Assembly (NCBI GenBank): GCA_030693325.1 | Contig: JAUYAV010000019.1 | Span: forward strand, 65,324-129,323 | Length of the DNA stretch: 64,000 nt | Direction: 5' to 3' | DNA from: a bacterium | GTDB taxonomy: Bacteria; Patescibacteriota; Minisyncoccia; UBA6257; MFKM01 | Part shown: in pieces, positions 1-64,000 of the stretch | How the letters are laid out: each line of letters opens with the position of its first letter | How positions within the stretch are numbered: position 1 is the first letter of the stretch | The notes under the pieces: model-generated | What the model was told of the DNA's origin: nothing | Databases searched by the model: none | What the model saw: the letters and a program-made list of their open reading frames with translations, nothing else | Position numbers and translations under genes: made by a program

Positions 1-48
1 AGACAAAAAGGCCTATGACAAGCAGGTGAATTTGATAGAATAAAAAAA

Positions 49-123
49 GCCGGGTTAGCTCAGTGGCAGAGCGCTTCCCTGAAGAGGAAGGCGTACCCAG
101 TTCGATTCTGGGACCCGGCACCA
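49..123 (+). tRNA. tRNA-Phe (anticodon GAA), CCA encoded
   Basis: Cloverleaf folds by hand: acceptor GCCGGGT/ACCCGGC, anticodon loop CTGAAGA, T-loop TTCGATT, CCA at 121-123. Confidence 0.85.
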
Positions 124-130
124 ATAAAAA

Positions 131-158
131 AGTCCCGATAAAAACGGGACTTTAAAAA
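131..158 (+). terminator. Rho-independent terminator hairpin (gtcccg..cgggac followed by T/A run); reads as a hairpin on both strands
   Basis: 6-bp GC-rich stem, 7-nt loop, then T run. Confidence 0.55.
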
Positions 159-275
159 TGGTGGGGGAGCGTGAATCAGAACGTCTTTTCTTTCCTAAGG
201 GAAAGGAAGTGCGCCGATGGCGGCAAAAAATAAATTTTCCATCGGTTTTCAAACCTTAGGGAAGAAAGCTCCCCC
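159..275 (-). other. Rod-like structured element; on the minus strand it reads 5'-GGGGGAG...CTCCCCC-A-CCA-3' (tRNA-like acceptor pairing plus CCA) enclosing nested stems
   Basis: 7-bp terminal pairing GGGGGAG/CTCCCCC, inner stem TTTCTTCCCTAAGG/CCTTAGGAAAGAAA, apical hairpin CCGATGG/CCATCGG; no tRNA cloverleaf, not tmRNA or SRP-like. Confidence 0.25.
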
Positions 276-367
276 AAAAAAGAACATATTTTCAAAGAGC
301 GTACTTTTACGTAGGTTAAACAATTTTTTTATTCTTGTCAATTCTGTTAATATATTTATATTGAAGC

Positions 368-440
368 CGCCCCTATAGTTCAACGGATAGAATGCAAGCT
401 TGCGGAGCTTGAAATGTAGGTTCGATTCCTACTGGGGGCA
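368..440 (+). tRNA. tRNA-Arg (anticodon GCG); no CCA encoded
   Basis: Acceptor GCCCCTA/TGGGGGC, anticodon stem CAAGC/GCTTG, loop TTGCGGA, T-arm GTAGG-TTCGATT-CCTAC. Confidence 0.7.
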
Positions 441-447
441 CAAAATT

Positions 448-484
448 AAAAGGCGATGCCTGGCGCCAGGCATCGCCTTTTAAT
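448..484 (+). terminator. Strong rho-independent terminator (GGCGATGCCTGG/CCAGGCATCGCC perfect stem, then T run)
   Basis: 11-12 bp perfect GC-rich stem followed by TTTTAATTTTT. Confidence 0.7.
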
Positions 485-493
485 TTTTATCAG

Positions 494-533
494 TGCTCCC
501 GAGAGGATTTGAACCTCTAACCCTTACGGGAAA
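494..533 (-). pseudogene. 3' portion of a tRNA-Leu-like gene (variable arm, T-arm, acceptor 3' strand CGGGAGC, discriminator A). It is not joined to any 5' half here.
   Basis: 31 nt are identical to the intact tRNA-Leu(CAG) at 57851-57881. Its acceptor strand is complementary to the 5' fragment at 1333-1339. Confidence 0.6.
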
Positions 534-548
534 CCCCGCACAAGTGAG

Positions 549-630
549 TGGGCGAGGCGGGATTCGAACCCGCACTCCTTTCGGAACACGGTTCTAAGCC
601 GTGCGCCTATACCAATTCGGCTACTCGCCC
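549..630 (-). tRNA. tRNA-Leu (anticodon UAG), type II with long variable arm
   Basis: Acceptor GGGCGAG/CTCGCCC, anticodon stem CACGG/CCGTG, loop CTTAGAA, variable hairpin TCC-GAAA-GGA, T-arm GCGGG-TTCGAAT-CCCGC. Confidence 0.85.
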
Positions 631-1292
631 AAAAATTGCTTAGCTATTACATATTTTCTTTCCAAATAATTCTCTACTTTAGGATAATACATAAAATTTA
701 ATAATTTAATAGAGTCGGCTTTCGCATAAGCTAATACATAAATATCACTTTTCATTTCAATCCACCCTCCTTTAATTTTAAATTGATTGAAAATTTTATT
801 CTTTATCCAATTTAAAAATAATGGACTTGCCGAAAATAATCTGGTTCGTAGTTGAATATGTTTACTTTCGGGATGCGAAGCGATACTAATATTTCCGTCA
901 CCATCAATACACCCTCTAAGAAAATCAGCAAAATATTCGTCGGGTATATTTAGAGAGCCGATGGTCTTTGATTTAGCGGGGGTTAATCCTAATGATAATA
1001 AAAATTCATAAAAATTTTTGTCACCAAATTGGACTTGAAAATATTTTTTAATTTTTGATTTTTCACGGGTTTTACGCCCAATTCTATTTTTAAGCCCCAA
1101 GCATTTTTTAAAAGTTAAAATCATATCTTTGTCCTTTGAAGTCATGTTTAAATGCCGACCGTCTTTAGATAAATTCCCATCGGTTGCGATAAGGCCTATT
1201 GCATAAGCAAAGTTAGGAGACCATTCTATTAGTACTTTGTTTAATCGTTTCATTATTATGTCAATTATACTAAACCACATAGCGTTTGCCAA
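621..1292 (-). CDS. Double-motif LAGLIDADG homing endonuclease (223 aa; TTG start at 1292, or the internal ATG four codons later)
   Basis: Two motifs: YAIGLIATDGNLS and FLRGCIDGDGNIS. The stop codon TAG is nt 8-10 of tRNA-Leu(UAG). Confidence 0.85.
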   Translation of the reverse strand: MANAMWFSIIDIIMKRLNKVLIEWSPNFAYAIGLIATDGNLSKDGRHLNMTSKDKDMILTFKKCLGLKNRIGRKTREKSKIKKYFQVQFGDKNFYEFLLSLGLTPAKSKTIGSLNIPDEYFADFLRGCIDGDGNISIASHPESKHIQLRTRLFSASPLFLNWIKNKIFNQFKIKGGWIEMKSDIYVLAYAKADSIKLLNFMYYPKVENYLERKYVIAKQFLGE

Positions 1293-1313
1293 TGTTCGAG
1301 TGTTTTAATTATT

Positions 1314-1339
1314 GTGCCTGCCAGTTCCGCCACGGGAGC
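1314..1339 (-). pseudogene. 5' portion of a tRNA-Leu-like gene (acceptor GCTCCCG, then TG and the D-arm 5' part) lying directly upstream of the LAGLIDADG ORF
   Basis: 15 nt (tgccagttccgccac) are identical to intact tRNA-Leu(CAG). Its acceptor is perfectly complementary to the 3' fragment at 495-501. Confidence 0.55.
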
Positions 1340-1458
1340 TTTAATTTGACAATTTATAAATTTTATGCTATTTTTATAACTGTTTCAAGATGAGAATGTT
1401 TTTTATTTTGAAACGAGTTCTTTAATAATTTTATAAAAGAAAAACTGTAAAAGAAAGG

Positions 1459-2541
1459 ATGGTGGTTGAAATGGGTATTTTTTTAATGTTTTTGTGGATA
1501 GCAGTAGGACTGAGTATTTGGTTTCAAGGATTAAGGAAGATTCCAGCTGACCCGCCATGCGTTGCCTTGATTACTTTTTTCGGGAAACCTATTCCAGAAT
1601 ACAAAGAGGCAGGATGGCGATTCTTTTTTCTGTACCCATTTATTTTTGGATACATCCTGATAGATGTTTCCAAAAAAAATAGCACGGAAAAAGAAATATC
1701 TAGCCAATTGGTAAGGGCTCCGGATTTTGCGGAATTTTTAGTGCCCTTAGAAATCACCTGGACTCCAATGAAAGATGGACAGGCTTTGATAGAATATATC
1801 AAGTCAAAAAAAGAAAAAGGAGTCTGGGAGATTTTGGCCGGTATTGTGGCTCAGCGTCTCCGGGAGTGGGCTATTTCTTCAATTGAAGGACCACAAGATG
1901 GGGAAGCATTACTAAAAGCCGGAGATGATGCCGTAGCTATTTTAATAAAGGCAATCGCTGGCAACGCTTTGTCCCCAATTCCCGGGCCATTTCCTACCCA
2001 AATTCTCCTGCATTATTTTAAAGTTCCTCGGCCTTCGGTTAGGCCGGAAGAGAAAAAAATTGCTGGAAAAAATTGGGAAAAATTGGAAGAGGAATTACGG
2101 AAACTACCACCGGGGTTGGTTACAACTATCAAAACTGAAGTGGAAAAAAGAAGGGATGGAATCAACGATATTAGGAACGGCAACGGGAAACAGGCTATTT
2201 CGCATTTAGGAATAGAGCTGAAAAGGTTAAACATCGGAGAAATAAAGGCCACCGGGAAATATGGTGAATCCCTGGAGTCAAAAGCAAAGGAGGAGCGGGA
2301 GAGAAAATCCGAAACATTAGAAATCCAACATGTTGCTGACACCGTTGATAGATTAAAAAAACAGTTGGGAGTTTCCAATGAAACGGCCTTAGAAATTCTC
2401 CAGACCGAACGCGGCAAGGTGACAAAGAGCATCAGCGAGAATAAATGGAATATTTCGCCGGAAACCAGGGCGATGATTGAAAAAATCGCGCCAGAAATAT
2501 TAGCTGGGTTTCTGAAAAAGTTTACGAAAGGAGGTAAATAA
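1459..2541 (+). CDS. SPFH/band-7 (stomatin/HflK-like) membrane protein with coiled-coil C-terminus
   Basis: N-terminal TM segment, then an SPFH-like pattern (FGKPIPEYKEAGWRFFFLYPFI...VDVS...LVRAPDF). Confidence 0.5.
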   Translation: MVVEMGIFLMFLWIAVGLSIWFQGLRKIPADPPCVALITFFGKPIPEYKEAGWRFFFLYPFIFGYILIDVSKKNSTEKEISSQLVRAPDFAEFLVPLEITWTPMKDGQALIEYIKSKKEKGVWEILAGIVAQRLREWAISSIEGPQDGEALLKAGDDAVAILIKAIAGNALSPIPGPFPTQILLHYFKVPRPSVRPEEKKIAGKNWEKLEEELRKLPPGLVTTIKTEVEKRRDGINDIRNGNGKQAISHLGIELKRLNIGEIKATGKYGESLESKAKEERERKSETLEIQHVADTVDRLKKQLGVSNETALEILQTERGKVTKSISENKWNISPETRAMIEKIAPEILAGFLKKFTKGGK

Positions 2542-2542
2542 A

Positions 2543-2947
2543 TTGGCTGACGGATCTGCAGCGAAAGATAAGGGAGTTTCTAAATGGCTTTGGTGGATTC
2601 CGGTTTTACTAGCAGTAATCGGATTAGTGACAATAATAGGTGTCTCGAATTCGAAACGGACCGTCGGTTCTACTTCCTACCGGATTGCGGCTGACACTCA
2701 AAACATCTGGCCTCGCATTGGAGAAACAGTGAAAGTAAAAATCTATCCCGATCGTTTGTCAGGATGGATTAATCTTCCTCCGGGCAGGAAATTCGTAATT
2801 GATGCCCCAGGGGAAATTGAATATTTTTTTTGGACTGGCGAACGTATTCTTATCAAAAATAAGAATACGGAATGGTTAGGGAAAGTTCCTAACTGTTCTT
2901 TCCGACTCCGAGGAACAGCAGGCGAAGCCACTATCAGTATTCAGTAA
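2543..2947 (+). CDS. Small membrane protein, possibly an NfeD-like partner of the SPFH protein (TTG start, translationally coupled)
   Basis: SD sequence aaaggaggt; start 2 nt after the upstream stop; N-terminal TM segment. Confidence 0.35.
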   Translation: MADGSAAKDKGVSKWLWWIPVLLAVIGLVTIIGVSNSKRTVGSTSYRIAADTQNIWPRIGETVKVKIYPDRLSGWINLPPGRKFVIDAPGEIEYFFWTGERILIKNKNTEWLGKVPNCSFRLRGTAGEATISIQ

Positions 2948-2951
2948 CTAA

Positions 2952-2990
2952 AGCCCCGTTAGATAAATTATCTAACGGGGCTTCTTTTTA
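2952..2990. terminator. Bidirectional terminator between convergent genes (agccccgttagata/tatctaacggggct stem)
   Basis: 14-bp perfect stem, 3-nt loop, T run. Confidence 0.65.
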
Positions 2991-3012
2991 CTAAAAATTA
3001 TTTAATTAAAGT

Positions 3013-3354
3013 TTAGGCACCGATTAATTGTCGGACGATGAATTCAACGCCTTTGGCGATTAAACCGACACCGATTGCCACGGCCGCGTAAATCAACTGA
3101 TTCGCGGCTGATTTGGTTTTTTCAGGATCTCCGGCGCTACCCAGATAACTGAAAGCCGCCATCATAATGAAGATTACAGCAAGAAGCAAAAGAATGGTGA
3201 AAATCCAATTGATGACGGTATTAAGAATGCGGAGGATGTCTTCAATATGAGTGATCGGAGTCGGGGCCGTCTGGATGCCTTGGGCTAAAACTAAAGTCGG
3301 CAAACCGATTAAAGATATTAACAAAATAGCGCTTTTTAATTGTTTTATTTTCAT
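3013..3354 (-). CDS. TrbC/VirB2-like small pilin-family membrane protein (paralog 3 of 3)
   Basis: Signal peptide, then hydrophobic helix, an SAGDPEK loop and a second hydrophobic helix; tandem paralogs. Confidence 0.45.
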   Translation of the reverse strand: MKIKQLKSAILLISLIGLPTLVLAQGIQTAPTPITHIEDILRILNTVINWIFTILLLLAVIFIMMAAFSYLGSAGDPEKTKSAANQLIYAAVAIGVGLIAKGVEFIVRQLIGA

Positions 3355-3385
3355 ATTTTATTTTTGTCTTTCGACCTTTTTACTA

Positions 3386-3754
3386 TTAACCGCCTAAAAG
3401 TTGCTGGATGATCGAGGTGATTCCCCAGGATATCAAGATTATACCATAACCGACGCAAGTCCAGAGAATCATTTGCTGAGCGCTTTTTATATTTTCGGGA
3501 TTATCACCGGCCGTTAAAATTTTAAAAGCGGCAAAAAGAATCATTATGGTGACAATCGGCGGAGCGATATAAACGCTCAAAGAGTAAGCGATACTGTTGA
3601 TTATCTGGCTGATACTTTCCACTCCCAAAGGATTAGGAATGGTAAAGCCGCCTCCTTGGTTGCCGCTTGGCGTTGTGCCCCCAGAGCGAGTCTGCGCCAA
3701 AACTTTATTAATCCCAAAAACAGCCGCGTATATTTTTATTAAAAGATAATTCAT
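3386..3754 (-). CDS. TrbC/VirB2-like small pilin-family membrane protein (paralog 2 of 3)
   Basis: Same architecture with a TAGDNPEN loop. Confidence 0.45.
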   Translation of the reverse strand: MNYLLIKIYAAVFGINKVLAQTRSGGTTPSGNQGGGFTIPNPLGVESISQIINSIAYSLSVYIAPPIVTIMILFAAFKILTAGDNPENIKSAQQMILWTCVGYGIILISWGITSIIQQLLGG

Positions 3755-3769
3755 AATCTTATTTTAACA

Positions 3770-4102
3770 TTAACACTTAATCGTGTACCATGGCCAGTTG
3801 AGTCCACCGGTCATTAAATTGAGAAAAGTGTTAAGAATCACCCAGGCGCTTAGCATAATGACTATTCCGATAATCGCCGAAAAAATGATACCCTGACTTT
3901 CTTTGAGTTTACTCGGATTGCCGCTGTTTATTATCATCATTATTCCGCCGAAAATTATAAAGGCAACGGCCAAAGGAAAGGCGATGTCTTGCGTCAAAAA
4001 ATTAATTATTTTTTGTCCAAATTGTAAAAAATCGCACCAAGTGCAACTGGTTCCGGAGCATTCGGGCGCAAGTTTAGCGAAAAATAAAACATTCAATAAC
4101 AT
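3770..4102 (-). CDS. TrbC/VirB2-like small pilin-family membrane protein (paralog 1 of 3)
   Basis: Same architecture (NSGNPSK loop); its start abuts the stop of the SBP gene. Confidence 0.45.
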   Translation of the reverse strand: MLLNVLFFAKLAPECSGTSCTWCDFLQFGQKIINFLTQDIAFPLAVAFIIFGGIMMIINSGNPSKLKESQGIIFSAIIGIVIMLSAWVILNTFLNLMTGGLNWPWYTIKC

Positions 4103-5413
4103 TTATCGTTGCATTAATTGGGTAATTTGGGCTTCAGCTTGGTTAATGGCGCTTTTCGCCGTTTGTTTGCCGCTTATCACTGATTCTATCATATCCGAAA
4201 AAATTGTTTCTATTTGGTCGCTGTCAATTTGGGGCCAGGATTTGGCGGTCAGGGCCTGTTTGGCAAAAACGCCTAACGCCGAGTCATTGATATATTTTTG
4301 AATCAGAGATCTTAAGGCCGGCGGATTATTGGTTTGCTGGAGATAGTTTTCCGCGTTGGTTTGATTGGTTGTTAAAAGAAGAATGAAATCCCAGGCTAAA
4401 TCCGAATTGGAACTTTTATTGGAAACTGTATAGCCCCGGTAATTGGCGTAATTTACCGGGTTTGTTTGGTCGTTTTGAGGCGCCGGCGCCACGGCGAAAT
4501 TCAAAAAAGGATTTTTGGTTTTAATATATGAAAGCTGATAGGCATAATTGAAAATCATCGCAACCGAACCTTCGGCAAAAGCATCCAGGGAATAATGAAG
4601 AGTATCGTTCCAGGCATAATCAAAATTTATTGGATTAGTGAAATGGGTGTAAAAATTCAAAGCGGTTAAGCCCGGTGAACTGCCGCCGGTCGTAGTTTGG
4701 CTGAAAGTGGCTCGGGTGAAATTACTGTCAACCATCTGGGCGCCGGCTTGAAGCATTAAAAGATTTAAAAGGTCGGTTGCTCGGTTGATGCTTTTATCAG
4801 AACCGCCGATGGCGGCTCCGGCCCGGCTGATTTTTCCGATTTTATCCAGAACTCTTACCGCGGGAATAATGTTTTGAAATTCCGTCCAGTTGGTCGGGAC
4901 CAAAGCTATTCCGCTTTGATTAAAAATGTCTTTGTTGTAAATAAGCGTTATAGTGTCGATAGAAAGAGGAAAAGCGTAGATAAGTTTGTTGTCGGTAAAA
5001 TCTTCTTTGACCACTTCGGGGAAAAGCTGGTCTGTGTAAGTTGCCAGGTTCAATTTTTCCTGGGGCAAAGGTGAAATTTTATCATAATGTTTCGGCAGCC
5101 AGGTGTTATGAATCATAAAAATATCCGGCCCTTTGCCGGCCGCCAAAGCGTTAATTAATTCATTTTCGTAAGTACCGGGGTCAAACTGGCGATAATTTAT
5201 CCTGATTCCGGAATGAAGATTCTGGAATTGATCAATAACGTTTCGGTAAGCGCTTTTTTGGTCATATACCCCCCAAAATTCTAAAGTGGCTTGAAGTTTT
5301 GTTTTAGTTGCCGGCCGCATTCCCGGAATAACCCCCAAAAAGACGAGAATAAAAAATAAAATTACAACTCCGACGACACTGACGATGATTAATTGATTGC
5401 GAGATAATTTCAT
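4103..5413 (-). CDS. Extracellular solute-binding protein, family 1 (sugar ABC-type SBP); no permease or ATPase adjacent
   Basis: N-terminal TM/signal segment and SBP_bac_1-like sequence. Confidence 0.65.
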   Translation of the reverse strand: MKLSRNQLIIVSVVGVVILFFILVFLGVIPGMRPATKTKLQATLEFWGVYDQKSAYRNVIDQFQNLHSGIRINYRQFDPGTYENELINALAAGKGPDIFMIHNTWLPKHYDKISPLPQEKLNLATYTDQLFPEVVKEDFTDNKLIYAFPLSIDTITLIYNKDIFNQSGIALVPTNWTEFQNIIPAVRVLDKIGKISRAGAAIGGSDKSINRATDLLNLLMLQAGAQMVDSNFTRATFSQTTTGGSSPGLTALNFYTHFTNPINFDYAWNDTLHYSLDAFAEGSVAMIFNYAYQLSYIKTKNPFLNFAVAPAPQNDQTNPVNYANYRGYTVSNKSSNSDLAWDFILLLTTNQTNAENYLQQTNNPPALRSLIQKYINDSALGVFAKQALTAKSWPQIDSDQIETIFSDMIESVISGKQTAKSAINQAEAQITQLMQR

Positions 5414-5451
5414 TATATTGATTTTAAATTATTTATTAAATTATTGCGAGG

Positions 5452-5515
5452 TCTTAATTACTCAATTACTTAATTACCGTAATTACAGTAATTGCGGTAA
5501 TTACTGTAATTATTT
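5452..5515. repeat. Tandem array of about 7 units of the palindromic octamer GTAATTAC (period 8-9 bp); copy A of three in the window
   Basis: cttaattactcaattacttaattaccgtaattacagtaattgcggtaattactgtaattatt. Confidence 0.85.
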
Positions 5516-7931
5516 ATATTGTAATCATTCCCACTAATTTGTCGCCTGGATCAAGGTTCATGATTTTTACGCCTTGAGTGGCCCGGCCTACCAAGCGAAT
5601 ACTGCTAATTTCGGTTTTCAAGATTTGGCCTTTCGCGGAAATCGCCAAAATTTCTTCGGCTTCGTCAATGATTTGTCCGGCGATTATCGGCCCGGTTTTG
5701 GAAGTGATTTTGGCGGTTTTAATTCCCGAACCGGAACGGCTCTGAATTCGGTATTGTTTTATGCTGGTTTGTTTGGCGAACCCGTTAGCCATCACCACTA
5801 ACAATCGCTGGTCTTTCGCTTCTTTTTTAATTATATCAATTCCGCTGACAAAATCGCCTTTTTTAAGTCTGATGGCTTTTACTCCGCTGGCGGTTCGGCC
5901 CATAGCTCGGACTTGTTTTTCGGGAAAACGGATAGCCTGCCCCAAAGCCGTGGCTAAAATAATTTCATCATGGCCGGAGGAAAGTTTAACCCATTTCAAA
6001 AGATCGTCTTTTTTGAGGTTAATGGCGATTAAGCCGTTGCGGCGGATGTTGGCGAAATCATCCGGCGTTGATTTTTTAATAACCCCGTTTTTGGTGGCCA
6101 TTACCAGAAACGCCGAGGCGTGATTTTTAGGATAACTGATTATGGCGCTGATTTTTTCTTCGGTCGAGAGGTCTAAGAAATTATAAATTGATTTGCCTTT
6201 GGATGTTCGGCTTGCTTGGGGAATTTCATAGGCCTTGGTTTGAAAAACCCGGCCGCGGTCGGTGAAAAACAAAACGCTGTCGTGGCTTTTGGCCGTCAGA
6301 ATTTGAGTGATAAAATCTTCTTCTTTCAGATCAAAGCCGATAAGTCCTTTGCCGCCGCGTTTCTGGCTCCGGAAACTGTCTGGCGCCAATCGTTTAATGT
6401 AACTGGCTTGGCTTAAAGTGATAATATTGTCTTCCTGGGGGATGAGATCTTCCTCGCGATATTCTTTGACTTCGGTGCTGATGATTTTGCTCCGCCGCGG
6501 ATTGTCAAAATTATTTTTTAATTCGGTTAATTCGGTTTTGATGATTTTCAAAATTTCTTTGGGATTTTTCAAAATGAATTGGAGGTCGGCAATCAGTTTC
6601 TTTTTTTCTTTTAATTCGTCTTCAAGTTTTTGGCGTTCCAGGGCGGCCAGGGTTTGAAGCCGCATTTCTAAAATAGCGTTGGCTTGAATGTCGCTGAATT
6701 TGAATTTTTTAACCAGATTTTCGCGGGCGGTTTCGCGGTCTTTTGATTTTTTAATAGTAGCGATGACTTCGTCTATTGAATCCAGGGCTTTTACTAAGCC
6801 GGTCAGAATATGCGCCCGTTCCTCGGCTTTTTTTAAATCAAACTCGGTTCTTTTTTTAATGACCTCCTGGCGGTATTTTATCCAGGCGCCAAGAATGTCT
6901 TTCAGGGACAACACTCGCGGTTGAATACCGTCAACCAAAGCCAGCATATTCAAATAAAACTCTTTTTGAAGGTCGGTGTGTTTGTAAAGAAAATTAAGAA
7001 TTTTTTGGGGATTAACGTCGCTTTTCAATTCAATGACGATTCTCAGCCCTTCTCTGTCGCTTTCATCTCTAATATCTTTAATGCCTTCAATTTTTTTATC
7101 CTGGACAAGGTCGGCGATTTTAATGATGAGCTCTGACTTATTCACCTGATAAGGAATCTCGGTGATTATAATGTCAAACTGTTTTTCTTTGCGTTCCTGA
7201 ATATCAGCCCTTGCCTGCATAGTGACTGAGCCCTTGCCCAAAGCATAGGTTTCGGCGATTGATTTGTTATAAATATAGCCGCCGGTCGGGAAATCAGGAC
7301 CAGGCACGATTTTTACCAAATCTTTTATTTCGGCCTGGGGATTATCAATTAAATATTTGGTCGCCTCAATTATTTCTCCTAAATTGTGGGGCGGGATATT
7401 AGTCATCATCCCGACAGCGATGCCGTAGGTTCCGTTGACCAAAAGATTCGGGAATTTGGCGGGCAGGACTTTCGGCTCCAGCCGGGTATTGTCATAATTC
7501 GGCTGCCAATCAACAGTTTCTTTCTCAATATCAACTAATAATTCTTCGGCAATTTTTGAAAGCTTAGCTTCGGTGTACCGGTAAGCCGCCGCGGAATCTC
7601 CGTCAATAGAACCGAAGTTTCCCTGTCCGTTAATTAACGGGTATCTTTGGGAAAAATCTTGGGCCATCCGTACTAAGGCATCGTAAACCGCAATATCGCC
7701 GTGAGGGTGATAACGGCCCAAAACCGAACCGATGATCGTGGCTGATTTCCGGAATTTGGCATCGCTTCTCAGGCCGTCTTCAAGCATGGCGTAGAGAATC
7801 CGGCGATGAACCGGTTTTAATCCGTCTCTGACGTCAGGCAAGGCCCGCGAAATAATAACTGAAAGGGCGTAATCCAAATAACATTCCTGAAGTTCGCTGG
7901 TAATTTCTTTTTTTTCTATTTTTTCCGGCAT
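5514..7931 (-). CDS. gyrA: DNA gyrase subunit A
   Basis: [21 protein letters not shown] and [18 protein letters not shown]. Confidence 0.95.
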
Positions 7932-7938
7932 ATTTTAT

Positions 7939-8301
7939 TTATTGAGTTGAAGTGGCATTTAAGATTCCCGGGGAACTGGTTGTGAAATTAGGGTTATCGG
8001 TTTCAACGGAGATTTTGCGAGCCGCGGTGATCAATTCTTTTATTTGGCCGACAATTGTTTTAAAACCGGTTATAAAAACTTGCCAGGAGGATTCTTTTGG
8101 CGTTTGAGCCGAAGATTGATTATCAGCCGGTTCGGTTGCCGCGGCCTGGTCCGAGTTAATAATTGTTTTATTAAAATAAATCGCCCAGAAGCTGATTATT
8201 AAAATCATAGCGATAGCGCTTAAAATAAAAAGCCAGTGTTTTTTTTTGGTTTCATCGGCCGCTTGAATATTTTGAAGGATTTTTCTTAAATTTTTAAGCA
8301 T
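7939..8301 (-). CDS. Hypothetical membrane protein
   Basis: ORF with an N-terminal TM helix. Confidence 0.4.
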   Translation of the reverse strand: MLKNLRKILQNIQAADETKKKHWLFILSAIAMILIISFWAIYFNKTIINSDQAAATEPADNQSSAQTPKESSWQVFITGFKTIVGQIKELITAARKISVETDNPNFTTSSPGILNATSTQ

Positions 8302-8879
8302 CCGATTATTAGTTTTTCCTTGGAAAGATCTTTTTTGCCGATGGTCAGTTTTTCCTGGGGTTCCACGCCGTTTTGGCCCAGTTCTTCAAGAAAAGATTTT
8401 ATATCCTTGAAATTTTCAAAAAGAGTCGGGACAATCAAACTCGGTTTTAACTGCCGGATTAATTTAGCCGCCGCCGCTTTCTCAATGAACGGCTTGCCGC
8501 CGGCCGGCACGAAAATAATATCAGCGTCTTCCAGGTATTCCTGGATTTTTTTGATTTCATTTTCTTCGGCCAGATGACCCAATAAAACAATTTTAAGGTC
8601 GTCAATTTCTATTGAATAAACCGACCTCAAATCTTTACCCGGTAAAGACCAGCCATTTATAGAAACATTTTTAATTTCGTATTCCCCGGGATAACTGATT
8701 TCAAAGGCCTCGGCCGGCTTGTTCTGTTCATTTGACAAGGGAGCGATGGTTTTGATAATAATATCGGCTCGGCCCCGAAAAGGAGCGAGATCGCCTTCCT
8801 TTTCAAAAGGGTCGGTGACAATAACCAAATCTCCGCTCTGGAGTTTAAAACAATTTTTTCCGTACCAAGTAATGACCAT
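8286..8879 (-). CDS. MBL-fold metal-dependent hydrolase-like protein (UPF0173-like)
   Basis: MVITWYGKNCFKL N-terminus typical of the family. Confidence 0.55.
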   Translation of the reverse strand: MVITWYGKNCFKLQSGDLVIVTDPFEKEGDLAPFRGRADIIIKTIAPLSNEQNKPAEAFEISYPGEYEIKNVSINGWSLPGKDLRSVYSIEIDDLKIVLLGHLAEENEIKKIQEYLEDADIIFVPAGGKPFIEKAAAAKLIRQLKPSLIVPTLFENFKDIKSFLEELGQNGVEPQEKLTIGKKDLSKEKLIIGCLKI

Positions 8880-8966
8880 AATTTTATTTAGAACTTTTAT
8901 TATATTGTATCCTTACTTGCTTTTCAACTAAAGATTGTTAGAATTAGTCATTAGACGTCAAAAAAT

Positions 8967-10052
8967 ATGCCCAACAATCAAAAAATTAATGTCATTGACC
9001 AATTAACGAAGGCCGACCCGAATCTGATTTCCTTGCTGAAAATCGGCGATTTGATTGAAGGCCAAGTTCTCAAAAAAGAACCGAAAAGGTTGTTTTTGGA
9101 TTTGGGGAAATACGGCACTGGGATCGTTTACGGAGTGGAATTCATCAACGCCAAAAATATCATCAAAAAACTCAATCCCGGTGATCCGGTAAAAGCGAAA
9201 ATTTTAGATTTGGATAATGATTCGGGTTATCTTGAATTGTCCTTGACCGAAGCGGGCAAATATAAAGTTTGGGAGGAATTGGGAGATTTAAAAGATCAAG
9301 ATGAGCCCATAAAAATTAAAGTGACCGGTTTTAACAGCGGCGGTTTAATGACGGAAATGAACGGACTGGCGGCTTTCCTCCCGGTTTCTCAATTAAGCAA
9401 CGAACATTACCCGAGAGTTGAAGACGGCGATAAAAAGAAAATCGCCGAAGAATTGAAAAAAATAGTCGGGCAGGAACTGATGGTGAAAATTATTGATTTT
9501 AATCCGCGCACCGGAAAACTGATAATTTCCGAACGGGAAGTGGTTGACAGACCGTCTAAGGCCTCATTGGAAAAATACGAGGCGGGACAGATAATTGACG
9601 GAATTATTTCCGGCGTGGCTGATTTTGGCGCCTTTGTTAAATTTGCCGATAATCCGGCGATAGAAGGATTGATTCATATTTCCGAATTAGACCACCGTTT
9701 AATTGATAACCCCAAAGAAATTGTTAAGGTTGACGATGCGGTCAAAGCCAAAATTATTGACATTAAAAACGGGAAAATTTTTCTTTCTCTCAAAGCATTG
9801 AAGCCCAATCCCTGGGATTCGGTTGAAGAAAAATATAAAACCGGCCAGGAAGTTATGGGCGTTGTTTCTAAATTTACGCCTTTCGGAGCGTTTATAAATC
9901 TTGATAATGAAATTCACGGCTTGCTTCATGTTTCCGAATTCGGCAGCGTTGAGGAGATGAAAAAGCAATTGGAAATCGGTAAAACTCAAAAATTTGTCAT
10001 CGGTTTGATCAATCCGCAGGAAAAAAGATTGATTCTCAAATTAGTTAAATAA
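8967..10052 (+). CDS. rpsA: 30S ribosomal protein S1 (4 S1 domains)
   Basis: Repeated S1 motifs (GAFVKF...GLIHISEL; GAFINL...GLLHVSEF). Confidence 0.8.
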   Translation: MPNNQKINVIDQLTKADPNLISLLKIGDLIEGQVLKKEPKRLFLDLGKYGTGIVYGVEFINAKNIIKKLNPGDPVKAKILDLDNDSGYLELSLTEAGKYKVWEELGDLKDQDEPIKIKVTGFNSGGLMTEMNGLAAFLPVSQLSNEHYPRVEDGDKKKIAEELKKIVGQELMVKIIDFNPRTGKLIISEREVVDRPSKASLEKYEAGQIIDGIISGVADFGAFVKFADNPAIEGLIHISELDHRLIDNPKEIVKVDDAVKAKIIDIKNGKIFLSLKALKPNPWDSVEEKYKTGQEVMGVVSKFTPFGAFINLDNEIHGLLHVSEFGSVEEMKKQLEIGKTQKFVIGLINPQEKRLILKLVK

Positions 10053-10073
10053 GGGCTTAGCAGTTTCATCATA

Positions 10074-11909
10074 ATGAAGGCATTTTCTAAAAATATTTTT
10101 TGGGCGATTATTACTTTAATAGTAATATCGTTGCTTTTTTCTTTATTTGCTCAAACGGCTAAAGCGCCGCAGTTTGTCACTTTAAACGATTTGGCTTCAA
10201 AGATTAACGCCGGCGAGGTGAGTAAAATTTCCGTTAATGAAAATGATCTGGCCGTTGATTTAAAAAACGGAGATAAATTAATTTCCAAAAAAGAAACCGA
10301 ATCCGGGCTTTCTGAAACTTTGAAAAATTTCGGGGTTGACCCGGCGGCTTTGCGCCAGGTGTCCCTGGAAGTTAAAGAGGCCTCCGGTTTCAAATTCTGG
10401 ATTAATCTTTTGGTGCCGATAGTTTTGCCGCTGTTGATTATCGGATTTATTTTTTGGCTGATGTTTAAGCAGGCGAGAAGCGGCGCCAACCAGGTCTTCA
10501 GTTTCGGCCGCGCCAACGTGAAAGTTTTCGCGCCTTTCAAAGACCGGATAACCTTTGAAGATGTCGCCGGATTGAAAGAAGCCAAGCAGGAATTGATGGA
10601 GGTGATTGATTTTTTGAAGAATCCAAAAAAATATTTGGAAATCGGCGCCCGCATTCCCCGCGGAATTTTACTGCTGGGTTTGCCGGGAACGGGTAAAACT
10701 TTAATCGCCCGGGCGACAGCCGGCGAAAGTAATGTGCCTTTTTTTCATATGTCGGCCTCGGAATTCGTGGAAATGTTTGTCGGTGTCGGCGCCAGTCGCG
10801 TCCGCGATCTCTTTTCCATCGCCAAAAAAAGCGCTCCTTGTATTGTTTTTATAGACGAAATTGACGCTGTCGGCCGGGAAAGGGGAGCCGGCTTGGGCGG
10901 CGGTCACGATGAAAGAGAACAGACCCTCAATCAGATATTGGTGGAGATGGACGGGTTTGATCGTGAAACCAACGTTATTATTTTGGCGGCGACCAACCGG
11001 CCCGATATTTTAGACCCGGCCCTGTTGCGGCCCGGCCGTTTTGACCGCCGCGTGATTTTGGATATGCCCGATATCAATGACCGCGAAGCGATTTTAAAAA
11101 TTCACTGCAAGGGAAAATCCTTGGGCAAAGATATTGATTTGAGGCAGGTGGCTATCCGCACCCCGGGTTTTTCCGGAGCGGATTTAGCCAATCTAACCAA
11201 CGAAGCCGCTATTTTGGCCGCCCGCCAGAATAAACATTTTATCAGTCAGGAAGATTTGTTTAATTCCATTGAAAAAGTCATTCTCGGCCCGGAACGCCGC
11301 ACCCGGGCGATTTCCGTGAAAGAAAAAGAATTAATCGCTTATCACGAAGCCGGCCACGCTTTAGTGGCGTCCGGTCTTAAAGACAGCGATCCGGTTCAAA
11401 AGGTTTCAATCATCAGCCGCGGCTTGGCTGGCGGTTATACTTTAAAATTGCCAATAGAGGAAAGAAGAATAGAAACCAAGTCCCAGTTTTTGGCGGAATT
11501 AGCGGTTTTATTCGGCGGTTATCTTTCCGAATCAATTGTTTTCGGCGACATCAGCACCGGCGCTTCCAACGATTTGAAACAAGCCACTGATTTGGCGAAA
11601 AAATTGGTTACCCGCTATGGGATGAGTGAAAAATTAGGGCCGCGGACTTTCGGCAAGACAGAAGAAATGATATTTTTGGGCCGCGAAATCACCACCGAAA
11701 AAGATTACTCGGAGGAATTGGCCAAAAAAATCGACGATGAAGTTGAAGCTTTAATTGAGCGGGCTATCAAAGCCGCCAAAAAAATTCTTTCTTCCCAAAG
11801 GAAAGCCCTGGATGCTATAGCTAAAACTCTGCTCCAAAAAGAAAGCATTGAGCGTGAGGAATTTGACAGGATAATCAAGAGTTTCAAAATCCAGCCCATA
11901 AAAGTATAA
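10074..11909 (+). CDS. ftsH: ATP-dependent zinc metalloprotease FtsH
   Basis: Walker [15 protein letters not shown] region, HEAGHAL zinc motif. Confidence 0.95.
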
Positions 11910-11910
11910 A

Positions 11911-12843
11911 ATGTCTAAAATCAGAGTTGGTGTTTTGAGAGGCGGCCCTTCGGCCGAGTATGAAATTTCTCTTTTGACCGGTGAAAATGTTTTAAAAAAT
12001 ATTCCTTCGGATAAATACGAAGCCATTGATATTTTAATTTCCAAAAATGGCCAATGGCCGGAAATGCCGGCTGTGGATGTAATTTTTAACGCTCTCCACG
12101 GCGAATATGGCGAAGACGGTCAGGCACAGACAGTTTTAGAAAAAATGGATTTGCCTTATACCGGCTCCGGGATTATTGCTTCGGCTTTGGCGATGGATAA
12201 ATGGGCTTCGCAAAAATTATTCCGCCAAGCCGGATTAAAAACGCCGCCGGCAATAGAGATGGAAAAATTATTTTTAGATTCAATAGTTAAGCCTGAATTT
12301 GATTTACCTTGGGTAGTGAAACCGGCCGGCCGCGGTTCTTCGGTGGGGATTTCTTTGATTAATGACGAAAAAGAATTTCAGCCGGCTTTGGATAAGGCGT
12401 TTCAATACGATGATTTGGTTTTGACGGAGAAATTTATCAGAGGCAAAGAAATTACCTGCGGCATTCTGGAAAATTTTAACGGGGAAAAATATTTTGCCCT
12501 GCCGGTAGTGGAAATTGTTCCGCCGTCTGACAAAACTTTTTTTGATTCTCAATGTAAATATGACGGCACGAGCCAAGAAATTTGCCCCGGCCGGTTTGAT
12601 GAAAAAACCGCTTTGGCGATTCAGGAGGCCGCTATTTCGGCTCATCAGGCGTTGGGTTGCCGCGATTATTCCCGGACTGATATGATTGTAGCTGAAAATG
12701 GCATTTATATTTTAGAAGTTAATACCCTCCCCGGGTTAACCAAGGAATCACTTTTTCCAAAAGCCGCGGCGGCCGCCGGTTGTTCCTTTGACCGATTATT
12801 AGAGCATCTGATAACATTAGCTTTAAAGAGAAAGGATATATAG
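11911..12843 (+). CDS. ddl: D-alanine--D-alanine ligase
   Basis: KIRVGVLRGGPSAEYEISL N-terminus and ATP-grasp motifs. Confidence 0.9.
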   Translation: MSKIRVGVLRGGPSAEYEISLLTGENVLKNIPSDKYEAIDILISKNGQWPEMPAVDVIFNALHGEYGEDGQAQTVLEKMDLPYTGSGIIASALAMDKWASQKLFRQAGLKTPPAIEMEKLFLDSIVKPEFDLPWVVKPAGRGSSVGISLINDEKEFQPALDKAFQYDDLVLTEKFIRGKEITCGILENFNGEKYFALPVVEIVPPSDKTFFDSQCKYDGTSQEICPGRFDEKTALAIQEAAISAHQALGCRDYSRTDMIVAENGIYILEVNTLPGLTKESLFPKAAAAAGCSFDRLLEHLITLALKRKDI

Positions 12844-12924
12844 TTTAGTTGGTTCTTTTAAAATATTGATGTTATAATGAACCAATGAACTACTATATTT
12901 ATATAATAATTACAAGGTTCAATT

Positions 12925-13599
12925 ATGGCACGATTTAAAGATCACGAAAAAGCGCTAAATTTAAGAAGGCAGGGAATGAGTTATAGCCAGATTAAGAAAT
13001 TGCTGAAAGTAAGCAAGGGCACTTTGAGTGTTTGGCTAAGAGATTATCCTCTATCAAAACAAAGGATAAGGGAGCTAAGAGATTGGAATGAACAAAGAAT
13101 TGAAAGGTGCAGAGAAACAAAACAAAGGAAGAAAGAAAAGAGACTTAAGGATGTTTATGAATTACAGGAAAAAATTCTTTTGCCCTTAAAAAGTAAAGAG
13201 ATTTTTATGATGGGTCTAGGTCTTTATTGGGGAGAAGGCACTAAACATAGAGCAGGTTGTCTTTCTGTTTCAAATACCGACCCGTCTATTATTAGATTTT
13301 TTATTTGCTGGCTTAATAAGAGTTTAAATGTTTCTAGAAATAAAATGAAAGTAGCTCTGCAATTATATAGCGATATGAATATTGATAAAGAGATGCGGTA
13401 TTGGTCAGAAACTTTAAAAATTCCCCTTCCTCAATTCGTAAAGCCGTATATTAAAAAAACTTCCAGTAAAAATATAAATCATAAAGGGGGCTTTGGACAC
13501 GGAACTTGTAATTTAAGGACAAATAACACTTCACTTTCCGAGAAAATTATTATGGGATTGAAAGTAATTTCGGATAAATATGGTCAAAGGGGCGTGTAG
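12925..13599 (+). CDS. HTH plus single LAGLIDADG-like domain protein (degenerate motif GLGLYWGEGTK); homing-endonuclease-like
   Basis: N-terminal HTH (MSYSQIKKLLKVSKGTLSVWL). C-terminal region is similar to the second domain of the 621-1292 endonuclease (DPSIIRFFICWLNKSL vs SPLFLNWIKNKI). Stop TAG is nt 8-10 of tRNA-Ile. Confidence 0.45.
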   Translation: MARFKDHEKALNLRRQGMSYSQIKKLLKVSKGTLSVWLRDYPLSKQRIRELRDWNEQRIERCRETKQRKKEKRLKDVYELQEKILLPLKSKEIFMMGLGLYWGEGTKHRAGCLSVSNTDPSIIRFFICWLNKSLNVSRNKMKVALQLYSDMNIDKEMRYWSETLKIPLPQFVKPYIKKTSSKNINHKGGFGHGTCNLRTNNTSLSEKIIMGLKVISDKYGQRGV

Positions 13600-13661
13600 C
13601 TCAGTGGTAGAGCGCTACTCTTATAAAGTAGAAGTCGCAGGTCCGATCCCTGCCACGCCCA
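13590..13661 (+). tRNA. tRNA-Ile (anticodon UAU)
   Basis: Acceptor GGGCGTG/CACGCCC, D-arm GCTC-AGTGGTA-GAGC, anticodon stem CTACT/AGTAG, loop CTTATAA, T-arm GCAGG-TCCGATC-CCTGC. Confidence 0.8.
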
Positions 13662-13795
13662 CAAAATTAAAAATTTTTTAGAGGTTGACATTAGAAATTC
13701 TTTTGCTAAGATAGGGTCTTTCACGCTCTTTAAAAACATATTGTTCTGCTTTTCGCTTTTAGCAGACGATTAAAATTAGGAAAGGGGGATATACG

Positions 13796-14098
13796 TTGTA
13801 TCGGGGAAAGCGTTGTTTTAACAATTCTTACAAGAATCGGAGGGGGGAAATGTGTCATCAGCAAACGCTTACTAGGGGAAACAGCTCGGACGTTTCTTGC
13901 GGCCAGCCGGTATTTTTAGCCAAATTGATTCATTCTATCAGTCAGGCGGTAATTTTTGAGGTATGGTATTGCCCCTTGGGTAGAGGTTTGGTTGATTGGA
14001 AAAAAGGCGGGAAATGTACAGTATTAGGAATATATTTTGGAGATTTAGTTCGGGCTTTAGAATTCAGCAAAGATAAAGAATATGAATTTATCCGATGA
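13796..14098 (+). CDS. Hypothetical small Arg/Cys-rich protein (TTG start)
   Basis: Strong SD aaagggggata 7 nt upstream; terminator downstream. Confidence 0.3.
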   Translation: MYRGKRCFNNSYKNRRGEMCHQQTLTRGNSSDVSCGQPVFLAKLIHSISQAVIFEVWYCPLGRGLVDWKKGGKCTVLGIYFGDLVRALEFSKDKEYEFIR

Positions 14099-14126
14099 TT
14101 TCCCAAATAAAAATTTCTAAAAGCGA

Positions 14127-14166
14127 AAATCCCCGTCAGCGAATTTGCTGATGGGGATTTTTATTT
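14127..14166 (+). terminator. Rho-independent terminator (atccccgtcagc/gctgatggggat)
   Basis: 12-bp stem followed by TTTTTATTT. Confidence 0.65.
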
Positions 14167-14197
14167 AATACATCTGAATTGGTGGGGGAGTCGACCC

Positions 14198-14323
14198 CGT
14201 TAGAAGTCTTGAATAGAAAAAATTTATTAAATTTTTTCTACCTGGCGCCTGCCAGGGCTAATCTCAAACCATTATCAATTTACCTATTTTATAGCACATC
14301 GGCTCAGGGCAGACTTCTAACGG
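14198..14323. repeat. Perfect 14-bp inverted repeat (ccccgttagaagtc ... gacttctaacgggg) enclosing about 98 nt that contain a small CCTGGC/GCCAGG hairpin
   Basis: Exact reverse-complement pair; no ORF inside. Confidence 0.5.
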
Positions 14324-14522
14324 GGTTGACAAATTTAATGATTTTGGCATTATTAATCTATTGTTTTTGTTCTTTAAAATAATTAATAATTTTTCCTCTG
14401 GAATTTGTTTTCTAAACAAGGAAGGTTGGTAAATCAAGAAAGGAGGCAGGTTTGATAAAAAGGAGGTTGCCACGGAATAAGCGCTATACCAATCATCACA
14501 ATAAGCACAAAAAGGGGGGGAT

Positions 14523-14786
14523 ATGTGCAGAAAAATCACAGAGCAAGGTCACTCAATCAGCCAGGCGCATGATTACGGTCCGGCCATCGGGACGGTACAT
14601 TTTTTGAACATCAAGAAAGAACCCGAGATGCTTCAATCATGTTCCGGTTGCGGCTTGATCACCAAGTACAATATGTCTCTGGAGGAGTTGCTGGCCGATT
14701 TTACAAAGCGGGGCATTAAATTTAACTTTGTCCCTAGTAGAAAGGTTAATCTGAAGGTCGTGTCTAAAGAGCTCGTTTTAGCCTAG
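14523..14786 (+). CDS. Hypothetical small protein with CSGCG motif
   Basis: SD aaaggggggg before ATG; stem-loop terminator at about 14815-14850. Confidence 0.4.
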   Translation: MCRKITEQGHSISQAHDYGPAIGTVHFLNIKKEPEMLQSCSGCGLITKYNMSLEELLADFTKRGIKFNFVPSRKVNLKVVSKELVLA

Positions 14787-14895
14787 TCAAAAATAAAAAG
14801 GAGGAAAAAATTTTAAAGGCGGATCATCTTTTGACCCGCCTTTTTATTATTTGTCTGATTTTTTAATCTAATTTAAACTTTTTAAGTTGTAAGTT

Positions 14896-15834
14896 TTAAT
14901 GGCGCCGGCGAGCGTGGAACGTCTGGTGGATTTCTTTGAGTTCTTTATTGGTTAAATGAGTATAAATCTGAGTAGTGGAAACATTGGCGTGCCCCAGCAG
15001 TTCCTGAACTGAACGCAAATCCGCGCCGTTAATCAGAAGGTCGGTGGCATAAAGATGGCGAATCATATGAGGCGTTACTCTTTCCTGGATTCCGGCTTTG
15101 CGGGCGTAGTAATCAATCAATCTTTGAACCGTCCGCGGGATAATCCGGCCGATGATTTTCGCCTGCCTGCCGGCAGGCAGGGTTCTTTGACGGCCGCTTA
15201 AGCTGATAAATAACGCTTCTTCGGTGTCGGCTTTTTTATCTCTTTTTTCCAGATAATTTTTAATCGCTTTTTTGGCGTCTGGAGAAAGAAAAACAATCCT
15301 CAATTTATCGCCCTTGCCCCTGATAGTGATTTCTCCCCGGTCAAAATTCAGATGACGATTGAGCGAGCAAAGTTCGGACAAACGCAGGCCGGTGGAAAAA
15401 AACATTTCCAAAATCGCTTTGTCCCGAAGGCCGCGCAGATCTATGCCGTCCGTTGATTTTAAAAGCCGTTCCAAATCCGAATAATCAATGATTTCAATTT
15501 GTCTTTGCGGTATTTTCGGCAGTTCAATTTTTTCCGGCGCCAAGACATTAAAATCTCTTTTGATTAAATATTTAAGAAAGTTCCGCAGAGCGATAATGTA
15601 GTAGGCCTGGGTATTTTTTTTAATGGGTTCGTCCCGCGGAGTTTTGGTCCGGGCTAAAACTAAACGGAAATCCCGGACCCGGTCAGCCGTGATGTCTTCT
15701 TCGGTTTTGATGCCGCCGGATTTGATAAAAATTTTGAGATAATGCTCGTAATTCACCCGGGTTTTCGGCGACCGGTTTTTTTCGATTTCCAGATAATTCA
15801 GGTAATCTTCCAAAAGCTTTTCAATAGCGACCAT
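14896..15834 (-). CDS. Tyrosine site-specific recombinase, XerC/XerD/integrase family
   Basis: C-terminal catalytic region RHLYATDLLINGADLRSVQELLGHANVSTTQIYTHL; N-terminal core-binding domain. Confidence 0.85.
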   Translation of the reverse strand: MVAIEKLLEDYLNYLEIEKNRSPKTRVNYEHYLKIFIKSGGIKTEEDITADRVRDFRLVLARTKTPRDEPIKKNTQAYYIIALRNFLKYLIKRDFNVLAPEKIELPKIPQRQIEIIDYSDLERLLKSTDGIDLRGLRDKAILEMFFSTGLRLSELCSLNRHLNFDRGEITIRGKGDKLRIVFLSPDAKKAIKNYLEKRDKKADTEEALFISLSGRQRTLPAGRQAKIIGRIIPRTVQRLIDYYARKAGIQERVTPHMIRHLYATDLLINGADLRSVQELLGHANVSTTQIYTHLTNKELKEIHQTFHARRRH

Positions 15835-15856
15835 TGCCTAAATTATACTATCAATC

Positions 15857-15945
15857 TGTCGCAAAATGAAGTTTTTCAAACAGATATACATCTGTCTTAA
15901 AAACTTGCGCTCATTTTGCAACAGCACAGCCGTCGCAAAATGAGC
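15857..15945. promoter_or_regulatory. Cluster of repeated or palindromic motifs upstream of the recombinase gene: GTCGCAAAATGA twice, its inverse once, and ACAGAT-ATAC-ATCTGT
   Basis: gctcattttgc (15910-15920) pairs with gcaaaatgagc (15935-15945); a direct copy at 15859-15870; palindrome at 15881-15896. Confidence 0.4.
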
Positions 15946-15957
15946 TAATGCGGTATT

Positions 15958-15986
15958 TGACAAATTTATAGAAGTTTGCTATAATT
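15958..15986 (+). promoter_or_regulatory. Consensus sigma70-type promoter TTGACA-17-TATAAT
   Basis: Exact -35 and -10 hexamers with 17-nt spacer, about 50 nt upstream of the 16038 ORF. Confidence 0.6.
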
Positions 15987-16037
15987 ACTTTAATAAAGAG
16001 TTAGTACATTAAAAACAAAATTAATAAGGGAGGAAAT

Positions 16038-16166
16038 ATGAGGGAAAAGACGGCAGTAACATTAGTAGTTCTGGCTGTTCTGTTCGTAGTTTTTCTTTGG
16101 GGAGGGGCTTTTTTGGGATATCGTAAAATCTGTTCCAATTATGCGAAAGCCATTCAGAAACCGTAA
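16038..16166 (+). CDS. Small membrane peptide (42 aa)
   Basis: SD aagggagg before ATG; single TM helix; downstream of the consensus promoter. Confidence 0.35.
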   Translation: MREKTAVTLVVLAVLFVVFLWGGAFLGYRKICSNYAKAIQKP

Positions 16167-16195
16167 ACGCATCAATTATAAAAAAGGAGAAAAAA

Positions 16196-16477
16196 ATGAA
16201 AGAGAAATTGATTGCTATATTTGTTATTCTGTCTTTGGTTTTTGCTTTCGGATTTGTTTTAAACAATGCGTTAGGCCATTACGACCCGCCCACGAAAGTT
16301 AAATGGGTGGAATATACGGTATCTAAGGATACGTACTTGTCGCAAGTAGCGGGCGCGTTGAGCAATAAACTCGGAAAACACCCGGGTACGTTAGTGAAGG
16401 TTATGTATGAGAAAAATAATCTAAGCGATTATCATCTCAGCAAAGGAACTACGATTTTTATCCCCATCCCAATTTAA
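16196..16477 (+). CDS. LysM-domain membrane protein
   Basis: TM helix then a LysM-like pattern (VEYTVSKDTYLSQVAG...GTTIFIP). Confidence 0.5.
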   Translation: MKEKLIAIFVILSLVFAFGFVLNNALGHYDPPTKVKWVEYTVSKDTYLSQVAGALSNKLGKHPGTLVKVMYEKNNLSDYHLSKGTTIFIPIPI

Positions 16478-16500
16478 AATAATTTCCCCCCAGCAGTAAG

Positions 16501-16537
16501 CCGAGGCGAACTTTTATAGTTCTCCTCGGTTTTTTTA
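16501..16537. terminator. Terminator hairpin between convergent genes (ccgagg...cctcgg then T7)
   Basis: Stem plus TTTTTTT. Confidence 0.5.
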
Positions 16538-16544
16538 TTGGAAT

Positions 16545-16820
16545 TTAAAAAGGCAGATCCTCCGGCTTAATGTCATTTTCCGGAGGTAATGATATTTTTG
16601 AAGTTTTGGTCGTTATTTCTTTATTTACCTCTTTTTGAATTTGCTGAAATTCATTTTCAATTTCAGAAAGACGGGCTTTGCAGTCCTTAACAAGTTTCGC
16701 TCCTTCCTTGACCTTTTCCAGTCCGGCTTCAACGTCAACTTCTTCCTGATGCTCAAACCAGGATACGATTTCGTTCAACTTATTAAGCGATTTTTTTAAA
16801 TTAAATTTTTCGTCAGCCAT
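16545..16820 (-). CDS. xseB: Exodeoxyribonuclease VII small subunit
   Basis: Size and helical XseB-like sequence; located downstream of xseA. Confidence 0.8.
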   Translation of the reverse strand: MADEKFNLKKSLNKLNEIVSWFEHQEEVDVEAGLEKVKEGAKLVKDCKARLSEIENEFQQIQKEVNKEITTKTSKISLPPENDIKPEDLPF

Positions 16821-16823
16821 AAT

Positions 16824-18089
16824 TTATTTATTCAAATTATTAATTGTTTTAACTTCTGAATCAAAATTGCCGTCTTCTATCCGGACATTGACCATCTGTC
16901 CTTTTTTAATCTGGTCTGTTTTTCTGACTAAATTCCCGTTCATACTGACAATACTATATCCTAATTTCAGCTGTCGCATGGGATTATGAGAAGCTATAAG
17001 TTTTTCGGATGAAGTAATCGCCAGGCCGGTATCCTTAATTAATAATATCATACGCTTGGGAATCGCCCTTGCGTATTCCGCGACATTTTTATTTATTTCC
17101 GAAATTCTCAATTTTATGGAAACAAACAATTGTTTTAAAATTTCTTCCGCTTTATTGAAATTATCAAAAATTATTTGGAAATTTGTTTTTACCACATCAA
17201 AAGATCCGGCTACTTTTAAATTCATGGCTGATAAAATGTTTTGGTAGCAACTGAAAATTTTTTCCTTATTTAATTCCAACCCGGCGATTGCTTCCTGCCA
17301 CGGTTTATTTAACGCCTGGGCCGCCATTGAGGGGGTTGAAACCATTTTATCCGCGGCCAGGCCGATAAGACTTATGTCTTTTTCGTGCCCGACGCCCACA
17401 AGCACGGGAACCGGAAAATTAACGATTTCCCGCACCAGGGTTTCGTTATTAAACGGAAGCAGTGATTCCAAAGAGCCGCCACCGCGGATTAATACAAGCA
17501 CTTCAATATCGCTGTTTTTGAGCGTTTGTACGGCATTAAGTAATTCCGGAACCGCAAGCTGGCCTTCTACGCGGGAATCTACGAATACAATCTTGAAACC
17601 AAACTGGCCAAGGTTCACCTGAAAATCGCCTATGGCCGCGCCGTCTTTTGACGTAATAAGCCCGATTTTTTGCGGCAATAGCGGGAGAGAACGCTTTCTG
17701 TCTTCTTTAAAAATTCCTTCCTTCTCAAGCCGCAACTTGAGTTCGTCATACGCTTTCTTGAGCTGTCCTTCCCCGACCAATTCAATTGTTTGAGTAGTTA
17801 AAGAAAGCCTGCCAAGCGGTTTATAAACACCCGGCGTTCCCGATACGATTATTTCAATTCCGATATCAAGCTTCACCCCGCTGACGGCATAATCGCGCTT
17901 CCACATAAAACAATTAAGGATTGCGGGATGGTCTTTATTCTTATCTTTTATTTTAAAAAATAAATAACTTCTGTCAGGATATATCTGCGCTTCCGTGACT
18001 TCTCCGATTATCCGAGCGTTAAAATTCGCCAGCCCGTCATTTATGGTATCCAGGTAATCATTGACAGATAAATAATTTTTAGTGTTCAT
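16824..18089 (-). CDS. xseA: Exodeoxyribonuclease VII large subunit
   Basis: N-terminal OB-fold pattern LSVNDYLDTIN...YLFFKIKD. Confidence 0.9.
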   Translation of the reverse strand: MNTKNYLSVNDYLDTINDGLANFNARIIGEVTEAQIYPDRSYLFFKIKDKNKDHPAILNCFMWKRDYAVSGVKLDIGIEIIVSGTPGVYKPLGRLSLTTQTIELVGEGQLKKAYDELKLRLEKEGIFKEDRKRSLPLLPQKIGLITSKDGAAIGDFQVNLGQFGFKIVFVDSRVEGQLAVPELLNAVQTLKNSDIEVLVLIRGGGSLESLLPFNNETLVREIVNFPVPVLVGVGHEKDISLIGLAADKMVSTPSMAAQALNKPWQEAIAGLELNKEKIFSCYQNILSAMNLKVAGSFDVVKTNFQIIFDNFNKAEEILKQLFVSIKLRISEINKNVAEYARAIPKRMILLIKDTGLAITSSEKLIASHNPMRQLKLGYSIVSMNGNLVRKTDQIKKGQMVNVRIEDGNFDSEVKTINNLNK

Positions 18090-18135
18090 CTAATAATAAG
18101 CAATTTTGAATCTATTTTTAAACGCCTCGCTTTAA

Positions 18136-18561
18136 TTACCACCCCGCCGGCTTACAGGCTTCATCAACCACCTCTTCCAGGCCTTTGTCGTTGCCGAATA
18201 TTTGGTCAAGAGTGTCCGTGTTCAAAGTCCCTTTAGGGAAATAACAGTCAAGATTCAGGGCATCGTTTAATTTTCTTTGGAAATGGCACTTTTCGTTTTC
18301 TATTCCCAGGATTGTTATCTCAATAGCCGTCGTGCCGTCAGTGCTTATCATTTTAGTGGTTACCGGCAGGCATCCGTTCATTCTGTTTATAAAACACCCC
18401 GGATCTGCCGCTTTGCCGCAATCAACCATTTTATTTTCGGTTGCGGGCGTTTGCGTTTTTTCGTCCGCGCCCTTATTCCCGGTTAAAAAGAATATACCCC
18501 CGCCGACAATGATTAAAACTAAAATAGCGATAATAATGTATAAACCTTTTTTGTTCGTCAT
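18136..18561 (-). CDS. Hypothetical exported Cys-containing protein
   Basis: N-terminal TM or signal segment. Confidence 0.4.
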   Translation of the reverse strand: MTNKKGLYIIIAILVLIIVGGGIFFLTGNKGADEKTQTPATENKMVDCGKAADPGCFINRMNGCLPVTTKMISTDGTTAIEITILGIENEKCHFQRKLNDALNLDCYFPKGTLNTDTLDQIFGNDKGLEEVVDEACKPAGW

Positions 18562-18669
18562 ACTATTATTTTAACAGATTAAGGCAAAAATTATTACTAA
18601 AACAAGCAAAACTATGCCCCCAAATATAGTTTTAACTATACGAACTCTTTGATACTAAATATTTTTATG

Positions 18670-18758
18670 CGGAGGCGACAGGATTCGAACCTGTGAAGGG
18701 TTTTAAGGCCCTTAACACATTAGCAGTGTGTTGCTTTCAGCCGCTCAGCCACGCCTCC
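18670..18758 (-). tRNA. tRNA-Ser (anticodon GCU), type II
   Basis: Acceptor GGAGGCG/CGCCTCC, anticodon loop CTGCTAA, long variable arm, T-loop TTCGAAT. Confidence 0.8.
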
Positions 18759-18849
18759 AGATTTTTAAGAATAAAGAATTATGAAGCAAGAATCAAGTAG
18801 TAAGCGGTTGTTTTTATAGGTTTTATATGCTAATTTTTAATACATAACA

Positions 18850-20322
18850 ATGATGGAAAACAACCAAAAAAATGAAAAACCTAGGCCGCCCATCGTAGTT
18901 GTGATGGGGCACGTTGACCACGGCAAAACCAGTTTGCTGGATTATATCCGCAAGACAAATGTCACGGCCAGAGAAGCCGGCGGCATCACCCAATCAGTCG
19001 GCGCTTACGAAATTGAGCATAACGCCAAAAAAATAACTTTTATTGACACGCCCGGTCACGAGGCCTTTTCCAAAATGCGCACCCGAGGCGCCCAGGCGGC
19101 GGATTTGGCAATTCTGGTGGTGGCTGGTGATGAAGGAGTGAAGCCCCAAACCAAAGAGGCTTTGAGCCAGATTCAGGCCGCCAAGCTTCCTTTCATAGTA
19201 GCCATTAATAAAATTGATAAGCCAGATATTAATTTGGAAAAAGTCAAAAACGAATTACTGACTGCCGGTATTCTGCTTGAAGGTTATGGCGGCGATGTTT
19301 CCTGGCAGGCGATTTCCGCCAAAACCGGCCAGGGCGTTCAGGAATTACTCGATTTAATTTTACTGGCCGCGGAAATGGAAAATTTAAAATACGACCCCCA
19401 GGTTCAGGCCAAAGGAATAATAGTGGAGGCCTTACGTGATAATCGTCGGGGCATAGTAGTCAGCGTTATTGTTGAAAATGGAACTTTGAAGTTGGGCGAA
19501 AATATCACCACGCCTACCGCCAGCGGCAAAATAAAATCTTTGAAAAATTTTTTGGGCGCGGATGTGAAATTTTTGGAGCCGAGCGCTCCGGCTTTGATTT
19601 TAGGCTTTGATTCTTTGCCGCAAATAGGGGAGGAATTTTTGACTGGAGAAATAAATTTCAATTTGATGGAAATGCCTTTGCCGGTGGCAAAAAAAGCGTT
19701 GGCGGCCAAAGGAGAAAATTCGGATAAAATCAAAGTTGTTTTAAAAGCGGATAACTCCGGCAGTTTGGAAGTGTTAAGCGATATCATTAAAGCCATTCCT
19801 TCAGCCAAGCCCGTTGTAATTTTAGGCCAAAGCGTGGGAAGGATTAATGAAGGAGATTTTAGACTGGCTGTCGGCAATCAAGCTTTGATTATCGGTTTTA
19901 AGACGAAATTAGATCCAACCGCCGATAGTTTGCAAAAACTTTCTCCGATAACAATCATCAGTTCGGATATTATTTACGAATTAGTGAAAAAATTTGAAGA
20001 TTATCTGGATTCTTTCAGAGAGCCGGATGCCGTCGGCGAATTGGAGGTGTTGGCCGTTTTTGGGAAATCGGAAAAAAACTCGTCTGCCGGCAAGCAAGGC
20101 AAACAAACAGTTGGCGGAAAAATTATCAAGGGTTTAATAAAAAATCAGCAGAAATTTGAAGTTTGGCGAAACGAACAAAGTTTCGTCAAAGGCCGGATTT
20201 TGAATCTTCAGGAACAGAGAAAAGACGTTGCTGAAGCGGGGACGGGCAAGGAAGTTGGTCTTATGGTGGAGGCCGGTGATATAATAAAAGTCGGCGACAA
20301 GCTGAAATTTTTCGTCCAATAA
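18850..20322 (+). CDS. infB: Translation initiation factor IF-2 (short form lacking N-terminal region)
   Basis: G domain VVVMGHVDHGKTSLLD, DTPGHEAF, NKID. Confidence 0.9.
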   Translation: MMENNQKNEKPRPPIVVVMGHVDHGKTSLLDYIRKTNVTAREAGGITQSVGAYEIEHNAKKITFIDTPGHEAFSKMRTRGAQAADLAILVVAGDEGVKPQTKEALSQIQAAKLPFIVAINKIDKPDINLEKVKNELLTAGILLEGYGGDVSWQAISAKTGQGVQELLDLILLAAEMENLKYDPQVQAKGIIVEALRDNRRGIVVSVIVENGTLKLGENITTPTASGKIKSLKNFLGADVKFLEPSAPALILGFDSLPQIGEEFLTGEINFNLMEMPLPVAKKALAAKGENSDKIKVVLKADNSGSLEVLSDIIKAIPSAKPVVILGQSVGRINEGDFRLAVGNQALIIGFKTKLDPTADSLQKLSPITIISSDIIYELVKKFEDYLDSFREPDAVGELEVLAVFGKSEKNSSAGKQGKQTVGGKIIKGLIKNQQKFEVWRNEQSFVKGRILNLQEQRKDVAEAGTGKEVGLMVEAGDIIKVGDKLKFFVQ

Positions 20323-20328
20323 TATTTT

Positions 20329-20622
20329 ATGAGAACTTATCGCGATTTGCGGGTAGCTAATTTAATCCAGGAGGAGTTGGGAAAAATAATTTTGAGAGAA
20401 ATGGAATTTCCGGTTTCAACCCTGGTTACCATTACCAACGTGGAGGTTTTGAGGGATTTGAGTCAGGCGAAAATAAAACTGGGAGTCATTCCAGCAAGTG
20501 AAGCCCTGAAAGTTTTGGAAATTTTGAGCAGTTATCGGCCGCTACTTCAAGGAATGTTACTTAGAAAAATCAATATCAAACCGATGCCAAGGATTGAATT
20601 TTTGTTGGATAATAGCAATTAG
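20329..20622 (+). CDS. rbfA: Ribosome-binding factor A
   Basis: RbfA-like sequence immediately after infB. Confidence 0.8.
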   Translation: MRTYRDLRVANLIQEELGKIILREMEFPVSTLVTITNVEVLRDLSQAKIKLGVIPASEALKVLEILSSYRPLLQGMLLRKINIKPMPRIEFLLDNSN

Positions 20623-20644
20623 TTTGAAATTAAAATATTATCAA

Positions 20645-20716
20645 GGCCTGGTTGCTAAGTGGTAAAGCAGAGGTCTGCAAAACCTCTATACGGGAGTTCG
20701 ATTCTCCCCCAGGCCT
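20645..20716 (+). tRNA. tRNA-Cys (anticodon GCA)
   Basis: Acceptor GGCCTGG/CCAGGCC, anticodon stem GAGGT/ACCTC, loop CTGCAAA, T-arm GGGAG-TTCGATT-CTCCC. Confidence 0.8.
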
Positions 20717-20730
20717 CAAAATTGAAAATT

Positions 20731-20812
20731 GCCCGGGTGGCGGAATGGTATACGCGCAACACTTAAAATGTTGTGGCCTCAGGTCATGCGGGTTCGACTC
20801 CCGCCCCGGGCA
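20731..20812 (+). tRNA. tRNA-Leu (anticodon UAA), type II
   Basis: Acceptor GCCCGGG/CCCGGGC, anticodon stem CAACA/TGTTG, loop CTTAAAA, T-arm GCGGG-TTCGACT-CCCGC. Confidence 0.85.
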
Positions 20813-20820
20813 CAAATTTT

Positions 20821-21726
20821 ATGAACCAAAACCAGTTTTTAGAATCTTATTCAAAATTTCTTCAGAAATTTTTGAAGCTACAAAAGCCGCCCCGCTTAGC
20901 GGGGCAATGGTCGCGCTTAGCGCGACCGCTCAAGGTGGTTTTTGACTGCTCTAACGGAGTGGCGGGTTTGGTTTTAAAAAAAATAAAGAGTCCTCTAAAT
21001 TCAAAATTCATAATTTTAAATTCTGAGCCCGATGGCGATTTTCCAGCTCACGGGCCGAATCCGTCAAAACCCGGAGCCACAAAACAATTACAAGCCGCTG
21101 TTAAAAAACATAAAGCCGACTTGGGAATAATTTTTGACGCTGATGGCGATCGGATGCTTTGCGTTGATAACAAGAGCCGTTTTGTTGACCCCGAAGTTAG
21201 CGCCCGGCTTTTGATTTGGCATTTGAAACCCAAGAAAATAATTATTGATACGACAACCGGCTGGCTCGTCAAAAAACTAGCAACCTATAACCAAAAACTT
21301 ATAACTTCCAAAGTCGGCCAATATTTTATCAAGCAAAAAATGCGGGCCGAGAACGCCGATTTCGGCGCCGAGCGTTCCGGACATTATTACTTCAGGGAAT
21401 TTTTCGGTTTGGATTCCGGAATTTTGGCGGCGATTGAAGTCATTAATGCCGTTTCCGAATTACCTTACAAACTTTCAGATTTCGTTGATTTTTTGCCGCA
21501 ATATTATCGTTCCGAAATAGATATCAGCGTCAATCAGCGTAATCAGCGTCAATCAGCGTTATTGTTAAAAAAAATAGAACAAACTTATAAAAACCAAGCC
21601 CTTAAAATTTCCCGTCTTGACGGCTTGACTATGGAATTCGCCGATTGGTGGTTTAATCTTCGTTTTTCCCAAACCGAACCGTTGTTGAGATTGAATATTG
21701 AGGCCTTAGAAAAATCTAAAGTTTAA
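20821..21726 (+). pseudogene. Phosphohexomutase (PGM/PMM family) fragment covering domains II-IV only; the catalytic-Ser domain I is absent
   Basis: DADGDR metal loop, GAERSGH sugar loop and R.S.TEP phosphate loop are present; no TASHNP region; ORF begins right after the tRNA pair. Confidence 0.6.
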
Positions 21727-21812
21727 AAGGAAATTTCTGAAAATAAGCCGGATTTTTACTTTGACAGAGGTCTTTTTTCGCTTATAATACAGGCAAATAT
21801 TTAACATGTTTT

Positions 21813-22358
21813 ATGGACCAGATTGTTTTTGATATTGAGACAAAAAATTCTTTTGCTGACGTTGGCGGCCAGGAAAATCTTAAAAAACTGGACGTTTCCG
21901 TAGTCGGCCTTTACTCATATAAAGATGACGCTTATTCCTGTTTTGACGAAACCGAATTGGAAAAAGTGAAAGAAGTTTTCAAACGGAGCGATTTGCTTAT
22001 CGGTTTTGCCGTCAAACGTTTTGATTTGCCGGTTTTGGAAAAATATTTTTTTCCGAAAGGCGACTTTGATTTTTATAATATTTCCTGTTTTGATATTTTG
22101 GAAAAAATAGAGGCATCGCTGGGCCATCGGGTTAAGCTTGATGACTTGGCCAAAGCCAATTTAGGAATAGGCAAGACCGCCGTTGGTTTGGAAGCGATTG
22201 AATTTTACCGGAACGGAGAGATAGAAAAATTAAAGCAATATTGTCTTAATGACGTTAAAATAACCAAGGAACTTTACGAAATGTTGAAAAACCAGGGGCA
22301 TCTTTGGATCCCCCAAAGATTTCCAGGAAAAATGGTAAAATGGGAATATCAGATTTAA
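21813..22358 (+). CDS. RNase H-fold DEDDy-type 3'-5' exonuclease family protein
   Basis: IVFDIETKN, then a YCLNDV motif. Confidence 0.5.
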   Translation: MDQIVFDIETKNSFADVGGQENLKKLDVSVVGLYSYKDDAYSCFDETELEKVKEVFKRSDLLIGFAVKRFDLPVLEKYFFPKGDFDFYNISCFDILEKIEASLGHRVKLDDLAKANLGIGKTAVGLEAIEFYRNGEIEKLKQYCLNDVKITKELYEMLKNQGHLWIPQRFPGKMVKWEYQI

Positions 22359-22391
22359 TTTTAAAATTGAAAATTTTAATTCAGTCAAATT

Positions 22392-25004
22392 ATGAATAAT
22401 TTCAATCGTTTCACCATAAAAGCCCAGGAGGCCTTACAAAACGCCCAGGATTTAGCCGGCCGTTTTAATCATGGGGAACTTAAAGCTCTTCATCTTTTGT
22501 CCAGTTTGATAAGCGAAGAACAGAGTTTAGTGAGGCCGATGATGGTCCGGGCTAATGTCAACTTGGCGGCTTTGGAAAAAAGCTTGGAAGAAAAACTGGC
22601 CCGTCTGCCAAAAATTTTTAGCGGCTCCAATGTCGGTCAGCTTTATCTTTCCCAGGAATCAATGCGGATTTTGGACCGCGCCGGCGAAATCGCCCGCCAG
22701 CAAAAAGATGAATTTATTTCCTGCGAGCATTTGCTTTTAGCGGTTTTAGATGTTCCCTCGGCGGCTCAATCACTATTGAGCGAATTTGGCGTTCACCGGG
22801 AAATGCTTTTGAGAGTTTTAGCCCAACTGCGCGGTTCGGTCAGAATTACCGACGAAACGCCGGAAACCAAATTTCAGGTTTTGGAAAAATATGCCGTCAA
22901 TTTAACCGAGCAAGCCCGGCAGGGGAAGCTGGATCCGGTTATCGGCCGCGAAGAAGAATTGAGGCGGTTAATCCAGGTTCTATCCCGCCGCAAAAAAAAC
23001 AATCCGGTGCTCATCGGCGAGTCCGGCGTGGGGAAAACCGCCGTCATTGAAGGTTTAGCTCAGAGGATTATCAAAGGCGAAGTCCCCGAAGGTTTGAAAA
23101 ACAGGGAAATTATTATGTTGGATTTAGGGTCTCTAATCGCCGGCACCAAGTTTCGCGGCGAATTTGAAGATCGGCTCAAGGCGTTTATTCAGGAAATCAA
23201 AAATGCCAGCGGCCGCTATATTCTTTTTATAGATGAGATTCATATGATTGTCGGCGCCGGCGCAGCCGAAGGCGCGGTTGACGCTTCCAATCTTTTGAAA
23301 CCCTCTTTGGCCCGGGGCGAACTTCACGCCATTGGCGCGACTACTATCAAGGAATATCAAAAATATATTGAACGGGACGCGGCTTTGGAACGCCGTTTCC
23401 AGCCGGTGATGGTTGAAGAACCGAGCTTGGAAGACAGCATCGCCATTCTCCGCGGGATTAAAGAAAAATATGAAATTCATCACGGAATTGAAATCAGCGA
23501 TGAAGCTATTATTTCCGCCGTTAATCTTTCGGCCCGTTATATCACTGACAGATTTTTGCCGGATAAAGCTATTGATTTGATTGACGAAGCGGCGGCGGCC
23601 CGTCATTTGGAAACAGACAGCTTGCCGGCGGAAATTGACCTTTTGCGCCACGGCATCACCCGTTTGGAAATTGAGCAGAAATCCGCCAAACCGGCGCGCC
23701 AAAAAATTATTGTCAAAGAATTGAAAAAACTCAAAGCGGAAAATGACGATCTTTCCGGCCGCTGGCACGCGGAAAAAATTAATCTGGAAAATTTTCATAA
23801 TCTTCGGCGCAAAATTGACGAATTGGAAAATTCGGCGGCGTTAGCCGAGAGAGAAGGCAACTTGGAAAGAGTGGCTCAGATTCGTTACGGAGAGTTGCCG
23901 GCCGCTAAGCAGGAATATCAAATTTTTGAGAAAAAATATTTTTCCAAAAAACATCAGGAAAAATTCATTAAAGAATACATTGATGCCGAAGACGTGGCGG
24001 CGGTGGTTTCGCGCTGGACAGGCATCCCCATTAACCGGATGCTGGAATCGGAAATGACCAAACTTTCCAGGATTGAAGAAGTGCTTTCCGAAAGAGTGGT
24101 CGGCCAGTCGGTCGCCATAGAAGCCGTGAGCCGGGCTTTGCGCCGCGCTCGAGCCGGCTTGTCTGATGAATTCAAGCCCCTGGGTTCTTTTATGTTTCTT
24201 GGGCCGACCGGTGTCGGGAAAACCGAACTGGCTAAAACTTTGTCTGAATTTATGTTTAACGACGAGAAGGCCCTGGTTCGGATTGATATGTCCGAATATA
24301 TGGAACGGCATTCGGTCAGCCGGCTGATTGGTTCGCCGCCGGGTTATGTCGGCTATGAAGAAGGAGGCCAATTGACTGAAACCGTCCGCCACCGGCCTTA
24401 CAGCCTGATTCTTTTTGACGAAATTGAGAAAGCCAATCCGGAGGTCTTCAATATTTTGCTTCAGATTTTGGATAACGGCCGCTTAACTGACGGCAAGGGA
24501 AAAATCGTCAACTTCAAGAATTGTATTATCATTTTGACTTCCAATGTTGGCAGTGAATTTTTCCGCCAGATGTCCTATTTGGGATTCAGTTCGGGCGGAG
24601 AAAACGAAACTAATTTAGAATCCCAGGAAGAAAATTTCCGGGATAAAGTCAAAGAATCATTGCGGCAAACTTTCAAACCCGAATTTCTCAACCGCCTGGA
24701 CGAGGTTATTATTTTCAATTCGCTTCGCCAGAAAGATATTGCTAAAATTGTTGATATTCAGCTGGAACAAGTCAAAGAAAAATTAGCCGAACGCCGGATT
24801 AAACTGACCGTTGACCCTTCTCTTAAAAAATATCTGATTGACAATGGCTTTGATCCGGAATACGGCGCTCGGCCGATTAAGCGCTTGATTCAAAAAATTA
24901 TTCTTGATAATCTGGCCGATAAAATTATTAAAGGTGATGTTAAAAATGGTCAAAAAATTAAACTCTCTTTTCGCCAGCAAGCTGTGGAAGTCAGTACTTC
25001 TTAA
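22392..25004 (+). CDS. clpB: Chaperone ClpB (two AAA+ modules plus middle coiled-coil)
   Basis: Clp N-domain, two Walker A motifs ([16 protein letters not shown]), M-domain. Confidence 0.95.
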
Positions 25005-25086
25005 GAGTTCCCTTATCGGGTTCGGCTTGTTTGGAATCTATTTTTTTAATTTTTCCTTCTCGGCTTTTTTATTTTTTTCTTTTTTG

Positions 25087-25710
25087 ATGGCCGGAATTTA
25101 TTTCTCACAGCTGCCGGAAAGGGGCCAGTTCAGAATCTCTTTTTTGGTTTTGACTTTGACGGCGCTATTGGCCTTTTATTTTTTTGCCGATAGTTTTTAT
25201 TTGGCGTTTTTCGGCTGTCTGATTTTCAGTTTTTTGTTTTATTTGCTTTTGGGGCTTACGGATTTTATTTTTGAGAATCGCCGGGCAGTCTATCTTTTTT
25301 TTAATACCTGTCTTTTTCTGGCCGTTTTTTCGCTTTTTTTCGGCGCCGACAAATCAAAACATTTTTTACTTATTAACGCCTTGCTCTTTTCGGCGATTTT
25401 TCTGCTCTTTAAAGAATGTTTCGGGTTTTTGCGGTCAGCCAGTCATCGCTTGCCTTTTATTGTTCATAATCCGCGATTCATTTCCCTGGTTTTCTCTTTT
25501 TTGGGACTGGAATTGTTTTGGGCTATCAACCTTTTGCCTATCGGGTTCATTAATTCAGCTATCCTTTTAACGCTTTTTGTTTTTTTAATGCGCGATTTTG
25601 TCCTGATTTATTTTTCCGGACGCCTCAACCGGCGATTTTTTGCCAATCACTTTTTAATTTTTATTATTTTGGTTATTTTTATTTTTGCTAATTCAAAGTG
25701 GAGCATATAA
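25087..25710 (+). CDS. Phe-rich polytopic membrane protein (start ambiguous; the track ORF begins at 24904 inside clpB)
   Basis: Multiple TM helices; first ATG after the clpB stop is at 25087. Confidence 0.4.
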   Translation: MAGIYFSQLPERGQFRISFLVLTLTALLAFYFFADSFYLAFFGCLIFSFLFYLLLGLTDFIFENRRAVYLFFNTCLFLAVFSLFFGADKSKHFLLINALLFSAIFLLFKECFGFLRSASHRLPFIVHNPRFISLVFSFLGLELFWAINLLPIGFINSAILLTLFVFLMRDFVLIYFSGRLNRRFFANHFLIFIILVIFIFANSKWSI

Positions 25711-25759
25711 GTTAAATTTTAAATTGAGAATTTAAAATTGTTAATGTATAATATAAGTA

Positions 25760-27124
25760 ATGCCTAAGAATTTTTTTCAGCCCAAAAAACATACGCAATC
25801 AGTTTCCGATATTATTCCGACTCCAAGGCCGAAAAATGAAGCGAGACCGAAAGAGAGAGAAGTAAATAATGAAATTGAAGTTGAGCAGGAGATTATTACG
25901 GTAGCCAGGGATTCTTATCAGTATCAGGAAATTCCGGACCAGGGAAACCTCCCGACAAAAAGCAAGCTTCCCAGATGGCCATTTGCTTTGATTTTATCAA
26001 CCGCCATTTTAGCAGGCTTGTTTTATCTTGGTTGGAAAGTTTTGCCGCGATTGGAAATCAAGGTTTCTGTCAGAAAATATCCGGCGGCTTTTAACGAAGC
26101 CATTGATGCCAGCAAAAATTTTACTTCCAGTCAAACTAACGCAAGTTCAACTCCGATTAAACTGCCGGCCGAATTATTTTCCGCCAGCAGCACTTTGCCG
26201 ATGTTTTTTCCGGCCTCTGGTAAAGAGCAAGTCTCAAACAAAGCTCAAGGCAAAATCACTATTTATAACAGTTATAGTTCTGACCCCCAAAATTTAGTGA
26301 TCAACACCCGTTTTCTAACGCCGGATAATAAAATTTTTCATTTGAGTAAAGCTGTTACCGTTCCGGGCGCCAAAATTCAGGAGGGGAAAATTATTCCTTC
26401 TTCCATTGAAACCAATGTTGTCGCGGACCAAGCCGGGAAAGACTATAATATTGAGCCGGTGGTTAAATTCACCATCCCCGGGTTTAAAGGTTCTCCAAAA
26501 TATGAGGGCTTTTACGCCAGTTCAGTCCAGCCGATGACCGGCGGTTATGTCGGCGAGATTGCGGTTCCGACAGACAAAGACATCAGCGATGCGAAAGCTA
26601 AAATCAGACAGACCCTGGAGTATAGTTTAAAAATAAATATTTTTTCTCAAATTCCCAAAGATTTCAAAATTATTGACGGTTCTTCGGATTTTGAAATTTT
26701 AAAGGAAACCATTGGAAAGGTGGATATAAACAATAACAATAATTTCAGCATTGTTCTCCAGGCCCAGATGAAGGTAATCACTTTTAAGGAAAAAGATTTG
26801 AAAGATATTTTAACTATAAAATCTTTATCCAAATTAGCCGCCGGGGATTACGAAGTGGCGGACTTTAATATTGAATACGGGGTTCCGCGTTCGGATTTTA
26901 ATAAAGGAGAAATGTCTTTTCCCGTCAAAGGCCAGATAATATTTAAGAGAAAAATTGACATTAATAATCTTCGCCAGCAGATTTTGGGCAAAAATGATCT
27001 CGCCCTTAAAACCTTATTCCTCAATTTGCCCGATATAATTGAGAAAGCCGAGTTTTCTTTCTGGCCCAGATACGTCAAAACAGCGCCTAATAAAATTAAT
27101 AAGACAAAAATTATTCTTCAATAA
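25760..27124 (+). CDS. Hypothetical single-pass membrane protein with large extracytoplasmic domain
   Basis: TM segment near residue 85. Confidence 0.4.
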   Translation: MPKNFFQPKKHTQSVSDIIPTPRPKNEARPKEREVNNEIEVEQEIITVARDSYQYQEIPDQGNLPTKSKLPRWPFALILSTAILAGLFYLGWKVLPRLEIKVSVRKYPAAFNEAIDASKNFTSSQTNASSTPIKLPAELFSASSTLPMFFPASGKEQVSNKAQGKITIYNSYSSDPQNLVINTRFLTPDNKIFHLSKAVTVPGAKIQEGKIIPSSIETNVVADQAGKDYNIEPVVKFTIPGFKGSPKYEGFYASSVQPMTGGYVGEIAVPTDKDISDAKAKIRQTLEYSLKINIFSQIPKDFKIIDGSSDFEILKETIGKVDINNNNNFSIVLQAQMKVITFKEKDLKDILTIKSLSKLAAGDYEVADFNIEYGVPRSDFNKGEMSFPVKGQIIFKRKIDINNLRQQILGKNDLALKTLFLNLPDIIEKAEFSFWPRYVKTAPNKINKTKIILQ

Positions 27125-28356
27125 TTCTGGTTAAGAATGACTTTTAGAAATTGATTGTCTTTAAGAAAATAAAGATTATTTTCTTTATCAAAAGCGAAGC
27201 TTTCAATATTTTCCCCTAAAACCCACCAGTTGGCCGGCGGTCGGCTATCTACTTCGGCGGCTATTATTTTGTCGGAATAATTTATAATCAAGTGGCCAAG
27301 AATTTTAGGCAGCCAATCAAAATCAAGCGGCTTGCTGTTTATTGAAAGATTGAGTTTGAATTTTTCGCCTGCGGTTATTTTGAAATCCTGATGATAATCT
27401 TCCAAAAAAATAATTTCTATTTCTCCATCCCTGGTGAGCGCGGCTATTTTTTTGCTGTCGGGCGAAAATTTAAAATCCTTAATTCCCTCTTCTTTATCAG
27501 CATCAATAATCTGTTTTAATTCTTTTTGTGTTCGGTTGTAAACAAACAAATTTCCTTTATTGTCCAGAAGGGCGATCCGGATGTTTGATTTTGAGAAAGC
27601 GATTTTTTCCGTTTCATTCAGGAGTTTGAAGGGGATTTTTTCGGTGATTTTACGGGAATCCAGATTATAAATTTGGAGATTATCTTGCCAGTCAAAAAAG
27701 GCGATTTCGGAATTACTGATGACCAGAGCTTTCACGGGATTAAGAGTTAAAATTTCCAAAGAAAAATTTTGGCGGTCTAAAATATAGACGGCTTTTTGAG
27801 TAGTAATGATGGATTTTGAAGTATTAAAAGGATAGGAAATTATTTGAGTTACCGGAACTTCGCCGGGCATTTTCAGCTGTTTTTGTTTCAAAGAATTGAA
27901 TATTTTTTTAATTTCCTCTTTTTTATTTTCGGTAAGCCAGAATTTTTCCGCTTCTGGCCGGCTGACTGTTTCAGTGGGAATTTTTTTTGGAAAAAGAAAA
28001 ATTTTGCTGGCGCCGGAAATAAGTCCGGCTTCAACCGTTAAGCTTTTTTTCCAGGAGCCGAAATTTTCTTTCAAAATTTCAATCTGATAATTGCCCGGTA
28101 AAAGTCCTTTGATTAATTCACTGCCGCCGTTGCCGAACATATCGCGTTTCGGGCTGTAGGATTTGCCGTTGATTTTTATCTGGGCGTCAGCCGGCCAGAT
28201 TTTTAAAAAAACGGCGCCGGTTTTTTTAAAAGTAAAAAAATCGTTGGCAGTCGGATTGAGCGACCAGCCGAAAGAATAAAAAAGAAACCCGCCGGCGGCC
28301 AGAAAAAACCCCAGAACCAGGCAATAAAGAATCAATTTCCTTGTTTTTTTAGTCAT
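27118..28356 (-). CDS. PEGA-domain exported protein with probable beta-propeller region
   Basis: N-terminal TM segment; PEGA-like LKIWPADAQIKINGKSY...GNYQIEILKENF. Confidence 0.4.
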   Translation of the reverse strand: MTKKTRKLILYCLVLGFFLAAGGFLFYSFGWSLNPTANDFFTFKKTGAVFLKIWPADAQIKINGKSYSPKRDMFGNGGSELIKGLLPGNYQIEILKENFGSWKKSLTVEAGLISGASKIFLFPKKIPTETVSRPEAEKFWLTENKKEEIKKIFNSLKQKQLKMPGEVPVTQIISYPFNTSKSIITTQKAVYILDRQNFSLEILTLNPVKALVISNSEIAFFDWQDNLQIYNLDSRKITEKIPFKLLNETEKIAFSKSNIRIALLDNKGNLFVYNRTQKELKQIIDADKEEGIKDFKFSPDSKKIAALTRDGEIEIIFLEDYHQDFKITAGEKFKLNLSINSKPLDFDWLPKILGHLIINYSDKIIAAEVDSRPPANWWVLGENIESFAFDKENNLYFLKDNQFLKVILNQNY

Positions 28357-28381
28357 AAGTTCTTATTATTATACTATAAAA

Positions 28382-29644
28382 ATGGAACACTTCATTATTA
28401 AAGGCGGCCGCTCTTTGGCCGGAGAAATAGAAGTCAGCGGTTCTAAAAACGCTTTTTTGCCGATTTTAGCCGCCACTCTTTTAACAACCGAACCCTGCCG
28501 GATAGAAAATATCCCTTTAATCCAAGACGGGGAAAACGCTTTGATTATTCTTCAGGGCTTGGGAGTAAAAATAAATCGCCAGGGCAAAAAAGTTTTGATT
28601 GATTCCTCGGGCTTAAATTCTTTTATGCCGTCCGCGGAAATTGTCAGAAAATTCCGCGGTTCAATTTTACTGGCCGGCGCTTTATTGGGCCGCTTTGGAA
28701 AAGTGGTAATGCCTTATCCCGGCGGCGATATCATCGGTAGCCGGCCGCTTGATGTTCATTTGGAAGCCTTCAGGGCTTTGGGGGCTGAGATTAGCGAGAC
28801 CCAGGAGCATTTTTTGAAAATTGAAGTGCCTAAATTAATCGGGGCAAAAATTACGCTTTCCGAAATCAGCGTCACTGCTACCGAAAACGCCCTTTTAGCC
28901 GGCGTTTTGGCCGAGGGAGAAACCATTATCAAATTAGCCGCCACCGAGCCTCACGTTCAGGATTTGGCGAATTTTTTGAATAAAATGGGCGCTAAAATTG
29001 AAGGCGCGGGCACTAATACGATTCGCATCCGGGGCGTAAAAAAACTTCACGGTGCCGAGCACGCCATTATTCCGGATTCAGACGAAGCGATGGGGTTGGC
29101 GGTTTTAGCCGCCGCCACCCGCAGTGATGTTTTGATAAAAAAAATAGAACCGGAATTTTTAGATTCCGGTTTGCAGAAACTGAAAGCGATGGCGGTCAAT
29201 TTTGAATTGGGCCAAGATTGGCTTCATATAAAAAAACCAATCGGGCTTTATCAATCTTCAAAAATTCAATCCGGTCTTTATCCGAAATTAATGACCGACC
29301 AGATTCCGCCATTGGCGGTTTTAGCCACCCAGGCCTCGGGTGTCAGTTTGATTCACGAATGGATGTATGAAAGCCGTTTGGGTTATGTTAATGAATTGAT
29401 AAAAATGGGGGCGAACGCGGTTCTTTTAGATCCGCATCGGGCTCTGATAATCGGGCCGACTCCTTTGCGCGGTAACGAAATAAAAGCCCTGGATGTGCGC
29501 TCTGGAATGACTATGATTATCGCCGCTTTGGTGGCGGAAGGGGAATCAGTTTTAAACGAGGCGTTCCACATTGATAGGGGTTATGAAAAAATTGAAGAGC
29601 GGCTCCAAAAACTGGGAGCGGATATCGTGAGAAAAACTGCTTAA
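28382..29644 (+). CDS. murA: UDP-N-acetylglucosamine 1-carboxyvinyltransferase
   Basis: Classic MurA N-terminus IKGGRSLAGEIEVSGSKNA. Confidence 0.95.
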   Translation: MEHFIIKGGRSLAGEIEVSGSKNAFLPILAATLLTTEPCRIENIPLIQDGENALIILQGLGVKINRQGKKVLIDSSGLNSFMPSAEIVRKFRGSILLAGALLGRFGKVVMPYPGGDIIGSRPLDVHLEAFRALGAEISETQEHFLKIEVPKLIGAKITLSEISVTATENALLAGVLAEGETIIKLAATEPHVQDLANFLNKMGAKIEGAGTNTIRIRGVKKLHGAEHAIIPDSDEAMGLAVLAAATRSDVLIKKIEPEFLDSGLQKLKAMAVNFELGQDWLHIKKPIGLYQSSKIQSGLYPKLMTDQIPPLAVLATQASGVSLIHEWMYESRLGYVNELIKMGANAVLLDPHRALIIGPTPLRGNEIKALDVRSGMTMIIAALVAEGESVLNEAFHIDRGYEKIEERLQKLGADIVRKTA

Positions 29645-29700
29645 TTTTTTTCCAGCCAAATCTTTCCCTCATTCATGCGCCCCTCAGAGAATAAGAAGGA

Positions 29701-29838
29701 TTTTCGCAATTGCCTTTCAGAACCAGAATAATTTTGCTCCAGCGGCAAAATTTTCTTTGCCCTCGGCGTCCAAACTCCGCTTTGGCGGAGACCAATCTTT
29801 GGACGCCTGCGGGATATTCTTCAAGGCAATTGCGAAAG
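29701..29838. other. Highly structured about 140-nt element in the murA-mreB spacer, with nested inverted repeats. It is a candidate cis-regulatory RNA or MITE-like hairpin.
   Basis: ttttcgcaattgcctt pairs with aaggcaattgcgaaag; ggcgtccaaa pairs with tttggacgcc; ctccgc-tttg-gcggag; ggcaaa-attttc-tttgcc. Confidence 0.4.
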
Positions 29839-29892
29839 TCTTAGCCTCTCACTATTTGACCTCTTGGTTTATTTATTTTATGCTGACTTTAA

Positions 29893-30900
29893 ATGATTAC
29901 TCGCAAACTCGGCATTGATTTAGGAACAACCAATACTTTGGTTTTTGTTCCGGGCAAGGGATTGGTGATTAACGAGCCCACGGTGGTGGCTTTAAGTAAG
30001 CCGTCCAACGCCGTGCTGGCGGTCGGCTTGGAAGCGAAAGAAATGGTAGGCCGGACGCCTGGCGATATCGTCACTTATCGGCCGTTGAAAGACGGCGTGA
30101 TTGCCGAATATTACATCACCAAAACGATGCTGGAATATTTTATTTCCAAAGCCATCGGCCGTTTTAATATTTTCAAACCTGAAGTGGTCATCTCGGTTGC
30201 CGCCGGCATTACTTCAACCGAAAAACGGGCGGTGATGAACGCCGCGCGCGAAGCCGGCGCCAAGGAAGTTTATTTGGTTAAAGAACCTCTTTTAGCCGCG
30301 TTAGGGGCCAATATTCCGATAAATTCTTCTTCAGGAAATATGATTATCAATCTGGGCGGCGGCACAACCGAAACGGCGGTTATCTCTTTGGGCGGCATCG
30401 TGACTTGGGCCAGCCGCCGGGTGGCGGGCAATCATTTTGACCAGGCCATTATGGATTACATTAAAAAGAAATATGCTTTAGCCATCGGAGAATCCACCGC
30501 GGAAACCATTAAAATTGAAATCGGATCCGCCCTGACCAACCCCGTTAAATTGACTATGCAAATCCGGGGCCGCGATCTGATTACCGGTTTGCCCAAAGAT
30601 TTAACTATTAATTCCAACGAAATCGTTGAAGCTATCAACCCCCATCTTGATGATATTGTTGATTCAGTGCAGGCAGTTTTCAATGAGACACCCCCGGAAT
30701 TGGTGGCTGATATTATGGAAAAAGGGATTATTGTTTCCGGCGGAACGGCTCAGCTCCGGAATATTGATGAATTTTTCCGAAGAAACCTGGGAGTAGCCAC
30801 GTATATTGCCGAAGATCCTTTTTATTGCGTGGCTAAGGGAACGTCAGTAATTTTAGAGCATCTGGATATTTATAAAAGAACACTGCTTTCTAAACTTTAA
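29893..30900 (+). CDS. mreB: Rod shape-determining protein MreB (copy 1)
   Basis: GIDLGTTNTLVFV actin-fold N-terminus. Confidence 0.9.
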   Translation: MITRKLGIDLGTTNTLVFVPGKGLVINEPTVVALSKPSNAVLAVGLEAKEMVGRTPGDIVTYRPLKDGVIAEYYITKTMLEYFISKAIGRFNIFKPEVVISVAAGITSTEKRAVMNAAREAGAKEVYLVKEPLLAALGANIPINSSSGNMIINLGGGTTETAVISLGGIVTWASRRVAGNHFDQAIMDYIKKKYALAIGESTAETIKIEIGSALTNPVKLTMQIRGRDLITGLPKDLTINSNEIVEAINPHLDDIVDSVQAVFNETPPELVADIMEKGIIVSGGTAQLRNIDEFFRRNLGVATYIAEDPFYCVAKGTSVILEHLDIYKRTLLSKL

Positions 30901-31676
30901 TGCTGTACGGCCTGGAAGACAAAATTGAATTATTTAAAAGATTAATCAAAGAGAATAATTTACGGCAGTCCTATTTATTTTTTGGCGAACCGCAAATCGG
31001 CAAGTTCACTTTCGCCGGCGCTTTGGTAAATTTTTTGGAAAATGGCGAATTTGTTTCGCCGACTGGCGCCCGCCCGCTGATTGACGCTAAATTTTTTACG
31101 CCTGACGAATCCGGTTCCATCGGCATTGACGCTGTCCGGGAATTAAAAAAATTTCTTTATCAGCGGCCGGTTGTTTCTGCCTACCGGAGCGCGGTTTTTG
31201 ATTCGGCTGAATCTTTAACTCCCGAAGCCCAGAACGCTTTATTGAAAATTATTGAAGAGCCGCCTCAATCTTCTTTGATTATTTTTATCGCCGCCGAGAC
31301 CTCGGCTTTTCCTCCGACCCTGGCCTCAAGGTTCGTCAAAGTTTATTTTCCGCGGCTTAAACAAAAATCAATTGAAAAATATTTGAAAGAAAAATTAAAG
31401 ATTGATGCAAGCCGGGCGGCTTTGACAGCCGGGCAATCTTTCGGCAGAATTGGGAGAGCAATTCAATCGCTTCAAACACCATCTTCAAAAACTGATTCCG
31501 AACCGGAATCCCTTTCAAAATATCTTGAAAAATTAATTTTGTCCTTGCGCAAAAATATTTTGAAAAATTCATCAAAATTAAACTGGCTTTTAGAAAGAGA
31601 AGAATTGGTGAAGAGATATAATTTGAATCCAAAATTGCAATATAAAGCTATTCAACAGATAATAAATCATGAATAA
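30900..31676 (+). CDS. holB: DNA polymerase III subunit delta'-like
   Basis: Degenerate AAA+ P-loop GEPQIGKF; LLKIIEEPP box. Confidence 0.65.
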   Translation: MLYGLEDKIELFKRLIKENNLRQSYLFFGEPQIGKFTFAGALVNFLENGEFVSPTGARPLIDAKFFTPDESGSIGIDAVRELKKFLYQRPVVSAYRSAVFDSAESLTPEAQNALLKIIEEPPQSSLIIFIAAETSAFPPTLASRFVKVYFPRLKQKSIEKYLKEKLKIDASRAALTAGQSFGRIGRAIQSLQTPSSKTDSEPESLSKYLEKLILSLRKNILKNSSKLNWLLEREELVKRYNLNPKLQYKAIQQIINHE

Positions 31677-32625
31677 AGCATTCCCTGTAATAATTTGCGT
31701 AGCGACTCTTGGAATTGTCTTATACACATTGCCACAATTCACGGCTTTTTTCGGTTTTGATTCTCTTATTCAAACCAAGCTTTCGCCGATAGTTTTTGTT
31801 TCCAATGATAACGGGAAAAATTTTAATCAAACTTATTGGGCTGGAAATTTTACTCCGACGGTTTATGATTTTGAAACCGACGGGCAAAATTTTTCTTTCG
31901 CTTATGCCGCCACCGACCAGGGGCTTTTTATGAGTCGCGACGAGGGCAATCATTGGTATTCCTATTCTGATTTGGAGGGTCAATTAACCAAAGCCGCGGT
32001 CTATCAGATACAGCAAGCCGTTGCCAAACCAGACCGGTTTTTTATTTCTCTTTTCAAAAACGGCCAAGGGGGAATTTATCAAACCGACGACCGTTTCTTC
32101 ACTCTGAAAAAAATTTTTGACACCAAAGAAGCGGTGGCTTATAAATTAACTTCTTCCGGCGACAATCTTTATTTCGGGCTTTCCGATGGCAGAGTAATCA
32201 GCTATTCCTTAAATGATTCAGGATTCAGATTATTGGCCGCTTTAGGGTCGCCGATTACCGATGTGGTTGTAAATGGCTCCACTACAATTTATGCGGCCAC
32301 CAGAGCTAAAGAAATTTGGAAAGGCAGTGTTTCGGGAAACGATTTCGCCCTTTTGCGCGAACAACAACCAAGCCAGTCGGCTTATACCGCTTCTTTGCTT
32401 GGAGCTAATTTAACGACCGTTGTCGCCAAAAATCCCATCAAAACCATTTTGCCGGACAGTCAAGGTAATATTTATTTAGCCGCGGCTGACAAGCTTTATA
32501 AGAGCGTCAATTCCGGCAAGAACTGGCAGCTGATTTTAGACGTGCCCAACCGTCAGATTTCTTCTCTTAACCTGGGAAGTAATGGCCGGATTATAGTAGG
32601 CACCGGAGACGGAAATAGTTTATAA
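31669..32625 (+). CDS. Exported BNR/Asp-box repeat (Ycf48-like beta-propeller) protein
   Basis: Signal peptide; Asp-box-like SRDEGNHW and SVNSGKNW. Confidence 0.45.
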   Translation: MNKAFPVIICVATLGIVLYTLPQFTAFFGFDSLIQTKLSPIVFVSNDNGKNFNQTYWAGNFTPTVYDFETDGQNFSFAYAATDQGLFMSRDEGNHWYSYSDLEGQLTKAAVYQIQQAVAKPDRFFISLFKNGQGGIYQTDDRFFTLKKIFDTKEAVAYKLTSSGDNLYFGLSDGRVISYSLNDSGFRLLAALGSPITDVVVNGSTTIYAATRAKEIWKGSVSGNDFALLREQQPSQSAYTASLLGANLTTVVAKNPIKTILPDSQGNIYLAAADKLYKSVNSGKNWQLILDVPNRQISSLNLGSNGRIIVGTGDGNSL

Positions 32626-32633
32626 TAAATGTA

Positions 32634-33182
32634 ATGATAGGAATTCTGGAAAAATTTAAAAAAGGAACAGTTTTATTAATTGAAAATTTCAAAAAAGAAA
32701 TAATCGTTGTCCGGGGCAACCGGCCCAGCCCGGCCTTGGTGGAAAATTTGAAAGTTGATTATTTCGGCCAATCTCTTTTAATTAAGCAATTGGGCTCTAT
32801 CAGTATCATTCCGCCGCGGGAAATTGACATTAATGTCTGGGATAAAAACGCCATTCCCGGCGTTGTTAAGGCCGTTGAAAATTCGGGTTTATCGGCTAAT
32901 TACACAGACAAGCTCATCAGAATCAATTTGCCGCCTTTGAATGAAGAACGGCGCCAGGAATTGGTAAAAGCCGTTAAAAAAATCGGAGAAACTTTCAAAA
33001 TTCAGTTGAGAAATAATCGCGATGAAGTCAATAAAGAAATTGGGCGTTCATTTGACGCTAAAGAATTAAATGAAGACCAGAAATTCAAACTCAAAGAAGA
33101 AATTCAGAAAAACGTTGACTCGGTCAATCAGGAAATAGAAAATATTTTGGATAAAAAAATTAAAGAACTGGAGGAGGTTTAA
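32634..33182 (+). CDS. frr: Ribosome recycling factor
   Basis: RRF family sequence. Confidence 0.85.
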   Translation: MIGILEKFKKGTVLLIENFKKEIIVVRGNRPSPALVENLKVDYFGQSLLIKQLGSISIIPPREIDINVWDKNAIPGVVKAVENSGLSANYTDKLIRINLPPLNEERRQELVKAVKKIGETFKIQLRNNRDEVNKEIGRSFDAKELNEDQKFKLKEEIQKNVDSVNQEIENILDKKIKELEEV

Positions 33183-33222
33183 TTACGGTAATTACAGTAA
33201 TTGCTGTAATTGAGTAATTAGC
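33180..33222. repeat. GTAATTAC tandem array, copy B
   Basis: taattacggtaattacagtaattgctgtaattgagtaattag. Confidence 0.85.
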
Positions 33223-33257
33223 CAATTGAAATTTAGGCAATAAATTAATAAATAACC

Positions 33258-34271
33258 ATGACTATCATCTTATCTATATTTTTTCTTTCAATAATTTTAT
33301 TTTCCCACGAGCTGGGGCATTTTTTACTGGCTAAAATCTGTAAAGTGCCGGTGGAGGAATTCGGGTTTGGTTTTCCGCCGAGAATTTTTGCTAAAAAAAT
33401 CGGCGAAACCGAATATAGTTTAAATTGGCTGCCCTTTGGCGGTTTTAATAAAATTAATGGAGAAAGTTTTGAGAGCCAGCCCGCCGGTCGCCGCGTGCTG
33501 ATTTTAATCGGTGGTATCTTGGTCAATATTATTTTGGGCTGGGTGTTTTTTGTTTTTGTTTTCATGATTGGCAGTAAACCCTTAGTGTTGATTGCTGACA
33601 TCGCTTCCGATTCGCCAGCGGCTTCAGCCGGGATTCAACAAAACGATGAAGTTCTCTCTATAATTTATCAAAATGAAACCTTAAACGCTCCTTTTTCCAG
33701 CCAGCAGTTTATTGATTTTGTCAGTCCCTATAAGGGAGAAATTTTTACCTTAAAAATAAATCGCGAAGGAAAAAATATGGATATTTTAGTGGGTAGCCGT
33801 AAAAATCCGCCGGCCGGCGAAGGGTCAATAGGCGTGACTCTTGTTGACGCCGGTACGCCGGCGCTGCCTTTTGTTAAAAGTTTATGGGAAGCGGCCAAAT
33901 ACACCGGCCAGGTCATCGGGTTGAGTTTCTATAGTTTATATTGGCTAGTTAGCAAGATTTTCACAAAACCGGAACTTCTTGACGCTTTAATTGGTCCGGT
34001 GGGTGCCGTGGCTTTGGCGGCCCAAATGGGCAAAATCGGGTTTGGTTATCTTTTGCAGATTATGGCTTTTCTGTCTTTGGGCTTTGCAGTATTCAATATT
34101 CTTCCTTTTCCGGGCTTGGACGGCGGCCATTTGCTTTTTGTCTTGATTGAAAAATTCAAAGGTTCGCCGATTCCGGCTCGGATAAGAAATTCAATTAATA
34201 CTTTTGGTTTTGGCTTTCTTTTGCTTTTGATGGTTTTTATAATGTTCAAGGATATAAAGGGGTTGTTCTAA
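33258..34271 (+). CDS. rseP: Site-2 protease, M50 zinc metalloprotease RseP-like (with PDZ)
   Basis: HELGHFLLAK plus a PDZ-like segment. Confidence 0.8.
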   Translation: MTIILSIFFLSIILFSHELGHFLLAKICKVPVEEFGFGFPPRIFAKKIGETEYSLNWLPFGGFNKINGESFESQPAGRRVLILIGGILVNIILGWVFFVFVFMIGSKPLVLIADIASDSPAASAGIQQNDEVLSIIYQNETLNAPFSSQQFIDFVSPYKGEIFTLKINREGKNMDILVGSRKNPPAGEGSIGVTLVDAGTPALPFVKSLWEAAKYTGQVIGLSFYSLYWLVSKIFTKPELLDALIGPVGAVALAAQMGKIGFGYLLQIMAFLSLGFAVFNILPFPGLDGGHLLFVLIEKFKGSPIPARIRNSINTFGFGFLLLLMVFIMFKDIKGLF

Positions 34272-34298
34272 TTTTTTTGTCATTCTAAGGTATTCTAA

Positions 34299-34321
34299 AA
34301 TCGCCAAGCAGGCGATTTTTT
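34299..34321 (+). terminator. Weak terminator hairpin (aatcgcc/ggcgatt then T6)
   Basis: 7-bp stem, T run. Confidence 0.4.
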
Positions 34322-34364
34322 GGTAGAATACAAAAAGTAGGAAATCTTATATAATAAAATTTAT

Positions 34365-35618
34365 ATGTATCAATCAAAATTATTTTTTAAAACCCAAAAA
34401 GAATATCCCAAAGATGAAACTAGCTTGAACGCTCGGCTTTTAATCCGGGCGAATTTTGTTGATAAATTAATGGCCGGTGTTTACACTTTTTTGCCTTTGG
34501 GCTGGCGGGTAATGAAAAAAATTGAAAACATCATTCGCGAGGAAATAAACGCCATCGGCGGCCAGGAACTTTTTATGCCGTCTTTGCAACCCAAAGAAAA
34601 CTGGATGACGACCGGACGCTGGGAAACAATGGATGATTTGTACAAGGTTAAAGATAAAAGCGAACGGGAATTCGCGCTGGGGCCCACTCATGAAGAAATA
34701 ATTTCGCCGCTCGTTAAAAAATTCATTAATTCCTATAAAGACCTGCCGATTTATCTTTATCAGTTTCAAAATAAATTTAGAATGGAATTGCGCGCTAAAT
34801 CCGGCTTGATTCGCGGCCGGGAATTTCTTATGAAAGACCTTTATTCTTTTCATTTATCCCAGGAAGATCTTGACGATTATTATCAAAAGGCGGCCGAGGC
34901 CTATAAAAAAATTTTTAAACGGGTTGGAATCGGCGACAAAACTTTTATAACCGTTGCTTCCGGCGGCAGTTTTTCCAAATATTCCCACGAATTTCAGACA
35001 ATCAGCCCGGCCGGCGAAGACGAAATTTATATTTGCGATAAATGCGATTTAGCCGTAAATAAAGAAATAAAAACCGAAAATGAAAAATGCCAGGGTTGCG
35101 GAGGAAAAGATTTTCGCCAGGAAAAAGCGATAGAAGTCGGCAATATATTTAAACTGGGAACAAAATACAGCGCTCCGTTTATTTTGTCCGTTAAAGACGA
35201 AAAAGGGGAGAATAAAACAGTAATTATGGGCTGTTATGGTATTGGTTTGTCGCGCTTGATGGGAACTATTGTTGAAGCCCATAATGACGAGAAAGGCATT
35301 ATCTGGCCCGAAGAAATCGCTCCGTTTGACGTTCATCTTTTGGAAATCGGCGAGGCCAAAAAACCTCTCCGGGCGTTCGCGGAAAAAATTTATCAGGGTT
35401 TGGAAAAAGCCGGGTTTGAAGTATTATATGATGACCGCGAGGGAGTTTCGGCCGGCGAAAAATTCACCGATGCCGACCTTATCGGCATTCCATGGCGTTT
35501 GGTAGTCAGCGAAAAAACTTTGGCCAATGACAAAGTGGAAATTAAAATGAGAGATAAAAAGGAAGTTGAAATTTTGACTTTAGAGCAAATTATTAAGAAA
35601 ATAAATAAAGATAAATAA
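34365..35618 (+). CDS. proS: Prolyl-tRNA synthetase (short form without editing insertion)
   Basis: Class II motifs; LGPTHEE; 417 aa. Confidence 0.85.
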   Translation: MYQSKLFFKTQKEYPKDETSLNARLLIRANFVDKLMAGVYTFLPLGWRVMKKIENIIREEINAIGGQELFMPSLQPKENWMTTGRWETMDDLYKVKDKSEREFALGPTHEEIISPLVKKFINSYKDLPIYLYQFQNKFRMELRAKSGLIRGREFLMKDLYSFHLSQEDLDDYYQKAAEAYKKIFKRVGIGDKTFITVASGGSFSKYSHEFQTISPAGEDEIYICDKCDLAVNKEIKTENEKCQGCGGKDFRQEKAIEVGNIFKLGTKYSAPFILSVKDEKGENKTVIMGCYGIGLSRLMGTIVEAHNDEKGIIWPEEIAPFDVHLLEIGEAKKPLRAFAEKIYQGLEKAGFEVLYDDREGVSAGEKFTDADLIGIPWRLVVSEKTLANDKVEIKMRDKKEVEILTLEQIIKKINKDK

Positions 35619-36619
35619 TGTTAAGAATTTTTCAAAAAAATATTGGCATTGATTTGGGCACGGCAAACACCAGAGTTTACCTGGCCAATAAAGGTATCGT
35701 TTTAAACGAGCCGTCAATTGTCGCTTTCAATAATCGGACCAATCGGGTGATTGCCGTCGGCGAGTCGGCTCGGAAAATGTTCAGCCGGACGCCCGTCCAT
35801 ATCAGCGCCGTCAAACCGTTGGTTAACAGCGTCATTTCCGATTTTGACATTACCCAGGAAATGATCCGCCAGTTTTTGAAAAACATGCCTTGGTCTTTAG
35901 CCACCCGGATTATCGCCAGTATCCCCACTAATTTGACGGAAGTGGAGCAAAAATCCGTGGAGGATATTTTCAAAAATGCCGGAGCCAGCAGCGTCTTTTT
36001 AGTGCCCCAGCCGGTGGCGGCGGCGTTGGGTTCCCGTTTGGAAATCAACGAACCCACCGCCCGTTTGATAGTGGATATCGGCGCGGGCGTGACCGGCGTG
36101 GCTATTCTTTCAATGAATGGCTTGGTGGTTTCCGAGCGTCTGAAAGTGGCCGGCGATCAGTTTAACGAGGAAATCATAAAATTCGTTCGTGATGAATTTA
36201 AGTTGATTATCGGAGAACCCACCGCCGAAGAAATAAAACTTGGCGTAGGTTCGGCTATGCCCCAGTCGGAAAAACTGGAAGTGGTGGCGCGAGGTCGGGA
36301 TATTTCAAGCGGCTTGCCTAAAGAAATCGTGGTGAAGGACACCCAGATCAGAGCCGCCCTTAATCGTTCTTTGCGGACAATAGCGGAAACAGTCAAAAAA
36401 GTGATCGAATCGGCGCCGGCGGAATTGGTGGGGGATATTTATAAAAACGGCATTTATCTTTGCGGCGGCGGCAGTCTATTAAGAGGAATTGATGAATTTT
36501 TCCGGAAGGAAATCGCGGTTAATGTCCAAATAGTGGACGATCCTCTGAATTGTTTGGTTCGTGGCACTGGCTTGATCGCGGAAAATTTTGAAAAGTATCA
36601 GGACTTGTTGCTCTCATAA
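35618..36619 (+). CDS. mreB: Rod shape-determining protein MreB (copy 2, in the mreBCD-PBP2 operon)
   Basis: IGIDLGTANTRVY. Confidence 0.9.
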   Translation: MLRIFQKNIGIDLGTANTRVYLANKGIVLNEPSIVAFNNRTNRVIAVGESARKMFSRTPVHISAVKPLVNSVISDFDITQEMIRQFLKNMPWSLATRIIASIPTNLTEVEQKSVEDIFKNAGASSVFLVPQPVAAALGSRLEINEPTARLIVDIGAGVTGVAILSMNGLVVSERLKVAGDQFNEEIIKFVRDEFKLIIGEPTAEEIKLGVGSAMPQSEKLEVVARGRDISSGLPKEIVVKDTQIRAALNRSLRTIAETVKKVIESAPAELVGDIYKNGIYLCGGGSLLRGIDEFFRKEIAVNVQIVDDPLNCLVRGTGLIAENFEKYQDLLLS

Positions 36620-37284
36620 TGACCAAAAAATATATTATATTTTTTTTGCTTTTAGCAGTTTTATTTTTGTTTTTTTTCTATCAAAAAAACATTTTTTTCG
36701 GCTTGGATAAAATAAATCTTTCAAGTCAGATTTTGACCGATTTGCGGTTGGAAAATCAGGGCTTGCGGCAGGAAGTTAATGATTTAAAAAATAAATTAAA
36801 TCTAAAATCCCAGCCGTATCTTACGGCCCAGGTTTATTTGCGCTACCCTTTTGACGACAATCAGACGTTGATTGTTGATGTTGGCTCTAAAGATGGAGTC
36901 AAGGTCGGTTGGCCGGTTTTAACGGTGGAAAATTATTTTTTGGGGAAAATTATAAATGTGAAAGCTGATGTCAGTGAGGTTCGGACAATTTTTTCGCCCG
37001 ATTGGAAAAGCGAGGTTAAGATTGGAGAGATGAGAGTTGAAGCGGTTTTAGTCGGCGGCCGCCAGCCGATTCTGCAGCTCATTCCGGCCGATTCCAAAAT
37101 AAATCTCGGCGATGCAGTCACCAGCGCTTCTCCTGATTTGCCTTTGGGTCTTTTCGTGGGCAAGGTATCGGAAATAACCCCTCGACCCGCCGCTTCTTTA
37201 CAACAGGCGAAATTAATAACCGATTACGACCCGAATAAACTGGGAAAGGTTTTAATCATATCCGGTTATGAAGGAATCAACTAA
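36619..37284 (+). CDS. mreC: Rod shape-determining protein MreC
   Basis: TM segment, coiled coil and beta domain; operon position. Confidence 0.7.
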   Translation: MTKKYIIFFLLLAVLFLFFFYQKNIFFGLDKINLSSQILTDLRLENQGLRQEVNDLKNKLNLKSQPYLTAQVYLRYPFDDNQTLIVDVGSKDGVKVGWPVLTVENYFLGKIINVKADVSEVRTIFSPDWKSEVKIGEMRVEAVLVGGRQPILQLIPADSKINLGDAVTSASPDLPLGLFVGKVSEITPRPAASLQQAKLITDYDPNKLGKVLIISGYEGIN

Positions 37285-37762
37285 CACGCTTAGCGTCCTT
37301 AAAATATTATCTTGGGCTTTTTTTATTATCTTGGCTTTCGTCTTCCAAGCCAGTCATTTTCTCGCCGTCAGAGGGATTAATCCCAATTTGATTCTTCTGA
37401 TTATTATCTTGGGCGTAATTTTGGAAAGGAAATTTTTAGGATTTTTATTTTTTATTTTTACAGTTATTTTACTGTCGTTTGTTTTTTTGCCTTTCTGGCC
37501 GAAAGGAATTTTTATTGCGGCGGGTTTGGGCTTAGCGGCTTTTCTGCTCAAAAAATTCCTGACCGGAAATGTGTTTTTTGATTCCTTGATTCTGATTTTT
37601 TCGGGAACTTTAGGATTTTATTTGATAATAAATTTCCATTATCTGATTTCTAATCCGATAGCCATTATCGCGGAGCTGTTTTATAATATGACCCTGGGAA
37701 TTTCAGCGATTTTTTTAATTACAAACTTTTTTTATGAAAAAGAAAACCGAATTAAATCTTGA
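37268..37762 (+). CDS. mreD: Rod shape-determining protein MreD
   Basis: Polytopic small membrane protein in mreBCD context. Confidence 0.6.
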   Translation: MKESTNTLSVLKILSWAFFIILAFVFQASHFLAVRGINPNLILLIIILGVILERKFLGFLFFIFTVILLSFVFLPFWPKGIFIAAGLGLAAFLLKKFLTGNVFFDSLILIFSGTLGFYLIINFHYLISNPIAIIAELFYNMTLGISAIFLITNFFYEKENRIKS

Positions 37763-39533
37763 AGATATTTTAACCGACAGGGCGGCGGTGAATGATTTAT
37801 TGGAGGTACCGGTCAAGCCGGTCGTTTTTAGAATTTGTTTCTTGGTTATTCTTTTGGCGGTTTTAACAGCCGCCAGCCGCCTTTTTTCTTTAAATGTTTT
37901 TAAAGCGGATTTTTATCAGCGGCGCGCTTTGGCCAACATCAGCGAGATTGACGTTCAGAAATCCGAACGGGGGATAATTTTTGACCGCTACGGCAAACCC
38001 TTGGTTAAGAACAAACCGATTTTTAACGCGGTTTTAGTGCCTTCGCAATTGCCAAAAGACGGGACAGAGAAAAAAACGGCTTTAAACAAAATCGCCGAGA
38101 TTTTAAATTTGGCGACTGGAGCTTTGGATAAAATTTTTAAGGAATCCGACCTGGAATTCGCCAATCGGATTTTATTGGCTAGTGATTTGCCCCAAAGCAA
38201 GGCTGTTGCCTTACAAGGCGCTAATTTAGCCGGATTACAAATTGAAAACGATTGGCAAAGGGATTACCAGGGTTCTGAGGCTTTCAGTCATTTATTGGGC
38301 TATGTCGGTTTGGTCACCAAAAACGACCTTACTATTGACCCTGATTTAGTGAGCGATGACTTGGTGGGTAAAAGCGGTTTGGAGGCCTATTATGATAATC
38401 AATTAAGAGGCGAAAACGGCATGATAACCAGTTTTAGAAACGCCAAAGGGAAAATTTTGGCTGAAAATTTGACCAAACAATCGGAACCCGGTCAGCCGTT
38501 GAAAACTTTTATTGACGCCGATCTTCAAAATTATTTTTATAATCGCTTAAAGCAAGAATTAAAAAAATTAGGCCGGGATATCGGAGTGGGGATAGCTATT
38601 GACCCGAGAAACGGCGAGATTTTGGCTATGGTCAGCGTGCCGGGGTTTGATGCTAACGATATTGTTGATTCTTTAAATCAGCCGAATCAGCCGTTTTTCA
38701 ACCGGGCCATCGCCGGCCTTTACGCTCCGGGCTCAACAATTAAACCTTTGGTAGCCGTCGCCGCTCTTAATGAAAAAATTATTGACACCAAAAAAGAAAT
38801 TTTTTCCTCCGGCCGGATTGAAATTCCCAATCCTTATCATCCCGACCAGCCGAGTGTTTTTTTGGACTGGAAAGCGAACGGCTGGGTTAATCTTTATTCA
38901 GCCATAGCGCGTTCTTGCAATATTTATTTTTACGCTTTGGGCGGCGGCTTGGAAGACATTAACGGTTTGGGAATTACCAAACTCCGCGATTATTGGCAGC
39001 GTTTCGGTTTGGGCGCTAAAACCAATATTGATTTAGTCGGCGAAAAAGCGGGAGTTCTGCCAGTGCCTTCTTCTGATTGGCGGTTGGGCGACACCTACAA
39101 CGTAAGCATCGGCCAAGGCGACCTTTTAGTCACTCCTTTGCAGTTAGTTAATCACATTACAGCTATTGCCAATGGCGGTAAAATATACCAGCCTCGGATA
39201 GCTCAAACCGAATCAAAAACAATTGAAGACCTTAGTTATTTAAAAGCGGATTTTTCCGAGGTGGAAAAAGGAATGATTGATGCCACTCAAAAGCCCTACG
39301 GCACGGCTTATCTTTTAAATGATTTGCCTTTTGTGACGGCCGCTAAAACCGGAACCGCCCAGATTAATTTCAATACCAAAGTCAACGCTTTGTTTGTCGG
39401 TTATGGTCCAGTGCCAGACCCGCAGGTAGCTATTATGGTTTTAGTGGAAAATGCCAGGGAAGGCAGTTTGAACGTTGTTCCTATAGCCAAGGATGTTTTT
39501 AGGTGGTATTATGAAAACCGAATTATTAAATAA
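37734..39533 (+). CDS. mrdA: Penicillin-binding protein 2 (transpeptidase)
   Basis: SxxK motif (GSTIKP); operon context. Confidence 0.9.
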   Translation: MKKKTELNLEDILTDRAAVNDLLEVPVKPVVFRICFLVILLAVLTAASRLFSLNVFKADFYQRRALANISEIDVQKSERGIIFDRYGKPLVKNKPIFNAVLVPSQLPKDGTEKKTALNKIAEILNLATGALDKIFKESDLEFANRILLASDLPQSKAVALQGANLAGLQIENDWQRDYQGSEAFSHLLGYVGLVTKNDLTIDPDLVSDDLVGKSGLEAYYDNQLRGENGMITSFRNAKGKILAENLTKQSEPGQPLKTFIDADLQNYFYNRLKQELKKLGRDIGVGIAIDPRNGEILAMVSVPGFDANDIVDSLNQPNQPFFNRAIAGLYAPGSTIKPLVAVAALNEKIIDTKKEIFSSGRIEIPNPYHPDQPSVFLDWKANGWVNLYSAIARSCNIYFYALGGGLEDINGLGITKLRDYWQRFGLGAKTNIDLVGEKAGVLPVPSSDWRLGDTYNVSIGQGDLLVTPLQLVNHITAIANGGKIYQPRIAQTESKTIEDLSYLKADFSEVEKGMIDATQKPYGTAYLLNDLPFVTAAKTGTAQINFNTKVNALFVGYGPVPDPQVAIMVLVENAREGSLNVVPIAKDVFRWYYENRIIK

Positions 39534-39541
39534 TTTTTATT

Positions 39542-40000
39542 ATGACAAGAGTTTATTTAACTAGAGAACGGCTAGTGGAGCTGAAAAATGAATTGGTTGA
39601 TTTGAAAACCAACGCCCGGAAAGAAATATCCGAGCGGCTTAAACAAGCCAAAGAAATGGGAGATCTTTCGGAGAATTCGGAATTTACCAGCGCCCGCGAA
39701 GACCAGGTGCTATTAGAGCATCGGATCGGCCAGCTGGAAGAAATGATTCGCGAAGCGGCTTTAATTCACAAACCCAGCCAAAGCGATACAGTCAAGATCG
39801 GTTCCACTATTAAAGTCCAAAAGGGTAACCAGTTTTTTACTTACACCATCGTTGGCCCCGAAGACAGCAAGCCAGGCAAAGGCCTGATTTCCAACGAATC
39901 GCCTTTAGGCAAAGCATTTTTAGGGAAAAAATCAGATGATATAGTAAAAGCGCAGACCCCGGTTGGACTGGCTGAATATAAAATCATAAAAATAGGATAA
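39542..40000 (+). CDS. greA: Transcription elongation factor GreA
   Basis: GreA N-terminal coiled coil (DLSENSEF). Confidence 0.9.
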   Translation: MTRVYLTRERLVELKNELVDLKTNARKEISERLKQAKEMGDLSENSEFTSAREDQVLLEHRIGQLEEMIREAALIHKPSQSDTVKIGSTIKVQKGNQFFTYTIVGPEDSKPGKGLISNESPLGKAFLGKKSDDIVKAQTPVGLAEYKIIKIG

Positions 40001-40019
40001 AAATTCAAATATTGAATTC

Positions 40020-41435
40020 ATGTTAGAAGATATTATCAAAGAAAGACGCAGAAAATTAGAAAAAATTCTCAAACAAGGAGTTAATCCTTATCCTTCTTCG
40101 GCAAAGCGGACGGCTTTAACAGCTGAAGTTTTGGAAAATTTTAATCGTTGGGAGAAAAGCAAAAAGATTTTATTTTTGGTCGGGCGGTTGCGGGCTTGGC
40201 GCGATCAGGGCGGAATAATTTTTGCCAACTTGGAAGATGAAACCGGCCGATTCCAATTGGTATTTAACGAAAAGCAAACCAAACAATTTGTTTCTTTTAA
40301 AGAAACTTTGGACATTGGTGATTTTGTTGAAGTTTCAGGCAAACTTTTCAAAACCAAAAGAGGGGAGAAAAGTTTGGCCGTGAATTCCGGCCGGATTATC
40401 AGTAAAAGTTTAAGGCCTTTGCCGACCGAATGGTTCGGTCTTAAAGACGCCGAAGAGCGTTTTCGCCGCCGCTATCTTGATTTACTTTTGAATCCCGAAG
40501 TTAAAACCCGTCTGCAAAAACGCTCGGAGATAACCGGCGAACTCCGGAAATTGCTTTGGGCTGATGGATTTTTGGAGGTGGAAACGCCGATGCTTCAGCC
40601 AATGCCTGGCGGCGCCAAAGCCAAGCCCTTTAAAACGCGTTGGGAGGCCTTGCGCGAAGACGTTTACTTAAGAATCGCCCCGGAATTGTATCTCAAAAGA
40701 TTATTGGTCGGAGGTTTTGAAAAAATTTTTGAAATCGGCAAGAATTTCCGCAATGAAGGAATAGACCGCGAACATTATCCCGAATTTACCATGTTGGAAC
40801 TTTATTGGGCTTATCAGGATTACAGCTCTTTAATGAAATTCACCAAGAAAATTTTGTTGAAACTGGTCAAGAGTTTGAAATTAAAATCAACGGTTTTTAA
40901 TCATCCGTGGCAGACCTTCACTTTTGATGAAGTTCTGAAAAAATTCACCCCGCACCACTTTATACATAAAAGTGGTGCTGGGTTCATCAAATCTTCGCAA
41001 CGGAGTAATCTTTCAAATCTAAATCCCGAAGAGGCCGCCGAAATTTTCAAAAAAGAAATTTGCCCCAAACTAATCAATCCCACTTTTATTATTGATTATC
41101 CCGCGGCTATTTCCCCCTTGGCCAAATCTTCTTTAAAAGATTCTCATTTGGTTGAAAGATTCCAGTTGGTGGTTAATGGTTGGGAATTGGTTAACGGCTA
41201 TTCTGAGTTGAATAACCCCGAAGAACAGCGTCGCCGCTTGGAAGAACAGGAAAAAAGATATCTGGCCGGCGACCAGGAATTGTCACGGGTTGATCAGGAT
41301 TTTCTTGAGGCCTTGGAATACGGAATGCCGCCGGCCGCCGGCTTGGGCATAGGAATTGACAGATTAGTGGCTATTTTAACGGAAAGTCACGGCATCAGAG
41401 AAATAATCAGTTTCCCGATGCTTAAAGGCAAATAA
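40020..41435 (+). CDS. lysS: Lysyl-tRNA synthetase, class II
   Basis: OB-fold plus class II core. Confidence 0.95.
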   Translation: MLEDIIKERRRKLEKILKQGVNPYPSSAKRTALTAEVLENFNRWEKSKKILFLVGRLRAWRDQGGIIFANLEDETGRFQLVFNEKQTKQFVSFKETLDIGDFVEVSGKLFKTKRGEKSLAVNSGRIISKSLRPLPTEWFGLKDAEERFRRRYLDLLLNPEVKTRLQKRSEITGELRKLLWADGFLEVETPMLQPMPGGAKAKPFKTRWEALREDVYLRIAPELYLKRLLVGGFEKIFEIGKNFRNEGIDREHYPEFTMLELYWAYQDYSSLMKFTKKILLKLVKSLKLKSTVFNHPWQTFTFDEVLKKFTPHHFIHKSGAGFIKSSQRSNLSNLNPEEAAEIFKKEICPKLINPTFIIDYPAAISPLAKSSLKDSHLVERFQLVVNGWELVNGYSELNNPEEQRRRLEEQEKRYLAGDQELSRVDQDFLEALEYGMPPAAGLGIGIDRLVAILTESHGIREIISFPMLKGK

Positions 41436-41451
41436 TAATTTATTTAATTAT

Positions 41452-42774
41452 ATGCTAGACGTAAAATTTATCAGAGACAATCCGGAGTTGGTTAAAGAAG
41501 GAATCGCCAAAAAAAGAGCTGACCCTAAATTGGTGGATTCTTTTTTGCGGCTGGACGAGGACTGGCGGACTAAAGTCGCGGCCATTGACGAATTGCGCTC
41601 GGAGCATAATTTGAATAACACGGAATTGGCCAAACATCAGACCGATGATTTGCTCAGCAAAGCGGAAATTTTAAAAAAACAATTAATCAAACTGGAGGAT
41701 GACAAAAAAGATTTAGAGGAACGCCGTCAAGCCAAGCTTAATTTAATACCCAATTTACCTGATGCCGATGCGCTGTTGGGAAAAAACGAAACCGAAAATC
41801 AAGTTATAAAGGAAGTCGGTAAAAAACCTGAATTTTCCGCCAAAGGCGGATCCGCCGCAGGTGGAGATTTTGTTCCCAAGGATTATCTTTCTTTGGCCGA
41901 GAAACTCGGCATTATTGACGTGAAGCGAGCCGCCAAGGTTTCAGGTAGCCGTTTTGGCTATCTTCTGGGCACGGCCGCTCTTTTGGAGTTCGCTTTAATC
42001 AATTTCGCGATAAAACGCCTTCTTGACGAAGATTTTATTTCCGAAATAATCAAGAAAAATAATCTTAATATTTCCAAAAAGGCCTTTATTCCGGTTATAC
42101 CGCCGGTTTTAATCAACCGGAAATCAATGTGGGGGATGGGCTATCTGGACCAGGCCGCCGATGAAATTTATCATTTGGAAAAAGACGATCTTTATCTAGT
42201 GGGCACTTCGGAACAGTCGCTTGGAACGATGCACCAGGACGAAACTTTTAAAGAAAACGAGTTGCCTAAACGTTATGTCGGATTTTCTACCTGTTTTCGC
42301 CGTGAAGCCGGTTCTTACGGTAAAGATACTAAAGGCATTTTGCGAGTTCATCAGTTTAATAAACTGGAAATGTTCAGTTTCACTACTCCGGAAACTTCCA
42401 AAGAAGAACATAAATTATTTTTGGCGATTGAGGAGGCCTTGATGCAGGAACTGGAAATTCCTTATCGGGTAATGAATATTTGCACCGGCGATTTGGGCGC
42501 GCCGGCCGCTTCAAAATTTGACATTGAAGCGTGGTTCCCGAGCGAGAATATTTACCGCGAAACCCATTCCACTTCCAACTGCACCGATTATCAGGCGCGA
42601 AGATTAAATACCCGTTATAAAAACAAAGCCGGAAAGACGAATTTTGTTCATATGGTAAACGGCACGGTTTTTTCCCAGCGGCCCATCCTCTCCATTATTG
42701 AAAATTATCAAACCAAAGAAGGCGCTATAAACATTCCCAAGGTTTTGAGTTTTTATTTTGAGAAGCTAAAGTAG
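41452..42774 (+). CDS. serS: Seryl-tRNA synthetase
   Basis: N-terminal coiled coil plus class II core. Confidence 0.95.
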   Translation: MLDVKFIRDNPELVKEGIAKKRADPKLVDSFLRLDEDWRTKVAAIDELRSEHNLNNTELAKHQTDDLLSKAEILKKQLIKLEDDKKDLEERRQAKLNLIPNLPDADALLGKNETENQVIKEVGKKPEFSAKGGSAAGGDFVPKDYLSLAEKLGIIDVKRAAKVSGSRFGYLLGTAALLEFALINFAIKRLLDEDFISEIIKKNNLNISKKAFIPVIPPVLINRKSMWGMGYLDQAADEIYHLEKDDLYLVGTSEQSLGTMHQDETFKENELPKRYVGFSTCFRREAGSYGKDTKGILRVHQFNKLEMFSFTTPETSKEEHKLFLAIEEALMQELEIPYRVMNICTGDLGAPAASKFDIEAWFPSENIYRETHSTSNCTDYQARRLNTRYKNKAGKTNFVHMVNGTVFSQRPILSIIENYQTKEGAINIPKVLSFYFEKLK

Positions 42775-42841
42775 GAATTTTTGATAGTTTAATTCTCCTA
42801 GGTAGAGCCACAGCAATGGGTTTGGTCTATATTTCTAGAGC

Positions 42842-42859
42842 GATATACTTAAGTATATC
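42842..42859. promoter_or_regulatory. 18-bp perfect palindrome GATATACTTAAGTATATC (copy 1) at the 3' flank of the TrpR-like gene
   Basis: Exact self-complementary 18-mer. Confidence 0.8.
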
Positions 42860-42866
42860 ATGAAAA

Positions 42867-43256
42867 CTAAATAATGCTTTGGGCGCCTTTATAGCTTGGA
42901 AGCAATGGTTTGTATTTTTTCCCCTTCCTTGCCTCAATATCCAATAATTCTCTTGATTTAAAATTCTTTTTTATGATTCTTTTTCTTGGCTTCTTAAACC
43001 CACTTTTGACAAAACTTATGGTTTTCAAAGTTATGGCCAACTCTCTACTGATTTCTCTATAACTTAATCCTTTCTCCAAAAAATAAAAAATACCCAATCT
43101 TTTTTCAAAGACAATCTTTTCTTGGGGAGTAAAATATTTATCCGAAAAAGCGTCAAATTCTTCATAATTTTTTATATTTTTAATCTCTCGCAAAAACCGC
43201 GTCCAAATATCTTCCTTGAATTTTTTATCAAAATATTTTTTACAGGTCGTGGACAT
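42867..43256 (-). CDS. TrpR/YerC-YecD-like HTH DNA-binding protein
   Basis: FTPQEKIVFEKRLGIFYFLEKGLSYREISRELAITLKTIS matches the Trp-repressor-like fold. Confidence 0.6.
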   Translation of the reverse strand: MSTTCKKYFDKKFKEDIWTRFLREIKNIKNYEEFDAFSDKYFTPQEKIVFEKRLGIFYFLEKGLSYREISRELAITLKTISFVKSGFKKPRKRIIKKNFKSRELLDIEARKGKKYKPLLPSYKGAQSII

Positions 43257-43264
43257 ATTGAAAC

Positions 43265-43675
43265 GATATACTTAAGTATATCACCGTGGCTTAATTTAAG
43301 AATAAAACCCAATCAAATGATGTGTTAAGCGATATACTTAAGTATAACACTGTTGAAAAAAATATAAAATAAAAATAAATAAAAATATCGGATTTGTTCC
43401 AACACCGATAAGTTAATCCAACGCCTTAATCAAATACTCCAATCAAAAAGAGAGTCATATGCTGATATACTTAAGTATATCAGCATTAAAGAGATTTTCT
43501 TCTAGAATTTTTTGAGGGGCCGGAACAATCTAAAAAAGATGATCTAAGTTGGCTGAAAGAGATGGATTTAGAGGATATAAAAACTTAACTTTGGAATAAG
43601 GAGGAATAATCCATTCTTACGAGGTTTAACCTCGTAAGAATCTCTACTCCTACACTGATATACTTAAGTATATCA
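43265..43675. repeat. ORF-free region with four more copies of the GATATACTTAAGTATATC palindrome (43265, 43331 imperfect, 43464, 43656; extended to 22-24 bp in two copies)
   Basis: Copies read directly; the first lies 9 nt upstream of the TrpR-like start codon. Confidence 0.8.
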
Positions 43676-43856
43676 GCTTCGTAGATTACGATGGATTTGC
43701 TCCGACTTTGTCGAGAGTCTCCGACAGGAGTCGCGAGTCATCGGACCTCGATGAAATCGGGACAATTTTGAATCGCTTCTAAACATTATCGAGGTTCGAC
43801 CTCGATAATGTAAAAATTTTTATACTTAAGTCAACTATTGAGATTCAATCTCAATA
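43613..43856. repeat. Three further unrelated perfect hairpins: attcttacgagg/cctcgtaagaat at 43613-43641, cattatcgagg/cctcgataatg at 43784-43810, ctattgagat/atctcaatag at 43834-43856
   Basis: Exact inverted repeats with 3-5 nt loops. Confidence 0.7.
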
Positions 43857-43864
43857 GAAAAATT

Positions 43865-44251
43865 TTATGGGCACCCCGTGATAAGACCATCTTTAATAGT
43901 TGCTTGGCATTTGGTAGTACAAGTGGCATCTGCGCAAAGCCAATATGAAGCGCTATTGGTTAAACCTTGCGTTCCGTCTCCCGAGTAATAATCATTTGCT
44001 CGCAGTGTTCCATTTACTTCTAAAAGATAACTCGGCCCCGCCGTCCCGATGCCGACGTTGCCGTTATCTAATACTGCCATTCTCCATCCACCTGAATAAA
44101 ATCCTGTCCAATCTTCTGCGTCACCTCCACGGCCTATAAAAACTGTATCAGTTGTTGGAGTTCCTGATTCTGTAAACCATATACCACCGCCATTCCCGCC
44201 CGTACCACGAGTCCTTATTCTTCCGACAGTATCTAAAATGTATCCCGGCAC
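43865..44251 (-). CDS. Gly-rich small secreted protein with a GNVGIGT motif and Cys-rich C-terminus (last gene of the pilin operon)
   Basis: Shares the NGNVGIGTAGP repeat with the upstream large protein. Confidence 0.45.
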   Translation of the reverse strand: MPGYILDTVGRIRTRGTGGNGGGIWFTESGTPTTDTVFIGRGGDAEDWTGFYSGGWRMAVLDNGNVGIGTAGPSYLLEVNGTLRANDYYSGDGTQGLTNSASYWLCADATCTTKCQATIKDGLITGCP

Positions 44252-44282
44252 CGTCGTCCCGATGCCGACGTTGCCAGAATTT

Positions 44283-46754
44283 TTAATTAACTTTACAACA
44301 AATAGCTATACACTTATTACCGTACCCGCCACCGCTATAAGTATAGCAATTACAACCATCTGCGACGGGCATGGCAGTTTGGCCTTCTCCTCCTGGAGCA
44401 CATCCTGTTAGGCTATATCCAGCTGGACATGTAGCAGAAGTATAGGTACCTATTGCCGAGTCAGTAGTGACTGCAGTACACGTCAACCCCGTGCCACTCA
44501 ATGTTTTGCTATTAAAACTAGTTGCAATCGCAGCACCGTTTACATCTAACTTCGCCCCCGGACTCGCCGTCCCGATGCCGACGTTGCCGCTAACACTCAA
44601 ATCACTGGCAGTTATCACGCCGTAAGGCGCGGTTGGAGGAGTGAAATTAGAAGTCCAGCGGGCGATGCCCTTGGAGATACGGACTTCGTCTATCCAGCCA
44701 TTAAGATACATTGCTCCACCAGTCGAACCCATAACTAAAACGGATGCAGAATTAGGGAGTGTTCCTAATCCTGTAGTTGTTGATCCTACCTGTATTCCAT
44801 CTTTGAATATTCTTAAATTGTCGCCATTCCTTACAACTGCAAAATGATACCAAACATTAGTTGTATAGGTTACCGCACCTCCTACACTAGCAACTACACC
44901 TGAGTTTATTGAATAAAAAGATATTTGCTCACCACCATATCCTCCAAAATAGAAATATGGGTCAGAAACGCCTTGACCTACAAAGCCAGCCCAACCAGAT
45001 ACACTATTAAATTTTACCCAACTATCAATAGTAAAATCTCCAGTACCAAAATCCCAATCAGCACTATCTGGAACAGTAAGATAATCCGTGCTTCCGTTGA
45101 ACACGGCGCTTTTTGAACCAAACTTATACTGAGCGGTGGTTTGGGTGGCAGAGCCAACAGCGGTAACGGCTTTGCCTGTTGCCGAATCACTGAAGGAAGT
45201 TCCCGAACCCTCCATATGGAGTAATAACTTGTTGTAGCTGTCCGTTGTCTGCAATCCTTGGGGAGCGTTTATCAATCCGGCCACGTCTAATATATAACCC
45301 GGGTTAATTGTCCCGATGCCGACGTTGCCGGAGGAATTTACAACAAGGGCGTCAACTGCAGTAGGCGTAAGATATCTGACGATGACGATGCCTGAACCAC
45401 CAGCATAGCCTGGTGATGTTGCATACCGACCATCACCACCATTTCCACTATTTGCTGCACCTGCCGCAGAACCTCCACCACCATGACCACCTGCTGCATA
45501 GGTTATTGAAGCACCTGAAATAGAGTTCGCTGTCCCATTTCCTCCTACGCCTCCATTATGCAAAGGATTATTTGTTGGAGCCGAACCAACACTTGCTGAC
45601 CCTCCTCCTCCACCGCCACCTGCACCGCCTCCAGCATAACCATTCTGACCACCATTATACCCTTGGCTACCTGTTCCTACAGTTGCTGGACCATAATTGA
45701 AATAACCGGCGCCACCTCCGCTTCCTCCATTAACTCCGTTAGGTAGATTATTATCCTGTCCTGCAATCCACCCAGCCCCTCCACCACCACCGCCATTAGC
45801 AGTAATAGTTGAAAATACGGAATTATTACCAGAAGAACCTTTTACATACGCTCCAACTCCACCTGCACCACCATTACCAACAGTAACTGTGTAAGCTTGC
45901 GCAGTAACTGCTAAAGAAGCATTATATTGATAACCTCCTGCTCCTCCTCCACCCGCACCACCATTACCTGATGAACCTCCACCACCCCCACCTGCTACAA
46001 CAAGAACTTCTACATTTCTAGAAACATTTGGAGTGAAGGTTCCACCAGGATATGTAAAGGTATGAATAGTGTAACCCCCGATATATGTTATTGTTCCACC
46101 AGTAGCAGAAGATGTTGGTGTTACTTTTACATGTAAGGGTCCAGCCGGCGCTGTCGTCCCGATGCCGACGCTGCCGTCATTTAAAATTACCATTTTTCTT
46201 GCATCAGTATCGGCGCTGGCGAATGTTCCAAAAACAATATCATAGCGAGACATAATACCCAAATTTCTTCTACCTGAAGCGTTATAAGAAAATATTGATT
46301 GCCTGAAACTATCATCAGTGCCATCTGTTAAATTTATTACAGCACCCAAGGTAGTCATATCTGGAAAATAACTTGAGCTAACAAACGCACCCGCAGTACT
46401 TCCAATTTGTACTTGTTTGTAAGTATCCCCTTGCACCTGCAACTTTGACAATGGATTCGCCGTCCCGATGCCCACGTTCCCGGCGTTGGTATTGTAGATA
46501 TTAGTGGAAGAAGCGGCCCAACCCACGCCTCCAAGAACAGACCAAGCGCCGCTCGCGTAACCCCGGAAAGCGTTGCTCGCGGTATTGTAGTAGATAGACC
46601 CGTTCTGGGCTCCGGCCACGGGGTCGTTAATCAGCTGGCCCACATTGAGGAGATTGGAAATGTTGATGTCTTTCCATTTGTAAGTGGCATCACCCAGGGA
46701 AAAAGAATTGTTGGTATTGGGAATCAAACTATCGTCAAAGGTGGCGGCGCTCAC
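44283..46754 (-). CDS. Large Gly-rich surface protein with GNVGIGT repeats and a C-terminal LamG/ConA-like lectin domain; probable pilus-associated adhesin
   Basis: About 5 copies of xGNVGIGTxxP; poly-Gly tracts; LamG-like region (WDFGTGDFTIDSWVKF...WYHFAVVRNGDNLRIFKDG); sits immediately after the pilin gene. Confidence 0.55.
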   Translation of the reverse strand: MSAATFDDSLIPNTNNSFSLGDATYKWKDINISNLLNVGQLINDPVAGAQNGSIYYNTASNAFRGYASGAWSVLGGVGWAASSTNIYNTNAGNVGIGTANPLSKLQVQGDTYKQVQIGSTAGAFVSSSYFPDMTTLGAVINLTDGTDDSFRQSIFSYNASGRRNLGIMSRYDIVFGTFASADTDARKMVILNDGSVGIGTTAPAGPLHVKVTPTSSATGGTITYIGGYTIHTFTYPGGTFTPNVSRNVEVLVVAGGGGGGSSGNGGAGGGGAGGYQYNASLAVTAQAYTVTVGNGGAGGVGAYVKGSSGNNSVFSTITANGGGGGGAGWIAGQDNNLPNGVNGGSGGGAGYFNYGPATVGTGSQGYNGGQNGYAGGGAGGGGGGGSASVGSAPTNNPLHNGGVGGNGTANSISGASITYAAGGHGGGGSAAGAANSGNGGDGRYATSPGYAGGSGIVIVRYLTPTAVDALVVNSSGNVGIGTINPGYILDVAGLINAPQGLQTTDSYNKLLLHMEGSGTSFSDSATGKAVTAVGSATQTTAQYKFGSKSAVFNGSTDYLTVPDSADWDFGTGDFTIDSWVKFNSVSGWAGFVGQGVSDPYFYFGGYGGEQISFYSINSGVVASVGGAVTYTTNVWYHFAVVRNGDNLRIFKDGIQVGSTTTGLGTLPNSASVLVMGSTGGAMYLNGWIDEVRISKGIARWTSNFTPPTAPYGVITASDLSVSGNVGIGTASPGAKLDVNGAAIATSFNSKTLSGTGLTCTAVTTDSAIGTYTSATCPAGYSLTGCAPGGEGQTAMPVADGCNCYTYSGGGYGNKCIAICCKVN

Positions 46755-46769
46755 TCTGCCGATGGCGAT

Positions 46770-47243
46770 CTAGAGGGCTCTCGTTATCTGCTGATAGGGA
46801 TTCTGGCTGTTGTAGGTCAAAGAAAGGTTGATCTGGACAATGGCGTGGGCCTGGGGGTTTTCGTATTTGATGGCTTCAAACTGGGCAACCTTCACCTGGC
46901 TGTTGGTCAGGGAGTAGGTTTCTCCCGTGCCCTGCTTCAGATAAATACCATTGGCATCGGAGGAAATAATGGTGGGGTCCAAAGAAGACGAAGCCATTCT
47001 CAAGACCAGACTGGAAGAAGCCACTCCGGCCGGGTTCTCTATATTGGCGCTGTCTCTGACCAATCTTTGAATAGTTGACTGGACAAACGACAATTGCTGG
47101 GTGAGCTCGGAATCAGCCGAGGTCTGGGTCTGGACCCGGGTGAAGGTGATGAGAACTCCGGAGAAGACCCCGACGGAGATGGAGAAGATGGCAGTATAGA
47201 TTAAAAGCTCAATAAGAGTGAAACCTTTTTGAGATTTATTCAT
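46770..47243 (-). CDS. Type IV pilin / pseudopilin (prepilin N-terminal methylation motif)
   Basis: MNKSQKGFTLIELLI class-III signal sequence. Confidence 0.8.
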   Translation of the reverse strand: MNKSQKGFTLIELLIYTAIFSISVGVFSGVLITFTRVQTQTSADSELTQQLSFVQSTIQRLVRDSANIENPAGVASSSLVLRMASSSLDPTIISSDANGIYLKQGTGETYSLTNSQVKVAQFEAIKYENPQAHAIVQINLSLTYNSQNPYQQITRAL

Positions 47244-47338
47244 ATATAGTGGTATTATAACATTTTTTATTTCAAACGTTGATGCGCTTCGCTTTTTATC
47301 TTGGCGTAAAAGGGTTTAAGGGATATTATTAAACAGAG

Positions 47339-48076
47339 ATGCTGAAATTTATAATATTTTTTTCTGTTTTTATTTTGTTAGCCACTGGCGCTATTTATTT
47401 TGTTTTTCATTCCCATTTTTTGAAAGTAGCTGCAGTGGATATTGTCGGTTCGTTAAGAGCTGAAGAAATTAAAGAAGTATTAATTGATAATTTATTAAAA
47501 ACTTCAAAGATTCGCTCCTGGCTCGGTCCGGAAAATCTGCTTTTTTGGCCGTCAAAGATTTCAAACATTCCGGCATCTTTATATTGGCTTTCAGGTTTAA
47601 GTTTAGAAAAAAATTGGCAAGAGAAAATAATTACTCTTAACGCGAAAGAACGCGAGCCCTGGCTCTTGTGGTGTCTGACGGACAGCGGCAATTGTTATTG
47701 GCTTGACGAGCAGGGAATCGTTTTTTCTTCCGCTCCCGAAGCCGAAGGGTTTCTTGTCTCCAAGGTGTCCGAGCAAGGCGACCGCCGACAGCTTTCGCTC
47801 GGCCAGCTATTTTATGATAATTCTCAATTTGCCGAAAATACTTTAGAAATTATTAAACAGATAAAAAATTCTTCATTAGCGGTTTCCAGATTTTCAATTG
47901 AGAACCCGAACTTGGAGGAATTAACCGTTGAAACCACCGGGCCGAAATTATATTTCAGTTTGCGTTTTTTGCCTCAAAATTTTGATAAAGTTTTAAATGA
48001 TTTAATCAATCGACCGAATTTTAGAAAATTGGAATATATTGATTTTCGCGTGGAAAACAGAATATACTATAAATAA
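47339..48076 (+). CDS. FtsQ/DivIB-like (POTRA) membrane protein, tentative
   Basis: N-terminal TM segment then a POTRA-like segment. Confidence 0.3.
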   Translation: MLKFIIFFSVFILLATGAIYFVFHSHFLKVAAVDIVGSLRAEEIKEVLIDNLLKTSKIRSWLGPENLLFWPSKISNIPASLYWLSGLSLEKNWQEKIITLNAKEREPWLLWCLTDSGNCYWLDEQGIVFSSAPEAEGFLVSKVSEQGDRRQLSLGQLFYDNSQFAENTLEIIKQIKNSSLAVSRFSIENPNLEELTVETTGPKLYFSLRFLPQNFDKVLNDLINRPNFRKLEYIDFRVENRIYYK

Positions 48077-48079
48077 CAA

Positions 48080-49870
48080 ATGTCCAAAAAAATTCCTTTT
48101 TTCGTTTTAATTTTAATTCTTGTCGTTTCTTTTTTTGCGATGATTTCCGTATCAAAGCAGGAATCGGCGATAATGGACGAACTAGCTCATATCCCGGCCG
48201 GTTATAGTTATCTGCGCTATCTGGATTTTCGTTTAAACCCCGAACATCCGCCTTTGATAAAAGCGATCTCGGCGATTCCTTTGATGTCTATGGGATTGTC
48301 TTTTCCGGTTACTCAACCGAGTTGGACTGATAATATCAACGACCAATGGGTGGCGGGCAATCAATTCATTTATAAATCCGGCAACGATGCTGATAGGATT
48401 ATTTTCTGGGCGCGGCTTGGGCCGATTCTTTTGACGCTTTTGCTGGTTGTATTGATTTATATTTGGGCCAGGGAATTATTGGGTGGCTGGTGGGGGCTTT
48501 TGCCGGCTTTTCTTTTCGCTTTTTCGCCTACCGTTTTGGCGCACGGCCATTACGTCACCACCGATATCGGAGCGGCTTTCGGCGTAGTTCTGGCGACTTA
48601 TTTTTTCATCAAATTCCTCCTGAAACCCACCGGCAAGTATTTGATTTTCGCCGGCCTGGCTTTCGGCGTGGCTGAATTAATGAAATTTTCAACAGTGCTT
48701 TTAATTCCTTATTTTATTGCGCTGGTTTTAGTTTGGACTATCCGCAAATTGCCCGCGCAGGCAGGCAGAAGATTTTGGCGGAAGCTTCTTTTTTTGGCGG
48801 CTATTTTTGTTATCGGTTACGTTTTGGTTTACTTGGTTTATTTTCTTTTTACCTTGAATTATCCGATTTCCAAACAGGTCGCCGATACCCAATCTATTTT
48901 AACTTCTTTTAAAACTCGCCTGTTTGCCGATATTGACATTAAAATGGCCGGCGATAAATTTCTCCGGCCGCTGGCGCACTATCTTTTGGGCGTGTTAATG
49001 GTCAGCCAACGTTCCGTTGGCGGCAATACCGCTTATTTTCTGGGAGGAATTTCGGCCGCCGGTTGGTGGTATTATTTCCCGGTCGTCTTTTTGTTGAAAG
49101 AGCCGATTCCGTCTCTGATTTTAATTTTCATCGCTCTTATTTTTTGTTTATGGAATTTTATGAGAAGCATCAAGTTTAAAGCTTCATGCTTCATGCTTTA
49201 TGTTTCAAGATTTAAGGATTATCTGGGGACTCATTTGCCGGAATTCGCGATGCTCTTTTTTATTATTTTTTATTGGCTTTACAGCATGCAAGGCAAGTTG
49301 AATATCGGCGTCCGCCATATCCTGCCGACCATGCCTTTTATTTATATTTTGGCGGCCGCCGGATTAAAGAGTTGGGTAAATAATAAATTTTGGAAACATT
49401 CTTTCAAGATTTCCTTGATTTTCGTTTTACTTTTTTGGTATCTTTTGGAAACGATTTTTGCCTATCCTTTTTATCTTTCTTATTTCAATCAATTCGGCGG
49501 TGGCGTTTTCGGAGGATATCGCTATGTGACGGATTCCAATTACGATTGGGGTCAGGATTTGAAGCGATTGACGGTTTTCGTTGAAGAAAAAGGCATTCAA
49601 AAAATTGCCGTTGATTATTTCGGCGGCGGGGATACCAAATATTATTTAGGCGATAAAATGGAAAATTGGTGGTCCAATCGCGGCAATCCTCAAGACATCG
49701 GCATTGAATGGCTGGCTGTTTCTGTTAATACTCTGCAATCGGCTTTGGCCAAAGCCGCCCCTGGTTTTGAAAGAAAATCTGAAGACGAATATCGCTGGCT
49801 GCAGGAAATCAAAAATCCGTTTCAGCCGGATTACCGGATAGGGACATCAATATTCGTTTATAAACTTTAA
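48080..49870 (+). CDS. Polytopic glycosyltransferase, GT39/GT83 family (PMT/ArnT-like)
   Basis: DELAHIPAGYSY...HPPLIK periplasmic loop motif; many TM helices. Confidence 0.6.
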   Translation: MSKKIPFFVLILILVVSFFAMISVSKQESAIMDELAHIPAGYSYLRYLDFRLNPEHPPLIKAISAIPLMSMGLSFPVTQPSWTDNINDQWVAGNQFIYKSGNDADRIIFWARLGPILLTLLLVVLIYIWARELLGGWWGLLPAFLFAFSPTVLAHGHYVTTDIGAAFGVVLATYFFIKFLLKPTGKYLIFAGLAFGVAELMKFSTVLLIPYFIALVLVWTIRKLPAQAGRRFWRKLLFLAAIFVIGYVLVYLVYFLFTLNYPISKQVADTQSILTSFKTRLFADIDIKMAGDKFLRPLAHYLLGVLMVSQRSVGGNTAYFLGGISAAGWWYYFPVVFLLKEPIPSLILIFIALIFCLWNFMRSIKFKASCFMLYVSRFKDYLGTHLPEFAMLFFIIFYWLYSMQGKLNIGVRHILPTMPFIYILAAAGLKSWVNNKFWKHSFKISLIFVLLFWYLLETIFAYPFYLSYFNQFGGGVFGGYRYVTDSNYDWGQDLKRLTVFVEEKGIQKIAVDYFGGGDTKYYLGDKMENWWSNRGNPQDIGIEWLAVSVNTLQSALAKAAPGFERKSEDEYRWLQEIKNPFQPDYRIGTSIFVYKL

Positions 49871-49894
49871 TTTTTTTAAATTTACAATTTATTT

Positions 49895-50902
49895 ATGAAA
49901 CTCTCAATCGGAATCGTCGGCTTGCCTAATGTCGGCAAGTCAACGTTATTCAAATTAATAACAAAACAAGAAGTTAATATCGCCAATTATCCTTTCGCCA
50001 CCATTGACCCGAATGTCGGCGTGGTTCCCGTTCCCGATGAGCGATTGGAAAAATTGGCGAAATTAAGCGCTTCAAAAAAAATTATTCCGGCGGTGGTGGA
50101 ATTTTACGATATTGCCGGCCTGGTCAAAGGCGCCAATAAAGGCGAGGGTTTGGGCAATCAGTTTTTGTCGCACATCAGGGAAGTAAACGCCGTAGTTGAG
50201 GTCGTCAGGTGTTTTCAGTTGGGCGAGATTATCCATGTTGAAAACAGAGTTGATCCCATAAAAGACATGGAAATCGTTAACACGGAACTGATTTTGAAAG
50301 ATTTGGAAATTGTTGAAAAAAGAGCCGCAAAACTGGAAGGGGAAATTAAAACAGGTGGCAATAAAAAAATAAAAGATTTTGAAACGGTTAAAAAAATCCA
50401 AGACGAACTGAATAAAAATATTTTGGCGGTTAATCTTGATAAAGATTTATTAAGCGAACCGGTTATCCAAGAATTGAATCTTTTGACTTCCAAGCCGCAG
50501 ATTTATCTTTTAAACGGCGCGGTTGGAGACGTTTCCGAGGAATTGAAAGCCGGAATTAAATCCCTCAAAGCTGATTATTTAATATCGGATTTGGGCATGG
50601 AGCAAAACGTGAATGACCTAATCAAAAAGGCGTACGAAATTCTCGGGCTAATCAGTTTTTTGACTACCGGCGAAGACGAAACCCGGGCCTGGACCGTCAA
50701 AAAAGGAGCCAAAGCGCCCGAAGCCGCCGGCGTTATTCACACCGATTTTGAAAATAAATTCATCAGAGCTGAAGTGGTTAATTGGGAAAAATTATTGGAA
50801 GCCGGCAGTTGGGTAAAGGCGAAACAAAAAGGCCTGGTTAGGATTGAAGGCAAGGATTATGAAGTTCAGGATGGCGATGTGATGGAAATAAGACATTCTT
50901 AG
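49895..50902 (+). CDS. ychF: Ribosome-binding ATPase YchF
   Basis: IGIVGLPNVGKSTLF...NYPFATIDPNVGVV. Confidence 0.9.
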   Translation: MKLSIGIVGLPNVGKSTLFKLITKQEVNIANYPFATIDPNVGVVPVPDERLEKLAKLSASKKIIPAVVEFYDIAGLVKGANKGEGLGNQFLSHIREVNAVVEVVRCFQLGEIIHVENRVDPIKDMEIVNTELILKDLEIVEKRAAKLEGEIKTGGNKKIKDFETVKKIQDELNKNILAVNLDKDLLSEPVIQELNLLTSKPQIYLLNGAVGDVSEELKAGIKSLKADYLISDLGMEQNVNDLIKKAYEILGLISFLTTGEDETRAWTVKKGAKAPEAAGVIHTDFENKFIRAEVVNWEKLLEAGSWVKAKQKGLVRIEGKDYEVQDGDVMEIRHS

Positions 50903-50949
50903 TTTTGTTTGTCTTGAGTAAATCTCATAATTTTTATATATTTAACGAT

Positions 50950-53900
50950 ATGCTGAAAGACATTAAGAATCTGAAAAATTCCGAGCTTGAAGAAAAAGTT
51001 CTTAAATTCTGGCAGGAAAATAAAATTTTTGAGAAATCCCTGGAGAGACGAGCGAAGAAACCGCTTTTTTCTTTTTATGACGGACCGCCTTTCGCCAACG
51101 GTTTGCCTCACTACGGCCATATTTTAGCCACCGTTATTAAAGACGCTACGACCCGTTTTTGGACAATGGCCGGCTTCAGGGTTGAACGCCGGGTGGGCTG
51201 GGATACTCACGGTTTGCCCGTGGAAACCGAGATTGAAAAACAATTGAATCTCAAGGGCAAAAAAGACATTGAAAAATTCGGCATTGAAAAATTTAACGCC
51301 GCCTGCCGCGATTCGGTTTTCCGTTATAAAAAAGAATGGGAAAAAACTCTTGAAAGAGTCGGCCGCTGGGCTGATTATGGGAACGCTTACGCCACTTTGG
51401 ACAATTCCTACATGGAATCGGTCTGGTGGGTTTTTAAAAAACTTTGGGAACAAAAACTGATTTATAAAGATTTCCGGGTAACGCCGTATTGTTTCCGCTG
51501 TGGCACGCCTTTATCCAATTTTGAAGTAAATCAGGGCTACCGGGAAGCCGAAGACCCATCGGTTTACGTGAAATTTAAAATAAAAAATCCGAAATCTTCA
51601 AAAAACGAATATTTGCTGGTTTGGACGACTACCCCCTGGACATTGCCTGCCAATGCCGCCATTGCCGTTAATCCGGATTTAATTTATACGAAATATTCGG
51701 TGAATGGAGATTATCTTTTTTCTTATAGCGCGCCTCCGGCTTTAACCGGCGTTAAAATTGAAGCTGTTGAAAAAATTTCCGGCAAAAAACTTGCAGGTTT
51801 GGAATACGAGCCGCTTTATAAACTTGCAGGTTCGGAATTTAAAGTTAATGATTGTTATCGGGTTTTGCCGGCTGATTTTATTTCAACCGAAGAGGGGACG
51901 GGGTTGGTTCATATCGCGCCGGCTTTCGGAGAGGAAGACATGAAAGTGGGCAAAAAAAATAATCTTCCGGTTCTAATAACCGTGGATGAAGAGGGGAAAA
52001 TGAAAACGCCGGGTTATTCTTGGAACGGTTTGTTCGTCAAAGAAGCCGATAAAGTCATTTTTGAAGATTTAGAAAAAAGAAATCTTTTGTACAAAAAAGA
52101 AACCGTTCTTCACCAGTATCCTTTTTGCTGGCGCTGTGATTCGCCGTTGCTTTATTATCCTTTAAGCACCTGGTATATCGCCGTTGCCAAAATCAAAAAT
52201 AAATTAATAAAAAATAACAAGAAAATTCATTGGGTGCCGGAGCATATTAAAGAAGGAAGGTTCGGCAAGTGGCTGGCTGAAGCGCGGGATTGGGCTTTTT
52301 CCCGGAATCGTTTCTGGGGCGCGGCGTTGCCGATTTGGCAGTGCCAGTCCTGTCAGCAAAATATCGCCATAGGTTCCCTGAAAGAGTTGGCGCAATCGGC
52401 GGTTAATGCGAATAATCATTATTTTATTTTGCGGCATGGTCAGGCCGAATCAAACCATCATAAAATTATTTCTTGCTGGCCGGAAAAAATAACAGTCAAA
52501 CTTACTGACAAAGGAAGGGAACAAATTGAAAAAATCGCCCAAGTTTTAAACAAAAAAAATATTCAACTTATTTTTTCTTCGGACCTTTTGCGCACCAAAG
52601 AAACCGCCGGGATTGTTTCTAAAAAAATTAATATTCCGGTTAATTTTGACGAACGTTTAAGAGAATATAATGTCGGGGAATTCAACGGGCAACCGATAGA
52701 AAAATTCAACGATTTTATGGGCGAGAAAATAAATTTATTTTCTAAAACTCCCGAAGGAGGAGAGAATTTAAGCGATATTAGGAAACGGATGATGGATTCT
52801 ATTTTGGAATTGGAAAAAAAATATAAAAATAAAAATATTTTGATTGTCAGCCACGGCGATCCGCTCTGGATTTTGGAAGGAGCCAGCCAGGGGCTCAACG
52901 AGAAAGAGCTTGTAAAATCAATGGAAAATTACATTAAAGTAGGCGAACTGCGGGAAATCAAACTTTCCAATTTACCTTATGACGGGGAAGGGAAATTAGA
53001 TTTACATCGCCCTTATATAGACAAAATAGAATTGCGGTGTCCCGAATGTGAAGGCCGGGCCAAGCGTGTTTCGGAGGTTTTTGACTGCTGGTTTGAATCC
53101 GGCTCCATGCCTTACGGCCAATGGCATTATCCTTTTGAGAATAAAAATTTGGTGGAAAAAACTTTTCCCGCTGATTTCATCGCTGAAGGCCTGGACCAAA
53201 CCCGGGGCTGGTTTTACACTCTTCATGTTTTAGCCGGCGCTTTATTTAATAAACCGGCTTTTAAAAACGTAGTTGTTAACGGACTTGTTTTAGACGCCCG
53301 TGGAATGAAATTAAGCAAAAAACTGCGCAACTACGCCGAACCGGAAATAATTTTTGATAAATACGGGGCTGACGCTTTGCGTTATTTTCTTCTGAGCTCC
53401 ACTCAAATCGGCGAGGATTATCAGTTTTCCGAAAAAGGCGTGGCAGAAATTTTCCGGAAGGTGATTGATAAATTCAGGAATGTTTTCAATTTTTATCAGC
53501 TATACGCGGGGAATATCCGCATAAATCCCTGCCTGCCTGCCTGCAGAAGCGTTTCTTTATTGGATAAATGGATTTTAGCCCGGCTCAACGAAGTCATCTT
53601 AAAAATGACCGAAAAAATGGAGGCCTATGAACTTACCGATGCCACCAGAATTCTTATGGAATTTATTGACGACCTTTCAAATTGGTTTGTCAGGCGTTCC
53701 CGGAAAAGATTTTCGGGTGAAGATTCCAAACAGGCCTCGGCCGTGCTTGGTTATATAATTTTGGAAACCAGCAAATTAATGGCGCCTTTCGCCCCGTTTA
53801 TTAGCGAGGCGATTCATATGACTTTGACGCAAAATTCGGTTCATCTTGAAGATTGGCCCAAAGCTGATAAAAATCTGATTGATAAGAATTTGTTGGAATC

Positions 53901-54054
53901 AATGGTTGAAGTGCGGCGGTTGGCCAGTTTGGCTTTAGCCAAGAGATTGGAAGCCGTAATAAAAGTGAGACAGCCGCTGGCGTCATTAAAACTCAAAAAC
54001 TCAAAAACTCAAAAACAGCAAAGGACTATTAGATATTTTGAAAGACGAAATTAA
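50950..54054 (+). CDS. ileS: Isoleucyl-tRNA synthetase, main part. It contains an inserted histidine-phosphatase (PGAM-like) domain at about 52400-53000 and is frameshifted at its 3' end. A TTG at 50905 is an alternative start.
   Basis: PFANGLPHYGH (HIGH motif), KLSKKL (KMSKS motif), Zn knuckles; inserted RHG...SHGD block. Confidence 0.9.
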   Translation: MLKDIKNLKNSELEEKVLKFWQENKIFEKSLERRAKKPLFSFYDGPPFANGLPHYGHILATVIKDATTRFWTMAGFRVERRVGWDTHGLPVETEIEKQLNLKGKKDIEKFGIEKFNAACRDSVFRYKKEWEKTLERVGRWADYGNAYATLDNSYMESVWWVFKKLWEQKLIYKDFRVTPYCFRCGTPLSNFEVNQGYREAEDPSVYVKFKIKNPKSSKNEYLLVWTTTPWTLPANAAIAVNPDLIYTKYSVNGDYLFSYSAPPALTGVKIEAVEKISGKKLAGLEYEPLYKLAGSEFKVNDCYRVLPADFISTEEGTGLVHIAPAFGEEDMKVGKKNNLPVLITVDEEGKMKTPGYSWNGLFVKEADKVIFEDLEKRNLLYKKETVLHQYPFCWRCDSPLLYYPLSTWYIAVAKIKNKLIKNNKKIHWVPEHIKEGRFGKWLAEARDWAFSRNRFWGAALPIWQCQSCQQNIAIGSLKELAQSAVNANNHYFILRHGQAESNHHKIISCWPEKITVKLTDKGREQIEKIAQVLNKKNIQLIFSSDLLRTKETAGIVSKKINIPVNFDERLREYNVGEFNGQPIEKFNDFMGEKINLFSKTPEGGENLSDIRKRMMDSILELEKKYKNKNILIVSHGDPLWILEGASQGLNEKELVKSMENYIKVGELREIKLSNLPYDGEGKLDLHRPYIDKIELRCPECEGRAKRVSEVFDCWFESGSMPYGQWHYPFENKNLVEKTFPADFIAEGLDQTRGWFYTLHVLAGALFNKPAFKNVVVNGLVLDARGMKLSKKLRNYAEPEIIFDKYGADALRYFLLSSTQIGEDYQFSEKGVAEIFRKVIDKFRNVFNFYQLYAGNIRINPCLPACRSVSLLDKWILARLNEVILKMTEKMEAYELTDATRILMEFIDDLSNWFVRRSRKRFSGEDSKQASAVLGYIILETSKLMAPFAPFISEAIHMTLTQNSVHLEDWPKADKNLIDKNLLESMVEVRRLASLALAKRLEAVIKVRQPLASLKLKNSKTQKQQRTIRYFERRN

Positions 54055-54388
54055 CGTCAAAGAAATTATTTTTGATTCCGAAATAAAAGAGGAATTGGAA
54101 TTGGACACCAAAATAACGCCAGAGTTGAAAGCGGAAGGTGTTTTAAGGGATTTGACCCGGCTGGTTCAGGGTTTGCGCCAGGACGCCGGCTATCAGCCGA
54201 AGGACAAAATTATTTTGATGATTGAAGCCCCGGCGGAACTAAAAGAGATTTTGGAAAAGAATAATGTTTTTCTCAAAAAAGAAATCAACGCCCATGATAT
54301 TGAGCTAAGACATTCGGACAAGTTTGACGCGGAATCAAGCACTAAAATGAACGACTGGCAGATTTGGCTGGGAGTAAGAAAAATTTAA
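54038..54388 (+). CDS. ileS: IleRS C-terminal domain in the +1 frame (continuation of ileS after a frameshift at the AAAACTC x3 repeat)
   Basis: ELDTKITPELKAEGVLRDLTRLVQGLRQDAGYQPKDKI is the conserved IleRS C-terminal region. Confidence 0.75.
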   Translation: MKDEINVKEIIFDSEIKEELELDTKITPELKAEGVLRDLTRLVQGLRQDAGYQPKDKIILMIEAPAELKEILEKNNVFLKKEINAHDIELRHSDKFDAESSTKMNDWQIWLGVRKI

Positions 54389-54410
54389 GAAATTTTATTG
54401 TTTTGTTTTC

Positions 54411-54444
54411 ATTCAGGTACTATCACGCGTGATAGTACCTGAAT
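54411..54444. promoter_or_regulatory. 34-bp perfect palindrome with core ACTATCACGCGTGATAGT, at the 3' flank of the second TrpR-like gene (likely also the ileS terminator)
   Basis: attcaggtactatcacgcgtgatagtacctgaat. Confidence 0.8.
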
Positions 54445-54454
54445 TTATACTATT

Positions 54455-54892
54455 TTATCCCTGGTAATTTAAAAATTTCCATCTTTTGCCGCCTTTGGTT
54501 GGAAAAGGGAAATTAAGCCAATAATCTAAGATTGTTTTTTGCGGCGGTAATCCTTTTTTGTGTTTTTCTATTTTTTCGCTTTTGCTTTTTTTGGCGTAAT
54601 AACGATTGCTTTGATAGCCGGATTGTTTTTCAATGCTCTTTTTAAGAGCGCTAATAGTGCTTGGAGAAATCCATAAAATTTCTTCTATTTCTTTATAGGA
54701 TTTTCCGGCTTTTATCATCGCCAGAGCCGTTAATCTTTTTATAATTAATTTTTTTTCGTTGGCGCTTAGTAAATTATCTAAAAAATTCTTTAATTGTTTT
54801 TCAGACCTCGCTCTTTCGGCATTTTCCAAAAATTTGGACCAAAGGAAATCCTCCCATTCTTTTCTTGATTTAAATTCAGAGATTTTTTTCAT
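54455..54892 (-). CDS. TrpR/YerC-YecD-like HTH DNA-binding protein (paralog 2)
   Basis: LLSANEKKLIIKRLTALAMIKAGKSYKEIEEILWISPSTIS. Confidence 0.6.
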   Translation of the reverse strand: MKKISEFKSRKEWEDFLWSKFLENAERARSEKQLKNFLDNLLSANEKKLIIKRLTALAMIKAGKSYKEIEEILWISPSTISALKKSIEKQSGYQSNRYYAKKSKSEKIEKHKKGLPPQKTILDYWLNFPFPTKGGKRWKFLNYQG

Positions 54893-54945
54893 AGATATTG
54901 TTCGGTCTATTTTAGCTAATTTTAAGATAAAATTTATTTTTATTC

Positions 54946-54967
54946 AAACTATCACGCGTGATAGTTT
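54946..54967. promoter_or_regulatory. Second copy of the ACTATCACGCGTGATAGT palindrome, about 55 nt upstream of the TrpR-like paralog 2 start
   Basis: aaactatcacgcgtgatagttt. Confidence 0.8.
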
Positions 54968-55074
54968 ATTTGAGGGGCGTTTAAGAAATTTTATTTCGAG
55001 GTGTTTAAAAAAGCCGAAAACCCGAATTGTTTTTTGGCTTTTAGTTGATTTGGCGAGTCGCTCACTCTAGGGGT

Positions 55075-56064
55075 TTATTGGCGATACATTGCCCTTTTAA
55101 CGAGTTGCAGAGTTTCTTGGGCGTTAGCTCGGGCGATTTTGGCGCCTTCTTCCAGTATAGATGAGATGAACGAATTATTTTGAGACATCTCGCTTTTTTT
55201 AGCCTGAAATTCGGCCAAGAAATTATTAGTGATACGAATAAAAAGTTGCTTGAATTGTCCCATCACCGGTTTGCCTTTTTTGTGTTCCTTAATTAGAGAA
55301 TCTATTTCTTCTTTTTCTTGATCATTTTTACATAAACTTTTAGCAACAAGGATGTGACTTTCCAGTTTTTCGTTCATTGCTCCTTCGAATGCGGTTTCCG
55401 CGCCTTTAATTTTTCTGGCAACGGTTTTTGCGTCATCCGTAAGAAAAATGGCTCCTTCCGGAGAGCTTTTGCTCATTTTCCCTTCTCCTTTTAAAGAAAG
55501 GATTTTAAGCGCGTCTATTTGAAGGGGTTGTGGAAGCGGGAAAATTTTTCCATATTTTTTATTAAACCTTCTAGCGAGTTCTCGGCTCACTTCTAAGTGC
55601 GCGAGCTGGTCTTTTCCGACTGGAATTTTTTCTGCTCGCTGAAGCAATATGTCGGCAGTCATCATTACCGGATAAAGAAGGAGAAATGTATTCGCTGTTT
55701 CCGGTCGCACGTTGGCTTTTAATTTTTCTTTGAGGGTGGGGACTCTTAAAAGTTCAGACACGTTTATTAAACGAGATAGAAACATAGTCAAAACAGATAC
55801 CTCGTTTTCAATATCAGATTGTAAAAAGATTTTAGTTTTATCGGGATTTATTCCGAACGCGATGTAATCAGCAACAACTTCATTGACAAATTTTTTTGCA
55901 TTGGCCGGTTCATTGTCGGTTATGGCGTGAAGGTCGGCGACAAAAACCAAAGGGGATCGGCCTTTGTTTTGGAGTTCAACAATAGGTTTAATCGCTCCAA
56001 GATAATTGGCGATCGTCAAATCGCCAGTTGGGCGAATGCCTGTCAAAATTTCAATTTTAGTCAT
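55075..56064 (-). CDS. trpS: Tryptophanyl-tRNA synthetase
   Basis: HIGH-type N-terminus and KMSKS. Confidence 0.95.
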   Translation of the reverse strand: MTKIEILTGIRPTGDLTIANYLGAIKPIVELQNKGRSPLVFVADLHAITDNEPANAKKFVNEVVADYIAFGINPDKTKIFLQSDIENEVSVLTMFLSRLINVSELLRVPTLKEKLKANVRPETANTFLLLYPVMMTADILLQRAEKIPVGKDQLAHLEVSRELARRFNKKYGKIFPLPQPLQIDALKILSLKGEGKMSKSSPEGAIFLTDDAKTVARKIKGAETAFEGAMNEKLESHILVAKSLCKNDQEKEEIDSLIKEHKKGKPVMGQFKQLFIRITNNFLAEFQAKKSEMSQNNSFISSILEEGAKIARANAQETLQLVKRAMYRQ

Positions 56065-56070
56065 TGTTTT

Positions 56071-57768
56071 TTATACTTCTATCACTACCGGTAAAATCAT
56101 CGGCCGTCTCTTGGTTTTATTATACAGAAACTGGCCGATTTGGTCACGAATAAGGGATTTGAAATAATCGGCATCCAAGGGCTGGCGGGGCAGGCGGCTA
56201 ATCATTCCGCGGATATTGCGTCTGATTTCTTCAAGAAGCGTCTGGTTTTCCCGCAGATAAATAAATCCTCGTGAAATAATGTCGGGATTTTTTATCAGCT
56301 GGTTGGTGCGGCGATCAATAGTGGTGATAATAACAACCATTCCTTCTTGAGCCAGAACCTTCCGGTCGCGGAGAACTACTTCGCCGACATCTCCGACACC
56401 CAAACCGTCAACCAGAACATAGGAGACAGGAACTTCTTCTTTGGTTATATGAGCTTGGTCGGGGGAAAATTCCATCACCTGGCCGTTGGAGGGCAGGAAA
56501 GTATTTTTTGCCGGGATCCCGGCTTGTTGGGCCACTTCAATGTTAGTGGCTCTCATGAAAAAATAGCCATAAATCGGAACGAAAAATTTTGGGTTTATAA
56601 GCTTGGTTGTCATTTTCAGTTCTTCCTGGGGAGCATGGCCGCTGGAGTGAATGTCTATTATTTTTGAATAATAAACTTTAGCTCCTTGACGGCAGATGCC
56701 ATCTTTGAGCGTTTGAACGCCTCTCTCATTGCCGGGGATAACCGAGGCCGAGAGAATAACGGTATCGGTTGATTTCAAACTGACAGACCGGTGTTCGCCG
56801 TTGATAATTTTGATTAAGCCGGCGTTGGGTTCTCCCTGGGCTCCGGTGCTTAAAATCATAATTTTATCATCGGGGTGCTTTCTAACTTCTTCTATGGGGA
56901 TAATCAGGCCTTTCCTGGCTTTGATGTAGCCGAGATTTTGGGCGATTTCAACATTACTTCGCATTGAATAGCCGTTTAAAGCCACTTTCCGGCCGAGGCG
57001 GTCGGCGATTTTTATTATTTCATCAATGCGGTTAATTAATGAGGCGAAAAGGGCGATAATGATTCTTCCCGAGGCCTTTTTGAAAAGTTCTTCTAAATTT
57101 TTTTCCACTATTCTTTCGGAAAGTGAATATCCCGGCTCTTCGGCGTTGGTGCTTTCCAAAAAGAGGGTATGAATTTTTTGGTCGCCGATTTTTTTAAGTT
57201 CGGCCAATCCTTTAGGCTGGCCATCTTTGTCGTAATCAAATTTATAATCACCGACGTAAGCCATTTTTCCTACGGGAGTGGTTAAAACAAAACCAAAAGT
57301 ATCGGGAATGTTGTGGGCAACGCCGAAAAATTCGGCTGAAAAATATTTGGAGAATTCAATTTTGTCTTTGTCTTTTATCAGCTGGAAATTAAGTTTGGCC
57401 GCTTTGGGAAATTCCCCCTGCCTTTTATTGATAATTTCCTTGGTAAGCGCGGCGGCGTACATCGGGGGATTGCCGAGTTTTTCCATTAAATAAGGAATGC
57501 CCCCAATGTGATCATAATGAGCGTGAGTGATGAAGACGGCTTTAATGTTTTGTTTGCGCTCTTCAAGGTAGGTGGTGTTGGGAATAATGAAGTCAATGCC
57601 CGGAGTTTCTTCTTCGGGGAACTGGAATCCCACATCAACCACGATTATTTCGTTGCGATATTCAAAAAAAGTCATATTCCGGCCGACTTCTTCCAAACCG
57701 CCCAAAGCCGCCCAGCGAAGGGGTTCTTCGCGGGATTCCTCTTTTTTTACTATTTTTGCTTTTATCAT
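56071..57768 (-). CDS. rnj: Ribonuclease J (MBL plus beta-CASP)
   Basis: HAHYDHIGG and beta-CASP region. Confidence 0.9.
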   Translation of the reverse strand: MIKAKIVKKEESREEPLRWAALGGLEEVGRNMTFFEYRNEIIVVDVGFQFPEEETPGIDFIIPNTTYLEERKQNIKAVFITHAHYDHIGGIPYLMEKLGNPPMYAAALTKEIINKRQGEFPKAAKLNFQLIKDKDKIEFSKYFSAEFFGVAHNIPDTFGFVLTTPVGKMAYVGDYKFDYDKDGQPKGLAELKKIGDQKIHTLFLESTNAEEPGYSLSERIVEKNLEELFKKASGRIIIALFASLINRIDEIIKIADRLGRKVALNGYSMRSNVEIAQNLGYIKARKGLIIPIEEVRKHPDDKIMILSTGAQGEPNAGLIKIINGEHRSVSLKSTDTVILSASVIPGNERGVQTLKDGICRQGAKVYYSKIIDIHSSGHAPQEELKMTTKLINPKFFVPIYGYFFMRATNIEVAQQAGIPAKNTFLPSNGQVMEFSPDQAHITKEEVPVSYVLVDGLGVGDVGEVVLRDRKVLAQEGMVVIITTIDRRTNQLIKNPDIISRGFIYLRENQTLLEEIRRNIRGMISRLPRQPLDADYFKSLIRDQIGQFLYNKTKRRPMILPVVIEV

Positions 57769-57843
57769 ATATAATTTTTTATTTTCGACTTTAATTATTA
57801 ATTGGTGGCACGCTTAGCGTGCCCGATAACAACGCTTAGCGTT

Positions 57844-57925
57844 GTGCCCCTGAGAGGATTTGAACCTCTAACCCTTACGGGATAGCGTTCTGAACGCTAC
57901 GCGTATGCCAGTTCCGCCACAGGGG
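57844..57925 (-). tRNA. tRNA-Leu (anticodon CAG), type II
   Basis: Acceptor GCCCCTG/CAGGGGC, anticodon stem TAGCG/CGCTA, loop TTCAGAA, variable hairpin CCC-GTAA-GGG, T-arm AGAGG-TTCAAAT-CCTCT. Confidence 0.85.
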
Positions 57926-57939
57926 CTTGTATAAAATTG

Positions 57940-58530
57940 TTAATTATTGCTTTTCAGAAATTTCAAGTCTTGGGGCATTGATTTCAAGGGTTTTTTAATT
58001 TCCATTTTTGGGGTTTTTTTATATTTTTCATTTTCAAGCCAGCCGTTTTTGGTGTAGTGATAACAAGCTCCTTGTTTTTCTTCCATTTCTTTATAGATAT
58101 TTTTATTTTTTTCAGGAACCCAGTTCCCAAGTTCCAGAATTTTTTCAGAGGGATTTATGGAAATGATGTAATAGCCCGCCGGATCAAGCACAAAATCTCC
58201 TTTTTTGGCTTTTATGGCTATCACATCTTTAACTTTCCCGTTTGTCATCTTTTGCAGTAAAAATATCGCTTCGCCCTTTAAGACCGTATAGATTTCTAGA
58301 TATCCATTTGAATTGCGGTTGCCTTTGGTTTTTACAAATTCTTCACCCAGCATTTTGGGAGGAATAACGGTAATGTCATATCGCCAGCCGTTTTTTATTT
58401 TTAGCCCCCGATACATTTCATAGATGGGAAATTTTTCCGGATTTTTGATTTTTTTAAACCATTCCTGGTCGCGGATGACCGATTTCATTTCATTAAGAAA
58501 TCGGATGTCGGCTTTTTTATTTTTTTTCAT
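57940..58530 (-). CDS. Cupin-fold protein resembling archaeal-type glucose-6-phosphate isomerase (cPGI), with apparently non-conserved metal-binding His positions
   Basis: From recalled cPGI alignment: TKGNRNSNGYLEIYTVLKGEAIFLLQ aligns to a GHFH...E...LLQ core; size about 190 aa. Confidence 0.4.
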   Translation of the reverse strand: MKKNKKADIRFLNEMKSVIRDQEWFKKIKNPEKFPIYEMYRGLKIKNGWRYDITVIPPKMLGEEFVKTKGNRNSNGYLEIYTVLKGEAIFLLQKMTNGKVKDVIAIKAKKGDFVLDPAGYYIISINPSEKILELGNWVPEKNKNIYKEMEEKQGACYHYTKNGWLENEKYKKTPKMEIKKPLKSMPQDLKFLKSNN

Positions 58531-58540
58531 ATATATTTTT

Positions 58541-58583
58541 AATTACTGTAATTGCAGTAATTACGGTAATTACAGTAATTATT
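58541..58583. repeat. GTAATTAC tandem array, copy C
   Basis: aattactgtaattgcagtaattacggtaattacagtaattatt. Confidence 0.85.
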
Positions 58584-60120
58584 TTAATACCCAGGCTGTT
58601 TCCACGTACCAATTTTTGACATTTTGGAAGCGGTCGCTGGCGGTAGTCAAAAATTTATCCGTGAATCCGCCGAGATCGGGGATGCTGACATAAAGATAAT
58701 TCGGGGAGTATAGCGGTATGGCCGGCAGATCTTGAGCAATGATAGTTTCCAGATTTTTTAATTTTGCCTGGCGTTCGGCCGGGTCGGCGGTTTGGCGGAT
58801 TTCTTCTATTAGTTTATCGGCCTTCGGATTGCCATAAATCGCCAAATTAAGTCCGGGATAAAATTTTTGGGAAGAATGCCAAAAAGAAAACAAGTCTTCT
58901 TTGTTTGCGGGATTGATTCCGAAAAGAATCATTTCGTAGTCGCGCGACCGGATCACTTGGTTGATAATGTCGTCGGGGTTTAAAACAATCAAACTGAGAT
59001 TTACGCCTATTGCCGCCCATTCTTCTTTGATGATTTCGGCCGTGTTAATCAGGAAATCAATTTGTGGGACAATTAAGTAGAACTCTAATTTTTTATCCAT
59101 AATAGCCGTTAAGTCCGGAGCGCCGGTGGTCTCCAGAGGTTCGCCGGCTTCCATCGCTTCGCCGTTAAATACTTTTTGGATAATCTGTTTTTTATCAATG
59201 ACTTGGGTTAAAGCCAAACGGATATTTTTGTTTTTGAGATTGGAATTGATGTTCTGATTGAAAAACACGGCGTAATAATTGGACATGACGACACTTTTGA
59301 TGTTGTGATTAAGCGATAAATCTTTAATTTTTGCCGGGTTAAGACCGCCGAAACCGTCAATTTCGCGGCGGTTGAAAGCGCTGATTAAATCGTCTTCATT
59401 TTTATAAAATTTAAAAATGAATTTTTGGATGTAGGGTTTTTTACTGGAATAATTTTCATTGACCACGAGCTGGTACTGGGTGATAAATCCGTCTTTTCTT
59501 TTGGCGAAGCGGTCGTATTTATAAGGGCCGCTGCCCACCGGCTCCAGATTGTAATTTGAAAGCCGGAGATTGGCCGCCGGAATTTTCCCAAAAATATGCT
59601 GGGGGATAATCGGCAGATTATGAAGATTGTCGCCAAAAAAAACATAGGGATTGCGGAGGATAAACCGGACCTGAAGCTCGCTGATTCTTTCAGTCACAAT
59701 GCCTTGCCAGGTTTGGAAAAGCGGGGAACGGGCATCGGGATCCTGGATGGTTTTAAGGGTGAAAATAATATCGTCGCTCGTCAGGGGTTGGCCATCGCTC
59801 CAAAGCAAATTCTGTTTAAGTTTGACCAAATAATTGGTTCCTTCTTCAATTTGATAGTCGCTGATTAAATCCGAGAGCGGGCTGTAAATCAAAGAGGCAA
59901 TATCGCGATCAGTTTCATTGCCGGAAATTATCGGGTTGATAAAAGTGGGTTGGCCGGCCTTCCCTTCAGTGTATTGTCCTCCTTTTTTAGGGGTTAAGTC
60001 AATTCTTTCCTGAATATTAAGCGCCAACCAGAAAAATGAAGAAATCAGAAAAACCAAAATTGCCACAATAAAGATATTGCGTTCAAATTGCGTGAATGAA
60101 CTTATGATTTTTTTGAACAT
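58579..60120 (-). CDS. ABC-type substrate-binding protein, family 5 (oligopeptide/dipeptide-like)
   Basis: N-terminal TM segment; SBP_bac_5-like sequence. Confidence 0.7.
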   Translation of the reverse strand: MFKKIISSFTQFERNIFIVAILVFLISSFFWLALNIQERIDLTPKKGGQYTEGKAGQPTFINPIISGNETDRDIASLIYSPLSDLISDYQIEEGTNYLVKLKQNLLWSDGQPLTSDDIIFTLKTIQDPDARSPLFQTWQGIVTERISELQVRFILRNPYVFFGDNLHNLPIIPQHIFGKIPAANLRLSNYNLEPVGSGPYKYDRFAKRKDGFITQYQLVVNENYSSKKPYIQKFIFKFYKNEDDLISAFNRREIDGFGGLNPAKIKDLSLNHNIKSVVMSNYYAVFFNQNINSNLKNKNIRLALTQVIDKKQIIQKVFNGEAMEAGEPLETTGAPDLTAIMDKKLEFYLIVPQIDFLINTAEIIKEEWAAIGVNLSLIVLNPDDIINQVIRSRDYEMILFGINPANKEDLFSFWHSSQKFYPGLNLAIYGNPKADKLIEEIRQTADPAERQAKLKNLETIIAQDLPAIPLYSPNYLYVSIPDLGGFTDKFLTTASDRFQNVKNWYVETAWVLK

Positions 60121-60202
60121 GCTAAATTACTAAAAATTGAAATTTATCCGGCTTCGCCAGATCTCGCGTAGCGAGAGAAATTGAAAATTTATACCAAGCC
60201 TT

Positions 60203-60415
60203 TTACTTTATTAAACTCAGGAGAGCTAAAACGATAAAGACAACAGCTAAAACAATGGTGCCGTAGAAAATAATTTTTTCCAATCCTCGCCGGGTCTGAT
60301 AAGAACCGGATTCGCCGCCACCCAAAATTCCCGACAAACCTGAAGAACGTTCCTGAAGCAGGATGAAAATTATCAATAAAACAGCAACGATTATCTCTAA
60401 TAAAGAAAGAAACAT
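60203..60415 (-). CDS. secG: Preprotein translocase subunit SecG
   Basis: LLQ...GLSG..GGG...RRG.E motif pattern. Confidence 0.7.
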   Translation of the reverse strand: MFLSLLEIIVAVLLIIFILLQERSSGLSGILGGGESGSYQTRRGLEKIIFYGTIVLAVVFIVLALLSLIK

Positions 60416-60433
60416 ATTAAATAATAAAATAAA

Positions 60434-60793
60434 TTAGTCGCCTAATTTGGTTGAGAGATTAACCAGGATATTAATGAAACTGATAATCAAAGTAGCGAGA
60501 ATAAGCGGACTTGGTCCATTTATAGTAAGGCTTGCGCTGAATTTGTCAAGAACATAGAGGATGCCGGCGTTCATAGCGATCGCCAAAAGTCCGAAAGTTA
60601 AAGCTATTAAAGGGGCGAGAATAAGTTTCAGGAGCGGCCGGATGAAGGTGTTGCATAAAGTAAGGATAGCCGCCGCGATTACAAGGTCGGTCAGATTTCC
60701 TTCAAAAATAAAACCGCTGACAAAATGAGCCGCAATCAGAATCGCGATGGCATTAACGATAATGAATAAAATTATTTTTCCTATGAATTTCAT
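60434..60793 (-). CDS. 4-TM holin-like family membrane protein (Phage_holin_4_2-like)
   Basis: IRPLLKLILAPLIALTFGLLAIAMNAGIL pattern. Confidence 0.4.
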   Translation of the reverse strand: MKFIGKIILFIIVNAIAILIAAHFVSGFIFEGNLTDLVIAAAILTLCNTFIRPLLKLILAPLIALTFGLLAIAMNAGILYVLDKFSASLTINGPSPLILATLIISFINILVNLSTKLGD

Positions 60794-62370
60794 GCCGTTA
60801 AAAATGGTAAAAGATTATTGCCGGTCATTTCTTTCGGTTTAGGCAGCCCCATCAAAGCCAGAATAGTGGGAGCGACATCAGCCAAGGTGCCGAGAATCTG
60901 GGTTTCTGTCTTCCGGATTTCAGCTTCGGTTTTTATTTTTTCAAATTCTTTTCCTATCAAATAAAAAGGTACGGGATTAGGATCATGCTTCGTTTCCGGT
61001 AAGCCGGTCAACGGGTCAAGCATCTTTTCAATATTACCATGGTCGGAAGTAATAATCATTGTTGTATCGGGCTGGGCCATCACCGCTTTCAAAAGCCGGC
61101 TGATTTCCCGGTCAATAATCTCAATGGCTTTTACGGCGGCTTCATAATTTCCGGTATGCCCCATCGTGTCCGGATTGGCGTAATTGACCAGAATAAAATT
61201 ATAAGCACCTTCGCCGACTGAGCTGATTGTTCTGTCGGTGATGGTTTTAGCCATCATTTCCGGAAATTGATCGTAACGGGGCGCGTTGAGTGAAGGAACA
61301 AGGATGCGGAATTCATTGGGAAAAGGTTCTTTGCGGTAGCCGTTGAAGAAAAAAGTCACGTGAGCGTATTTTTCGGTTTCGGCGATGCGGAGCTGTATCT
61401 TATTGTTATCGGACAAAATTTTACCGAGAGTTTCACTGGTTGATTCCGGCGGAAAAATAGCCGGCAAATTAAATTTTTCATCATAGCGGGTCATAGTAAC
61501 AAGATGAAGGTTGGAGAATTTTTTGACTGGAAAATTCGGGAAGTCCGATTCGGCGAAAGCAGAAACGATTTGGCGCGGACTTTCTTCCCGGAATTCAAAA
61601 AATATGACGGCATCATTGTCCTGGATGAAATGGCCTGCCTGACCGGTAGGCAGGGGCGAGCCAATGATGGTCGGCTCAACGAAATCATCGGTAAGGTTTC
61701 GGTTATAAGTTTCAGTCAGTAATTCCTGATAATTATCGGCGGTTCTCCCTTCGCCGGTTAAGATTTTATAAACTTTTTCGGTTCGGTCCCAGTGCTTGGC
61801 GCGGTCTAAAGCGTAAAAACGGCCGGAAAGGCTGGCGATAACGCCCCGGTTTTTTTCCTGGATGACTTTTTCCAGATTTTTGAGAAGTTCAGGAGCGGAT
61901 TCCGGCGGGCTGTCGCGGCCGTCGGTAAAAAGCTGGAGATAAAGCCGGTCAAAATTTTCTCTTTTGGCGAATTCCAGAAGAGCGGCTAAATGTTCAAAAG
62001 AAGAATGGACATTGCCGCTGGTTAGAAGGCCGACCAAATGAATGTTGGAATTATTTTTTTGGGCGTGAGTGAAGGCGTTTTTCAGAATTTGGTTTTGGAA
62101 AAAACTGCCGTCTTTGATCGCCAAAGAAATTCTGGGGAAATGTTGATAAAGAATTTTTCCGGCTCCCAAAGTAAGGTGTCCTACCTCGCTGTTGCCTTCT
62201 TCTCCCCAAGGCAGGCCAATGCCGATACCCGAAGCATGAAGACAGCCGATAGGAAATCTTTTTTTGATATCTTGGATATTTTGGGGGTTAACTTTATAGA
62301 TAGGATTGCTTTCATCATGAGCCCCGATTCCCCAGCCATCTAAAATAACTAATAAAACATTTCTTTTCAT
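60790..62370 (-). CDS. gpmI: 2,3-bisphosphoglycerate-independent phosphoglycerate mutase
   Basis: LLVILDGWGIG...GNSEVGHLTLGAG. Confidence 0.9.
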   Translation of the reverse strand: MKRNVLLVILDGWGIGAHDESNPIYKVNPQNIQDIKKRFPIGCLHASGIGIGLPWGEEGNSEVGHLTLGAGKILYQHFPRISLAIKDGSFFQNQILKNAFTHAQKNNSNIHLVGLLTSGNVHSSFEHLAALLEFAKRENFDRLYLQLFTDGRDSPPESAPELLKNLEKVIQEKNRGVIASLSGRFYALDRAKHWDRTEKVYKILTGEGRTADNYQELLTETYNRNLTDDFVEPTIIGSPLPTGQAGHFIQDNDAVIFFEFREESPRQIVSAFAESDFPNFPVKKFSNLHLVTMTRYDEKFNLPAIFPPESTSETLGKILSDNNKIQLRIAETEKYAHVTFFFNGYRKEPFPNEFRILVPSLNAPRYDQFPEMMAKTITDRTISSVGEGAYNFILVNYANPDTMGHTGNYEAAVKAIEIIDREISRLLKAVMAQPDTTMIITSDHGNIEKMLDPLTGLPETKHDPNPVPFYLIGKEFEKIKTEAEIRKTETQILGTLADVAPTILALMGLPKPKEMTGNNLLPFLTA

Positions 62371-62372
62371 TT

Positions 62373-63779
62373 TTAAGAAGCGTTAAGAATATCAATATCC
62401 TGTTGGAATTCGTTGGCCTGTTTAACCACGTTATATCCGTAAACATCAAGACAGACATAACGGTTCCATCTCCCGCCGCAATAATATTTGGCGGCCGCTT
62501 TTTTTTCGTTGGCGGTTGCGCCGGCATCCTTTAGATAAAGCGCCGCGGCGATAAAAGCGTCGGCGTTATTCCAGGGGTTGGCAATGCTGCGTCCCAAAAT
62601 GTTGCTGATGTCGGCTTTATAGATATTCCAGGTTGATGGCATAAATTGCGCCGGTCCCATCGCGCCGCCGTAAGTCCCGTCTTGATTGGGGCAGGAAATT
62701 TGAACCGAATCGGGACTGATATTAAGCGATTGGAGAATTGAGAGAAAAACTGGAATTTCTTTGGGGTTCATTGCCGTTGTCCCGCCTTTCATGATTTGGT
62801 TATAAGCGCAACGGCCGACATTTTGTCCCAGGGCGGATTCCCGGTCTAAAATCGCCAGGATGAAAGCGGCTCTCACTCCGGTGACGTCCTGGGCCGCCTT
62901 TGCCAGGGTATAGGCCTTGTCAAAAGTCAGCTCCCCGCCGCCTAATAATTCAAAGATTTGGTTTTTAACTTGAGTGGCTGTTTTTTTGGTTTCGGTAACC
63001 AGTTTTTGGTAAATAGATTCTTTGCCCTTAGTGTCAGTAAGGATTTTATTTTTTTCAGACTGGGTTTGCTGAATGGTTTGTTTTTGACTGGCTTGGTAAG
63101 CCTTCAGAGCTTCGGCGTCGCTTTTTTCCAGCCCCAATTGCTCTTTCTGGTCTAAAAGGTCGTTTTTCAGTTGGATTACGCTGCTTAGCGTTGCCTGAAA
63201 ATTATCTTGGATAAGAGCTAAATCATTCAGATTCCCGAAAAAATCCGAAAGGCGGGGGCTGGTAAGAAAAATTTCCATTAAACTTTGGTTTTCGCTTTCA
63301 TAAATATTTTGAAGTACCTGGGAAAGGGCATTTTTGTCGGAGTTGATGCTTTGTTCAACTGAGCCGATCTTTGCTTGGGTATCGCCAATCTGCTGATTGA
63401 GTTTTGTTAAATTCAGATTAGCGGCTTTGATTTGGAGATTAAGTTTGGCGATCCGGGAGTCCAAAGTCGAGATTTCGCCTTTAAGGGTCTGGCCCTGTTT
63501 TTGATATTGAGTGATGGTATTTTCGTAATCGGATATTTGTTTTTCCAGTTGCGCCAACTGACTTTCCAATTCTTGTCTTTGTTGTTCTGTTTGGGCGTTT
63601 TGAGCCGCAAATGTCAAAGAAGGGGAGTTATAAACTGGCGCATAGACAAAACTGAAAAGAAAAAAACTGATTGCCAGTAAAATAATCGCGGATTTTAAAA
63701 TCCGGGTGAGAGGAAAGCGAAATTGACGATAATAGGAGAGATTAAGAATTAAAGGTTTTTTGTTGGTAATATCGCGCAT
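62373..63779 (-). CDS. Coiled-coil protein with C-terminal MltB/SLT-like lytic transglycosylase domain
   Basis: N-terminal TM segment, about 250-aa coiled coil, GAMGPAQFMPSTW. Confidence 0.55.
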   Translation of the reverse strand: MRDITNKKPLILNLSYYRQFRFPLTRILKSAIILLAISFFLFSFVYAPVYNSPSLTFAAQNAQTEQQRQELESQLAQLEKQISDYENTITQYQKQGQTLKGEISTLDSRIAKLNLQIKAANLNLTKLNQQIGDTQAKIGSVEQSINSDKNALSQVLQNIYESENQSLMEIFLTSPRLSDFFGNLNDLALIQDNFQATLSSVIQLKNDLLDQKEQLGLEKSDAEALKAYQASQKQTIQQTQSEKNKILTDTKGKESIYQKLVTETKKTATQVKNQIFELLGGGELTFDKAYTLAKAAQDVTGVRAAFILAILDRESALGQNVGRCAYNQIMKGGTTAMNPKEIPVFLSILQSLNISPDSVQISCPNQDGTYGGAMGPAQFMPSTWNIYKADISNILGRSIANPWNNADAFIAAALYLKDAGATANEKKAAAKYYCGGRWNRYVCLDVYGYNVVKQANEFQQDIDILNAS

Positions 63780-63911
63780 ATTAAATTCAAAAATAAATCT
63801 TTCTCTGCCTTTTCCTATATTTTATCAGTTTATCCTCAATAAACAAACCAAGATAAAAGCCGTTTTGCGGCCGGGAAAGATGGAGGAAAATATTGATTGC
63901 GATTTCTGAAT

Positions 63912-64000
63912 TTATTTTTTGGGACTTTCTTTCGGAGTAACGGGGGCTTCATTTTTAGTCGGAGTGCCCGGTGTTTCAGCGGTTGCGGCTTCCTCTGCCG
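63912..64000 (-). CDS. C-terminal end of a gene continuing beyond the window (Pro/Thr/Glu-rich tail)
   Basis: In-frame stop at 63912-63914 on minus; partial. Confidence 0.25.
   Translation of the reverse strand, partial: AEEAATAETPGTPTKNEAPVTPKESPKK

Follow-up and report, generated by a model that had tools for sequence, protein, structure and literature searches.

Homing endonucleases have been described both beside and within tRNA genes. In phage T4, SegB is a free-standing homing endonuclease encoded in a tRNA gene cluster, and its spread has been termed 'intronless homing' (PMC2330249; reviewed in PMC3984707). Group I introns with LAGLIDADG endonucleases occupy the anticodon loops of bacterial tRNA genes, such as cyanobacterial tRNA-Arg(CCU) at 36/37, and have been reported from tRNA genes of Patescibacteria, where tRNA-Leu(UAG) and PF14528-type proteins are absent from the intron cases listed (PMC13011429). 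For an intron of phage T4, double-strand breaks have been shown to undergo illegitimate repair during homing when homology is limited (Parker, Belisle and Belfort 1999, as cited in PMC3984707). Our literature searches returned only tRNA group I introns and rRNA insertions for this phylum, and no description of the cassette that we report below.

We analysed a 64,000-nt stretch of DNA (the window; GCA_030693325.1, contig JAUYAV010000019.1, positions 65,324 to 129,323 of the forward strand) from a member of the Patescibacteriota (Minisyncoccia; UBA6257; MFKM01). In this window, two halves of a tRNA-Leu-like gene flank a LAGLIDADG endonuclease gene and a second, complete tRNA-Leu(UAG) (Table 1). 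The two halves are very probably the remnants of the resident tRNA-Leu(UAG), with acceptor GCUCCCG/CGGGAGC, that was broken by a cassette consisting of the endonuclease gene and a tRNA-Leu(UAG). The insert inside the resident gene (cassette plus two short linkers) is ~0.79 kb long; non-coding DNA upstream of its ORF amounts to only ~60 nt, and there is none between the ORF and the tRNA. The promoter sequence at 1388-1360 is also found upstream of the intact gene in the syntenic metagenome contig L076, and in the related locus L001. The terminator is common to the resident tRNA-Leu gene and a convergent tRNA-Arg(GCG) at 369-441, and a hairpin terminator lies at the equivalent position in L076 and L001 as well.

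Table 1. Features of the interrupted tRNA-Leu locus, in window coordinates.
Feature	Position	Strand	Evidence or sequence
Predicted promoter of the resident tRNA-Leu(UAG), TTGAAA, 17 nt, TAAAAT	1360..1388	-	promoter scan, 10/12 matches
Probable 5' remnant of the resident tRNA-Leu(UAG), positions 1 to ~26, acceptor 5' strand and D-arm	1314..1339	-	GCTCCCGTGGCGGAACTGGCAGGCAC
20-nt linker, left junction of the insert	1294..1313	-	AATAATTAAAACACTCGAAC
5'-half relic of a tRNA-Leu(UAG), D-loop to anticodon	1270..1293	-	ATTGGCAAACGCTATGTGGTTTAG
Predicted -10 box TATAAT, abutting the relic anticodon	1264..1269	-	promoter scan
LAGLIDADG homing endonuclease gene (from its likely start), 210 aa, two motifs	621..1253	-	Pfam and PDB matches
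Complete, apparently foreign tRNA-Leu(UAG), acceptor GGGCGAG/CTCGCCC	549..630	-	ARAGORN; Rfam tRNA, 65 bits
17-nt linker, right junction	532..548	-	CTCACTTGTGCGGGGTT
Probable 3' remnant of the resident tRNA-Leu(UAG), position 44 to discriminator base	494..531	-	TCCCGTAAGGGTTAGAGGTTCAAATCCTCTCGGGAGCA
Terminator, perfect 23+23-bp palindrome with flanking A and T runs	442..487	.	inverted repeat, 100% complementary, no spacer

A sequence-only reading of this stretch had noticed the two pieces and treated them as the ends of one tRNA-Leu gene. The 5' piece lies where it was placed, at 1339-1314 on the minus strand; of the 3' piece, placed at 533-494, the 38 nt from 531 to 494 are tRNA-derived (variable arm, T-arm and acceptor 3' strand), while the first two nucleotides (TT) do not belong to the tRNA. 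We also recovered the reported identities with the intact tRNA-Leu(CAG) at 57926-57845 (15 nt, GTGGCGGAACTGGCA, and 31 nt, respectively) and the compensatory acceptor match, with GCTCCCG and CGGGAGC complementary at 7/7 positions. This pair is not shared by all tRNA-Leu paralogs, which would have spoken against the observation, as the three intact tRNA-Leu genes of the window carry GCCCCTG (CAG), GCCCGGG (UAA), and GGGCGAG (UAG). Intact tRNAs with exactly the GCTCCCG/CGGGAGC pair were found at no fewer than 120 metagenome loci, and tRNA-Leu(UAG) made up 94 of the 120 matches listed. Specifically, the 5' piece matches an intact tRNA-Leu(UAG) in L144 without a difference over 21 nt, and the 3' piece does so over 38/38 nt. 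The same 21-nt identity of the 5' remnant holds for other intact tRNA-Leu(UAG) genes of the GCTCCCG type (e.g., L076), and its last 5 nt differ at 2 positions from a variant ending in ...CAGACGC. The 3' remnant aligns with L076 3924-3962. Together with the uninterrupted gene in syntenic L076, the intact metagenome tRNAs that carry the same acceptor pair indicate that the halves are the two ends of one gene and not chance matches. The disrupted gene had been called a paralog; it appears instead to be the resident tRNA-Leu(UAG), whose isoacceptor type the nested tRNA shares. Its anticodon arm was described as unrecognisable, and resident positions ~27-43 can indeed no longer be recognised: an artificial join of the 5' and 3' remnants gives 64 nt without an anticodon arm, in which ARAGORN calls no gene. 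The endonuclease was present in none of the 120 listed intact GCTCCCG-type loci, 63 of which have at least 750 nt of upstream sequence.

Comparison with related genomes, as the sequence-only reading had proposed, revealed the uninterrupted gene with acceptor GCTCCCG in L076. This contig has the same promoter, one intact GCTCCCG-type tRNA-Leu(UAG), the terminator, tRNA-Arg(GCG), and tRNA-Phe in the order of the window, with no endonuclease gene. L076 is an empty site, and presence and absence of the cassette can be compared at one and the same locus (empty in L076; occupied in the window, L001, and L054). The endonucleases of L001 and L054 are 95-96% identical to that of the window. Cassette, linker, and 3' remnant of L001 are 94-96% identical to the window, whereas the tRNA-Arg next to the L001 cassette is 99% identical to L076 and only 76% identical to its counterpart in the window. 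The cassette is far more similar between the two genomes than their flanks are. These identities among L001, L076, and the window were taken from segment-wise local alignments; a three-way MAFFT alignment misplaces L076 because of the insert.

The remnants of the resident gene are decayed or lost in relatives. L001 retains the 3' remnant with 2 changes relative to the window, and both L001 and L054 carry the same cassette without the 5' remnant and the 20-nt linker (a 46-nt indel). Only eroded 3' remnants are left in L181 and L182, which end in ...CCTCTCGGGAGCA and ...CCTGTCGGGAGCA, respectively. We found no 3' partner for the full-length upstream 5' halves of L007, L009, L011, L020, L021, and L048, which makes the retention of both remnants in the window unusual. 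The L001-type state, without the 5' remnant, may either be derived by deletion or be older than the state in the window. Three explanations had been offered for the split gene, and the empty L076, the lack of a 5' remnant in L001/L054, and the eroded L181/L182 support insertion of a cassette and loss of the middle of the gene.

Another of these explanations was that the 0.8 kb is an intron or other intervening sequence (group I, group II, or split tRNA) that is excised from the transcript, with the two halves then making up a functional tRNA. The matching acceptor strands, the position of both halves in one transcription unit between promoter and terminator, and the frequency of group I introns in Patescibacteria tRNA genes (PMC13011429) would be consistent with this. 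Nonetheless, we consider it hardly credible. Covariance-model searches of 300-1600 (cmscan, permissive filters) matched no intron family at E ≤ 10 and located no group I ribozyme core around the ORF, and Rfam searches of the whole window (gathering thresholds) and of 300-1600 (permissive) returned tRNAs only and no other structured RNA. With regard to group II introns, there was no domain V/VI match in Rfam, and the sole ORF encodes a LAGLIDADG protein and no reverse transcriptase. The non-coding space of the insert is below 70 nt. An intron-tolerant search (ARAGORN, introns up to 1200 nt) joined no tRNA from the halves, which lack the anticodon arm, whereas the halves of an archaeal-type split tRNA hold all tRNA parts. 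In addition, L001 and L054 have no 5' half, the 3' halves of L181 and L182 are eroded, and the insert itself contains an intact gene for the same isoacceptor. The locus shares with tRNA group I introns the host phylum and the endonuclease superfamily; unlike them, it has no ribozyme and is not restored by splicing, and function would come from the second, complete tRNA gene.

Genomic islands integrate into tRNA genes via integrases, duplicate only the 3' end of the gene, and leave an intact hybrid gene. The locus in the window resembles such islands in that mobile DNA targets a tRNA gene and brings sequence that keeps tRNA function, and differs from them in that a whole foreign tRNA appears to have been delivered, the resident was destroyed, and no integrase is present. 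The last of the earlier explanations, in which the halves would be the att-type scar left when an integrase-mediated element entered a tRNA gene, seems very improbable to us. Duplicated tRNA 3' ends, which are typical of such integration, do occur in the related loci L014, L055, and L003/L010, and an integrase gene lies downstream in L184. However, 494-1339 contains no integrase ORF and encodes the endonuclease and the tRNA only, the borders of the insert are without direct repeats, and the pieces are complementary, non-overlapping parts of one gene rather than a duplicated end. Moreover, such integration leaves the tRNA intact, and here it is destroyed.

The double-motif LAGLIDADG ORF reported at 1292-621 does exist, and its likely start is the ATG at 1253, which gives 210 aa, the modal length of the listed homologues. 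It matches Pfam LAGLIDADG_3 (PF14528; E=4e-7), and its best solved relative is PDB 2DCH, deposited as a 'putative homing endonuclease' (E=2e-4 over residues 16-183). We take 2DCH to be one of the monomeric LAGLIDADG enzymes of the I-Tsp061I / I-DmoI type from archaeal rRNA introns. The protein in the window is likewise a ~200-aa single chain with two LAGLIDADG motifs, unlike them in its very low sequence similarity and in being free-standing before a tRNA gene rather than inside an rRNA intron. Its two motifs, GLIATDG (D25) and GCIDGDG (D117/D119), each have the conserved acidic residue of monomeric double-motif enzymes, and D25/G26 and D117-G120 are invariant in 34 homologues. Judged by the Pfam and PDB matches, these residues, and a dN/dS of 0.06-0.14, the endonuclease looks active. 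We counted 2292 homologues of the window endonuclease.

A domesticated protein, too, could be under strong purifying selection and keep a fixed place in the genome. It is thus conceivable that the LAGLIDADG protein is an immobile host factor (e.g., a regulator of tRNA-Leu expression) and that the fragments stem from recombination between tRNA-Leu paralogs. The low dN/dS, the constant length of >2000 homologues, and the same place before tRNA-Leu in very divergent lineages agree with this view, and a conserved tRNA relic upstream of the gene (see below) could be an operator. We regard it as unlikely in light of the presence/absence at one locus among relatives (L076 versus the window and L001), a cassette that is 94-96% identical although the neighbouring tRNA-Arg genes are 76% identical, a foreign tRNA type inside the remnants of the resident one, and the invariance of both catalytic motifs. 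Domesticated and mobile roles of the protein are not mutually exclusive.

The nested tRNA-Leu(UAG) is complete, as the sequence-only reading held, and overlaps the stop codon of the endonuclease gene, whose TAG (623-621) forms positions 8-10 of the tRNA. Its copy in L001 shares 94% identity with that of the window and only ~71% with the resident-type gene in L076. In L001, L002, L013, L023, L026, L028, L031, L179, and L181, the endonuclease gene is likewise followed by this tRNA type. By its sequence, the nested tRNA is of foreign origin. The unit of relic, endonuclease gene, and intact tRNA-Leu recurs in ~50 Patescibacteria genomes; the endonuclease gene lies directly before a tRNA-Leu, abutting or overlapping it, in 46/53 tabulated loci (52 GTDB genomes).

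The relic in this unit is a third tRNA-derived piece, absent from the earlier account: a 5' half at 1293-1270 that ends right after the anticodon (36/37 or 37/38), the site where tRNA group I introns sit. Its TTGGCA (1292-1287) makes a predicted -35 box 17 nt before the TATAAT, and together these form the best promoter-like site in 300-1500 (promoter scan, 11/12 matches). Nearly all related loci have the relic as a conserved element before the endonuclease gene, and most of them combine it with TATAAT, the start codon usually lying 6-10 nt past the box. In all 30 of the 30 loci scored, the relic carries the anticodon of the downstream tRNA (TAG with Leu(UAG), 22/22; GAG with Leu(GAG), 8/8). 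The relic motif occurs only once in the window and in 0/87 endonuclease-free loci of the GCTCCCG acceptor type. No 3'-half relics were found in the spacers between endonuclease gene and tRNA of related loci. Pairing of the relic anticodon-stem strand with the downstream tRNA, as an alternative exon, was considered and fails in L010 and other loci.

The two linkers mark the junctions of the insert. The 17-nt right linker is common to L001, where it reads CTACTTTTGCGGGTT, and has exactly the length of one anticodon arm; it could be flanking sequence from the donor or the anticodon arm of the resident gene after heavy mutation. The halves joined by this linker give a tRNA-like ARAGORN call, as do 148/200 shuffled linkers. 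The 20-nt left linker, absent from L001 and L054, has no match at ≤4 mismatches at comparable positions in the fetched loci or elsewhere in the window, and a search for the source of both linkers in all loci and the window yielded only a few matches with 3-4 mismatches, at unrelated positions. The left junction (5' remnant plus 20-nt linker) is present in the window alone, and alleles with and without the endonuclease are found together in the same aquifer metagenomes (Hainich contigs), as would be expected if the 5' remnant were an assembly chimera of endonuclease-bearing and endonuclease-free strains of one population. We find such a chimera highly unlikely, considering that the 20-nt linker after the remnant is unique and occurs in neither of the two allele types, that a k-mer chimera would join at shared sequence, and that L184, with a separate 5' remnant, and L185 independently show a comparable detached 5' remnant.

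Taking the halves as remnants of a resident gene broken by the cassette, the locus can be compared with SegB. Like SegB, the endonuclease gene lies outside any intron, beside tRNA genes, is missing from the same locus in related genomes, and appears to be inherited with the neighbouring tRNA gene(s), replacing recipient markers. As with T4 Seg/Mob-type endonucleases, the gene is in neither an intron nor an intein, and it adjoins the gene region that it would convert. SegB is a phage GIY-YIG enzyme that recognises the T-arm, whereas the enzyme in the window is a LAGLIDADG protein of cellular Patescibacteria genomes. The system in the window also differs from SegB in that it keeps to a single isoacceptor throughout (Leu UAG or GAG), draws its predicted promoter from a tRNA 5'-half relic, ends in a stop codon that overlaps the tRNA, and left both halves of the destroyed resident gene.

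We propose that the resident tRNA-Leu(UAG) once sat between its own promoter (1388-1360) and the hairpin terminator (487-442), and that the ~0.79-kb insert entered it and obliterated the anticodon arm (~positions 27-43). The D-loop TTGGCA of the relic and the abutting TATAAT would drive the free-standing LAGLIDADG gene. The incoming tRNA would be co-transcribed with the endonuclease mRNA, released by normal tRNA processing, and, as far as the 64 kb of genome in view can tell, take over the role of the destroyed tRNA. Alleles of tRNA-Leu(UAG) without the endonuclease would be its target, with the break probably at or close to the anticodon loop. The right junction of the window may have been inherited through recombination within the 3' remnant, and the left junction may have arisen by illegitimate end joining. 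Illegitimate repair of the kind cited for the T4 intron in PMC3984707 would explain a non-homologous left junction (5' remnant plus 20-nt linker) with a homologous crossover on the right (3' remnant); it was demonstrated for the T4 intron and is deduced from sequence in our case.

Going further, we tentatively suggest that the unit of relic, LAGLIDADG gene, and complete tRNA-Leu might be a natural cleave-and-replace drive on an essential tRNA, which we think less likely than not to be its nature. On this reading, tRNA-Leu(UAG) or tRNA-Leu(GAG) genes without the endonuclease would be destroyed by it in their anticodon region, and since the cassette brings its own working tRNA, invaded cells would survive even with illegitimate repair. 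The relic half-site would serve as promoter as well, and perhaps as operator or homology arm, which would explain why its anticodon always matches the linked tRNA. Processing of the tRNA 5' end would remove the stop codon of the endonuclease and thereby throttle expression. A similar design is known from ClvR (cleave and rescue), an engineered Cas9 toxin-antidote gene drive in insects, in which the nuclease that destroys an essential gene comes together with a functional copy of it. Endonuclease-linked (n=36) and endonuclease-free (n=71) tRNA-Leu(UAG) genes showed no fixed nucleotide difference at tRNA positions 16-50; the rescue tRNA is thus without an evident resistance mutation in this region, and the analogy with ClvR is not established.

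The apparent 'split tRNA' would represent a cassette caught as it destroys an essential tRNA gene of a cellular genome and takes over its function, and the empty site, a fresh insertion, and decayed states can all be compared. It belongs to a large endonuclease family (>2000 homologues) tied to tRNA-Leu(UAG)/tRNA-Leu(GAG) throughout Patescibacteria, of which we found no description in the literature searched. In these cassettes, a tRNA half appears to have been reused as a promoter, and tRNA positions 8-10 provide the stop codon. The tRNA-Leu fragments and the 219-aa gene calls annotated at such loci would be by-products of the cassette and not introns or pseudogene noise. More broadly, whole tRNA genes can travel between lineages as passengers of an endonuclease. 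If the drive reading is true, it would add a homing strategy without description in the literature searched, and tRNA genes would be horizontally mobile across Patescibacteria.

The split tRNA-Leu described in the sequence-only reading was confirmed. The 15-nt and 31-nt identities of its halves to the intact tRNA-Leu(CAG) at 57926-57845 were correct, as was the 7/7 complementarity of their acceptor strands, and this acceptor pair is missing from the window's three intact tRNA-Leu genes. Metagenome contigs were scanned for uninterrupted tRNAs of the form GCTCCCG...CGGGAGCA, yielding at least 120 loci, and among the matches listed 94 of 120 were tRNA-Leu(UAG). Given this proportion and the identity of locus L144 to the window's halves (21 nt in the 5' piece and 38 nt in the 3' piece), the split gene can be assigned to tRNA-Leu(UAG), so that the halves and the complete gene enclosed by them are of one isoacceptor. 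An uninterrupted GCTCCCG tRNA is also present at the syntenic site of a metagenome contig, L076. Its promoter sequence is that of the window, and behind it lie a single intact tRNA-Leu(UAG) of the GCTCCCG type and a hairpin terminator, followed on the opposite strand by tRNA-Arg(GCG) and then tRNA-Phe. The two pieces of the window align to the two ends of this intact gene, 5' piece to the start and 3' piece to the end, and the window therefore represents an insertion into a resident gene. What survives of that gene is positions 1-21 and 44-76, the first segment possibly reaching to 26 with two changes; the anticodon arm is not recognisable. The endonuclease was absent from L076 and from all 120 GCTCCCG-type loci among the matches listed, and no relic motif was found upstream among these loci, 63 of which offer at least 750 nt of upstream sequence. 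At the level of sequence comparison, insertion into a resident tRNA-Leu(UAG) and delivery of a foreign tRNA-Leu(UAG) are established.

Features of the split tRNA-Leu(UAG) region in the window, with the 3'-end repeats of three comparison loci
Feature	Position	Strand	Remark
Promoter-like site TTGAAA-17 nt-TAAAAT	1388-1360	minus	
5' piece GCTCCCGTGGCGGAACTGGCAGGCAC	1339-1314	minus	
20-nt linker AATAATTAAAACACTCGAAC	1313-1294	minus	
tRNA 5'-half relic ATTGGCAAACGCTATGTGGTTTAG	1293-1270	minus	
TATAAT	1269-1264	minus	abuts relic directly
Endonuclease ORF	ATG at 1253 to TAG at 623-621	minus	
Complete tRNA-Leu(UAG)	630-549	minus	first ten bases contain the ORF's final codons and stop
17-nt linker CTCACTTGTGCGGGGTT	548-532	minus	
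3' piece TCCCGTAAGGGTTAGAGGTTCAAATCCTCTCGGGAGCA	531-494	minus	
Perfect 23+23-bp palindromic terminator	487-442		
tRNA-Arg(GCG)	369-441		convergent
ATTCCCGCCCCGGGCAC repeats, L003	1640-1656		
ATTCCCGCCCCGGGCAC repeats, L004	1520-1536, 1640-1656		
ATTCCCGCCCCGGGCAC repeats, L010	1900-1916, 2020-2036, 2140-2156		

The perfect 46-bp palindrome between tRNA-Arg(GCG) and the tRNA-Leu remnant, with A and T runs at its sides, could terminate transcription both ways; it was missed by a simple terminator scan because it has no loop.

Three explanations had been offered for the split gene. The first, an intron-like element, was ruled against by a permissive Rfam search (E<=10) of 300-1600 that gave no hit to any intron family, group I and group II included, by ARAGORN in intron mode, which returned the nested tRNA only, and by the non-coding space of the insert (~60 nt ahead of the ORF and 0 after), which leaves no room for a ribozyme. 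An att-type scar was ruled against by the absence of an integrase ORF within the insert and of direct repeats at its borders. The remaining explanation, a cassette inserted in a tRNA-Leu gene with loss of its middle, is supported by the empty site in L076 and by the decay or loss of the remnants in relatives. L001 and L054 carry the same cassette (endonuclease 95-96% identical to the window's), and in both the resident promoter region runs straight into ATTGGCAAACGC..., the 46 nt of 5' remnant and linker being gone; L001 retains the right-hand linker and 3' remnant with two changes. The resident 3' end is eroded in L181 (83%), where only ...AATCCTCTCGGGAGCA is left, and in L182/L183 (78%), where only ...CGAATCCTGTCGGGAGCA is left and the linked tRNA is of another type. 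In L184/L185 (74%), the 5' remnant GCCCTCGTGGCGGAAC is detached, ~95 nt upstream of the relic. The remnants are dispensable and decaying, which is incompatible with a working split or intron-containing gene, and the L001-type left junction may be either an older or a derived state. We also note that L184 has three genes with a Pfam T4SS_pilin domain adjoining the cassette, similar in size to three tandem ORFs of the window (3013-4102, minus; 110-122 aa) with hydrophobic segments.

The 210-aa protein has a Pfam match to LAGLIDADG_3; among solved structures it is best related to 2DCH, a monomeric enzyme with two motifs. Its 2292 homologues are mostly 207-225 aa long, and all taxon-named ones are from Patescibacteria. 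D25/G26 and D117-G120, the acidic and glycine positions of the two motifs, were invariant in 34 aligned homologues (59-96% identity), and dN/dS against relatives was 0.06-0.14. Judging from these values, the endonuclease looks like an active enzyme under selection. The commonest length among listed homologues is the 210-aa form starting with MKRL; for the homologues P0001 and P0005 (219 aa), automatic annotation places the start ahead of the -10 box, at an ATG within the tRNA relic (MWFSIID...).

The endonuclease gene directly precedes a tRNA-Leu in 46 of 53 tabulated loci. These loci come from 52 species-representative genomes, each of which belongs to Patescibacteria judging by its name or context. 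The linked tRNA was UAG at protein identities of at least ~50% and GAG for more distant proteins. Exceptions included L043 and L044 (distant homologues of 43-45%, followed by tRNA-Phe and without a relic), L051 (tRNA-Leu(CAA) upstream), and L036 and L039 (tRNA-Leu(UAG) upstream, none downstream). In many loci (the window at 621-630, minus; L001, L002, L179, L181, L182, L184) the ORF terminates inside the tRNA, its TAG stop being U8-A9-G10, and the last two residues vary with the acceptor (...FLGE* before GGGCGAG, ...FLRV* before GCGGGTG).

The start codon is nearly always preceded by an element resembling a tRNA-Leu 5' half, TTGG(C/T)A..CGC-TA-NNNNN-YT-TAG or -GAG, followed by TATAAT. By the strict pattern, the relic anticodon was that of the downstream tRNA in 22/22 UAG and 8/8 GAG loci. 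All relics have 'TA' in place of the G26 of real tRNAs, which sets a 17-nt spacer between the D-loop TTGGCA (-35 box) and TATAAT (-10 box), and in the window TTGGCA-17 nt-TATAAT (11/12 matches) outscores every other promoter-like site in the region. The tRNA relic thereby forms part of a hybrid promoter, and the ORF behind it overlaps the tRNA at its other end. Since the start codon usually lies 6-10 nt past the -10 box, the mRNA is probably leaderless or nearly so. In six loci (L007, L009, L011, L020, L021, L048) the relic is lengthened to a full acceptor 5' strand; this strand is not complementary to the downstream tRNA, and a search nearby found no 3' partner.

The GGGCGAG-type nested tRNA of L001 is 94% identical to the window copy and ~71% to the L076 resident-type gene, and tRNAs of this type also lie behind the endonuclease in many other lineages. 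Between L001 and the window, relic and endonuclease are 96%, the tRNA 94%, and linker plus 3' remnant 96% identical, whereas the adjacent tRNA-Arg(GCG) of L001 is 99% identical to L076 and only 76% to the window. Hence the cassette, right junction included, was exchanged between hosts that had diverged. The right crossover lies within the 3' remnant common to the window, L001, and L076, as would be expected of homologous break repair in a GCTCCCG-type gene if the donor already had such a remnant. The left junction of the window (5' remnant and 20-nt linker, for which no homologous source was found) resembles the product of illegitimate end joining, which has been described in homing where homology is limited (Parker et al. 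1999, as cited in PMC3984707). The 17-nt linker may be either donor flank or a mutated anticodon arm. Compared for a feature by which the linked copy might escape cleavage, linked (n=36) and endonuclease-free (n=71) tRNA genes showed no fixed difference at positions 16-50.

Other tRNA fragments were observed at several loci. In L018 (2211-2480), the endonuclease gene is preceded by a cluster of tRNA-Leu pieces. One tRNA-Leu(CAG) is intact, and its acceptor strand recurs in a 5' half; the others are a 16-nt 5' fragment and 67 nt from the 3' part of a second tRNA-Leu(CAG). Such a cluster suggests repeated break-repair at these loci. Fragments of tRNA-Leu 3' ends follow the cassette tRNA-Leu in L014 (3363-3385), L055 (3474-3492, 3700-3718), L027 (3335-3360), and L053 (3384-3401); those in L014 and L055 are att-like direct repeats of the 3' end of the gene itself and are of a different kind from the 3' remnant of the window. 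The last 17 nt of tRNA-Leu(UAA) recur in one to three further downstream copies at exactly 120-nt spacing (L003, L004, L010), resembling a small tandem or att-like unit whose copy number differs between near-identical contigs. The window also encodes a tRNA-Ile with anticodon UAU (13590-13662, plus; ARAGORN, Rfam 73.9 bits), whereas in most bacteria AUA codons are read by a modified CAU tRNA.

No description of this endonuclease/tRNA-Leu arrangement was found in the literature searched. The closest published parallel is the intronless homing of free-standing endonucleases, especially T4 SegB: its gene lies within a tRNA cluster, and the enzyme cleaves tRNA genes and is propagated together with those nearby (PMC2330249; PMC3984707). 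The cassette differs in its enzyme family, its location in cellular Patescibacteria genomes, its strict tie to one isoacceptor, the relic as promoter, the stop codon inside the tRNA, and the delivery of an entire replacement gene. The anticodon loops of tRNA genes, Patescibacteria included, are known to harbour group I introns that carry endonuclease genes (PMC13011429), but the window's insert has no ribozyme. Insertions bearing LAGLIDADG genes have been described in Patescibacteria rRNA genes in a study that does not mention tRNA loci (PMC11270868).

We propose that tRNA-Leu(UAG) genes lacking the endonuclease are its cleavage targets, with the cut in the anticodon loop or close to it, because relics end at 36/37 or 37/38, their anticodon agrees with that of the linked tRNA, and the resident gene has lost a segment centred on the anticodon. 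A cassette-bearing genome would then serve as repair template for the break. RNase P and 3' processing would free the linked tRNA from the co-transcript, leaving the mRNA without its stop codon, and this may limit endonuclease expression. Decay of the resident remnants and exchange of the cassette between lineages are both seen in the sequence comparisons. The split halves are in themselves debris, and they reveal a widespread endonuclease/tRNA-Leu cassette.

Follow-up and report, generated by a model that had tools for sequence, protein, structure and literature searches.

Putative intron-less homing endonuclease cassettes that may enter and rebuild tRNA genes in an ultra-small Patescibacteria bacterium

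Introduction

Why would two endonuclease-like genes of one bacterium end inside tRNA genes, at the same tRNA positions and in the same frame? We analyzed a stretch of 64,000 nt from an ultra-small Patescibacteria bacterium (hereafter, the window) in which this occurs twice. ORF1 (621..1253, minus strand, 210 aa) is a double-motif LAGLIDADG endonuclease gene adjoining tRNA-Leu(UAG), and ORF2 (12925..13599, plus strand, 224 aa), which encodes an HTH and one LAGLIDADG-like domain, adjoins tRNA-Ile(UAU). The original prediction took the shared overlap as the sign of a family of endonuclease-tRNA modules that move or are kept as a unit.

Results

The 10-nt overlap is generic and the linkage is not

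Both tRNA genes are intact: tRNA-Leu(UAG) at 548..630 on the minus strand (ARAGORN; Rfam tRNA, 65 bits) and tRNA-Ile(UAU) at 13590..13662 on the plus strand (ARAGORN; Rfam, 73.9 bits). ORF1 ends ...TTG GGC GAG TAG at 621 (stop at 623-621) and ORF2 ends ...AGG GGC GTG TAG at 13599 (stop at 13597-13599). Set against the tRNA coordinates, these ends therefore place the TAG at nt 8-10 of each tRNA and give an overlap of 10 nt at both loci, exactly as predicted. The same TAG was present at nt 8-10 in every tRNA-Ile(UAU) seen, and the host gene ddl ends on it with the identical overlap and frame in four cassette-free relatives (L151, L154/L155, L156, and L157), where its 3' end lies on the live tRNA (AAG GGC GCG TAG in L151 and AGG CGC GTG TAG in L154). 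Likewise, ftsH ends on the TAG of a tRNA remnant in several loci. Because ddl and ftsH stop on the same tRNA TAG, the identical geometry is not the meaningful feature it had been taken for. It is generic, and within the two ORF families it is frequent yet optional, occurring at 24 of the 42 unique loci of ORF2 and at 11 of 32 for ORF1 with tRNA-Leu(UAG).

The geometry itself is explained by trivial genome compaction, in which unrelated genes abut tRNAs in a very compact genome and take their stop from the common UAG at nt 8-10; rplS, with a stop only 2-29 nt 5' of tRNA-Leu(GAG), agrees with this. As a reading of the loci as a whole, compaction is very improbable: it gives no account of why, at over 100 loci, each family is tied to one tRNA species, leaves the tRNA remnants, the empty and filled sites, and the mosaics described below unexplained, and is ruled out as a complete account by the linkage statistics. 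The non-trivial feature is thus the linkage, not the overlap. Relatives of ORF1 have tRNA-Leu(UAG), tRNA-Leu(GAG), or tRNA-Phe(GAA) a few nt downstream in 47 of 52 genome loci, and tRNA-Ile(UAU) lies directly 3' of ORF2 in 42 of 44 unique loci, the remaining 2 being contig ends with partial tRNAs. This large-scale linkage of endonuclease-type ORFs to specific tRNA genes bears out the predicted association as a family. The suggestion that the rarer isoacceptors are involved fails because sister subfamilies sit at tRNA-Leu(GAG), tRNA-Phe(GAA), tRNA-Val(GAC), and tRNA-Leu(CAG).

The two proteins

The ORF1 start is most likely the ATG at 1253, which gives the 210-aa product, rather than a TTG at 1292. 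The protein matched Pfam LAGLIDADG_3 (E=4e-7) and the PDB entry of I-Tsp061I both by sequence (E=4.6e-8) and by fold (2dch; Foldseek, E=1e-10). Its AF2 model (pLDDT 90.6) has two alpha-beta-beta-alpha-beta-beta-alpha units, and the acidic motif residues D25 and D119 were invariant among 35 homologs of a family of approximately 2,300. By sequence and predicted structure, ORF1 qualifies as a bona fide double-motif LAGLIDADG protein.

The ORF2 protein (AF2 model, pLDDT 87.8) consists of an N-terminal HTH that matches HTH_23, a long helix, and one LAGLIDADG-like domain (GLGLYWGEGTK) carrying a conserved NHKGGFGHGTC insertion. It has 1955 homologs, and the superfamily of its C-domain comprises 2604 clusters at 50% identity. 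Neither the Pfam LAGLIDADG models nor Foldseek gave a LAGLIDADG match for the window protein. A family profile built from 55 members matched the second motif of I-DmoI (E=1e-4), with E104 and K107, a conserved acidic residue and a lysine, aligned to GLYVAEGDK. The predicted LAGLIDADG assignment of this ORF thus stands in part: resting on E=1e-4 and unseen by Foldseek, it would make ORF2 only LAGLIDADG-like, of the I-DmoI type. The recognizable C-terminal LAGLIDADG segment that both ORFs were said to share was undetectable in direct comparisons (BLASTP E=2.5; family-profile hhalign probability 0.1-1.3%).

Displaced tRNA fragments and promoter-like sites lie upstream of both ORFs

The cassettes appear to lie inside tRNA genes, each with a leftover tRNA 5' fragment upstream, an anatomy that the original prediction had missed. 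Upstream of ORF1, such a fragment with acceptor and D-arm (GCTCCCGTGGCGGAACTGGCAGGCAC; 1314..1339, minus strand) was recognized by comparison with another tRNA gene of the window, tRNA-Leu(CAG), whose 5' end matches it at 21 of 26 positions, and with L156, where it aligns in synteny with the 5' end of the real tRNA-Leu(UAG). After an interruption of approximately 21 nt the fragment (1339-1314) resumes as 1292-1270, from the D-loop to the anticodon TAG. Full-length equivalents were found 50-60 nt upstream of ORF1 in L002, L004, L006, L015, L016, and L043, and an nhmmer search of 847 kb with the tRNA-Leu 5' half placed 9 of its 11 hits upstream of ORF1 starts, the hit in the window being weak (E=2.9). 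All ORF1 pseudo-halves share a D-stem-to-TAG spacing of 9 nt, a uniformity that points to a single ancient origin more than to insertion anew at each locus.

A promoter-like site (TTGGCA-17-TATAAT; 1264..1292, minus strand; 11/12 consensus match) overlaps this pseudo-half: its -35 is the D-loop, and its -10 lies directly 3' of the UAG 'anticodon' (TAG, 1272-1270). The ATG follows only 10 nt beyond the -10, so the ORF1 mRNA would have little or no leader. The same arrangement (TTGG[CT]A..ACGC..yTTAG..TATAAT..ATG) precedes nearly all ORF1 homologs of the UAG type. A second promoter-like site upstream of the pseudo-half (TTGAAA-17-TAAAAT; 1360..1388, minus strand), homologous to the region upstream of tRNA-Leu(UAG) in L156, would be that of the former tRNA-Leu gene.

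Upstream of ORF2, the last codons and stop of ddl (11911..12843, plus strand; NCBIfam D-Ala-D-Ala ligase), GAT ATA TAG at 12835-12843, fall in a decayed, apparently displaced tRNA-Ile 5' fragment (GGATATATAGTTTAGTTGGTT; nt 1 to approximately 20; 12834..12854, plus strand), at the position of the tRNA 5' end in L151. Better-kept fragments (acceptor plus TAGCTCAGTGGT) lie 5' of the cassette in L068, L070, L079, L081, L087, L092, L098, L100, and L102. The left end of the cassette (12849..12924, plus strand), conserved across approximately 40 loci, contains a -35-like TTGGTT in the remnant D-loop and a TG-extended TATAAT (12873-12878), a promoter-like site that was read by eye and not listed by the default promoter scan. 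Just 5' of the ATG is a conserved inverted repeat, TGAACC (12878-12883)/GGTTCA (12916-12921), whose six pairs were kept in 28 sequences with one-sided C to U changes only and no compensatory change. In both families, tRNA 5' fragments stand at a fixed distance upstream of the cassettes in many loci.

Could these remnants derive from an intron? Bacterial tRNA group I introns insert in the anticodon loop, the place of the ORF1 junction, and I-Tsp061I, the best structural match of ORF1, is intron-encoded. Patescibacteria are moreover rich in tRNA group I introns (PMC13011429) and encode LAGLIDADG enzymes in their rRNA introns (PMC11270868). An origin by loss of the ribozyme, decay of the interrupted tRNA to a pseudogene, and its replacement by a tandem duplicate is nevertheless doubtful; it would explain how the cassettes arose and does not offer another mechanism for the present day. 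The Rfam search of the window found no group I intron, the 15-25 nt between pseudo-anticodon and ORF1 ATG are too few for a ribozyme, and no 3' half of the interrupted tRNA was found. In addition, ORF2 has its junction in the D-loop, which is no intron site, and the endonuclease genes in Patescibacteria tRNA introns are of the HNH family, not LAGLIDADG (PMC13011429).

Empty sites, filled sites, and mosaics

As predicted, the ORFs are present or absent among close relatives. Among the 8 closest relatives of the window by FtsH (85-96%), ORF2 was confined to the window and L065 and absent in 6 of 8; in L151-L157, a working-looking tRNA-Ile directly follows ddl without ORF2. L156 has the syntenic tRNA-Leu(UAG) without ORF1. 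In a sister subfamily, what sets L060 (filled) apart from L075 (empty) is a 629-nt insertion of the ORF alone between rplS and tRNA-Leu(GAG), a site that is filled in approximately 1 in 12 cases.

The divergence of ORF2 is uncoupled from that of the flanking host genes, and close relatives are mosaic, centred on the ORF/tRNA junction. Pairwise identity of ORF2 was uncorrelated with that of FtsH, RluA, and L19 (rho 0.05, 0.15, and -0.02), whereas the host genes correlate among themselves (rho 0.65 and 0.83). In pairs with 93-94% FtsH identity, similarity drops abruptly from 91-95% to approximately 69% partway through ORF2 and is back at approximately 90% in rluA. Differences between L054 and L060 are confined to the ORF2 tail and tRNA-Ile, the adjoining tRNA-Val being identical, and the window and L151 are approximately 92% identical except at 12100-14900, their tRNA-Ile genes differing strongly despite these flanks. 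Neither tRNA-Ile nor tRNA-Val diverges in step with the host genes, and saturation may therefore account for part of the tRNA signal. The sequences compared all come from metagenome assemblies, in which strain chimeras can mimic mosaics; L054-L056 and L058 were identical across independent samples, which counts against chimeras.

A XerC-like tyrosine recombinase gene (14896-15834) lies nearby, and the variable region might be cargo of a tRNA-targeting integrative element moved by it, since tRNA-Ile is at the edge of a stretch in which the window and L151 lack homology and which this conserved gene bounds. We give this reading hardly any credence: most genomes have no recombinase near the ORF2-tRNA-Ile locus and the locus is still mosaic, and the cassette lies 5' of the tRNA with the 5' part duplicated, not the 3' part usual for integrases.

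The inheritance data bear equally on domestication, in which the proteins would be WhiA-like and serve the host by regulating or processing the neighbouring tRNA, with vertical inheritance and with co-transcription keeping the genes side by side. ORF2 carries an HTH domain, matches FtsH in average conservation (64.7% vs 64.1%), and lies within a conserved chromosomal backbone (ftsH-[ORF2]-tRNA-Ile-tRNA-Val-rluA-rplS); the inverted repeat between promoter and ATG is a candidate operator; WhiA (PDB 3hyi) is among the structural neighbours of ORF1 found by Foldseek; and vertical inheritance is suggested by the few pairs of ORF1 loci whose flanks are related. The conservation of ORF2 would be unusual for a purely selfish gene and, like the vertical-looking ORF1 pairs, counts against a mobile cassette. 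Domestication is still unlikely in our view, as tRNA-Ile looks working in the 6 of 8 closest relatives without ORF2, L156 does without ORF1, ORF2 divergence follows no host gene in a mosaic locus, and pseudogenised copies occur (L007, L051, and L110). Domesticated LAGLIDADG proteins usually lose the catalytic-type acidic residues, and here these are invariant.

Discussion

We directly observed the anatomy, linkage across both families, empty as well as filled sites, missing co-divergence with host genes, and mosaics. These lead us to a reading that we consider probable from sequence comparison: both ORFs would be compact, intron-less homing endonuclease cassettes that invade tRNA genes and restore them through a duplicated tRNA 5' segment. 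The ORF1 cassette would enter the anticodon loop of tRNA-Leu(UAG) after nt 36, and the ORF2 cassette the D-loop of tRNA-Ile(UAU) after about nt 20. No ribozyme would remove the cassette; instead, a replacement tRNA 5' copy fused to the last codons of the ORF, in the case of ORF1 a tRNA-Leu(UAG) segment brought in with it, would restore a complete tRNA gene immediately 3'. Because of this fusion the ORF would run into tRNA nt 1-10 and stop at U8-A9-G10, or elsewhere where the tRNA has UGG instead. The displaced original fragment would stay upstream, its D-loop (TTGG..) now providing the cassette promoter with a -35 and its TAG still able to terminate the upstream host gene (ddl in the window). 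ORF and tRNA would most likely share a transcript, from which RNase P would release the tRNA. The predicted unit thus holds for the ORF tail with the tRNA 5' segment, which would be inserted as one; the tRNA genes stay in their conserved backbone and do not travel with the ORF.

We infer that the proteins cut cassette-free or divergent tRNA alleles and that repair copies the cassette with adjacent tRNA sequence (co-conversion), while the direct repeat of the tRNA 5' segment may permit precise loss, closing a gain-loss cycle. Unlike intron or intein insertion, the cassette leaves an intact tRNA and would not destroy its target; immunity would therefore rest on allele differences. At the empty site of L153/L154, the tRNA is almost the same as at the filled site of L065, which would fit recent precise loss and not a simple split into target and immune alleles.

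In the searchable literature we found no description of such tRNA-rebuilding endonuclease cassettes. Phages and genomic islands that target tRNA genes carry a copy of the tRNA 3' part and use a tyrosine integrase and att sites. They too insert in a tRNA gene and rebuild it from an element-borne partial copy, but the cassettes have no integrase and duplicate the 5' part. In the mitochondrial atp6 of Allomyces, reportedly described by Paquin, Laforest and Lang in 1994, a free-standing endonuclease ORF is said to supplant the end of the host gene, the old end persisting as a remnant. There, as here, the ORF travels with a replacement terminal segment and the displaced one decays alongside; the difference is that atp6 has an in-frame fused 3' end of a protein gene, in place of a tRNA 5' segment following the ORF in bacteria. 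WhiA, a domesticated transcription factor with a catalytically dead LAGLIDADG domain, combines this scaffold with an HTH as ORF2 does, in the reverse domain order. To our knowledge, its gene is universally conserved in its clade, whereas ORF2 retains the acidic residue and is sporadic among close relatives.

Intron-encoded LAGLIDADG enzymes of archaeal and CPR rRNA and of bacterial tRNA introns (PMC11270868, PMC13011429) share fold and motifs with ORF1 (I-Tsp061I), and ORF2 aligns to motif 2 of one of them, I-DmoI. They likewise act on conserved genes for structural RNAs, and ORF1 has its junction in the anticodon loop; the cassettes differ in lacking ribozyme and splicing and in restoring the RNA gene at the DNA level, so that the target is regenerated, not split. 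T4 SegB, a free-standing homing endonuclease in a phage tRNA gene cluster (PMC2330249), belongs to another nuclease family (GIY-YIG), resides in a phage rather than a cellular chromosome, and lies between genes, not inside a tRNA gene, with neither an ORF end within a tRNA, a duplicated tRNA 5' segment, nor a remnant. The predicted parallel with phage endonucleases is still a fair one: like ORF1 and ORF2, the SegB gene is free-standing and lies among tRNA genes. The site that SegB recognizes contains a conserved tRNA motif, and the enzyme drives inheritance of itself and neighbouring tRNA genes by co-conversion (PMC2330249), which matches the mosaics around the ORF/tRNA junction in our loci.

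Proteins encoded by ORF1 and ORF2

The window carries 8 tRNA genes (ARAGORN, Rfam), including tRNA-Leu(UAG) at 548-630 on the minus strand and tRNA-Ile(UAU) at 13590-13662 on the plus strand, as well as gyrA, rpsA, ftsH, ddl, and xerC, and belongs to a genome of the Patescibacteria type (CPR, Parcubacteria-type). ORF1 (1253-621, minus strand) runs into the tRNA-Leu gene and ORF2 (12925-13599, plus strand) into the tRNA-Ile gene. ORF1 most likely starts at the ATG at 1253, giving a product of 210 amino acids with the motifs AIGLIATDG and LRGCIDGDG, each closed by a conserved acidic residue; D25 and D119 were invariant in 35 homologs. The protein scored above the cut-off for the Pfam family LAGLIDADG_3 (PF14528), and the profile of its family matched the archaeal intron endonuclease I-Tsp061I (PDB 2dch, E = 4.6e-8). 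The AlphaFold (AF2) model (pLDDT 90.6) comprises 2 alpha-beta-beta-alpha-beta-beta-alpha units and produced 112 PDB matches at E <= 1e-3 in Foldseek; LAGLIDADG-type proteins predominated among the matches listed, with I-Tsp061I, I-DmoI, I-SceI, and I-AniI among others. Judged from its sequence and model, ORF1 is a canonical double-motif LAGLIDADG protein with a predicted nuclease role.

In the ORF2 protein (224 amino acids), an HTH at the N terminus is followed by a helix of 40 residues and a C-terminal domain that belongs to no Pfam family. In Pfam scans, LAGLIDADG was not matched by the window protein, distant members of the ORF2 superfamily gave HTH matches only, and weak Hom_end matches were obtained for 6 of 37 family members; Foldseek with the ORF2 model returned nothing at E <= 1e-3. 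A profile made from 55 diverse members of the superfamily (2604 clusters at 50% identity) matched I-DmoI (E = 1e-4) over motif 2 and the strands and helix that follow it. This alignment places the ORF2 stretch GLxLYWGEGxK..sNTDP opposite the second LAGLIDADG motif of I-DmoI (GLYVAEGDKT), and the family motif GLxLYWGEGxK holds a near-invariant acidic residue. With moderate confidence, we assign to ORF2 an HTH and a single, putative LAGLIDADG-like domain with a large conserved insertion (NHKGGFGHGTC). Homologs of ORF1 (2292) and of ORF2 (1955) were found in Patescibacteria only. The original prediction held that the 2 proteins share a C-terminal LAGLIDADG segment; neither BLASTP nor profile-profile comparison with hhalign detected significant direct similarity between them.

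Both families adjoin particular tRNA genes

In species-representative genomes, 47 of 52 ORF1 relatives had tRNA-Leu(UAG), tRNA-Leu(GAG), or tRNA-Phe(GAA) a few nt downstream on the same strand. tRNA-Leu(UAG) lay behind the closer relatives, tRNA-Leu(GAG) behind a subfamily of 43-50% identity, and tRNA-Phe(GAA) behind relatives in 2 loci. tRNA-Ile(UAU) followed the ORF2 relatives throughout 64 metagenome loci wherever the DNA extended far enough downstream; counted over unique loci, this tRNA was called in 42 of 44, and the other 2 are contig ends carrying partial tRNAs. An ORF2 paralog of 241 amino acids (L081 and L083, 3958-4683; E = 5e-27 against the family HMM) adjoins tRNA-Val(GAC) and has its stop 22 nt inside it. 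A distant ORF2-like gene on a 73-kb IMG/VR contig (L117, 2501-3247) is located between tRNA-Leu(AAG) and tRNA-Leu(CAG), and its stop is reached 15 nt into tRNA-Leu(CAG). We refer to these units, composed of promoter and ORF with a copy of the tRNA 5' segment, as cassettes.

Three atypical ORF1 loci (L031, L034, and L046) have tRNA-Leu(UAG) or tRNA-Leu(CAA) upstream or divergent and none was found downstream; these may be rearranged or decaying cassettes. All tRNAs behind cassettes in the window and the comparison loci (anticodons UAG, GAG, CAG, UAU, GAA, and GAC) have A35, which may merely reflect membership of one or two tRNA clusters. A viral origin of the families was rejected, since the IMG/VR relatives are only distant (24-38% identity) and no more than 2 of 34 adjoin tRNAs. 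On a 359-kb viral contig of jumbo-phage size (L124, 2501-3130), a distant LAGLIDADG gene lies between 2 tRNA-Gly genes.

The 10-nt overlap is an ordinary product of compaction

As originally predicted, ORF1 ends ...TTG GGC GAG TAG at 621 and ORF2 ...AGG GGC GTG TAG at 13599, and both overlaps measure 10 nt, with the TAG at tRNA nt 8-10. In a tally over unique loci, the 10-nt overlap recurred in 24 ORF2 and 11 ORF1 loci, and other ends were frequent. Among the 42 ORF2 loci with tRNA-Ile(UAU), 1 had an overlap of 23 nt and 17 had their own stop; among 32 ORF1 loci with tRNA-Leu(UAG), 12 had other overlaps (5-98 nt) and 9 had gaps. The overlap had also been taken as special to these genes, which did not hold. 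Every tRNA-Ile(UAU) examined has TAG at nt 8-10, and the housekeeping gene ddl ends on it, in the same frame and with the same 10-nt overlap, in cassette-free relatives of the window (L151, L154/L155, L156, and L157; in L151 as ...AAG GGC GCG TAG). In L070 and L087, ftsH ends on such a TAG within what remains of a tRNA-Ile. Because ddl and ftsH use the same tRNA TAG, the geometry is generic, and the stop at nt 8-10 that first drew attention to these genes is an ordinary by-product of extreme compaction and U8-A9-G10. Elsewhere in the window, a mechanically called ORF (20773-21726, plus strand) starts with GTG inside tRNA-Leu(UAA) (20731-20813); its true start is probably further downstream.

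Cassettes lie between an old tRNA 5' fragment and a complete tRNA

Besides the linkage, the comparison of loci revealed empty sites (tRNA loci without a cassette), mosaics, and an order in which an old tRNA 5' fragment comes first, then the promoter, the ORF, and a complete tRNA. At tRNA-Ile, the close relative L151 (FtsH 96% identical) has an empty site, ...GAGAGAAAG|GGCGCGTAGCTCAATGG, to which the filled site of the window aligns as ...AAGAGAAAG|GATATATAGTTTAGTTGGTTCTTTTAAAAT.... From this alignment, window 12834-12854 is read as the decayed 5' portion of a tRNA-Ile gene (nt 1 to about 20), and this remnant still provides the ddl stop (12841-12843). Better-kept remnants (acceptor and TAGCTCAGTGGT) were present upstream of the cassette in at least 9 other loci. 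The conserved left end of the ORF2 cassette is TTGTTCTTT-TAAAAT-N8-TATAAT-GAACC...GGTTCAATT-ATG, followed by ORF2 and then the complete tRNA. An inverted repeat, TGAACC (12878-12883)/GGTTCA (12916-12921), frames the ORF2 leader, with one arm at the -10 box and the other just before the ATG, and is kept in 28 loci. This repeat may form an RNA hairpin that masks the ribosome-binding site, or may instead be an operator bound by the HTH protein; in the 28 loci, changes in its 6 conserved pairs were one-sided (C to U) with no compensatory change, and therefore do not separate RNA stem from DNA operator.

At tRNA-Leu, a 585-kb contig of the relative L156 (FtsH 85% identical) has syntenic tRNA-Phe, tRNA-Arg(GCG), and tRNA-Leu(UAG) genes and no ORF1, and window 1321-1474 aligns with the beginning of its tRNA-Leu(UAG) gene and the promoter region before it. 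The displaced tRNA 5' fragment, or pseudo-half, in the window consists of GCTCCCGTGGCGGAACTGGCAGGCAC (1339-1314), a short interruption, and TTGGCAAACGCTATGTGGTTTAG (1292-1270), and extends up to the UAG anticodon; TATAAT follows this anticodon directly and the ATG comes 10 nt further. Nearly all UAG-type ORF1 homologs have the arrangement TTGG[CT]A..ACGC-N9-TAG-(0-4)-TATAAT-(6-10)-ATG, and 7 loci retain the whole acceptor and D-arm upstream of ORF1. The D-loop TTGGCA of the pseudo-half constitutes the -35 of a promoter-like site with 11 of 12 consensus positions. The Rfam tRNA model gave no match on the upstream remnants; because a covariance model cannot score half tRNAs, we searched 847 kb, with annotated tRNAs masked beforehand, using a sequence profile built on the 5' halves of genuine tRNA-Leu genes. 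This gave 11 matches, 9 of them upstream of ORF1 starts; the window pseudo-half matched weakly (E = 2.9) and is identified mainly from the synteny alignment. In the tRNA-Leu(GAG) subfamily, comparison of filled L060 with empty L075 showed a 629-nt insertion, ORF only, ending 30 nt upstream of the tRNA; the inserted ORF lacks its own stop and reads through the native leader into tRNA-Leu(GAG).

Other elements that reside in tRNA genes were considered and rejected. A group I intron would need a ribozyme, for which there is no room: Rfam gave no RF00028-type match in the window, only 15-25 nt separate pseudo-anticodon and ATG in ORF1 loci, and the acceptor strand of the upstream half is unable to pair with the downstream tRNA 3' end. 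Against a tRNA-targeting integrative element, the cassette is promoter and ORF only and the duplicated tRNA segment is the 5' and not the 3' one; against an integrase-borne island, no recombinase was found close to most loci.

Cassette occupancy and sequence mosaics

In the comparison data, which are metagenome assemblies throughout, cassettes were variably present between relatives. ORF2 was present in 2 of the 8 closest genomes (filled in the window and L065, empty in L151-L157), the ORF1 site is filled in the window and empty in L156, and about 1 in 12 rplS/tRNA-Leu(GAG) sites was filled (filled in L060; empty in L075 and some ten more). Degenerate copies of cassettes were found in L007, L051, and L110. 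Correlations of divergence were computed over up to 42 unique loci, with 78-194 locus pairs per comparison. Host genes co-diverged (ftsH-rluA, rho 0.65; rluA-rplS, rho 0.83), and over up to 42 unique loci the divergence of ORF2 was uncorrelated with that of ftsH, rluA, and rplS (rho 0.05, 0.15, and -0.02, respectively). Some locus pairs with FtsH 92-94% identical had ORF2 proteins of 66-72% identity, and other pairs with FtsH 50-57% identical had ORF2 proteins of 75-78% identity.

Compared with L075, loci L060 and L054 were 91-95% identical at the nt level from ftsH until ~190 nt into ORF2. Identity then fell to ~69% across the nuclease-type domain and was 51-73% in tRNA-Ile and tRNA-Val, returning to ~90% in rluA. 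L054 and L060 differ from each other solely in tRNA-Ile and the ~85 nt that precede it, the adjacent tRNA-Val being identical, and the window and L151 are ~92% identical with the exception of 12100-14900. Movement of the ORF and its whole tRNA as a unit between genomic sites, which the original prediction had suggested, was rejected for ORF2 as the backbone of the tRNA cluster is syntenic. For ORF1, those few pairs whose flanks are related suggest vertical inheritance; its mobility would rest on the empty site in L156 and the remnants, a weaker picture than that of ORF2.

The 1.2 kb between tRNA-Ile and the conserved XerC-like recombinase gene of the window (13663-14896) is non-homologous with the closest relative, L151, and xerC (14896-15834, minus strand) and the sequence beyond are 91-95% identical; the stretch looks like variable cargo beside a tyrosine recombinase. 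A 1.1-kb insertion after tRNA-Val(GAC) in L054 (3392-4492; also in L055, L056, and L058) is not present in the close relative L060. It contains 2 ORFs (166 and 117 amino acids) and, at its end, a tRNA-5'-like fragment (4417-4443; nhmmer E = 3e-5).

A proposed mechanism of cassette homing

We propose that the ORF proteins may be active site-specific nucleases that cut cassette-free tRNA alleles. Repair from a cassette-bearing donor would find homology arms in the tRNA 5' fragment on one side and in the tRNA 3' part on the other, and the cassette would be copied along with adjacent tRNA sequence, by likeness to T4 SegB. Precise cassette loss would be possible through the directly repeated tRNA 5' segment, which would account for the near identity of the empty L153/L154 tRNA and the filled L065 tRNA. 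As the tRNAs are not preceded by a -10 box at a fixed position, they probably form part of the cassette transcript, from which RNase P frees them; in loci whose stop sits in the tRNA, this release would produce an mRNA lacking its stop. An internal tRNA promoter, with a fixed -10 box before tRNA +1 in the 3' end of the ORF, was rejected as a general feature: TAnnnT at spacer 5 was enriched in only ~28% of tRNA-Ile loci, through recurrent YNKM codons, and not for tRNA-Leu. Two points weigh against homing: the rebuilt tRNA retains its whole sequence, so that immunity of the own allele would need another basis, and ORF2 is conserved on a par with FtsH.

Taken jointly, these elements would amount to a ribozyme-free colonisation of an essential RNA gene that combines a tRNA 5' segment used as homology arm and for rebuilding, takeover of transcription, a dosage limit, and an arms race, a combination that we advance tentatively and rate as somewhat less than probable. 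The tRNA 5' segment would then provide the cassette with the homology needed to home into every copy of that tRNA, and the cassette would take over tRNA transcription with the leftover D-loop as -35. The stop in the tRNA together with RNase P processing would give a stop-less mRNA, which could limit nuclease dosage, and the fast turnover of tRNA stems among close relatives would be the outcome of an arms race pitting nuclease specificity against tRNA alleles. If the proposed cassette mechanism is correct, homing endonucleases would have, after intron and intein, a third route into essential genes, rebuilding by segment duplication, which would be widespread with thousands of copies in Patescibacteria and would explain sharp tRNA-gene differences between near-identical strains in reduced genomes. 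It would also mean a systematic annotation problem (tRNA pseudo-halves, stop-less ORFs, and 'HTH-domain proteins' that are probably nucleases) and 2 large families of compact (210-224 amino acids) candidate site-specific nucleases, with tRNA genes as likely targets that are easy to test.

Comparison with known systems

In fungal mitochondria, free-standing endonuclease ORFs replace a terminal gene segment. Integrase elements rebuild the tRNA from an element-borne copy, the duplicated part being the 3' part, whereas the cassettes duplicate the tRNA 5' part. Inteins were observed in the FtsH of relatives (P0470 and P0488, with a LAGLIDADG_3 domain) and in GyrA (L153 1-2201, gyrA; Intein_splicing), and the lineage thus hosts LAGLIDADG-type elements in several guises; ftsH and gyrA of the window are intein-free. 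By sequence and fold, the closest relatives of the ORF proteins are intron-encoded LAGLIDADG enzymes. LAGLIDADG genes have been described within rRNA insertions of Patescibacteria (PMC11270868), and group I introns in Patescibacteria tRNA genes, mostly without endonuclease genes (PMC13011429). Neither these 2 papers nor any other retrieved in full-text searches of the literature mentions endonuclease cassettes that are free-standing, located at or in a tRNA gene, and accompanied by a duplicated 5' segment. The closest functional analogue of the cassettes is SegB of phage T4, for which co-conversion with its neighbouring tRNA genes has been described (PMC2330249).

Follow-up and report, generated by a model that had tools for sequence, protein, structure and literature searches.

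The tryptophan repressor of E. coli, TrpR, is the textbook case of its family: it binds as a dimer to palindromic operators of 18–20 bp (PDB 1tro) and represses its own gene through an operator located in the promoter. Palindromes of 18–20 bp are the operators of TrpR-family proteins, and autoregulation is common among them (PMC9413887). In the Firmicutes, HisR (YerC), a histidine repressor of the TrpR family, recognizes 20-bp palindromes with a lineage-specific consensus. Located in front of his genes and transporters, its sites define a conserved regulon, and autoregulation is seen for about half of the hisR genes (PMC9413887). In REP/REPIN-RAYT systems, a single-copy gene is flanked by its own short palindromes, the types co-evolve and copies are dispersed between genes (PMC3116915, PMC3337134).

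Here we describe two TrpR/YerC-like genes, each bracketed by copies of its own perfect palindrome, in a stretch of 64 kb (hereafter the window). The source of both genes is a metagenome-assembled genome (MAG) of the Patescibacteria, within the candidate phyla radiation (CPR). Compared with E. coli TrpR and its trpR, trpEDCBA and aroH operators, the proteins belong to the same Pfam family and have the same fold and five conserved residues, but they score below the equivalog cut-off, Arg84 is replaced and they carry an additional C-terminal tail. The putative operators differ too: they are perfect dyads, occur in multiple copies and flank the gene at both ends, even right behind the stop codon, with no tryptophan biosynthesis genes near any copy and no coherent regulon visible. 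HisR/YerC is the closest relative by sequence among characterised or solved proteins. Unlike for HisR, the only conserved target here is the regulator's own gene, no his gene adjoins any palindrome copy, and sites are present at the 3′ side, where none are reported for HisR (PMC9413887).

The likeness to REP/REPIN-RAYT lies in a gene flanked by cognate palindromes of lineage-specific types, and in long singlets of the form a-palindrome-a′, some with A/T-run flanks. The partner here is, however, a helix-turn-helix (HTH) DNA binder, copies are few per genome and no inverted doublet (REPIN) unit is seen. In lambdoid immunity regions, cI lies between OL and OR, a CI-mediated loop strengthens autoregulation, and repressor and operator types co-vary. 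By analogy, our loci may be viewed as a repressor gene with a set of its own dyad operators at each end. In contrast to lambdoid phages, our loci are not set in a prophage but among serS, ileS, trpS and RNase J, the fold is different, the dyads are identical and perfect, and a loop would span only ~0.4–0.55 kb.

Two TrpR/YerC-like proteins

Both ORFs (Table 1) match Pfam Trp_repressor (PF01371), with 36.3 bits for gene 1 and 41.2 bits for gene 2 against a gathering score of 27, and the precomputed Pfam annotation assigns nearly all of their homologues to the same family. The AF2 model of the gene 1 protein has six helices with a core pLDDT of 90–97. When it was compared with the PDB by Foldseek, the top 26 matches were all TrpR/YerC structures (probability 0.93–1.0), with modest E-values of ~0.02–0.2 and TM-scores of 0.4–0.65. 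The fold predicted for both proteins is the all-helical TrpR fold, in which helices D and E form the HTH. By sequence, the nearest solved relatives are the YerC-like 3kor (E 2e-9) and TrpR.

Residues equivalent to E. coli TrpR W19, E47, R54, T81 and I82 are invariant in the family alignment; the Arg54 equivalent is thus conserved, whereas the position of the corepressor-binding Arg84 is not, being occupied by F, A, S or V. The best NCBIfam match is TIGR02531 (YerC/YecD, that is HisR), with 23.1 and 29.2 bits for a cut-off of 42.2. TIGR01321 (TrpR proper) gives 16.2 and 23.2 bits for a cut-off of 67.25, so that neither cut-off is reached. The extra C-terminal tail of 40–60 aa is basic and disordered. 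Only HTH families match the proteins, in which we found no HUH/Y1, transposase, nuclease or other catalytic domain.

The two proteins are 29% identical and no third TrpR-like paralog exists in the 64-kb window. Orthologues of gene 1 in CPR metagenomes show 54–100% identity, and those of gene 2, 40–100%. The subfamily comprises 632 clusters at 50% identity (E ≤1e-10), and a metagenome scan for family breadth covered at least 14 loci. Both ORFs are members of this large TrpR/YerC-type HTH subfamily, which is of CPR origin wherever the source is identifiable.

Palindromes bracketing each gene

Five copies of the first palindrome, pal1 (GATATACTTAAGTATATC), lie within 850 bp around gene 1, where 0.02 would be expected by chance, and two copies of the second, pal2 (ACTATCACGCGTGATAGT), lie around gene 2 (Table 1). 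No further copy of either was found in the 64 kb, even when up to 3 mismatches were allowed or half-sites were searched with a free centre. The window contains 14 perfect palindromes of at least 14 bp, half of which (7/14) belong to the pal1 and pal2 families. An earlier note on this DNA had described gene 1 as bracketed by an identical pair of palindromes. Both members of the pair are indeed exact, but three more copies had been missed and the gaps to the gene, given there as 8 and 9 nt, are each one nucleotide shorter. Its description of the second ORF with two exact pal2 copies agrees with ours.

Table 1. Positions of the genes, palindromes and predicted signals at the two loci (numbering of the window)
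Feature	Position	Strand	Remarks
Gene 1, TrpR/YerC-like HTH protein, 129 aa	42867..43256	-	Pfam PF01371, AF2/Foldseek
pal1 copy, exact, 3′ putative operator of gene 1	42842..42859		7 nt past stop codon
pal1 copy, exact, start-proximal putative operator	43265..43282		8 nt before ATG of gene 1
pal1 variant, 1 mismatch, overlapping predicted extended -10	43331..43348		Minus strand reads TGTTATACT
Gene 1 promoter-like TTTATA-16-TATACT with TG	43368..43341	-	Consensus scan only
Possible intrinsic terminator of upstream operon, TATCGG...CCGATA then T run	43386..43410	-	Inferred from sequence; conserved in L001
pal1 copy, exact, inside 28-bp perfect palindrome 43459..43486	43464-43481		Distal, -207
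pal1 copy, exact, inside 22-bp perfect palindrome 43655..43676	43657-43674		Distal, -400
Gene 2, TrpR/YerC-like HTH protein, 145 aa	54455..54892	-	Pfam PF01371
pal2 3′ copy, exact, inside 34-bp perfect palindrome 54411..54444	54419-54436		18 nt past gene 2 stop
Gene 2 promoter-like TTGAAT-17-TAAAAT	54919..54947	-	Consensus scan only; conserved in L011
pal2 5′ copy, exact, inside 22-bp palindrome 54946..54967	54948-54965		55 nt before gene 2 start

The position of the 3′ pal1 copy, at +6 to +8, is kept in the gene 1 orthologues of L001, L021, L064 and L065. The start-proximal copy is found at the same position (-8) in L001 and L064 and at -6 in L005, and the variant base of the copy overlapping the predicted -10 is also kept in L001. 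At locus 2, the 34-bp palindrome sits between gene 2 and a convergent ORF for the C-terminal part of ileS.

Layout and co-variation across the family

Of 23 family members drawn from other metagenomes, 22 have a matching palindrome at either end of the gene (17 of 18 in a first count), an arrangement shown by none of 98 control genes taken from the same loci. The 3′ side carries one copy, sometimes two or more, usually 3–20 bp past the stop codon. Upstream copies number 1 to 5 per gene and lie at very variable distances (-3 to -580). The palindromes appear as islands of identity within otherwise diverged intergenic DNA. At L053 the gene is decayed, a TGG to TGA change at the invariant Trp truncating the protein before the recognition helix, and two of the three flanking palindromes carry mismatches.

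Palindrome types are specific to protein lineages. In group 2, the sequence found in the window, ACTATCACGCGTGATAGT, is also that of L011, L066, L092 and L093. L010 and L094 share GCTACCACWWGTGGTAGC, and single loci carry GCTATCATTAATGATAGC (L007), ACTACCGCATGCGGTAGT (L072), ACTACCACGCGTGGTAGT (L074), GCTACCGCGCGCGGTAGC (L090) and CTTCCCTAYAGGGAAG (L076). The half-site CTATC goes together with T-I-S-A in the recognition helix (10 loci), and CTACC with T-I-S-S (5 loci). This rule held in four loci, L090, L092, L093 and L094, that were fetched after it had been stated. As read from sequence, layout and co-variation support cognate, autoregulated repressor-operator units. The suggestion of the earlier note that each paralog has its own cognate dyad at both ends, as would fit repressor-operator pairs, is strengthened both by the recurrence of this layout and by its co-variation with the recognition helix.

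Transcription signals and folding of the palindromes as RNA

At locus 1, one pal1 copy overlaps a TGnTATACT extended -10 identified by consensus scan, and at locus 2, the 5′ pal2 copy abuts the predicted -35 of gene 2. No canonical Rho-independent terminator was detected by terminator scan at either 3′ copy. The scan did not flag the candidate terminator of the operon upstream of gene 1 either, because its loop exceeds 8 nt.

The 3′ pal1 copy, considered as RNA, forms a weak hairpin (centroid -6.3 kcal/mol, z -1.5) without a U tract, and for the gene-proximal pal1 copies in general folding is equally weak (-6.3 kcal/mol, z about -1.4), again without U tracts; this weak folding favours a role at the DNA level. 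The longer palindromes give stronger structures: -16.1 kcal/mol (z -6.0) for the 28-bp palindrome, -14.9 kcal/mol for the distal 22-bp palindrome of locus 1, and -21 to -22 kcal/mol on both strands (z -6.9 and -8.4) for the 34-bp palindrome. On gene 2's own strand, the 3′ pal2 hairpin is followed by GAAAACAAAAC, with no canonical U tract. The intergenic regions carrying the palindromes gave no match to Rfam families.

Dispersal of pal1 in related CPR genomes

The exact pal1 18-mer was found in ~17 CPR genomes, at 3–5 separate intergenic loci in each of these incomplete MAGs. The genomes are labelled Saccharibacteria, Paceibacterota, Wolfebacteria and Colwellbacteria, with proteins 62–72% identical. 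Only 3–4 of about 33 pal1 loci hold a TrpR-like gene, and the densest pal1 cluster is always at that gene. Solo sites (21/21 intergenic) lie far from any TrpR-like gene, among unrelated genes in tandem, divergent and convergent contexts; four of the 21 fall between convergent genes, a setting that has no promoter. When the flanking genes were clustered over the ~17 genomes, the TrpR-like gene was the only recurrent family. The earlier note had called the palindromes private, which for pal1 has to be abandoned in view of the five local copies and of these other intergenic loci. It had also set against its own proposal the picture of abundant, randomly placed, REP-like palindromes with no enrichment near the genes; we find few copies, at roughly 4–6 loci per MAG, densest at the gene.

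Most solo copies have only a core of 18–22 bp in common. Beyond the 18-mer the flanks differ among copies, yet they are self-complementary over a mean extension of 3.4 bp (0.33 expected), and some dyads reach 34–36 bp. At some solo sites the flanks are runs of A and T, as in co-opted terminators. Doublets and arrays have a spacing of 70–130 bp. The doublets are repeated in direct orientation, and doublets and arrays on three contigs of one Saccharibacteria genome share spacer sequence. Over ~305 kb of CPR loci we counted 53 exact copies, 15 with one mismatch and 8 with 2–4, a spectrum biased by the fact that loci had been selected for an exact copy. Close relatives do not have the same set of copies. 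In JAVHOD01, the closest GTDB relative, two pal1 copies lie inside insertions absent from the window. No dispersal of pal2-type sites was seen in the sequences examined, the 64-kb window among them. With solo copies that have varying self-complementary flanks and differ between relatives, pal1 would be one of two things: a small regulon that changes fast, or a dispersed REP-like palindrome partnered by an HTH protein and not by a transposase.

Other readings considered

A replication origin or terminus was rejected, as neither locus shows a GC-skew switch, and neither known RNA families nor tRNA-derived elements were found in the intergenic regions. A phage or plasmid origin was likewise discarded: no viral contig carrying either palindrome has a TrpR-like gene. 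Five of the six viral pal1 matches represent one conserved viral locus; PHROGs gave only weak, generic HTH matches and PADLOC none. The proximity of pal1 to genes for 'NVGIGT' glycine-rich surface proteins is limited to the close clade of the window (window, L021, L048, L059). A DNA-repair theme among the neighbours (exoIII, RNase HII, UvrD-like, RuvB, Mpg) amounts to five cases picked out by eye, too few against chance. Finally, the central CTTAAG and ACGCGT suggested restriction sites, a reading dropped because a palindromic 6-bp centre comes with every palindrome of even length and because the centres vary between orthologues.

DISCUSSION

We consider it probable that both genes encode autoregulated TrpR-fold repressors, each acting on the dyads predicted to be its binding sites and bracketing its gene. 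Each protein would most likely bind its own perfect dyad of 18–22 bp, in double-stranded DNA, as a dimer. At least one upstream copy appears to overlap or abut the core promoter or the start codon, a placement that makes repression of the own gene by promoter occlusion the most likely outcome. The 3′ copy may serve as the second anchor of a repression loop around the ~400–550 bp gene, or may act as a protein roadblock and insulator in place of the missing intrinsic terminator. The pal1-type protein would also recognize identical sites at a few other places in the genome, and pal2-type sites are apparently confined to the gene, drifting along with the protein. Some observations fit less well. 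A transcription factor could do with sites much less exact than these, and a dimeric HTH protein does not require self-complementary flanks beyond the 18-mer. Nor does autoregulation account for the pal1 sites between convergent genes, or for neighbours of solo sites that do not recur over ~17 genomes as those of a conserved regulon would; and the site just past the stop codon is left unexplained by the classical TrpR model.

A rival reading is REP-like. It would make the palindromes, pal1 in particular, into short repeats that copy themselves within CPR genomes, with the TrpR-like protein, its gene bracketed by several copies, as their dedicated binder; we regard this as unlikely, if worth keeping in mind. 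The arrangement recalls RAYT genes with REPs or REPINs of their own on either side, and autoregulation could be a side effect. Exact pal1 on 3–5 separate contigs per genome in several CPR MAGs, mostly away from the gene, its exclusively intergenic solo sites in any gene orientation with no recurring neighbour, and its patchy spread over four lineage labels all point in this direction. So do the a-palindrome-a′ form, as for REP singlets (PMC3337134), the A-run and T-run flanks at some sites, the arrays with shared spacers, the nearly all-or-none mismatch spectrum and the two copies within JAVHOD01 insertions. However, the partner protein has no HUH/Y1 or other catalytic domain, and any mobilisation would therefore depend on host enzymes. 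Copies amount to a handful per genome, not tens to hundreds, and mostly share just the 18–22 bp core, so that neither a longer mobile unit nor a target-site duplication can be delimited. Doublets are direct and not inverted as in REPINs, and pal2-type sites are not dispersed in the sequences examined.

Two further alternatives have less in their favour. That the palindromes act mainly as RNA, a 5′-UTR hairpin controlling translation and a 3′ hairpin terminating or stabilising the transcript, with the identity of the copies kept by protein binding to the stem-loop or by gene conversion, seems to us improbable. The 3′ copy does lie in most loci where terminators sit, that of pal2 forms a -22 kcal/mol hairpin between convergent genes, and long stems are frequent among solo pal1 copies, some of which also have runs of A and T. 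But the gene-proximal pal1 hairpins are weak and lack U tracts, the terminator scan and Rfam were negative, upstream copies lie at very variable distances, and the TrpR fold is a DNA-binding fold; at locus 2 the 5′ copy is upstream of the predicted -35 and therefore would not be transcribed. Very doubtful, too, is a mobile or duplicated cassette with the palindromes as boundaries and recombination sites. The earlier note had offered a duplicated palindrome-bounded cassette as its alternative, and this finds weak support at best. In more distant genomes orthologues occupy unrelated neighbourhoods (serS, ParE/RecA, a ribosomal operon, RtcB and NusA among them), neither L001 nor L065 remains homologous to the window beyond ~30 bp from the 3′ palindrome, and several contigs end at or near a palindrome copy. 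Against this, the unit neither contains nor adjoins a recombinase gene, synteny between locus 2 and L011 extends stably across 10 kb, at ~80% nucleotide identity, in the trpS/ileS neighbourhood, and the upstream side of locus 1 is common to L021. Upstream copies vary in number and spacing, so that the cassette would have no fixed left end, and with paralogs just 29% identical any duplication must be ancient.

In the literature searched, the pal1 core sequence appears in no paper, TrpR is not linked to Patescibacteria or Saccharibacteria, and no description of the palindrome-bracketed TrpR-like layout was found. CPR bacteria have tiny genomes and are mostly uncultured. To our knowledge, little of their regulation has been characterised experimentally. 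The autoregulated repressors proposed here would form a large family of small regulators with binding sites readable from the DNA around each gene, and the predicted protein-site pairs can be synthesised and tested without culturing. The co-variation of one helix residue with one half-site base amounts to a code for TrpR-fold specificity that is ready to use. The copy right after the stop codon is outside the classical TrpR/HisR picture; looping is one role that it suggests, termination or insulation dependent on the protein another. More speculative, and in our estimation rather unlikely, is a "REPtron without a RAYT", in which CPR-specific, self-propagating REP-like repeats have a catalytically inert TrpR-fold partner. 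Such repeats would spread through host recombination or repair, and the binder would tame or exploit them; in genomes that have so few regulators they might, for instance, become protein-gated terminators or insulators. Should the dispersed copies of pal1 turn out to be copy-and-paste repeats, they would represent a REP-like system with a non-enzymatic partner protein.

TrpR-like proteins and palindromes of the window

Both TrpR-like ORFs of the window score above the Pfam Trp_repressor gathering threshold and below the NCBIfam equivalog cut-offs of TrpR and YerC/YecD. The two proteins share 29% identity, and no third paralog was found within the window. A search with a family profile retrieved a YerC-like structure, 3kor (E 2e-9); E. 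coli TrpR was a weak match. AlphaFold2 models a six-helix core with confidence, along with a basic tail that is disordered; among PDB entries, the best matches of this model are TrpR/YerC structures without exception. In alignment with E. coli TrpR, W19, E47, R54, T81 and I82 are invariant, and the corepressor residue Arg84 is replaced by F, A, S or V. The family comprises 632 clusters (50% identity) at E 1e-10 or better, and those homologues that have been named are labelled as regulators of the Trp family, from MAGs of Patescibacteria, Parcubacteria or Paceibacterota. Three large proteins (P0129, P0138 and P0164, 740–1112 aa) each give 7–12 matches to the HTH portion of the profile, which suggests tandem TrpR-like HTH units within one polypeptide.

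The earlier note had bracketed gene 1 with two copies of an 18-bp palindrome (pal1, GATATACTTAAGTATATC). Both are exact and were correctly placed, but they are not the only ones: with three further copies there are five in 850 bp, compared to 0.02 expected by chance, and none in the rest of the window. Within the window, the second palindrome (pal2, ACTATCACGCGTGATAGT) occurs only at the two ends of gene 2. For gene 1 the true gaps are 7 nt on the stop side and 8 nt between pal1 and the ATG; for gene 2 they are 18 nt (stop side) and 55 nt (start side). Several copies are cores of longer perfect palindromes of 22–34 bp. Perfect palindromes measuring 14 bp or more number 14 in the window, of which half (7) belong to the pal1 or pal2 family, and relaxed pattern searches found no degenerate copies elsewhere in the 64 kb.

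The neighbours in the window are housekeeping genes (lysS and serS, as well as ileS, trpS and RNase J), together with genes for a type IV pilin-like protein and for a LamG/glycine-rich surface protein; no GC-skew switch was found at either locus. The ileS product carries a His_Phos_1 domain inside its catalytic domain (residues 507–664, E 3e-35) and is split into a 1049-aa ORF and a 116-aa C-terminal DUF5915 ORF overlapping by 17 nt. The split could reflect a frameshift, sequencing error or recoding; the L011 orthologue is a single 1193-aa protein. The surface-protein genes with GNVGIGT repeats (Gly_rich_2 and LamG), found beside the pilin-like gene, adjoin pal1 copies nowhere but in the window and genomes closely related to it; that of the window is broken into two ORFs (823 aa and 128 aa). 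Between tRNA-Arg and tRNA-Leu lies a 46-bp perfect palindrome whose A and T runs point to a terminator acting in both directions. Close to the pal1 clusters of three genomes, a second hairpin family recurs, (A)TTATCGAGGT-N-ACCTCGATAA(T).

Coordinates of features in the window and in loci fetched for comparison
Feature	Sequence	Position	Strand	Detail
TrpR-like gene 1	window	42867-43256	-	129 aa
TrpR-like gene 2	window	54455-54892	-	145 aa
pal1	window	42842-42859; 43265-43282; 43464-43481; 43657-43674		exact
pal1 variant	window	43331-43348		one mismatch
pal2	window	54419-54436; 54948-54965		
ileS	window	50905-54388	+	
GNVGIGT-repeat gene	window	43865-46754	-	
GNVGIGT-repeat gene	L048	1246-1773		
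GNVGIGT-repeat gene	L021	about 2970-3060		
tRNA-Arg	window	369-441	+	
46-bp palindrome	window	442-487		AAAATTAAAAGGCGATGCCTGGCGCCAGGCATCGCCTTTTAATTTT
tRNA-Leu	window	548-630	-	
Second hairpin family	window	43785-43811; 43616-43642		
Second hairpin family	L001	1131-1150		
Second hairpin family	L021	about 640-665		
Second hairpin family, window copy	window	43783-43811		only terminator-like scoring site there
pal1 array	L036	2780-2930		
pal1 array	L043	2469-2562		
pal1 array	L047	6527-6764		
pal1 array	L004	4518-4749		
TrpR-like pseudogene	L053	838-1092		Wolfebacteria MAG
Second dyad	L010	5448-5471		GGTACTACTACGCGTAGTAGTACC, between two 3′ copies
3′ copy	L077	2046-2067		pal2-type centre CTATCACGCGTGATAG, differing from two 5′ copies

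Bracketing is common to the family

DNA was fetched around orthologues and more distant TrpR-like family members. Group-1 orthologues (those of gene 1, 54–92% identity) retain pal1 itself: there are six copies in L001 (allowing one mismatch) and six in L065, one upstream and four downstream in L004 (array spacing about 70 bp), three upstream in L005 and three in L064, labelled Saccharibacteria. Copies 8 nt before the ATG and 7–8 nt past the stop codon are common to the window, L001 and L064. In L065 the copy at +7 is present, and the start-proximal one lies 17 nt ahead of the ATG. In a scripted test (palindromes 14 bp or longer that are not AT-only; 14-bp cores matched with at most two mismatches between 350 bp upstream and 150 bp downstream), 17 of 18 TrpR-like genes were bracketed, against 0 of 98 other genes of the same loci; with five later-fetched loci the count is 22 of 23. 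The 3′ copy lies 3–20 bp past the stop codon in most loci, and aligning close relatives at the nucleotide level shows the palindromes as islands of identity amid diverged intergenic DNA. The L053 pseudogene, whose invariant Trp codon is TGA and whose ORF stops ahead of the recognition helix, is flanked by three pal1 copies, two mismatched and one exact. Some loci carry a second, different dyad beside their own; those of L010 and L077 may reflect cross-regulation between paralogs.

Group-2 dyads vary with their proteins

Among orthologues of gene 2, the dyad changes along with its protein: ACTATCACGCGTGATAGT in the window, L011, L066, L092 and L093, GCTATCACGCGTGATAGC in L073, GCTATCATTAATGATAGC in L007, GCTATCCYGCGRGATAGC in L077, GCTACCACWWGTGGTAGC in L010 and L094, ACTACCGCATGCGGTAGT in L072, ACTACCACGCGTGGTAGT in L074, GCTACCGCGCGCGGTAGC in L090, CTTCCCTAYAGGGAAG in L076 and ACTACCYYTAGAGGTAGT in L091. 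From the first loci a rule was drawn: recognition helix T-I-S-A-[LI]-K-K goes with half-site CTATC, and T-I-S-S-I-K-K with CTACC. Proteins were then chosen by helix sequence and their loci fetched. As predicted, P0053 and P0056 (T-I-S-S) have CTACC dyads, and P0035 and P0039 (T-V/L-S-A) CTATC dyads. In total 10 A loci and 5 S loci conform, with L076 (A, CTTCC) and L091 (V, CTACC) as exceptions; the S-type proteins may be a single clade, and few independent evolutionary events would then lie behind the rule. The variable helix residue (A/S/V) aligns with Arg84 of E. coli TrpR.

pal1 is dispersed in CPR genomes

The palindromes had been taken as private to their genes, which does not hold for pal1: the exact 18-mer lies on several other contigs in CPR MAGs. 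The exact 18-mer was sought in one genome from each GTDB species, and 52 stretches were obtained, against about 9 expected by our arithmetic for a 596-Gb database of uniform composition. About 33 come from CPR MAGs (Saccharibacteria, Paceibacterota, Wolfebacteria, Colwellbacteria, Parcubacteria), several genomes having pal1 on 3–5 separate contigs. Among these stretches, a TrpR-like gene adjoins it only in L021, L064 and L050 and at the L053 pseudogene. The solo sites are all intergenic where scorable (21/21; 12 tandem, 5 divergent, 4 convergent), beside unrelated housekeeping genes with no recurrent family. Across about 305 kb of CPR loci we counted 53 exact copies, 15 with one mismatch and 8 with 2–4, a spectrum biased because loci were chosen for an exact copy.

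Sequences flanking the 18-mer vary from copy to copy, yet are self-complementary: the extension averages 3.4 bp (0.33 expected) and reaches at least 8 bp in ten copies. Some copies form doublets or arrays with 70–130 bp spacing; spacer sequence is shared among arrays on three contigs from a single Saccharibacteria MAG and on an unrelated contig from groundwater. Arrays include an interrupted copy, GATATCgtagtcaaACTTAAGTATATC, and several are located at contig ends. In JAVHOD01, the closest GTDB relative (TrpR locus 92.8% identical to that of the window), two solo copies lie within segments absent from the window: one in a 1.1-kb insertion in the ychF/ileS gap, with a 175-aa NVGIGT-repeat gene, the other at a GNAT gene adjoining proS. 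Contig L059 (JAUYBE010000015.1, 2680 bp) has identical terminal 141 nt at both ends, the MEGAHIT k-mer length, so it is either a circle of 2539 bp or a tandem repeat that was collapsed. Besides a single copy of pal1 it holds a 96-aa ORF and encodes a right-handed beta-helix protein of 600 aa, which has an NVGIGT motif and, C-terminally, a phage-depolymerase domain.

Palindromes and predicted promoters

Promoters at both loci were assigned by consensus scans only. The one-mismatch pal1 copy of locus 1 reads TGTTATACT on the gene strand, a predicted extended -10 with TTTATA 16 nt upstream; L001 keeps the same variant base. The flanks found most often around pal1 (16 of 54 copies) make a 22-mer with full symmetry, CTGATATACTTAAGTATATCAG, which presents TGnTATACT on both strands. 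At locus 2, the 5′ pal2 copy abuts the -35 of a predicted TTGAAT-17-TAAAAT promoter.

Possible roles of the palindromes

On sequence comparison, the functional reading with the best support is that these TrpR-fold proteins form a CPR subfamily which binds DNA as dimers, each member at its cognate perfect dyad. Autoregulation would act through dyad copies at the promoter or start codon of the protein's own gene, and the most plausible role of the conserved dyad immediately downstream of the stop codon would be that of looping partner or of roadblock/insulator. This matches the behaviour of the TrpR family, where operators are palindromes of 18–20 bp and autoregulation is frequent (PMC9413887). 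It also fits the contrast between pal1, with multiple sites per genome and a sequence frozen across distant lineages, and pal2-type sites, which in the examined sequences occur at the gene only and drift with the protein.

A transcription factor does not explain the near-perfect exactness of the copies and their self-complementary variable flanks, nor the convergent-gene positions, the absence of a conserved target and the turnover of copies from one close relative to the next. These features are mirrored in REP/RAYT systems, and the main rival, though unlikely, is that the palindromes are REP-like repeats with a TrpR-like partner protein. A RAYT gene is ‘typically flanked by multiple REPINs’ with which it co-evolves, and a-palindrome-a′ singlets arise in such systems (PMC3337134); likewise, the TrpR-like gene is flanked by its own palindromes, protein and site co-varying. 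However, the protein has no catalytic domain, pal1 copy numbers are low and the inverted doublet unit was not seen, and this reading is therefore kept as a rival. Action as RNA only is quite improbable: distal pal1 copies and the 3′ pal2 copy form predicted hairpins of -15 to -22 kcal/mol, but gene-proximal pal1 copies fold weakly (-6.3 kcal/mol, z about -1.4) and have no U tracts, the scan detected no canonical terminator at either 3′ copy, and no Rfam family matched. About as improbable is a mobile cassette bounded by the palindromes.

Neither the pal1 core nor a link between the TrpR family and CPR was found in the searched literature. TrpR-family repressors, palindromic operators and autoregulation are all familiar; the apparent novelty lies in the conserved bracketing with a stop-codon-proximal copy, a readable specificity code and a dispersed, frozen pal1 family.
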